20,000 bases of DNA, from the IMG/VR virus record IMGVR_UViG_3300029288_000157; one strand, given 5' to 3'. A program made the position numbers and the translations under genes. Each line of letters begins with the position of its first letter. The stretch's first letter is position 1. The notes beneath the pieces are model-generated. The model was given only the letters and a program-made list of their open reading frames with translations, had not been told where the DNA came from and did not search any database. Shown here piece after piece: positions 1 through 20,000 of the stretch. This DNA comes from an uncultured virus (IMG/VR IMGVR_UViG_3300029288_000157). Taxonomy: Duplodnaviria > Heunggongvirae > Uroviricota > Caudoviricetes.

Positions 1-2
1 AT

Positions 3-365
3 ATAGTAGTCAACGCGGATCACTCATATCACCACGCATTTTACGTAAGTCCCATTGACGAGAATTTTTTTCATACGAATCCTCGATGCGAGGCGCTTCA
101 TTGTGGACTTGGGCTTGGGCCATATGGATTCACTCCCTGTGTGCTCGGAACGACTATGCACCGGATATTTGGATACGAAACTATTAAATCCTTGAAGGAT
201 ATTACGTATAATAGGTGTATGGAGATGTTTTCACAGTATTGCCAGCATTGTGGTTGGTACTTGGTGGATTCGGATTGTAGGGAGGAAGGAAGGATTTGGG
301 AGTATGAAAGAGGTTATATGAGTGAGACGTGGAAAAGTATGTATAAGTTAAAAGGTGCTAAATAA
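3..365 (+). CDS. Partial CDS (5' end outside window); probable C-terminal SPASM/twitch-like part of a radical SAM protein
   Basis: Frame is open from position 3: IVVNADHSYHHAFYVSPID...CEALHCGLGLGPYGFTPCVLGTTMHRIFG...YCQHCGWY. The Cys spacing and GxGxxPYGxxPC...CxxCG pattern resemble viral radical SAM C-termini. The CxxxCxxC motif is not visible in the window. Confidence 0.45.
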   Translation: MVVNADHSYHHAFYVSPIDENFFHTNPRCEALHCGLGLGPYGFTPCVLGTTMHRIFGYETIKSLKDITYNRCMEMFSQYCQHCGWYLVDSDCREEGRIWEYERGYMSETWKSMYKLKGAK

Positions 366-511
366 TGGTAGTTAAATGCTATAATTGTGTATTCAGAAAT
401 GATTGGGATGAGTGTGCAAATCATCCAGATTGTAATTTAAGATACGATGTTAGTGAATGCACATGTCATAAAACAGAACAGGAAATGGAAGAACTACTGG
501 GAGTAGAATAG
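365..511 (+). CDS. Small Cys-rich protein (48 aa), not in ORF track
   Basis: ATG overlaps the previous stop (TAATG). Translation MVVKCYNCVFRNDWDECANHPDCNLRYDVSECTCHKTEQEMEELLGVE; fills the gap to the next gene. Confidence 0.7.
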   Translation: MVVKCYNCVFRNDWDECANHPDCNLRYDVSECTCHKTEQEMEELLGVE

Positions 512-523
512 AGGTAATTAAAA

Positions 524-787
524 ATGAAAATGTTTAGATTGTTTCAGTGGTTAAAGCATTTGTTTATTGAAGAATATGATAACTATGATTACACAGTATT
601 GTCCAAATATAAGAAAGGAAAATTAGTAGTACAAGAAGATGAGGATACTGTTAATACATTGGCAACTGTTGGGTTGATACATCTTGGGCTTCATGAACAT
701 ATCGACGCTGATGGATTCATATCATATCAACAAACTGCTAAATGCACAAATTTTGGTAGAGAAATATTAAAATATATGAGGTTGTAA
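524..787 (+). CDS. Hypothetical protein (87 aa)
   Basis: ORF with GAGGT RBS at 511-515; in operon orientation. Confidence 0.65.
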   Translation: MKMFRLFQWLKHLFIEEYDNYDYTVLSKYKKGKLVVQEDEDTVNTLATVGLIHLGLHEHIDADGFISYQQTAKCTNFGREILKYMRL

Positions 788-788
788 T

Positions 789-920
789 ATGCCATTCTCT
801 GATTTTAAAGACTTCGACGAGTGTTTGAATGCGATGCTGAAGAAATATGGGAGCAAGAAAATTGCCCAGAAGGTGTGTGGAAAATTGCAGGCGATGCATG
901 AGAGGAAGAAAAAGTTATGA
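789..920 (+). CDS. Small two-Cys protein (43 aa) with MPF-x-x-F-x-DFDEC...A-x-x-x-CG motif, not in ORF track
   Basis: MPFSDFKDFDECLNAMLKKYGSKKIAQKVCGKLQAMHERKKKL; starts 1 nt after the previous stop and has an ATGA overlap with the next gene. Confidence 0.7.
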   Translation: MPFSDFKDFDECLNAMLKKYGSKKIAQKVCGKLQAMHERKKKL

Positions 921-1285
921 CAACAAAAATTGAGCCGCGAGTGGTTTCGTTTTCTCATAAGAAGAAGTTGTATAGGCAGACGAACACGTATGATGATGAA
1001 ATTGTGCATAAGTTTATGTGTTGGGATGTGGATACTGGGAGAGTAGATCCGAAGACGAAGAAGAAGGTGCAGGAAACGTATGGTATTGCAGAGAATGAGT
1101 TTAGGGATTATTTTGCGAACCCGTCTACGCACTCGGTTAAGGTGTGGGCTATGCTGAAGGGGAGTGCTGATTTCATTGCGACGCTACGGGAGTTTGTTGA
1201 TGGAGTTTCGTACGTGTATGACGTGGATAAGCAAGTCTTGGGCGTGTTTTTTCATGACGATACGAGTTGCATCTGGAGTGTATAA
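917..1285 (+). CDS. Hypothetical protein (122 aa)
   Basis: ORF coupled to the upstream gene by an ATGA overlap; no recognised motif. Confidence 0.7.
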   Translation: MTTKIEPRVVSFSHKKKLYRQTNTYDDEIVHKFMCWDVDTGRVDPKTKKKVQETYGIAENEFRDYFANPSTHSVKVWAMLKGSADFIATLREFVDGVSYVYDVDKQVLGVFFHDDTSCIWSV

Positions 1286-1287
1286 TT

Positions 1288-1893
1288 ATGGATGAAAATT
1301 TTAAATGGTGGGATGGTCAACAGGAATCTTTGGATGAAGTTGATATTTCACAAGAGGATGTTGTAGTAATTTGGACTGGAGCAAGAAGTGGGAAAACGTT
1401 GATGTCAGTTTATTGTGCGCTTAATCAGAAAAATGATGTGTGCTTTGCTGACTTTGGTAATAAACATGACGTTTTAAAAAGACATGTAGAAACGTTTAGG
1501 TTTTTTGATGAAACTGTTCATGTAGACGAGGATAAGTGCAGTATGTATTGTGATACACATTCAATTAAATTCATTTCTTATAAGAATCTATATAAGAAAA
1601 TAAAGGAAGGGGATGTGGTTATTTTACATGAAGCAGATTATGGCTTAAGGAGTGAAGATGCTTATACATTTTTAAAGTTTATTAAAGACAAAAAAGTAAA
1701 ACAAGTAATTGTATTTGCGGCAGTATATAAAAGCCCACCTACATTTACAACTAAATTACTATTGTCATGCGATTCACTAAAGTTGATAAAACATTCTACT
1801 TTTTATATGAATCCAAATATAACATCCGATTTAAATAACGCTCCATATAGACCACTATTTGAATACACAACTATAGTTACAGGTATTGATTAA
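1288..1893 (+). CDS. P-loop NTPase resembling a terminase large subunit ATPase domain (degenerate, no nuclease domain)
   Basis: Walker A-like VVIWTGARSGKT, Walker B-like VVILHEADY and terminase-like STFYMNPNI near the C-terminus. Likely start is the ATG at 1288. Confidence 0.5.
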   Translation: MDENFKWWDGQQESLDEVDISQEDVVVIWTGARSGKTLMSVYCALNQKNDVCFADFGNKHDVLKRHVETFRFFDETVHVDEDKCSMYCDTHSIKFISYKNLYKKIKEGDVVILHEADYGLRSEDAYTFLKFIKDKKVKQVIVFAAVYKSPPTFTTKLLLSCDSLKLIKHSTFYMNPNITSDLNNAPYRPLFEYTTIVTGID

Positions 1894-2547
1894 ATGGAAC
1901 TAATTAAGACTTCTACATTGAGCAGGGCGTATCTTGAGGCGTATGCGTATGTTATGTGGAAACACCGGATAGTTGAGACTGAAGACAATGAGTTGACGTA
2001 TGAATCGGGGCCGTTGACGGTGGTGGTTAGTTATCCTAATGAAGATAAGGAGCATTTGAAACTGGTGTCGCCTTATGAGGACAATTTTATGAAGTCGTAT
2101 GAGGATCAGTTGATCAATGGGACTGCTAGTGAGTTTGACTACACGTATAATGAGAGGTTATTTAACTATCAGGAAGTGGTTAACCAAGTTGAGTCGATGA
2201 TTGGTAAGATTAGTAAGGAGGCGTATACAAGACGCGCGGTTGCTACGACTTGGTATCCCTATCACGATAACTTTGAAAACAATTCGGTGCCCTGTCTTCA
2301 GTATGTGCAGTGCAAATTCATGAATGGGTATCTGAATATGGTTACGCTGTGGAGGAGCAGGGATATTTTGATGGGAATGCCTGCTAACATGTATGCTATG
2401 AACACCCTACACAATTATATGGTGGGAGAGTTAAGACGTAGAGGCATCAATGCGCAGGTTGGAAGTTACACTGACATTTCTATTGTGCCGCATATCTACT
2501 TTAAAAGGGATGCTAACTATATGAGAGCGATGGAGAATAAATATTGA
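1894..2547 (+). CDS. thyA: Thymidylate synthase, archaeal ThyA type
   Basis: Motifs FDYTYNERL, TRRAV, catalytic PCLQ, RSRD...PAN (dUMP-specifying Asn) and HIY. Confidence 0.9.
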   Translation: MELIKTSTLSRAYLEAYAYVMWKHRIVETEDNELTYESGPLTVVVSYPNEDKEHLKLVSPYEDNFMKSYEDQLINGTASEFDYTYNERLFNYQEVVNQVESMIGKISKEAYTRRAVATTWYPYHDNFENNSVPCLQYVQCKFMNGYLNMVTLWRSRDILMGMPANMYAMNTLHNYMVGELRRRGINAQVGSYTDISIVPHIYFKRDANYMRAMENKY

Positions 2548-2669
2548 AGATCAAATGCAAAGTGTGTGGTAATAAAAAGGTGTATATTGCTGGAAAGGGA
2601 TTTGTGTGTTTGTATTGCGAGGGAGTGAAGAGACGAAATGAAGAAAATAGCATCGTTGAAAAACTTTAG
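2544..2669 (+). CDS. Small zinc-ribbon protein (41 aa, TTG start), not in ORF track
   Basis: MKIKCKVCGNKKVYIAGKGFVCLYCEGVKRRNEENSIVEKL; CxxC-x13-CxxC. TTGA overlap with the thyA stop and GGAG upstream. Confidence 0.55.
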   Translation: MKIKCKVCGNKKVYIAGKGFVCLYCEGVKRRNEENSIVEKL

Positions 2670-3333
2670 TCTGATTTATGATACTTGTAAGGAGATATTG
2701 GCTGAGATTAAGTTTGACTTCAGGAAAGAAGAGTTGTATATATTGGGGTGGTCATCCGATAGGACACTCCAAATGGAAATTTATTGTCCTGTTGATGTGG
2801 AAACCCAAAAGATGTTTATTATTGACAGGGAAGTATTTAGAAAATTTAATTTTGCTGATGTAGACTTTTTTGATGATCCGAATTATGTGATTGTAAGACA
2901 TGAAACCATGGAGGGTCAACTTCGACCAAATGATCCTAGAACAAGCACCCTTATGACGCGACCAGCGTTAAAAGTTAAATGGGATCAGTGGAATCTTCAT
3001 GAAGTTAAGTTTACTGTAGATGAACTGAAAAAGTTGATGAATCTTATTAAGGGAGAAATTACAGCCATTGATTTTGTTATCAAAGACGGTAAAATGACCA
3101 TGGGACTGCACATTTCAGAGTCGAAGTTTTCCATATTCAAGGAGGATATTGATCCGAAGATTGACTGCACGGTTACTATCTCGACTGATTTGTTAGCCGA
3201 TGGGTTGAAGACGTATAGTAAATTTAAGGAGTTTACGATGTTTATTGGGTCTGATGTGCCATTGCTGGTGCAGATGAGCAATGACGAGTTGAAGGTTGAT
3301 ATCCTGATTGCGCCGCGTATAGAGGCGAAGTAA
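2638..3333 (+). CDS. pcn: PCNA-like DNA sliding clamp
   Basis: About 230 aa. C-terminal GSDVPL...ILIAPRIE is typical of archaeal PCNA, and N-terminal EIKFDFRKEELYI matches the clamp pattern. Confidence 0.8.
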   Translation: MKKIASLKNFSLIYDTCKEILAEIKFDFRKEELYILGWSSDRTLQMEIYCPVDVETQKMFIIDREVFRKFNFADVDFFDDPNYVIVRHETMEGQLRPNDPRTSTLMTRPALKVKWDQWNLHEVKFTVDELKKLMNLIKGEITAIDFVIKDGKMTMGLHISESKFSIFKEDIDPKIDCTVTISTDLLADGLKTYSKFKEFTMFIGSDVPLLVQMSNDELKVDILIAPRIEAK

Positions 3334-3347
3334 GTTAAGGTGATTTT

Positions 3348-5948
3348 TTGACAGACGATATAGTAGAAAACATATTGAAGGAACGGTATTATCAGCCGGG
3401 TGAAACTTGTTGGGAAGACATCGCAAAGAGAGTAGGCAATTTTATTGGTGATGGTAAAGAAGAAAGAGAAACGTTCGTTGAATTAATTCAGAAGAAATAT
3501 ATTATTCCTGCAAGTCCGTTTTTAATGAATGCTGGAACTAATACTCCCCAATTATTTAGTTGTTTCGTGTTGCCAATAGAGGATAACATAGGAAGTATAT
3601 TCAAGTTTTATGCTGACGCCGCTACGGTCTTCAAGTTCTCGGGAGGAGTTGGTGCTTCATGGAGTGCTCTTCGACCAAAAGGAGCACCATTGTCAGGAGG
3701 AGGTGTAACTTCTGGAGTTTTATCATTCTTAAATATATATAATGAACTAATTGAAACTGTGTCCCAAGGAGGCAAGAAAAAGGGAGCCTCTATATGCCTT
3801 CTTGACATTGAACACCCAGAATGTAAATACTTTATCAGGTCAAAATTAATTGAGGGTCGGTTTAAAAACTTCAATATATCACCAGTTGTTACTGATGAAT
3901 TCATGAACAGAGTAATGAATGCGGAACAAACCGCTACTGAACTATTTGATTTGGTAGTTGATTGTACTTATAATTCATCGGAGCCTGGTCTATTATTCAT
4001 TGATACTATTAATAAAGATTGTTCAACTCCAGATCTCGGTGATTACGAAGCAGTGAATCCATGTATAAATGGACATACTTGTATTGTAATAAAAGAAGAT
4101 GCCAAAATAAATGTTGTTTTAATTAAAGATGTGGTTGATAAAGAAATAACTATTTGGAATGGATTTGAGTGGTCTAAAGTTACTCCTAAAATCACTGGTT
4201 ACAATAAGCAAATGGCTAACGTAACTATTAGATCTCGACAAGATGGATGGGTAACTACGTCATCAGTGAGATGCACTTTAAATCACCATTGGGTTATGGA
4301 AGATGGTAAGCGATTAAAAACCACTGAATTGAAACCCAGTTTTGAGTTGAGAAGTTGGTTAAGTCCTACTGATCCGAGAAGTGTTATTTATGGAACAGTT
4401 GAAAATGTAGAGATAGTGGATGGTGATATCGACGAAGTTGTTTATTGTCTTGAGGAACCAAAGTCTCATAGTTTTGTCGCAAATGGAATTCTAACAGGAA
4501 ATTGTGGAGAACGCCCCTTGTTTCCTTATGAGTCGTGTTGTTTAACTGCAATTGTAGTGCCAAAGTTTATCGTGGATGGTAAAGTTGATTATATAAATTT
4601 AGCAGATGTAGTAAGAGAGACTGTTAGATTCCTAGATAACTCGATGGATAAGAACTATTACCCAATTCCAGAAATACGAGAAGCAACCCTTAAGACACGA
4701 AGACTTGGCGCATACATCACCGGGTTTGCTGATGCATTGATAATGATGGGAATTAGATATGGATCTATAGAATCTATTAAGTTTATAGATGATGTATGGG
4801 GATTCATTAACGAAATTGCATGGCATGAATCGGTTCATTTGGGTATAGAAAAAGGAGTATTCCCTGCTTATTATACCAGAGATCCAGAAATAGTCCCAGA
4901 CGATGCTCGAAATGCGGCAGTAACATGTTTAGCACCATCGGGCACTACTAGTATATTTGCTGGTGTAAATTGGGGGATAGAACCAGTATATTCATTTGCA
5001 CAGCGGAGATCAGAAGGAGCGGGTCAAGGATTCCAAGTATTTTATCTGTTTGAAGAAATGCTTGATAAGTATTATCCTGATAAGAAATCAAAAATAATAG
5101 ACCATTGTGCGAAGTATGGGACAATTCAAGATATCCCGTACATAACAGATGAGATTAAGAATGTGTTTGTAACTGCACATGATCTTACATATAAAGATCA
5201 CATTGATGTGCAAGCAGCATTTCAAAAACATTGTAGAGATGGGAGTATAAGTAAGACTATTTCATTACCAAAGACTGCAACTAAAGATGATATAAGAAAT
5301 GCTTACATTTACGCATGGGAATCTGGATGCAAAGGTGTTACATTCTATAGGGAAGGTACTAGGAAAGGAGTTTATCAATTAGATCAGGAAGAAAACGATC
5401 AAGTTATCGAGATAAAAAATCCAGTTAAGTATAAATTAGTAACAAACCCAACTGGAAGAATTTTACCAAAAACTCCTCGTGAAGTTCCATCTATTACTTA
5501 CAAGAGAAATACAGGTTGCGGAAAGATGATGATATCCATAGGAGAGGTTAACGGAAGACCACATACCATTATCATAAAAAATAAAGGAGGATGTGATGCG
5601 ATGACACAGGCACTATCAGAATTGACCTCTCTAAACGAACGCTACGAAGTTCCACAATGGAACATTAATAAAGTCTTGATGGGAATACGATGTTCTGCAG
5701 CAATGAAAAATCCAAATTCAGATGGAAAATCATGTGCAGAAATACTTGGAAGAATACTGAATGATTTCTATCCCCATGAAGATGAACCACCTAAAGATGA
5801 TGAAGAACCACCAAAAGCAACTTCCCCTACAATAACAATAGATTACATAGAATCTTCACCATTAAAATGTCCTAAATGTGGAGAAACTCTAATAATGGCA
5901 GAAGGCTGTATGACTTGCAAAAATTGCTCGTATTCGAAGTGTAATTAG
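3348..5948 (+). CDS. nrdJ: Class II (adenosylcobalamin-dependent) ribonucleotide reductase with intein, C-terminal TSCPD-like domain and zinc ribbon
   Basis: PASPFLMNAG, FSCFVL, SGGVG, EPGLLFID, NP|CGE, APSGTTS, ISKTI, GCKGVTFYR, TGCGK, KSCAE and CPKCG...EGCMTCKNCSYSKC. No ATP cone. GGTGA RBS before the TTG start. Confidence 0.93.
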   Translation: MTDDIVENILKERYYQPGETCWEDIAKRVGNFIGDGKEERETFVELIQKKYIIPASPFLMNAGTNTPQLFSCFVLPIEDNIGSIFKFYADAATVFKFSGGVGASWSALRPKGAPLSGGGVTSGVLSFLNIYNELIETVSQGGKKKGASICLLDIEHPECKYFIRSKLIEGRFKNFNISPVVTDEFMNRVMNAEQTATELFDLVVDCTYNSSEPGLLFIDTINKDCSTPDLGDYEAVNPCINGHTCIVIKEDAKINVVLIKDVVDKEITIWNGFEWSKVTPKITGYNKQMANVTIRSRQDGWVTTSSVRCTLNHHWVMEDGKRLKTTELKPSFELRSWLSPTDPRSVIYGTVENVEIVDGDIDEVVYCLEEPKSHSFVANGILTGNCGERPLFPYESCCLTAIVVPKFIVDGKVDYINLADVVRETVRFLDNSMDKNYYPIPEIREATLKTRRLGAYITGFADALIMMGIRYGSIESIKFIDDVWGFINEIAWHESVHLGIEKGVFPAYYTRDPEIVPDDARNAAVTCLAPSGTTSIFAGVNWGIEPVYSFAQRRSEGAGQGFQVFYLFEEMLDKYYPDKKSKIIDHCAKYGTIQDIPYITDEIKNVFVTAHDLTYKDHIDVQAAFQKHCRDGSISKTISLPKTATKDDIRNAYIYAWESGCKGVTFYREGTRKGVYQLDQEENDQVIEIKNPVKYKLVTNPTGRILPKTPREVPSITYKRNTGCGKMMISIGEVNGRPHTIIIKNKGGCDAMTQALSELTSLNERYEVPQWNINKVLMGIRCSAAMKNPNSDGKSCAEILGRILNDFYPHEDEPPKDDEEPPKATSPTITIDYIESSPLKCPKCGETLIMAEGCMTCKNCSYSKCN
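4062..4502 (+). mobile_element. Mini-intein (147 aa, no homing endonuclease) at the RNR active-site NP/CGE position
   Basis: Begins CINGHT, block B CTLNHHW, block F VYCLEEPKSHSFVANG, ends LTGN before +1 Cys. Removal restores NPCGERPL. Confidence 0.9.
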
Positions 5949-5957
5949 GTTGTTTAT

Positions 5958-6752
5958 ATGGAATTAAACCACGTTTATTGCACAGACTGTATCACCGGGA
6001 TGCAGCAACTTGAAAAGAAATCAGTTGATGTCATAGTCACATCACCTCCATACAACATTGGAGTAAAATACAATGTGTATGATGATAACTTAAACATATG
6101 GGATTATTTATCAAACATAAATCTCATGTTTATGATGGCAGAAAAAGTGTTGAAAGACAATGGTTCATTCTTTTTTAACATTGGATTTACTTCAAAAAAC
6201 CCATTGTTTCCATTTCAAATAGTTCAAACATGTTACCCACGATTTAAGATACAAAACACTATCATGTGGGTAAAATCAATTGCCCTACTAAAAGAAGACA
6301 TTATTAACAAAAACGTAACTGGAGACGCAGTGATCGGCCACTATAAACCCATAAATAGTGATAGGTATCACCATAATTGTTTTGAATATATATTCCACCT
6401 CACAAAGTCAGGAGATGTTAAATTAAACAAAAAAGCAACTGGAGTTCCTTATACTGACAAATCAAACATAAACAGGTTCAACCAAGAATCAGATAAACAT
6501 GATCGTGGTAATGTATGGTTCATTCCCTACGAGACCAAACAGAAAAGTGATGCTCATCCAAGTCAATTTCCAATCAAGTTAGCAGAAATGTGTATCCTTG
6601 ATCATGGAACTGGAGGAGTTGTTCTTGACCCATATGTTGGTGTAGGAAATTCTATGTTAGCAGCAAAGAAATTGGGCTGCAAGTATATTGGGTTTGACAT
6701 TGACAATGCATATGTTGAAATAGCAAATCAACGACTAGATGCTAACATTTAA
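5958..6752 (+). CDS. Amino-DNA methyltransferase, beta class (probably N4-methylcytosine)
   Basis: Motif IV TSPPY at the N-terminus, HPSQFP, and motif I VLDPYVGVG...IGFDI at the C-terminus. Confidence 0.9.
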   Translation: MELNHVYCTDCITGMQQLEKKSVDVIVTSPPYNIGVKYNVYDDNLNIWDYLSNINLMFMMAEKVLKDNGSFFFNIGFTSKNPLFPFQIVQTCYPRFKIQNTIMWVKSIALLKEDIINKNVTGDAVIGHYKPINSDRYHHNCFEYIFHLTKSGDVKLNKKATGVPYTDKSNINRFNQESDKHDRGNVWFIPYETKQKSDAHPSQFPIKLAEMCILDHGTGGVVLDPYVGVGNSMLAAKKLGCKYIGFDIDNAYVEIANQRLDANI

Positions 6753-6755
6753 ATA
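6735..6755 (+). promoter_or_regulatory. Archaeal TATA box TTTAAATA (6748-6755) preceded by CTAG-N3-CTAACA
   Basis: Box ends 23 nt before ATG 6779, with no RBS, which fits leaderless spacing. Confidence 0.55.
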
Positions 6756-6778
6756 CTCCCAAACCAAACCTTTATACC

Positions 6779-7477
6779 ATGCGAATTGCTGGAACATGGG
6801 AAACACCCGTGGGATTTAACTTCCACATCCTTTTTAAACGTAAACTTCGAGACATAATTGAGTCAGATCCTGATGCCATTGGAAAGAATCTCTTGTGGCT
6901 CAACGACGCCGACTTTGACAGACGATTGGCAAAGCACGAGAAGGGCGATGCTATCATTATCAACGAAGAGTTCATACTGAAAATTGCCGAGAACTATCGT
7001 GCTGAACTAAAGCATCTTCGACCTGATGAGGATCTCAATCCAAATCTCGATAAGTTGATAGATTTCTTTGTGGCTCTTGATCTCAATGACACTGCTTATT
7101 ACGAACGAATAGGAGGCATCATCACCTACATCGTCTTACATCCCGAAGAATTTGCCAACAAAGACGGCATTCTAGACGTCCATGCTGACTTCACCAAGCA
7201 GATACAGAACATATGGGATTGGTGGAAACTTAATGACAAGCGTGACCGCACTAAAACCTGGATAAACTGGGGATTCCGTTTCCTCATGCACAAATACAAG
7301 TCCGAAAAGAAACTACCGCAACGCAAACAGTTCTGGCGCACCTCGATTAACATCTGCCTCATCTTCATCGTGGCCAACCACAAGAACTGGAAAGTAATCG
7401 ATGCCTACAACCCCAACAACTGGTTCGGCAAGTACAAAGGCTCTCAAATCATGGCATTCTACGGAGGAGACTTCTAA
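6779..7477 (+). CDS. Hypothetical aromatic-rich helical protein (232 aa)
   Basis: Long ORF downstream of a TATA box, with C-ending codon bias; no family recognised. Confidence 0.75.
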   Translation: MRIAGTWETPVGFNFHILFKRKLRDIIESDPDAIGKNLLWLNDADFDRRLAKHEKGDAIIINEEFILKIAENYRAELKHLRPDEDLNPNLDKLIDFFVALDLNDTAYYERIGGIITYIVLHPEEFANKDGILDVHADFTKQIQNIWDWWKLNDKRDRTKTWINWGFRFLMHKYKSEKKLPQRKQFWRTSINICLIFIVANHKNWKVIDAYNPNNWFGKYKGSQIMAFYGGDF

Positions 7478-7478
7478 A

Positions 7479-8036
7479 ATGGACGAAAAAGAGTATAAAC
7501 CCGACGAATTCATAAAAGAACGAGTAGCAGAAAAAGACCCGGTAACAGCCTTCCTCAAAAGCCTGCAATTCGAATCAACCCTCTTTCAGGAACTCGACGA
7601 CTGCTCGTGGAACCAGGAAAAATACAGTAAATACTTTGTCTTCCCTGAACTCTTCAGCATACGAAACGCCATTGGCTTAACTCAAACCTTCGATCCAGAT
7701 CGTGAGTCAGACGAGCACAAAGCCTTTATCAACCTCATGACGTGGATGATGATCAAAGTTGCCACTCATCCGTACTGGCACCAGAAGTTCGGTTGGTTCA
7801 TTCGATTCATGGCAGGGCACACCGTCGCCGGAAGTTACTGGCCCATCAAGTTCTCTCCATTCTTCATTGTAAACAACTGGAAATCCATGCATGATGACTG
7901 GTCAGTAAGAGAACAGAATGACAAGGCACTCAACTCCTTTGAGGACACCTTCAAGTGGAGCACCAACGAGTCCCGGTTAGAAGAGTTGGTTAAGAACACC
8001 AGCAAAGAATGGGTATTAGAGCAACTAAACAAGTAG
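7479..8036 (+). CDS. Hypothetical aromatic-rich protein (185 aa; start revised to MDEKEY)
   Basis: ATG 1 nt after the upstream stop, with a GGAGGAG RBS. Confidence 0.75.
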   Translation: MDEKEYKPDEFIKERVAEKDPVTAFLKSLQFESTLFQELDDCSWNQEKYSKYFVFPELFSIRNAIGLTQTFDPDRESDEHKAFINLMTWMMIKVATHPYWHQKFGWFIRFMAGHTVAGSYWPIKFSPFFIVNNWKSMHDDWSVREQNDKALNSFEDTFKWSTNESRLEELVKNTSKEWVLEQLNK

Positions 8037-8046
8037 GAACATTGCA

Positions 8047-8229
8047 ATGAATCTGGAAGAGTTAAAAGTAGTATCTGATCCAAAGATACTCGAACTATTA
8101 GGAAAACTCGAAGAGTTCATTGATGAGTATGATGATACTCATTATCTTTCTTACGGTTCCAGATTCCCATTTACAGAAGTAAGGCGTTGTTTTCATCATA
8201 AAGATTTTTGCCACTACAGAGGGATATAA
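8047..8229 (+). CDS. Small hypothetical protein (60 aa)
   Basis: Fills the gap in the operon; AGGA upstream. Confidence 0.5.
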   Translation: MNLEELKVVSDPKILELLGKLEEFIDEYDDTHYLSYGSRFPFTEVRRCFHHKDFCHYRGI

Positions 8230-8867
8230 TTCAGATAATCATAGACTCAAGGGAACCGGCGTGGATCAAGGACTGGCTCCCTAAACAATTTCCCGATATA
8301 ACCTTCACTGTCAAGACCCTCATTGAAGGCGACTACTGCAGTACAAGGGTCATAGTCGAACGAAAGAAGATCGGTGACTTGGACGGCTCAATTAAGGGGC
8401 GTCTTCACGATCAAATTTCACGGCTCTGCACACACCACTCTGATAAACTGGTTATCTTGGGTATCAGTGGATCGGTGGAGGACTACATTATGGACATGGA
8501 GAGAAAGAAGCCCTTCGTGAAAGTGGACGAGGAACTTCTCCATAAGACGGTGGCATCTGTTCTAGTGCGTGACGACATCCGGGTCGTATGGAACTACCAT
8601 GATAAGAAACTACTCAAAGAGATTGTTTACATTATTAAGGCAGTTAACGAGGATAAACTCGATGTGCCACACATTCGTAACTGTGATATGCTCATGGCGC
8701 GGCTCCTCAACATCTCAAAGGATCAGTATTACCAGATAAAGGAAACCTATGGCACTTCCCTGTGTTATCTTTGTAAGTTAACCAAAAAACAATGGATGCA
8801 AGTGAAGGGTATCGGCGCTAAAAAGGCTGATTACCTCGTAGATTTTTTTCAGAATGGTTGGACATGA
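8208..8867 (+). CDS. ERCC4/XPF-family structure-specific endonuclease with C-terminal HhH
   Basis: IIIDSREP, EGDY, VERKKxxDLxxSI, GRLxDQxxRL and HhH VKGIGAKKA. Confidence 0.88.
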   Translation: MPLQRDIIQIIIDSREPAWIKDWLPKQFPDITFTVKTLIEGDYCSTRVIVERKKIGDLDGSIKGRLHDQISRLCTHHSDKLVILGISGSVEDYIMDMERKKPFVKVDEELLHKTVASVLVRDDIRVVWNYHDKKLLKEIVYIIKAVNEDKLDVPHIRNCDMLMARLLNISKDQYYQIKETYGTSLCYLCKLTKKQWMQVKGIGAKKADYLVDFFQNGWT

Positions 8868-8876
8868 ACCCACCCA

Positions 8877-8892
8877 TTTAAATATTGTCAAC
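8877..8892 (+). promoter_or_regulatory. TATA box TTTAAATA followed by TTGTCAAC
   Basis: Intergenic, 31 nt before TTG 8916; AAGGTG RBS follows. Confidence 0.5.
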
Positions 8893-8915
8893 TCCAATTA
8901 AGTTAAGGTGTTTCA

Positions 8916-10097
8916 TTGACGATTGATCTTGTTAAGTTAACTCTGGACGAAATGAAAGAACGGGGTGACTTTCATGGGGAATTATATGCACCATTTTATC
9001 CGACTAGTTACGCATTACATACATTTAATATACTCAATAATGAAAAGAAATTCTATTACGAAAATAAACAAATACCCAATATGCGTTTACACTTGCTCTT
9101 CATCGGACCTCCCATGTCCTCCAAGACATATTATCTTGAGCACATGAGTTGGGATGAAAATGCCCTGTTCCAGCGGGAAGATGGCGACACTGGATTTGAA
9201 ATGGTAAAGAAAGGACGACTGACTGAAACAGGGTTATGTGGAGGCTACAACCAAAACGGAGGACGATCAGAAAAACGAATGGGTGAAGCAGAAAAATACG
9301 CTAATGGCTTCCTGACTATCGATGAGTTTAGCGCCATAACTGAAACTTACGGACAGTCCTATAACGCTGCACTCGAAGCACAGATGCTCGCAGCACTCGA
9401 CCACGGCAATGTTGTAAAGGATCTTGGTGGCGGCACAATCGAGTTCAAAACCCGGTGCACTATATGGGCCGGAATTCAGCCTCGTAAATTGCACATGGAA
9501 AACGATGCAGGTCTAGGTCGCCGTATCTGCTTCCTTGTCAATATACCTACCAAGGATCAGCGGGAACTTATTAGGTGCGCGCTTTTCAAATCAAAAAACG
9601 TTGCACCTGAACCTGGAGAAATCCTATATATCCACGACCAGATCAGTGAATGGCGTGAATCTGTTGACAACATTGAACATATAGATTATGACGAATCAAT
9701 TCTCAATTATTATATAAAAAATAACACTGACCCGTTACATCAACCTCTATCAGACCGCATACTGCTTGGTTATCATCTAGCCAAGGGCAACTTCGACCAC
9801 GAATTGCACGTAACTCTCGAAGATCCCATGGCTCGAAGCATGATCCAAAACTCATTGGGTTGGTTTGAAGATGTGCGGCGTGGAACTGATATCCTGCAGG
9901 TAAAAAGTCTCATCATGTCATACGGAACATTTTATCCTGATATCAATCAATATATGGTAAAAGAACAGGATCTTATCAATGCCTCTACGTCGGTGAGTAT
10001 GACAAGCAAAGAAATGATCACATCAATTGGAGAAATGATTAACCTGCGGATGCTGGAAACGAACAAAGCAGAACAAGCCCTGATGATGCGCATTTAA
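8916..10097 (+). CDS. MCM-like AAA+ ATPase, putative replicative helicase lacking the N-terminal Zn/OB domain
   Basis: LHLLFIGPPMSSKT (Walker A), GFLTIDEF (Walker B), ALDHGNVVKDLGGGTIEFKTRCTIWAGIQP (pre-sensor-1 hairpin and sensor 1) and LGRR (Arg finger). Confidence 0.7.
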   Translation: MTIDLVKLTLDEMKERGDFHGELYAPFYPTSYALHTFNILNNEKKFYYENKQIPNMRLHLLFIGPPMSSKTYYLEHMSWDENALFQREDGDTGFEMVKKGRLTETGLCGGYNQNGGRSEKRMGEAEKYANGFLTIDEFSAITETYGQSYNAALEAQMLAALDHGNVVKDLGGGTIEFKTRCTIWAGIQPRKLHMENDAGLGRRICFLVNIPTKDQRELIRCALFKSKNVAPEPGEILYIHDQISEWRESVDNIEHIDYDESILNYYIKNNTDPLHQPLSDRILLGYHLAKGNFDHELHVTLEDPMARSMIQNSLGWFEDVRRGTDILQVKSLIMSYGTFYPDINQYMVKEQDLINASTSVSMTSKEMITSIGEMINLRMLETNKAEQALMMRI

Positions 10098-10098
10098 A

Positions 10099-10686
10099 AT
10101 GATAGACGAATCACCAGACAACCCATATCGCCGCTTCAAGAACCAACTTGAATACGTTGAATTGTACATGGAAGACCTCATCCTCCTCAAGCGGCGTCGC
10201 GCGAATATACGGGTAATGGGACTTCTCCTTTTTCACAACTATCTCAATGGCTGTGACGGCGACGTGATTCTCCTCATGGAAATCAATGAGTTGGAAAGAA
10301 AATTGGAACGACTAGATCTGACACCATTTGTCAAGAATGAGATAACCCAGATGTTATACGAAAAGCGCCGGGACTATGAATCCTCACGGAGAGCAAAGGA
10401 CTTCCTGACTGGGTTGATTGAGTTTGAGTGGGCAATCGAAGAGTATATGGACCCCACCGACATTATGCGCCATGCCGAGCAGTTAATCAAGAAAATACAG
10501 TTATATAACGAGAAGTTCGATCCGTTGAAGTATATCGAGAATTATAAATTGCGGAAGAAGTGTCCTAAAAACCCTTTTGTTGTCGATGATTATAAGGCAA
10601 TAACCAATACGCCGCGAAAACGGGTTAAGGCTTCGAAAAAGAAAAAATCTATGTATGACTCTATGAAGTATGAGATTCAGATGTGA
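10099..10686 (+). CDS. Hypothetical helical protein with basic C-terminus (195 aa)
   Basis: Starts 1 nt after the stop of the MCM-like gene. Confidence 0.7.
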   Translation: MIDESPDNPYRRFKNQLEYVELYMEDLILLKRRRANIRVMGLLLFHNYLNGCDGDVILLMEINELERKLERLDLTPFVKNEITQMLYEKRRDYESSRRAKDFLTGLIEFEWAIEEYMDPTDIMRHAEQLIKKIQLYNEKFDPLKYIENYKLRKKCPKNPFVVDDYKAITNTPRKRVKASKKKKSMYDSMKYEIQM

Positions 10687-11053
10687 AATTATATGCTTCT
10701 CGTAATTGTTCCCATTTATCAGGGTAGATCATTAGCCAAGTAGGATATTCAACACAGCAGGTTGGTTTACAACGACCTCTGCCTTTTATTCTAACGTGTT
10801 CATTTTCCCGTTCAAGACATATCCTTTCAGACAACTCATAGTATTGGAGAACTTGTAAAAAAGAATTGAAATCGTCCCATTTAGGATCATCGTCTTCCAC
10901 GTAATTTTGAGACTCTTCCCAAATAGTTCCCAGATAAGTTACTATTCCACCAGTGCGCTGCAATTTCTTTAAAAACCAACGTGCTGGTTTGTTATGTCTC
11001 TTCAGAGAATACTGATATTCTACGTCTATTTGTTCCGCCATATTACATCTCAC
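10661..11053 (-). CDS. Hypothetical protein (130 aa)
   Basis: ATGA overlap with the BppU-like gene; converges on the + strand operon. Confidence 0.65.
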   Translation of the reverse strand: MRCNMAEQIDVEYQYSLKRHNKPARWFLKKLQRTGGIVTYLGTIWEESQNYVEDDDPKWDDFNSFLQVLQYYELSERICLERENEHVRIKGRGRCKPTCCVEYPTWLMIYPDKWEQLREAYNFTSESHTS

Positions 11054-11400
11054 ATATATGAGTCTCCCAAGACTAAAAAACTTTGCACGTCGTACTCGGG
11101 GAAGTTCAATGTGTGGCCGGTGCTGTCCTCAACAATGAACACGAACCGATACATGTCTGCAGTTGCGGTGTAGAGGGAGTCCATTTCGTAGTAGACCCAT
11201 CCTGACGTGGCGATATCGATTGTTGCGGGGGCATTGTCAATTATTACGTTGGATGATGAGTCCCACATGGTGAAGTATACGTCGCAGTTGGTGAGATCGT
11301 AGGGAACGTCTTGATTTTCTAATGCGTCCCAAGTTACGCACTGGTAATCAATAGGTTTTTTGTCTCCTACTTTGAATATGATGGTCGGATAGCGTGTCAT
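11050..11400 (-). CDS. BppU N-terminal-domain-like baseplate/tail adaptor protein
   Basis: Pattern KVGD...PYDLTNCDVYFTM...ATSGWVYY...YRFVFIV...GHTLNFP is typical of BppU_N-like Ig-fold proteins. Confidence 0.7.
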   Translation of the reverse strand: MTRYPTIIFKVGDKKPIDYQCVTWDALENQDVPYDLTNCDVYFTMWDSSSNVIIDNAPATIDIATSGWVYYEMDSLYTATADMYRFVFIVEDSTGHTLNFPEYDVQSFLVLGDSYM

Positions 11401-11449
11401 GGAATAGGATAGGCGTTGTTATTATATGAATGTATGGGTTGATCAACAG

Positions 11450-11580
11450 ATTTATATAATGTTAGATACTAATATGTATGTGCCCCACTACAGCATGATG
11501 GAGAAGGAGACCCCCTCCTTTTTTCATTTTGTTGACACCGTTTTCTTGCCATTTTGAGCCTCGAGTTATGCCATTTTTGG
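11450..11580 (+). repeat. Copy A of imperfect inverted repeat (partner 12988-13097)
   Basis: 11455-11487 matches the reverse complement of 13062-13094 at 29/33 nt. 11521-11540 matches the reverse complement of 13008-13027 at 19/20. Both copies also share GCCTC...CATTTTTGG. Confidence 0.85.
11482..11524 (+). ncRNA. Putative small RNA A (about 43 nt)
   Basis: TTTATATA box at 11451-11458, about 23 nt upstream; ends in hairpin AAGGAG-ACCCC-CTCCTT plus T-tract. Confidence 0.35.
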
Positions 11581-11586
11581 GTTACA

Positions 11587-11604
11587 TTTATATGCCTTGT
11601 CAAC
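11587..11604 (+). promoter_or_regulatory. TATA box TTTATATG followed by TTGTCAAC
   Basis: Box ends 26 nt before ATG 11621; no RBS. Confidence 0.5.
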
Positions 11605-11620
11605 CAACTCTATTTAACAA

Positions 11621-12370
11621 ATGAAAAAAGTTCTTATAGTTAATGATCTCCACTGCGGCAGCGTTTATGGTCTCGGCGTTCCCAATTTTGTCGGTGGAGG
11701 CGGATACACGTTGCCCTTCACTGAAACAAACCGCTTCCTTTATGACCGGTGGCAGCAGATGATCAGCACTGTCGGTCACGTCGATCTCGTGGTGGCAAAT
11801 GGCGACCTCGTTGAAGGACTTAATAAAAAGAAGAACGGTGCCGAAACCCTCACTCCCTACATAGCCGATCAGTCTAAAATCGCTGCAGAACTCCTAAAAC
11901 AAATCGACACCACTGAATACGCTTTCACTGGGGGCAGTGGCTATCATATGGGGCAGGACATCAACGGCGATCAAGAAGTGTGTGACAAAGTTGGCGGCAC
12001 ATGGTTCGGCCCCGACGGCTACATTAAAATCGAGGGCATCAAGATCCATGTCCGGCACGTTGCTAACTACTCCAAACTTCCGCACTCGCGCGCTACCCCC
12101 ATCCTGTTCGACTTCCTCATTGCGGCTATCCAGGGCGACGACACTAACATCTTCATTCGCTCTCATACCCACAAATTCGTCTACGCAGGCACCCACAACC
12201 GACTCGGCTTCACAACCCCCTGCTGGAAAGGCGTGGACACATACATCCGCGAAAAAGGCATGGAAAAAACCGACTGCGGATGGGTCTTAATAACAATTGA
12301 CGGCTCCTCTTACACATGGCAACACTGCGTCTTCCAAGCCCCCGACACAACACCGGTTTTAAGGATCTAA
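11621..12370 (+). CDS. Calcineurin-like metallophosphoesterase
   Basis: DLHCG, NGDLVEG, GSGYH in place of GNH, HVRH and RSHTH. Confidence 0.82.
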   Translation: MKKVLIVNDLHCGSVYGLGVPNFVGGGGYTLPFTETNRFLYDRWQQMISTVGHVDLVVANGDLVEGLNKKKNGAETLTPYIADQSKIAAELLKQIDTTEYAFTGGSGYHMGQDINGDQEVCDKVGGTWFGPDGYIKIEGIKIHVRHVANYSKLPHSRATPILFDFLIAAIQGDDTNIFIRSHTHKFVYAGTHNRLGFTTPCWKGVDTYIREKGMEKTDCGWVLITIDGSSYTWQHCVFQAPDTTPVLRI

Positions 12371-12411
12371 TCGATACTTTTTTCTCCTCTTAACGCACAT
12401 AGTATGTTGTT

Positions 12412-12681
12412 ATGAAAACCCAATATGAAATACAGCCATGTGTAATAGACGAGAATGATTGGTATTGGCACAAGTATCCATACAATCATGTAGAATCTTG
12501 TAATTGTATATTTTATGTACCAGAACAGATGGGAGGAGATGAAACCAATCGCCCAACATATTGTGCAATTCATGGTTATGACTTTCCTATAGAAGGATGC
12601 AATTACAGAAAAACGATTCGAGAGGTACTAGATGAAACTGACTTTAATCGACGTAGAGAAACACAAGAAGGCCATTCTTGA
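12412..12681 (+). CDS. Small Cys-rich protein (89 aa)
   Basis: CNCIFY...YCAIH...CNYRKTIRE. Confidence 0.6.
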   Translation: MKTQYEIQPCVIDENDWYWHKYPYNHVESCNCIFYVPEQMGGDETNRPTYCAIHGYDFPIEGCNYRKTIREVLDETDFNRRRETQEGHS

Positions 12682-12781
12682 ACTTCTCAATTCACAGGAA
12701 TGTAGAGATCGTTCTGAAAAATTCAACCAAGAAATGAAACGAAAACTAGCAAATCACGAAGATAAGGAGTTCAATATATGA
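12632..12781 (+). CDS. Small helical protein (49 aa), not in ORF track
   Basis: GAGGT RBS; MKLTLIDVEKHKKAILELLNSQECRDRSEKFNQEMKRKLANHEDKEFNI; ATGA overlap with the next gene. Confidence 0.6.
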   Translation: MKLTLIDVEKHKKAILELLNSQECRDRSEKFNQEMKRKLANHEDKEFNI

Positions 12782-12972
12782 ACCGTGATAAATTCGTAAG
12801 CGAGTTGTCTGGAATAACTGACCCGGACTGCATATATTATAGCCCACATTATAACAGGCACATGCCGGGGTTCTGCTCCATTGCCAAGAAATACGGAAAA
12901 TCATATCCATACTGCGATGCATCTTTTGGACAGTGTGAAATACGCGACGAAGAACTAAACAATCTTTCTTGA
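12778..12972 (+). CDS. Small Cys-rich protein (64 aa)
   Basis: AAGGAG RBS; DCIYY...FCSI...YCDASFGQC. Confidence 0.6.
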   Translation: MNRDKFVSELSGITDPDCIYYSPHYNRHMPGFCSIAKKYGKSYPYCDASFGQCEIRDEELNNLS

Positions 12973-12987
12973 ATTTTAAATTCGCTG

Positions 12988-13097
12988 CCAAAAATGCCCT
13001 CGTGAGGCGGCGTCAACAAAATGAAAAGGAAGAAAGATCTTCTCCCTTTTGCATTCCGTCTTGGGGCACATATCTATTAGTTCCTAACATTATAAAT
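12988..13097 (-). repeat. Copy B of imperfect inverted repeat (partner 11450-11580)
   Basis: Reverse complement reads ATTTATAATGTTAGGAACTAATAGATATGTGCCCCA...GGAGAAG...TTTTCATTTTGTTGACGCCGCCTC...CATTTTTGG. Confidence 0.85.
13024..13067 (-). ncRNA. Putative small RNA B (about 44 nt)
   Basis: Minus-strand TTTATAAT box about 21 nt upstream. The 3' hairpin AAAAGGGAGAAG-ATC-TTTCTTCCTTTT pairs fully (with G-U) only on the minus strand. Confidence 0.35.
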
Positions 13098-13120
13098 AGT
13101 TTGCGTTCCAATACATTACC

Positions 13121-13990
13121 ATGGAAGAACCCACTTCAATCCAATCAGCAGCACCGAAGGAAGACCTGCTCTCTGTAGTAGCAGTAGTCGATCTCGATCC
13201 ACTCGTCGCCTTGCAAAAGCCAGAATACCAGGAAATGCTCACGGTAATCAACGATTCGGCACTAGAAATCCAAAGAACTACCCAGATTTTTAACAAAACT
13301 CAATCGCAGTTCATGGATAACCTTTTAACGGTAAGTCATCTCACCCCATTTCGAAATCTGCGACAAGTCCTAGCCGAGATGACACGAACGCGCAGTGCAC
13401 TGAACGAAGCATATTTCAACTTGGAACTGAAGAAGATCAAAGTGGATCGGCTTAAATACAAACTACTGGGCGAAAATGATGACTTTAAATGTAAAAAATT
13501 GGAAATCAAAATCCAGCAAGCCGAGTATCAAATCGCTTCTTCCATGGAGTACGTCAACAGCGCGATTCGTAAAATGGCAAACTACACTGCGCAGTACAAC
13601 AGCATCAAGAAGCAACTTCCTGATCTCTCCGAGAAAACTTTCGAGGAACAAGAGGAGCGCTACCATATCATGAAGGCATTCGAGCAGGGACTCTGTGCCG
13701 CGCGGTCTCATGGTAGGTTCATTGACGAGGGCAATCAGATCTATCTTCATCAGGTGGGCATCAACGGCAGTCTTGCGCAGGTAGAAATGTCCAAGTATCT
13801 CAACTGGGAATACAGCACCATTGACAAGGGAGGCGAAGTGACCCACGAGGATCAGTTGAAGTGGCTCGAAAGTATGGCTGATAAGTTCAAAGGATGTGCC
13901 ACCAAGTTTGCTGAATACAAGGGCATGACAGTCATGAGTGAATTTGCCTGCACCGGTTGGGAAAACTACGTCGAGGAGGACAAAGAATGA
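13121..13990 (+). CDS. Coiled-coil viral protein of unknown function (289 aa)
   Basis: Long helical ORF with TP-x-R-x-LRQ-x-LAE and IDEGNQIYLHQVGIN motifs; TATAAATA box 22 nt upstream. Confidence 0.75.
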   Translation: MEEPTSIQSAAPKEDLLSVVAVVDLDPLVALQKPEYQEMLTVINDSALEIQRTTQIFNKTQSQFMDNLLTVSHLTPFRNLRQVLAEMTRTRSALNEAYFNLELKKIKVDRLKYKLLGENDDFKCKKLEIKIQQAEYQIASSMEYVNSAIRKMANYTAQYNSIKKQLPDLSEKTFEEQEERYHIMKAFEQGLCAARSHGRFIDEGNQIYLHQVGINGSLAQVEMSKYLNWEYSTIDKGGEVTHEDQLKWLESMADKFKGCATKFAEYKGMTVMSEFACTGWENYVEEDKE

Positions 13991-14325
13991 TAGATATTCC
14001 TATTACAAGAATTCAACTTTTAGCACCATCAGAAGTCAGAGAAAACAGAACGTGTTGGGATTGCGTATTTTGGTTTAGTGTAGATGATGGTTTTATTGCA
14101 GATTGTGCATTAGGTAAAGATTATAGAGATTGTCCTCCTTGTAAAATGAATTTTACTCCAGAGGAGATGAAAATAATATTGACTGATGTAAATGAACTTG
14201 AATTATTTTTTAAAAGTTATTCAAATGGGATTGAATATGTAACATTATCAAAATGTAATGATAATAATAACTATGTGCCTGTAAATCTATTTAAACCAGA
14301 TGGTGGAGACTATACTTATGAATAA
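13987..14325 (+). CDS. Small Cys-rich protein (112 aa; start revised to MIDIP)
   Basis: ATGA overlap and GAGGAGG RBS; CWDCVF...DCAL...CPPCKMNFTPEEM. Confidence 0.65.
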   Translation: MIDIPITRIQLLAPSEVRENRTCWDCVFWFSVDDGFIADCALGKDYRDCPPCKMNFTPEEMKIILTDVNELELFFKSYSNGIEYVTLSKCNDNNNYVPVNLFKPDGGDYTYE

Positions 14326-14488
14326 CCCTACAATGTCATCTGGGGTTTTAGACATAATTGAATTTAAACGTAGACTAAAAACACAAAGGATAATGAGTAT
14401 TCCAATAATAGATGAGGTTTCTATTCGCGGAGCAAATTTTGAATTAATTACACCAACTATGGAATTTATAAATGACACAATTGAATGA
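14318..14488 (+). CDS. Small hypothetical protein (56 aa)
   Basis: GGTGGAG RBS; bridges the flanking genes with short overlaps. Confidence 0.45.
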   Translation: MNNPTMSSGVLDIIEFKRRLKTQRIMSIPIIDEVSIRGANFELITPTMEFINDTIE

Positions 14489-15134
14489 AATCAAACTCCT
14501 AATCGGCACTCCCTGTTACAATGGTCTTCTCCACCAAGATTACTTCCAAGGAACTCTACAATACAACCAACTTGGTATTCCCATTTCTTACATGCACATT
14601 GGAAACGAGTCCTTGATCACGCGCGGCAGGAACACCATCATCTCACTATTCTACGATCATAAGGACACTTTTACCCACCTTCTGTTTCTCGATGCTGACA
14701 TCTACTTATCAGGAGAAGACCTGTTAAAACTACTGGAGTCAGGTGAGGATGTAATCGGTGCGCCGGTTCCTTTGAAGGGCTATGATCCGCGCGGAAAGAA
14801 CGTGTACAATGTGGGCAAAATACTGGAAACGAAGGATCATTTAATTGAAGTGGAACACGTTGGAACTGCAGTGTTTTTACTGTCTAATAGTGCAGTGGTA
14901 TCCCTCGTGAACGATGCAATCAATAATGGGAATGTCTATTCCAGAAACCCATTGACGAGGGGAGATGCGCCTTCTGATTTACAGTATGATGTGTTTCAGG
15001 TTGGAGTGTATGGAGAACAATACTTGAGTGAAGATTATTACGTGTGCAAAGTGCTGCGCGAACTAGGCTACAAAATAATAGTGGATACTTCCATCAGGAC
15101 GCGCCATTCTGGAAGTTTCACATGGCAAGGATAA
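14472..15134 (+). CDS. GT-A fold glycosyltransferase (phage-type)
   Basis: IGTPCY, ESLITRGRN, THLLFLDADI (DxD), GTAVFLL, YLSEDYYVC and RHSG. Confidence 0.85.
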   Translation: MTQLNEIKLLIGTPCYNGLLHQDYFQGTLQYNQLGIPISYMHIGNESLITRGRNTIISLFYDHKDTFTHLLFLDADIYLSGEDLLKLLESGEDVIGAPVPLKGYDPRGKNVYNVGKILETKDHLIEVEHVGTAVFLLSNSAVVSLVNDAINNGNVYSRNPLTRGDAPSDLQYDVFQVGVYGEQYLSEDYYVCKVLRELGYKIIVDTSIRTRHSGSFTWQG

Positions 15135-15198
15135 TCTTCTTTCCTCTCCTAACAATGCTTCTCGTTCCTTTTTCCTCTCCACGATAAAGGGGTTCTCG

Positions 15199-15217
15199 AA
15201 GGGGATTTAATCCCCTT
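15199..15217. terminator. Palindrome AAGGGGATT-T-AATCCCCTT between convergent genes; probable terminator
   Basis: Perfect 9-bp arms; preceded by pyrimidine tracts at 15135-15180. Confidence 0.5.
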
Positions 15218-15220
15218 GAC

Positions 15221-16123
15221 TTATAGGCCGCCGTGACAGTTAGAGCAACATGCGGGATAATATCTTCCAATAGTTAAATTTCCAAATTCATTAGAATTGG
15301 ATTTTTCCGATATTGTGACATAGTTGATAATATCATTAGAAGAAGAAGAACTAGAACTTCCAAAAATTCCTGATATAGTGGATGCACAAGATTTTTGTGC
15401 ATGGTTATTATCCCAATACGTTAGGTCTCCAAAATCTTGTGCATTTCCTCCTGATGCTATTGTTATGTAGTCTATGGCATTTGAAATGTCTCCTCCATTA
15501 AAAATGCCACGTGTTTGCGAACTACATCCATCTACATACATTTTTTCTACTGTAAGATCTCCGAACGCTGATACATTTCCTATGGTAGATATTGTAATAT
15601 AACTTATGGATTTTAAATATGTAGAACCTGTTATTCCACCTGCAAATATGCCACGGGTTGAGGATGCACAAGAAGATAATCGTTGTGTTATAACATCTAG
15701 ATCGCCGAAATCTATGGCGTCTGTTTCTTCTGATATTGTAATATAATCAATTACATTAGTTAAGGCACTCGTTCCTCTGCCTCCTCCAAATATACCACGA
15801 GTTGATGAAGAGCATGCTGCCAAATCTGATTGCAATGTTGTTAGACTTCCGAAACTTTGAGCAATACCAGTTATAGCAAATGTAATATAATCTATAATAT
15901 TTAGGTAATTACCATCATGGCCACCTGAAAATACTCCGCGCGTTGATGATGAACAAGATGCTAACTGTGATCGTGCAGTTGAGAGATTTCCAAAATTTAA
16001 TGCATTGGATTTATTTGAAATTTCAATATAATCTATTGTATTTACCAATATTGCAGTAAAACCTCCACCAAATAATCCTCTAGTTTTGCCACTGTTGCCA
16101 ACGAATCCATTAATAATGCTCAT
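15221..16123 (-). CDS. Six-repeat beta-propeller-like protein, probable virion adhesin
   Basis: Six ~47-aa repeats STRGIFxGG...IDYITI...A.DFGDLT; ends HGGL; ATGA overlap with the upstream fibre gene. Confidence 0.7.
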   Translation of the reverse strand: MSIINGFVGNSGKTRGLFGGGFTAILVNTIDYIEISNKSNALNFGNLSTARSQLASCSSSTRGVFSGGHDGNYLNIIDYITFAITGIAQSFGSLTTLQSDLAACSSSTRGIFGGGRGTSALTNVIDYITISEETDAIDFGDLDVITQRLSSCASSTRGIFAGGITGSTYLKSISYITISTIGNVSAFGDLTVEKMYVDGCSSQTRGIFNGGDISNAIDYITIASGGNAQDFGDLTYWDNNHAQKSCASTISGIFGSSSSSSSNDIINYVTISEKSNSNEFGNLTIGRYYPACCSNCHGGL

Positions 16124-16938
16124 AACATCACGAATATTCCTTCAAGTGATAAATTTGCAGCATCTTTGTTGCTTCCATTTGCATCTGTTGTTATTTCAAT
16201 AATACTTCCGGTTTTCACTATGTAATTTGTAGTATCAATATACACTTCAGTTGATATCCATGATTGCGCAACTTCTGTCCCTGCATTACTATTTGCTGTG
16301 CAAATTTTGTTGTCATCAACACTTACATTCACTCTTGGTTGATTTGCTCCTGTGTCAATAGTATGGGATCGATGCTTAAATTCTACTAACCTAGATTCAC
16401 CAAGATTCCACGCGCATGATGCAAACATTAACGTATCTAACATGCTGCCACTAGAAGTATTTGCAAATACTCCACTAATAAAGAAATTCCATTGATATAC
16501 GCGAGTCATATCACTGTATTGTAATTCATCGTCATACGAAGATGTCATTGGTGCTCCAGATATAGTTACTGTTCCACTACTATAATTAGTAATTATTCCG
16601 TATACCCATGAACCTGCAGTTTCCCTATATCTTATTGGCCTTGATTCAACAAAAATTCCTTGATTAGTAGCATTGTCAGTAACAGTAAAGGATGAGTCGC
16701 TTGCCCGTGTAAACGCACCACCAGCATACCAAGTATCCGCTGTTGCATTTGTGGATAGTGCCCACTTTAGTCCAGTTGCAGTGGTATCATCCAGTGTGAG
16801 CACGTAGTTGTTCGTTGCCGGGGTTAGTGTATCCACTGTGGCATTTCCCGTCCCAACCAGTATCTGTCCCTTTGCTGTAATAAGTGACTTCACTATTGCG
16901 TTTCCAATAGTTAATAGATTAGATGCTGATAATGCCAT
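16120..16938 (-). CDS. Tail fibre-like structural protein
   Basis: TAKGQILVGTG...YVLT.D....GLKW fibre motif; Thr/Ser/Gly-rich and beta-rich. Confidence 0.65.
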   Translation of the reverse strand: MALSASNLLTIGNAIVKSLITAKGQILVGTGNATVDTLTPATNNYVLTLDDTTATGLKWALSTNATADTWYAGGAFTRASDSSFTVTDNATNQGIFVESRPIRYRETAGSWVYGIITNYSSGTVTISGAPMTSSYDDELQYSDMTRVYQWNFFISGVFANTSSGSMLDTLMFASCAWNLGESRLVEFKHRSHTIDTGANQPRVNVSVDDNKICTANSNAGTEVAQSWISTEVYIDTTNYIVKTGSIIEITTDANGSNKDAANLSLEGIFVML

Positions 16939-16941
16939 GAT

Positions 16942-17490
16942 CTAGACCTCCGTTCCCAAGCACGCTGGTTTAGTTGGCCACACTATATTATCAGGATCTT
17001 CGAAGTCAGTTGGAATGTCCCGCAGAGCCTTTCTATAGTCCTTACACAAGTTTTTGTCTTCTGCTCCTAATGGCGAATCTGAAACATGAGTCCAATCACA
17101 CTCTCTTAACAGTTCACCTCTTACAACTCTTACTGCTGACCATTTATTATCAACACTGGCCATGCACAGGGTAATATCATCTTCATATTGATCTTGTGCT
17201 GCTGTTGTTAATGCAGCATTGTCAATATTAATTTGCCTGTTCGCCTCTTGTAAAACTGATACTTCTTCCTCTAAATGTGTTAAATATGCAAGATATGCTT
17301 GTTTTCCAGTATATTCAGCATACTCTGTTGGTCTGTCAATAGTCTCATTTTTGAGGCCATTTATTTCAGCGTTCTTTGCAGCAATCAAAATATTGTTTTC
17401 TTCCATGGATACTAATTCTGGTTCTGTCATGGTCACCTGTTCTAATGCTATTTTTTCTAATTCAATTAAGTAGTCCTCATATTCTGACAT
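16942..17490 (-). CDS. Tail fibre assembly chaperone with N-terminal coiled coil
   Basis: C-terminal WxxVRxxRxxLLxxCDWT...DSPL...YRKALRDIP...IVWPTKP is the phage tail assembly chaperone pattern. Confidence 0.85.
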   Translation of the reverse strand: MSEYEDYLIELEKIALEQVTMTEPELVSMEENNILIAAKNAEINGLKNETIDRPTEYAEYTGKQAYLAYLTHLEEEVSVLQEANRQINIDNAALTTAAQDQYEDDITLCMASVDNKWSAVRVVRGELLRECDWTHVSDSPLGAEDKNLCKDYRKALRDIPTDFEDPDNIVWPTKPACLGTEV

Positions 17491-17494
17491 TTTA

Positions 17495-18478
17495 TCACAT
17501 TCCTATCATCATTGGTGAGGTTCCAACTGATACCCCTGATCCTGTTGGTAATGTCACTTTAAAGCCTTCAATAACATCATATCTATTCGTTCCATTATAT
17601 CCTCCCATAACATAGATATAATTGCCAACTGATGCACAACCAGTGTAATATTTGGCAACGGACAATACAGGTTCTTCTGTTAGTGCTGTTAATTCTCCAG
17701 TTGAAGGGTTTACAGAAAAACCTTCTATTACATTAGTTGCTGCTGTAGTATATCCTCCCATAACATAGATATAATTGCCAACTGATGCGCAACTAACTCC
17801 ATATTTGGCAACGGACAATACAGGTTCTCCTGTTAGTGCTGTTAATTCTCCAGTTGAAGGGTTTACAGAAAAACCTTCTATGGTATCGACTATTCCTGTA
17901 GATGCACTTCCGCCGAACGCGTAAATGAATTTGCCAACTGATGCGCAACTTATAGCATGTTTGGCAACGGATAACGTTGGTTCTCCTGTTAACGCCGTAA
18001 GTGCTCCGGTTGAAGAGTTTACGCTAAAGCCTTCAATAACATCATATCTATTCGTTCCATTATATCCTCCCATAACATAGATATAATTGCCAACTGATGC
18101 ACAACCAGTAGCAAATTTTGCCGCTGATAAATTGGGTTCTTCTGTTAGTGCTGTTAATTCTCCAGTTGAAGGGTTTACAGAAAAACCTTCTATTACATTA
18201 GTTGCTGCTGTAGTATATCCTCCCATAACATAGATATAATTGCCAACTGATGCACAACTAATAGACTGCTTACCCGCTGATAAATTAGGTTCTTCTGTTA
18301 GTGCTGTTAATTCTCCAGTTGAAGGGTTTACAGAAAAACCTTCTATTACATTTGTTGAACTTGTTGTTAAACCACCGAATGCGTAAGTGAATTTGCCAAC
18401 TGATGCGCAACCAAAAGCATATTTTGTAGCAGATAGAGTGGTTAATCCAGTTAATGCAATTAGCCTTCCATCCGGCAT
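17495..18478 (-). CDS. Kelch-like six-bladed beta-propeller, probable receptor-binding protein
   Basis: Six 51-52-aa repeats LS..K....CASVG.YIY..GG......IEGFSVN.STGELTALT. Confidence 0.8.
   Translation of the reverse strand: MPDGRLIALTGLTTLSATKYAFGCASVGKFTYAFGGLTTSSTNVIEGFSVNPSTGELTALTEEPNLSAGKQSISCASVGNYIYVMGGYTTAATNVIEGFSVNPSTGELTALTEEPNLSAAKFATGCASVGNYIYVMGGYNGTNRYDVIEGFSVNSSTGALTALTGEPTLSVAKHAISCASVGKFIYAFGGSASTGIVDTIEGFSVNPSTGELTALTGEPVLSVAKYGVSCASVGNYIYVMGGYTTAATNVIEGFSVNPSTGELTALTEEPVLSVAKYYTGCASVGNYIYVMGGYNGTNRYDVIEGFKVTLPTGSGVSVGTSPMMIGM
17561..18462 (-). repeat. Coding tandem repeat, 153-156 nt units with a higher-order period of about 465 nt
   Basis: The ~85-nt block starting AAAGCCTTCAATAACATC at 17561 recurs identically at 18026. 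TTAGTGCTGTTAATTCTCCAGTTGAAGGGTTTACAGAAAAACCTTCTAT occurs four times. Confidence 0.9.
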
Positions 18479-18479
18479 A

Positions 18480-20000
18480 TTAAGACCTCGTGTAAGTTAT
18501 CATCCAACCTAACACTGTGATATCCCCAGTGTAAGTATCATCGCCTTCTCGTCGCATTCTCAATTGCACCCAGTCTCCTGCTGATGGCGTATTTCCTATT
18601 GTTATAGCAGACGTAGCATCCATTTTAATGATTTTTCCTGCTATACTACTTGCTACTGTATAAGTGCTGGTCTGTGATGTTCCAAAATCTGTATCTCCAG
18701 CATCTCCACTAGCATATGAAACGGCAGACAATCCAAGTATTATAGTATGATTGCTCGCATCTGTTGATGTGGGAACATAAATATATGGGATAGCAGTTAT
18801 TGTTCCTCCTCCGTAATCAGCAGGCAATGGACAACCCCATTCATGATAAATATCATTAGCACTTGCTGGAAATGTGGTTCCTCTGATATTTACCTTGTAA
18901 GTAGCAGTTTCGGTTGTTAAAAATCCCCCTGCTGGAGATGTTGTAGAATCCCATCCTCCTGCTAATGACAGAAAAATCTCATTGGTTGCTGAAGTGGTTG
19001 CTACAGTAGCCCACTCAAGTGTAGAAGCACCTGTTTTCAGAATCTGACCACTAATTCCCTTTGCTAGTATACTTGCTGCATCATTACCAGTTCCGACCAC
19101 AAGATCTCCCTGTGCATTCCACAAAGCGTCCGTTGCCAGTGGGTTACTTGGGGCGAAGCCAGTATGACCTGCTGCTGCATATGAGAGGTTAGTTAAATCA
19201 GTATGACTAACTGCTGTTGATCCAACAAATGGAATGTTCCATGATGATTGAATATCTGCTGGAGTTGATGCCCCATACAATATAATTACCTTTGCCGATA
19301 ATATAGCAAAATTGTTCAGTAAGGCTGGCGCAGTGGGTGGTTGTTCAATTTGTGCAGCAATAAGCGAATTATCATGCTGTTGTCCATACTGAACATGTAA
19401 CGTTCCATCATACATAACATATACATAATGTGTACTGTATGTACCAACATCAATAGTTCCAGGAGTTCCAGTTCCATCATCGTAATTATTTGCTATTAAA
19501 TCTGTTTGTGATGCGGTTTGAATCCATTCATTTGGAGTAGCACTTCTGCACCAGTATGTAAATGTATCAGAGACATTGGTATTTTTAGCAGGAGTTGTAA
19601 TAGGATTAAGTCCAGAATAAAAGTTTCCATCGGTTGTCTGAACCTTTAATCCGGTTGGGCACGAAACAATAGCACCGGAGACATGGTTAAACCCTTCTGT
19701 TACCAGTTCCATTTCCTGAATACGACTTGCTATATTACAGATATTCGTTCCAGACTGCAAAATGGACAGGTCATTGCCTCCAACACCATTTCGGTACACT
19801 TGTCCAAGTGAAAACATATTTGTAAACTTTATATCAGAACGAGTAGTCGTGGTTTTAATTATAGGAGTTCCACCATTGTAATCGACATAAATGTAATTTA
19901 TAGATTCATTAACCAGATCCAATGCAGTGTTTTCGCTCCATGCAAACGACTTTATATCACCAGTAATAGAATCTGTGGTCCTTATAAATCCAGTTCCTGC
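18480..20000 (-). CDS. Long tail fibre/structural protein, partial (5' end beyond window)
   Basis: Frame is open to 20000 (AGTGFIRTTDS...). Contains HTDLTNL..A..GHTGF and AQGDLVVGTG...GQILK...LEW fibre motifs and a C-terminal beta-sandwich-like domain. Confidence 0.75.
   Translation of the reverse strand, partial: AGTGFIRTTDSITGDIKSFAWSENTALDLVNESINYIYVDYNGGTPIIKTTTTRSDIKFTNMFSLGQVYRNGVGGNDLSILQSGTNICNIASRIQEMELVTEGFNHVSGAIVSCPTGLKVQTTDGNFYSGLNPITTPAKNTNVSDTFTYWCRSATPNEWIQTASQTDLIANNYDDGTGTPGTIDVGTYSTHYVYVMYDGTLHVQYGQQHDNSLIAAQIEQPPTAPALLNNFAILSAKVIILYGASTPADIQSSWNIPFVGSTAVSHTDLTNLSYAAAGHTGFAPSNPLATDALWNAQGDLVVGTGNDAASILAKGISGQILKTGASTLEWATVATTSATNEIFLSLAGGWDSTTSPAGGFLTTETATYKVNIRGTTFPASANDIYHEWGCPLPADYGGGTITAIPYIYVPTSTDASNHTIILGLSAVSYASGDAGDTDFGTSQTSTYTVASSIAGKIIKMDATSAITIGNTPSAGDWVQLRMRREGDDTYTGDITVLGWMITYTRS

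Follow-up and report, generated by a model that had tools for sequence, protein, structure and literature searches.

The twin inverted elements in the window (the 20,000-nucleotide stretch of viral DNA that was analysed) belong to a family of dispersed units that are probably transcribed, self-terminating hairpin-RNA mini-genes. If such RNAs are made, the balance tips slightly towards a role in cis, in which the units insulate operon borders. The complete reading, hairpin-RNA mini-genes insulating operon borders in cis, is tentative; judged from sequence, it has a probability of roughly 45%. The virus carrying these units likely infects archaea.

The inverted homology of the two elements, A and B, is borne out. 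Block 1 is identical at 29 of 33 positions (11455-11487 against the reverse complement of 13062-13094) and block 2 at 19 of 20 (11521-11540 against 13008-13027); both copies carry the common end CATTTTTGG, at 11572-11580(+) and 12996-12988(-). A and B form the longest inverted repeat of the window (BLAST E 2.7e-9 within the genome). TATA-like boxes lie upstream of GCCCCA, with 23 nt between box end and GCCCCA in A and 21 nt in B. The elements are not a lone pair, as had been assumed: the contig carries nine copies (HMM E 1e-25 to 1e-32 for these training copies; next match E 0.026).

The original prediction that A and B are short hairpin RNA genes pointing inward, each under a TATA promoter of its own, is supported; promoter spacing is also consistent with the predicted starts near 11482(+) and 13067(-). 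The stem as earlier drawn is too short. The supposed free, variable guide core is the 5' arm of the hairpin and pairs with the invariant 3' arm (block 2), so the predicted RNA would span at least 52-53 nt, not about 44 nt; the proposed ends clip the conserved stem by 9-10 nt. Variation in this arm consists mainly of A/G and C/U changes that preserve the pairing. Since the core leaves no free strand, the antisense guide reading is unsupported, and no target in the virus's own genome rises above shuffled controls. The long constant 5' handle also falls away, since most of block 1 is promoter sequence located before the predicted +1. Pairing on the inward strand was described as exclusive, which is too strong. 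In the 46-nt segment used earlier, copy A folds better outward (-14.1 versus -12.0); with the full stem, the inward preference holds in both copies (inward/outward -18.8/-16.0 in A and -21.5/-14.7 in B). The failure to recognise a known RNA family stands: Rfam returned only chance-level matches for the window region and seven other copies (E<=10; best E 3.2).

Table 1. Features of the A/B region, with positions numbered from the first letter of the window.
Feature	Position	Strand	Remarks
BppU_N-like gene	11050..11400	-	Back-to-back with unit A
Unit A TATA box TTTATATA	11451..11458	+	From sequence; 29 nt ahead of GTGC
Unit A promoter spacer and initiator-like TATGTGC	11459..11483	+	Predicted +1 is G 11482
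Unit A predicted RNA	11482..11540	+	Covariance-model match (training member)
Unit A RNA, leader	11482-11490	+	
Unit A RNA, 5' arm	11491-11509	+	
Unit A RNA, loop	11510-11514	+	
Unit A RNA, 3' arm	11515-11534	+	Ends in UUGUU
Unit A RNA, virus-specific tail	11534-11540	+	GACACCG
Unit A downstream T-tract module	11541..11580	+	T-runs alternate with GC blocks, ending in CATTTTTGG; alignment of 11 copies
Separate TATA-like box	11587..11594	+	34 nt ahead of ATG 11621
Metallophosphoesterase-like gene, enclosed by A and B	11621..12370	+	Pfam PF00149, weak (E 0.008)
Two small Cys-rich ORFs inside the pair	12412-12681, 12778-12972	+	No family found
Unit B downstream module	12972..13007	-	Includes the common end
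Unit B predicted RNA	13008..13067	-	Predicted +1 at 13067; covariance-model match (training member)
Unit B RNA, leader	to 13061	-	
Unit B RNA, 5' arm	13060-13040	-	
Unit B RNA, loop	13039-13035	-	
Unit B RNA, 3' arm	13034-13015	-	
Unit B RNA, tail	13014-13008	-	GACGCCG
Unit B promoter	13066..13096	-	TATA TTTATAAT at 13096-13089; initiator-like TATGTGC at 13072-13066
289-aa gene, phrog_1409	13121..13990	+	Function unassigned; back-to-back with unit B

The +1 of unit A was placed from spacing and a T-purine step, using the promoter geometry given in PMC5316973. Its fold has a z-score of -5.5, and none of 100 5'-arm shuffles was equally good; the corresponding values for unit B are -4.0 and 3 of 100. 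The T-tract module of unit A is likely a back-up terminator. The enclosed gene likely has a promoter of its own, since a separate TATA-like box precedes its start codon. In each of the two related viruses a tail-to-tail pair likewise surrounds the orthologue of this gene (~39-40% protein identity; orthologue match at E 3.3e-7). Both relatives also have an orthologue of the BppU_N-like gene inside the pair and co-oriented, so in this virus the gene was likely flipped out. Read on the plus strand, the AT-rich box of unit B sits 31 nt ahead of ATG 13121 and is possibly bidirectional. Because this spacing matches that of other apparently leaderless genes, outward transcription at B probably occurs in addition; this would be compatible with the inward RNA. 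ARAGORN found no tRNA in the window.

Nine units are present in the 72.8-kb contig (G000), 15 in a second virus (G001, G002 and G005) and 17 in a third (G004). These are related tailed viruses whose PolB is just 36-43% identical to that of G000. All follow one plan. A promoter motif of archaeal type, with the TATA box placed 27-29 nt ahead of GT(G/A)C (measured on 23 distinct units), is followed by a leader of 6-10 nt, a G-U-rich hairpin of 16-25 bp with UUGUU at its end, a tail specific to the virus, and U-tracts. The initiator step is TG in 37 of 43 units, TA in five and TT in one. Trained on 35 units, a profile spanning -36 to +14 picked up six further sites, each with hairpin and tail. All its matches at or above 18.8 bits are units, in which the promoter is followed by the hairpin and not by an ORF; the next match scores 12.9 bits. 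Profiles were used instead of a generic TATA-plus-hairpin detector, which was too loose (seven matches on reversed controls). G000 site 24332+ has the initiator motif without a long hairpin. A covariance model built on 11 RNA bodies of the first virus's type, promoter left out, recovered 15/17 units of the third virus and 2/15 of the second on the promoter-sense strand; beyond these, in 467 kb at E<=1, it gave three opposite-strand shadows and nothing else.

The promoter-sense strand is the more stable in 42 of 43 units, and the fold z-score is below -2 in 41. G-U pairs make up 165 of the 917 pairs in the 43 units; purine-rich and U-rich arms pair readily through G-U. The G of UUGUU lies opposite C in 35 units and opposite U in seven, with an A-U pair there in the remaining copy. 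In a fitted alignment, 88% of cells are paired and two-sided changes occur at 8 of 14 pairs; the count of 96 G-U versus 4 A-C is biased by choice of the best-pairing register. Shuffling the 5' arm left only 26/43 units better than 99% of shuffles; G000 copies 1723 and 5894 fall short. When folded with DNA energies, the hairpins of A and B are weak and differ little between strands, a result in favour of RNA, not single-stranded DNA, as the folded molecule. At least two U4 tracts surround the stem base (-31 to +25) in 33 units, one in eight and none in two. The 3' arm and tail have their nearest neighbour in the same virus in 38/43 units, and are thus homogenised per virus; the 5' arms are not, and just their pairing is kept.

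Placement is ordered. Tail-to-tail gaps have a median of 1.3 kb and all lie within 6.1 kb (n=15), versus 13 kb for back-to-back gaps (n=13); orthologous pairs are not independent observations. The A/B pair is syntenic in all three viruses, flanking the same metallophosphoesterase gene, and the second and third viruses share units at the portal/scaffold, tape-measure, terminase-side and post-PolB borders. Cassette content differs among viruses at some pairs. Co-oriented genes begin 133-357 nt from the units, and in 10/16 of them a separate TATA-like box lies 27-35 nt ahead of the start codon. In G000, six of nine units face a gene end and seven of nine are back-to-back with a gene start. Unit A, G004 90070- and G005 55237+ lie at divergent junctions.

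In the favoured scheme, host RNA polymerase would transcribe each unit from a start such as ~11482(+) or ~13067(-) into a G-U-rich hairpin RNA of 55-70 nt. Termination would occur at U-tracts in or directly behind the 3' arm; the purine-rich arm may then zip over these tracts and protect the RNA end. A unit directly after a stop codon would serve as sense terminator of the upstream operon, and one set against gene flow as an actively transcribed head-on block to read-through, ahead of the next promoter. One of each would form a tail-to-tail pair walling off a small gene cassette; this arrangement would avoid a deletion-prone direct repeat. Seen directly in the sequences are copy number, fixed promoter geometry, strand-biased pairing, the invariant UUGUU, tail-to-tail clustering, conserved positions, per-virus homogenisation and the separate TATA boxes on most downstream genes. 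Archaeal termination uses U-tracts, with U4 tracts directly ahead of the RNA 3' end, and hairpins are not thought necessary for it, according to PMC8716108. Several observations count against the explanation. The units at the three divergent junctions receive no incoming mRNA, and a block in cis leaves the homogenised 3' arm and tail unexplained. The ease of G-U pairing between the arms, with the shuffle counts above, the units that have a single U4 tract or none, and the G000 site lacking a long hairpin also weigh against it. The pattern of incoming transcripts has little power for the border role, because nearly every intergenic site receives one from one side.

The precedent for collision-driven termination comes from E. 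coli only (10.1101/2022.10.23.513370); the literature examined held no demonstration of it for an archaeal polymerase. In the E. coli bidirectional terminators described there, head-on and trailing polymerases and a nascent stem-loop halt read-through, as proposed here. They differ in consisting of one shared hairpin between two convergent bacterial genes, with no dedicated promoter or repeat family described; that collision takes place at a single hairpin, versus two units 0.2-6 kb apart here, is a further point against the favoured scheme.

Three repeat families come closest. PeSLs of T4-type phages, as described in PMC2839356, are also ~100-bp dispersed intergenic repeats, carry a stem-loop containing G-T as well as a strong promoter, lie at gene-module borders and were proposed to isolate modules. 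Their stem-loop is placed upstream of, within or just before the promoter start, in contrast to 6-10 nt past the predicted +1 here, and they end in the Shine-Dalgarno sequence and start codon of a co-oriented gene, whereas no ORF directly follows the units described here, many of which oppose genes and whose close copies are tail-to-tail. The motif of HGTV-1, as a review describes it (PMC3950731), similarly combines a repeated TATA-like region with an inverted repeat in an archaeal tailed virus; it precedes most ORFs of one genome arm, hence acts as a gene promoter, unlike the few, self-contained and often antisense units here. Class I/II repeats of halovirus HF2 (PMC8707807) are likewise archaeal promoters present in several copies, with TATA and initiator blocks that are conserved, positions shared across the virus genus, a start at a fixed G and counter-transcripts; they are 29-58 bp long, and the description in that source includes neither a long transcribed hairpin nor self-termination. 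The trait shared with HGTV-1 and HF2 is a repeated TATA-plus-initiator block at conserved intergenic positions; a promoter driving an adjacent co-oriented ORF is absent, with outward use of the B box possible. By these descriptions the family is set apart from PeSL, HGTV-1 and HF2 repeats, and it has no Rfam match.

Other classes were compared, and the TIGR, small-peptide and H/ACA readings were rejected. TIGR arrays (PMC12045711) do not fit, the units being solitary and 0.2-30 kb apart, and the stretch after the single CCA-like leader being base-paired to the invariant arm; Pfam scans of ORFs (132 from G000, 105 from G004) found no Nop family (TIGR Tas), although a divergent Tas could escape. 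A role like that of Racr, an RNA anti-CRISPR with a solitary repeat unit (PMC10651486), would require mimicry of a host CRISPR repeat, binding and cleavage by Cas6, and inhibition of interference; Rfam matches at E<=10 for the nine G000 copies included no CRISPR-repeat family. A small ORF or type I toxin-antitoxin was dismissed, as the first reverse-strand ORFs of the nine G000 copies vary in frame and length or are missing. Archaeal H/ACA guide RNAs are marked by a guide pocket, K-turn GA steps and, where the stem begins, an ANA box. Of the 43 units, six have ANA no more than 3 nt from the stem base, none has a GA step among the final 20 nt of its 3' arm, and there is no Rfam match.

Eukaryotic viruses encode short hairpin RNA genes (adenovirus VA RNA, polymerase-III pre-miRNA hairpins) with their own promoter, a hairpin, an oligo-U end and a high dose. 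They differ in domain of life and polymerase and serve as an analogy only for the proposal that the units are true RNA genes acting in trans, whose abundant hairpin RNAs titrate a host or viral RNA-binding factor. This is unlikely, although the invariant UUGUU core and per-virus tail suggest recognition by a factor (a termination factor, nuclease, Sm-like ring or defence sensor are candidates), a dedicated promoter class has consensus TATA boxes, and some pairs are gene-free and some units lack incoming mRNA. Borders would then simply be the only sites with room for a strong promoter and terminator; dispersal over 15-17 conserved sites and tail-to-tail clustering are unnecessary for a product acting in trans. 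Scans of 132 G000 ORFs and 105/195 G004 ORFs found no Sm, Cas, Argonaute, Nop or Ro60 family, and neither a CRISPR-repeat family among the Rfam matches nor a target in the virus's own genome points to such a role. An improbable reading treats the repeat mainly as a PeSL-like homology block for module swap or inversion, the promoter and terminator being carried as passengers. Recombination among the copies is implied by their clustering by virus, cassette content varies at some pairs, and recombination is shown for PeSLs (PMC2839356) and proposed for HGTV-1 (PMC3950731). Against this, positions and the metallophosphoesterase cassette are retained at ~40% protein identity, 5' arms are unhomogenised with only pairing kept, close copies are inverted and not direct, and the 3' end of the unit lacks a ribosome-binding site or start codon. 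Contigs of one DNA run contain no inversion joint, though contigs drop rare variants.

The remaining readings fare worse. It is very improbable that the pairs are transcription-primed replication origins, each supplying primers or opening for two forks: GC skew does step upward at one syntenic pair in each of the three viruses (+0.16, +0.47, +0.20), most G000 units are directed away from it, and RNase H and PolB genes are present with no primase family in Pfam scans, but the A/B pair and its orthologues have no upward step (-0.06, -0.01, -0.24, the last with a left flank of only 0.7 kb). Just 9 of 15 pairs have one, the skew of G004 changes sign near 57-60 kb, 20 kb off the syntenic pair, and a self-folding RNA would be a poor R-loop primer. 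At least as improbable are DNA-level promoter repeats of the HF2 kind, whose TATA boxes serve neighbouring genes and whose hairpin has no RNA-level role. The position of the B box before ATG 13121, the many back-to-back gene starts in G000 and the proven, in some cases bidirectional, HF2 promoters (PMC8707807) fit this idea. Yet the initiator lies at a fixed distance on the inward side alone while outward distances to the ATG vary over ~25-90 nt, most G000 units face a gene end, pairing favours one strand and downstream genes mostly have their own boxes. A non-autonomous mobile repeat (a MITE, or a single-strand hairpin like an IS200/IS605 end) is hardly credible: multiple copies in both orientations and the settings of two metagenomic homologues (below) are outweighed by syntenic positions across viruses, no evident terminal inverted repeats or target duplications in alignments viewed by eye, no transposase or integrase family in scans, and weak DNA hairpins.

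Relatives were sought widely. Strict two-block patterns gave zero and one match in viral contigs, the one being an unrelated high-GC coding region. A metagenome pattern gave 119 loci from 17 of 64 collection parts; full homologues were two of 120 loci scored, L046 beside a tnpB-like ORF (named by eye) and L063 within a tail-gene region. A contig end from a DNA run matches the L063 unit, which may come from the same virus population and for that reason was not counted as independent. Block 2 alone matched one viral locus and, among genomes, 46 loci, of which none bore an archaeal title or scored as a whole unit. Promoter-pattern searches returned family members at 3/27 and 23/43 loci, the remainder lacking such a hairpin where printed. 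Locus searches seeded with the phosphoesterase and an AAA_24 gene found nothing, 12 loci retrieved with gene 13121 carried no units (seven of them were also scanned with the covariance model), and BLAST against cultured phages gave one chance match. For ORF 6779-7477, ESM Atlas gave scores of 0.77 only. A literature search found no description of this hairpin-unit family, and the part searched of the IMG/VR structured-RNA catalogue (PMC10690425) gave no match; the family may be there unnamed.

Very little is known about the way in which large archaeal tailed viruses keep early, middle and late gene blocks apart while relying on the host polymerase. A more far-reaching and doubtful proposal is that the units are a new class of archaeal-virus element, transcription-driven insulators whose tail-to-tail pairs divide a 135-kb genome into domains and whose virus-specific RNA tail is read by a co-evolving viral or host factor; insulation would then come from the unit's own firing and not from a bound repressor. 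These RNAs, if abundant, might have a second function as decoys for the machinery of termination or decay in the host; action in trans would make them a class of viral small RNA not described so far. The units supply 43 natural versions of a promoter-hairpin-terminator module ~100 bp long, in which the invariant positions stand out clearly. Cloned in a methanogen reporter, the units allow tests of head-on transcription as an archaeal operon insulator and of whether a hairpin covering its own U-tract alters termination or RNA stability; as possible strong promoters and insulators, they might also be of use in methanogen genetics.

The pair of elements flanking the metallophosphoesterase-like gene (units A and B) was originally noticed as a twin pair. 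BLAST, motif and HMM searches identify nine copies in the source virus contig (G000; table), A and B among them; the next HMM match has an E value of 0.026. Of 120 loci scored in a metagenome pattern scan covering 17 of 64 parts of the collection, two are full homologues: L063 (which may belong to G000's own virus population) and L046. Promoter-only patterns in IMG/VR led to two further viruses: virus 2 (records G001, G002, G003 and G005) has 15 units and virus 3 (G004; 135 kb, start bases recurring at its end) has 17. The fold and UUGUU base of their hairpins are those of G000, and tails are specific to each virus: GACRCCG in G000, ATGRYG in virus 2 and, in most units of virus 3, TAGAGT.

A promoter profile built from 35 units and spanning -36 to +14 (promoter, leader, first few stem bases) found six additional sites out of sample, two of them glimpsed beforehand; all six have hairpin and tail, and no site lacking a hairpin scored above 12.9 bits. 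A covariance model of 11 virus-1-type (G000-type) RNA bodies, also tested out of sample, matched 15 of the 17 units in virus 3 and 2 of the 15 in virus 2; beyond the units, only three opposite-strand shadows matched in the 467,296 bases searched. Variants were also seen. L046 has an inserted tnpB-like ORF (378 aa, named by eye) that stands back-to-back with the unit; it is absent from the matching L063. Two tandem units that differ in leader and tail adjoin the RNase H gene in G002. The start codon of a gene kept in all three viruses is overlapped by an initiator-like motif that lacks the long hairpin; this motif may be the remnant of a unit that became a gene promoter.

Units and other features located in this analysis
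Feature	Sequence	Position	Strand	Remark
Unit	G000	1723	-
Unit	G000	5894	-
Unit	G000	13938	-
Unit	G000	24185	+
Unit	G000	25278	-
Unit	G000	41528	+
Unit	G000	43451	-
Unit A	G000	64302	+
Unit B	G000	65891	-
TATA-like box	window	11587		likely serves gene 11621
T-tract/GC pattern	window	11541-11580
BppU_N-like gene	window	10661-11400	-
Ribonucleotide reductase	window	3348-5948	+
Repeat protein	window	15221-16123	-
Repeat protein	window	17495-18478	-	Kelch-type propeller, 153/156-nt DNA repeats
Glycosyltransferase cluster	G000	45156-53187
Likely earliest genes	G000	1-14000
Likely earliest genes	G004	60000-84000
Initiator-like motif	G000	24332	+	L210
tnpB-like ORF	L046	1200-2333
Tandem variant units	G002	63635-63800		L221

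The TATA box lies 27-29 nt from the G of GT(G/A)C. Placing the predicted +1 on the second purine puts the box at roughly -30 to -23, similar to the Thermococcus promoter geometry (PMC5316973). A C/A-rich leader of 6-10 nt is followed by a purine-rich 5' arm, a variable upper stem and loop, a U-rich 3' arm with UUGUU at its end, then a tail of 6-7 nt and further T-tracts; +1 to UUGUU is 47-68 nt over the 43 units. In G000 copies, post-tail T-tracts alternate with GC blocks at ~11-12 nt spacing, most clearly in 41528+, and look like sequence that bends DNA or positions histones. About 25 nt past the first motif behind the tail, a second one recurs.

The conserved stretches first noticed in A and B are as described (29/33 identities in block 1, 19/20 in block 2), CATTTTTGG is present in both, and TATA-like boxes lie 21-23 nt upstream of GCCCCA. 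The unit anatomy changes their interpretation: block 1 is therefore mostly promoter DNA, and the ends of the proposed 44-nt RNA lie within the stem, as +1 to UUGUU alone is 52 nt (A) or 53 nt (B). By folding, the supposed divergent core is the hairpin 5' arm, pairing with block 2 in one long stem. The inward strand is more stable over the whole stem; exclusivity to that strand breaks down in a 46-nt window of A (outward -14.1 vs inward -12.0).

Across the family, the promoter-sense strand is the more stable in 42/43 units, and z is below -2 against dinucleotide shuffles in 41/43. G-U accounts for 165 of 917 predicted pairs. The nine basal pairs hold 96 G-U cells vs 4 A-C, a count biased by choice of register; the invariant G of UUGUU is opposite C or U in 42/43 units. 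In a harder control, shuffling the 5' arm alone, 26/43 units outdo 99 or more of 100 shuffles (shuffles as good: 0/100 for A, 3/100 for B; the G000 units at 1723 and 5894 fail). By RNAalifold and pair counting, most changes are one-sided wobbles, with two-sided changes at 6-8 of 14 pairs; one of the two alignments used was fitted and includes three shadow rows. DNA hairpin energies are weak and nearly strand-symmetric (A -5.5/-5.4, B -9.6/-8.2), which speaks for a hairpin acting as RNA rather than as single-stranded DNA.

The window covers 52,823-72,822 of the one contig (72,822 bp) in a virus-classed record. It encodes thymidylate synthase, ribonucleotide reductase, DNA methylase, ERCC4 nuclease and tail-type proteins; elsewhere on the contig are PolB, RuvB, RNase H and glycosyltransferases. 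Haloarchaeal tailed viruses are among the best PolB matches (~26-27% identity). TATA-type promoters and a relative's tail-tube and terminase matches point to an archaeal tailed virus; the host is presumably a methanogen, given the landfill source and 30-50% G+C. The ribonucleotide reductase has a ~150-residue insertion with ends intein-like by eye and three matched Pfam stretches, and PolB has a Pfam intein match. Two tail-region proteins carry tandem repeats. A glycosyltransferase, methyltransferase and radical-SAM gene cluster, partly common to G004, possibly serves virion or DNA glycosylation.

Neighbouring units are 0.2-6.1 kb apart tail-to-tail (median 1.3 kb, n=15) and 4.8-30 kb apart back-to-back (median 13 kb, n=13); these values include orthologous pairs and hence are not independent. 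Orthologues of the gene between A and B are likewise enclosed in viruses 2 and 3. These two viruses also share unit borders after PolB, beside a portal-region gene and ahead of both a tape-measure-sized gene and the terminase block (names resting partly on gene size and order). Other pairs have no gene between them. The nearest neighbour is in the same virus for 38/43 units, and orthologously placed units are not mutual best matches; positions are inherited and sequences homogenised within each virus. In viruses 2 and 3 the BppU_N-like gene sits inside the pair and is co-oriented; here it is inverted and outside, suggesting that DNA at unit A was rearranged locally.

The preferred reading, with a probability of about 0.45, is that units are self-terminating mini-genes which would act in cis, insulating operon borders. 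Promoter geometry and U-tracts (two or more in 33/43 units) suggest that units are transcribed and terminated; archaeal terminators are U-tracts that do not require a hairpin, according to PMC8716108. Of 16 co-oriented downstream genes, 10 carry a separate TATA-like box 27-35 nt ahead of the ATG, so the units are dispensable as mRNA promoters. The border role is suggested by position and orientation: where a single unit lies within a run of same-direction genes it points against them (6/6 cases), a weak count from our own reading of gene maps at about four independent sites. Three units, A among them, receive no incoming mRNA, which counts against this role, and the gene-context test has little power. 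The only precedent is an E. coli collision mechanism (10.1101/2022.10.23.513370).

Rather less probably, unit RNAs would act in trans as decoys; this stays alive because the per-virus tails suggest a binding partner. Antisense targets were not detected in G000 or G004 themselves: the longest match was 14 nt, against maxima of 14 and 17 in controls. That tail-to-tail pairs are replication origins is very improbable: upward GC skew steps occur at 9/15 pairs, and the G004 skew sign change lies 20 kb from the syntenic pair. A/B and its orthologues show no upward step, which argues against an origin at A/B; one other G000 pair may still be one. Skew is itself a confounded signal, since the coding strand of the likely earliest genes is strongly C-rich in both G000 and G004. 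PeSLs are similarly repeated promoter cassettes at module borders; unlike units, they drive adjacent genes and have the stem-loop at or before the promoter (PMC2839356). The HGTV-1 motif (PMC3950731) and HF2 repeats (PMC8707807) also recur as promoter cassettes at module borders but drive adjacent genes. TIGR (PMC12045711), small-peptide and H/ACA readings fail their tests. A Racr (RNA anti-CRISPR, PMC10651486) reading may apply, depending on the host; no CRISPR-repeat family is among the Rfam matches of the nine G000 copies.

Rfam, one of the checks originally proposed, matched no family. No description of the units was found in the literature searched or in the searched part of a structured-RNA catalogue (PMC10690425), which may hold the motif unnamed. 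The units belong with repeated promoter-stem-loop elements; the predicted RNA family at their core appears undescribed, and there is a real chance that they are a new kind of element.
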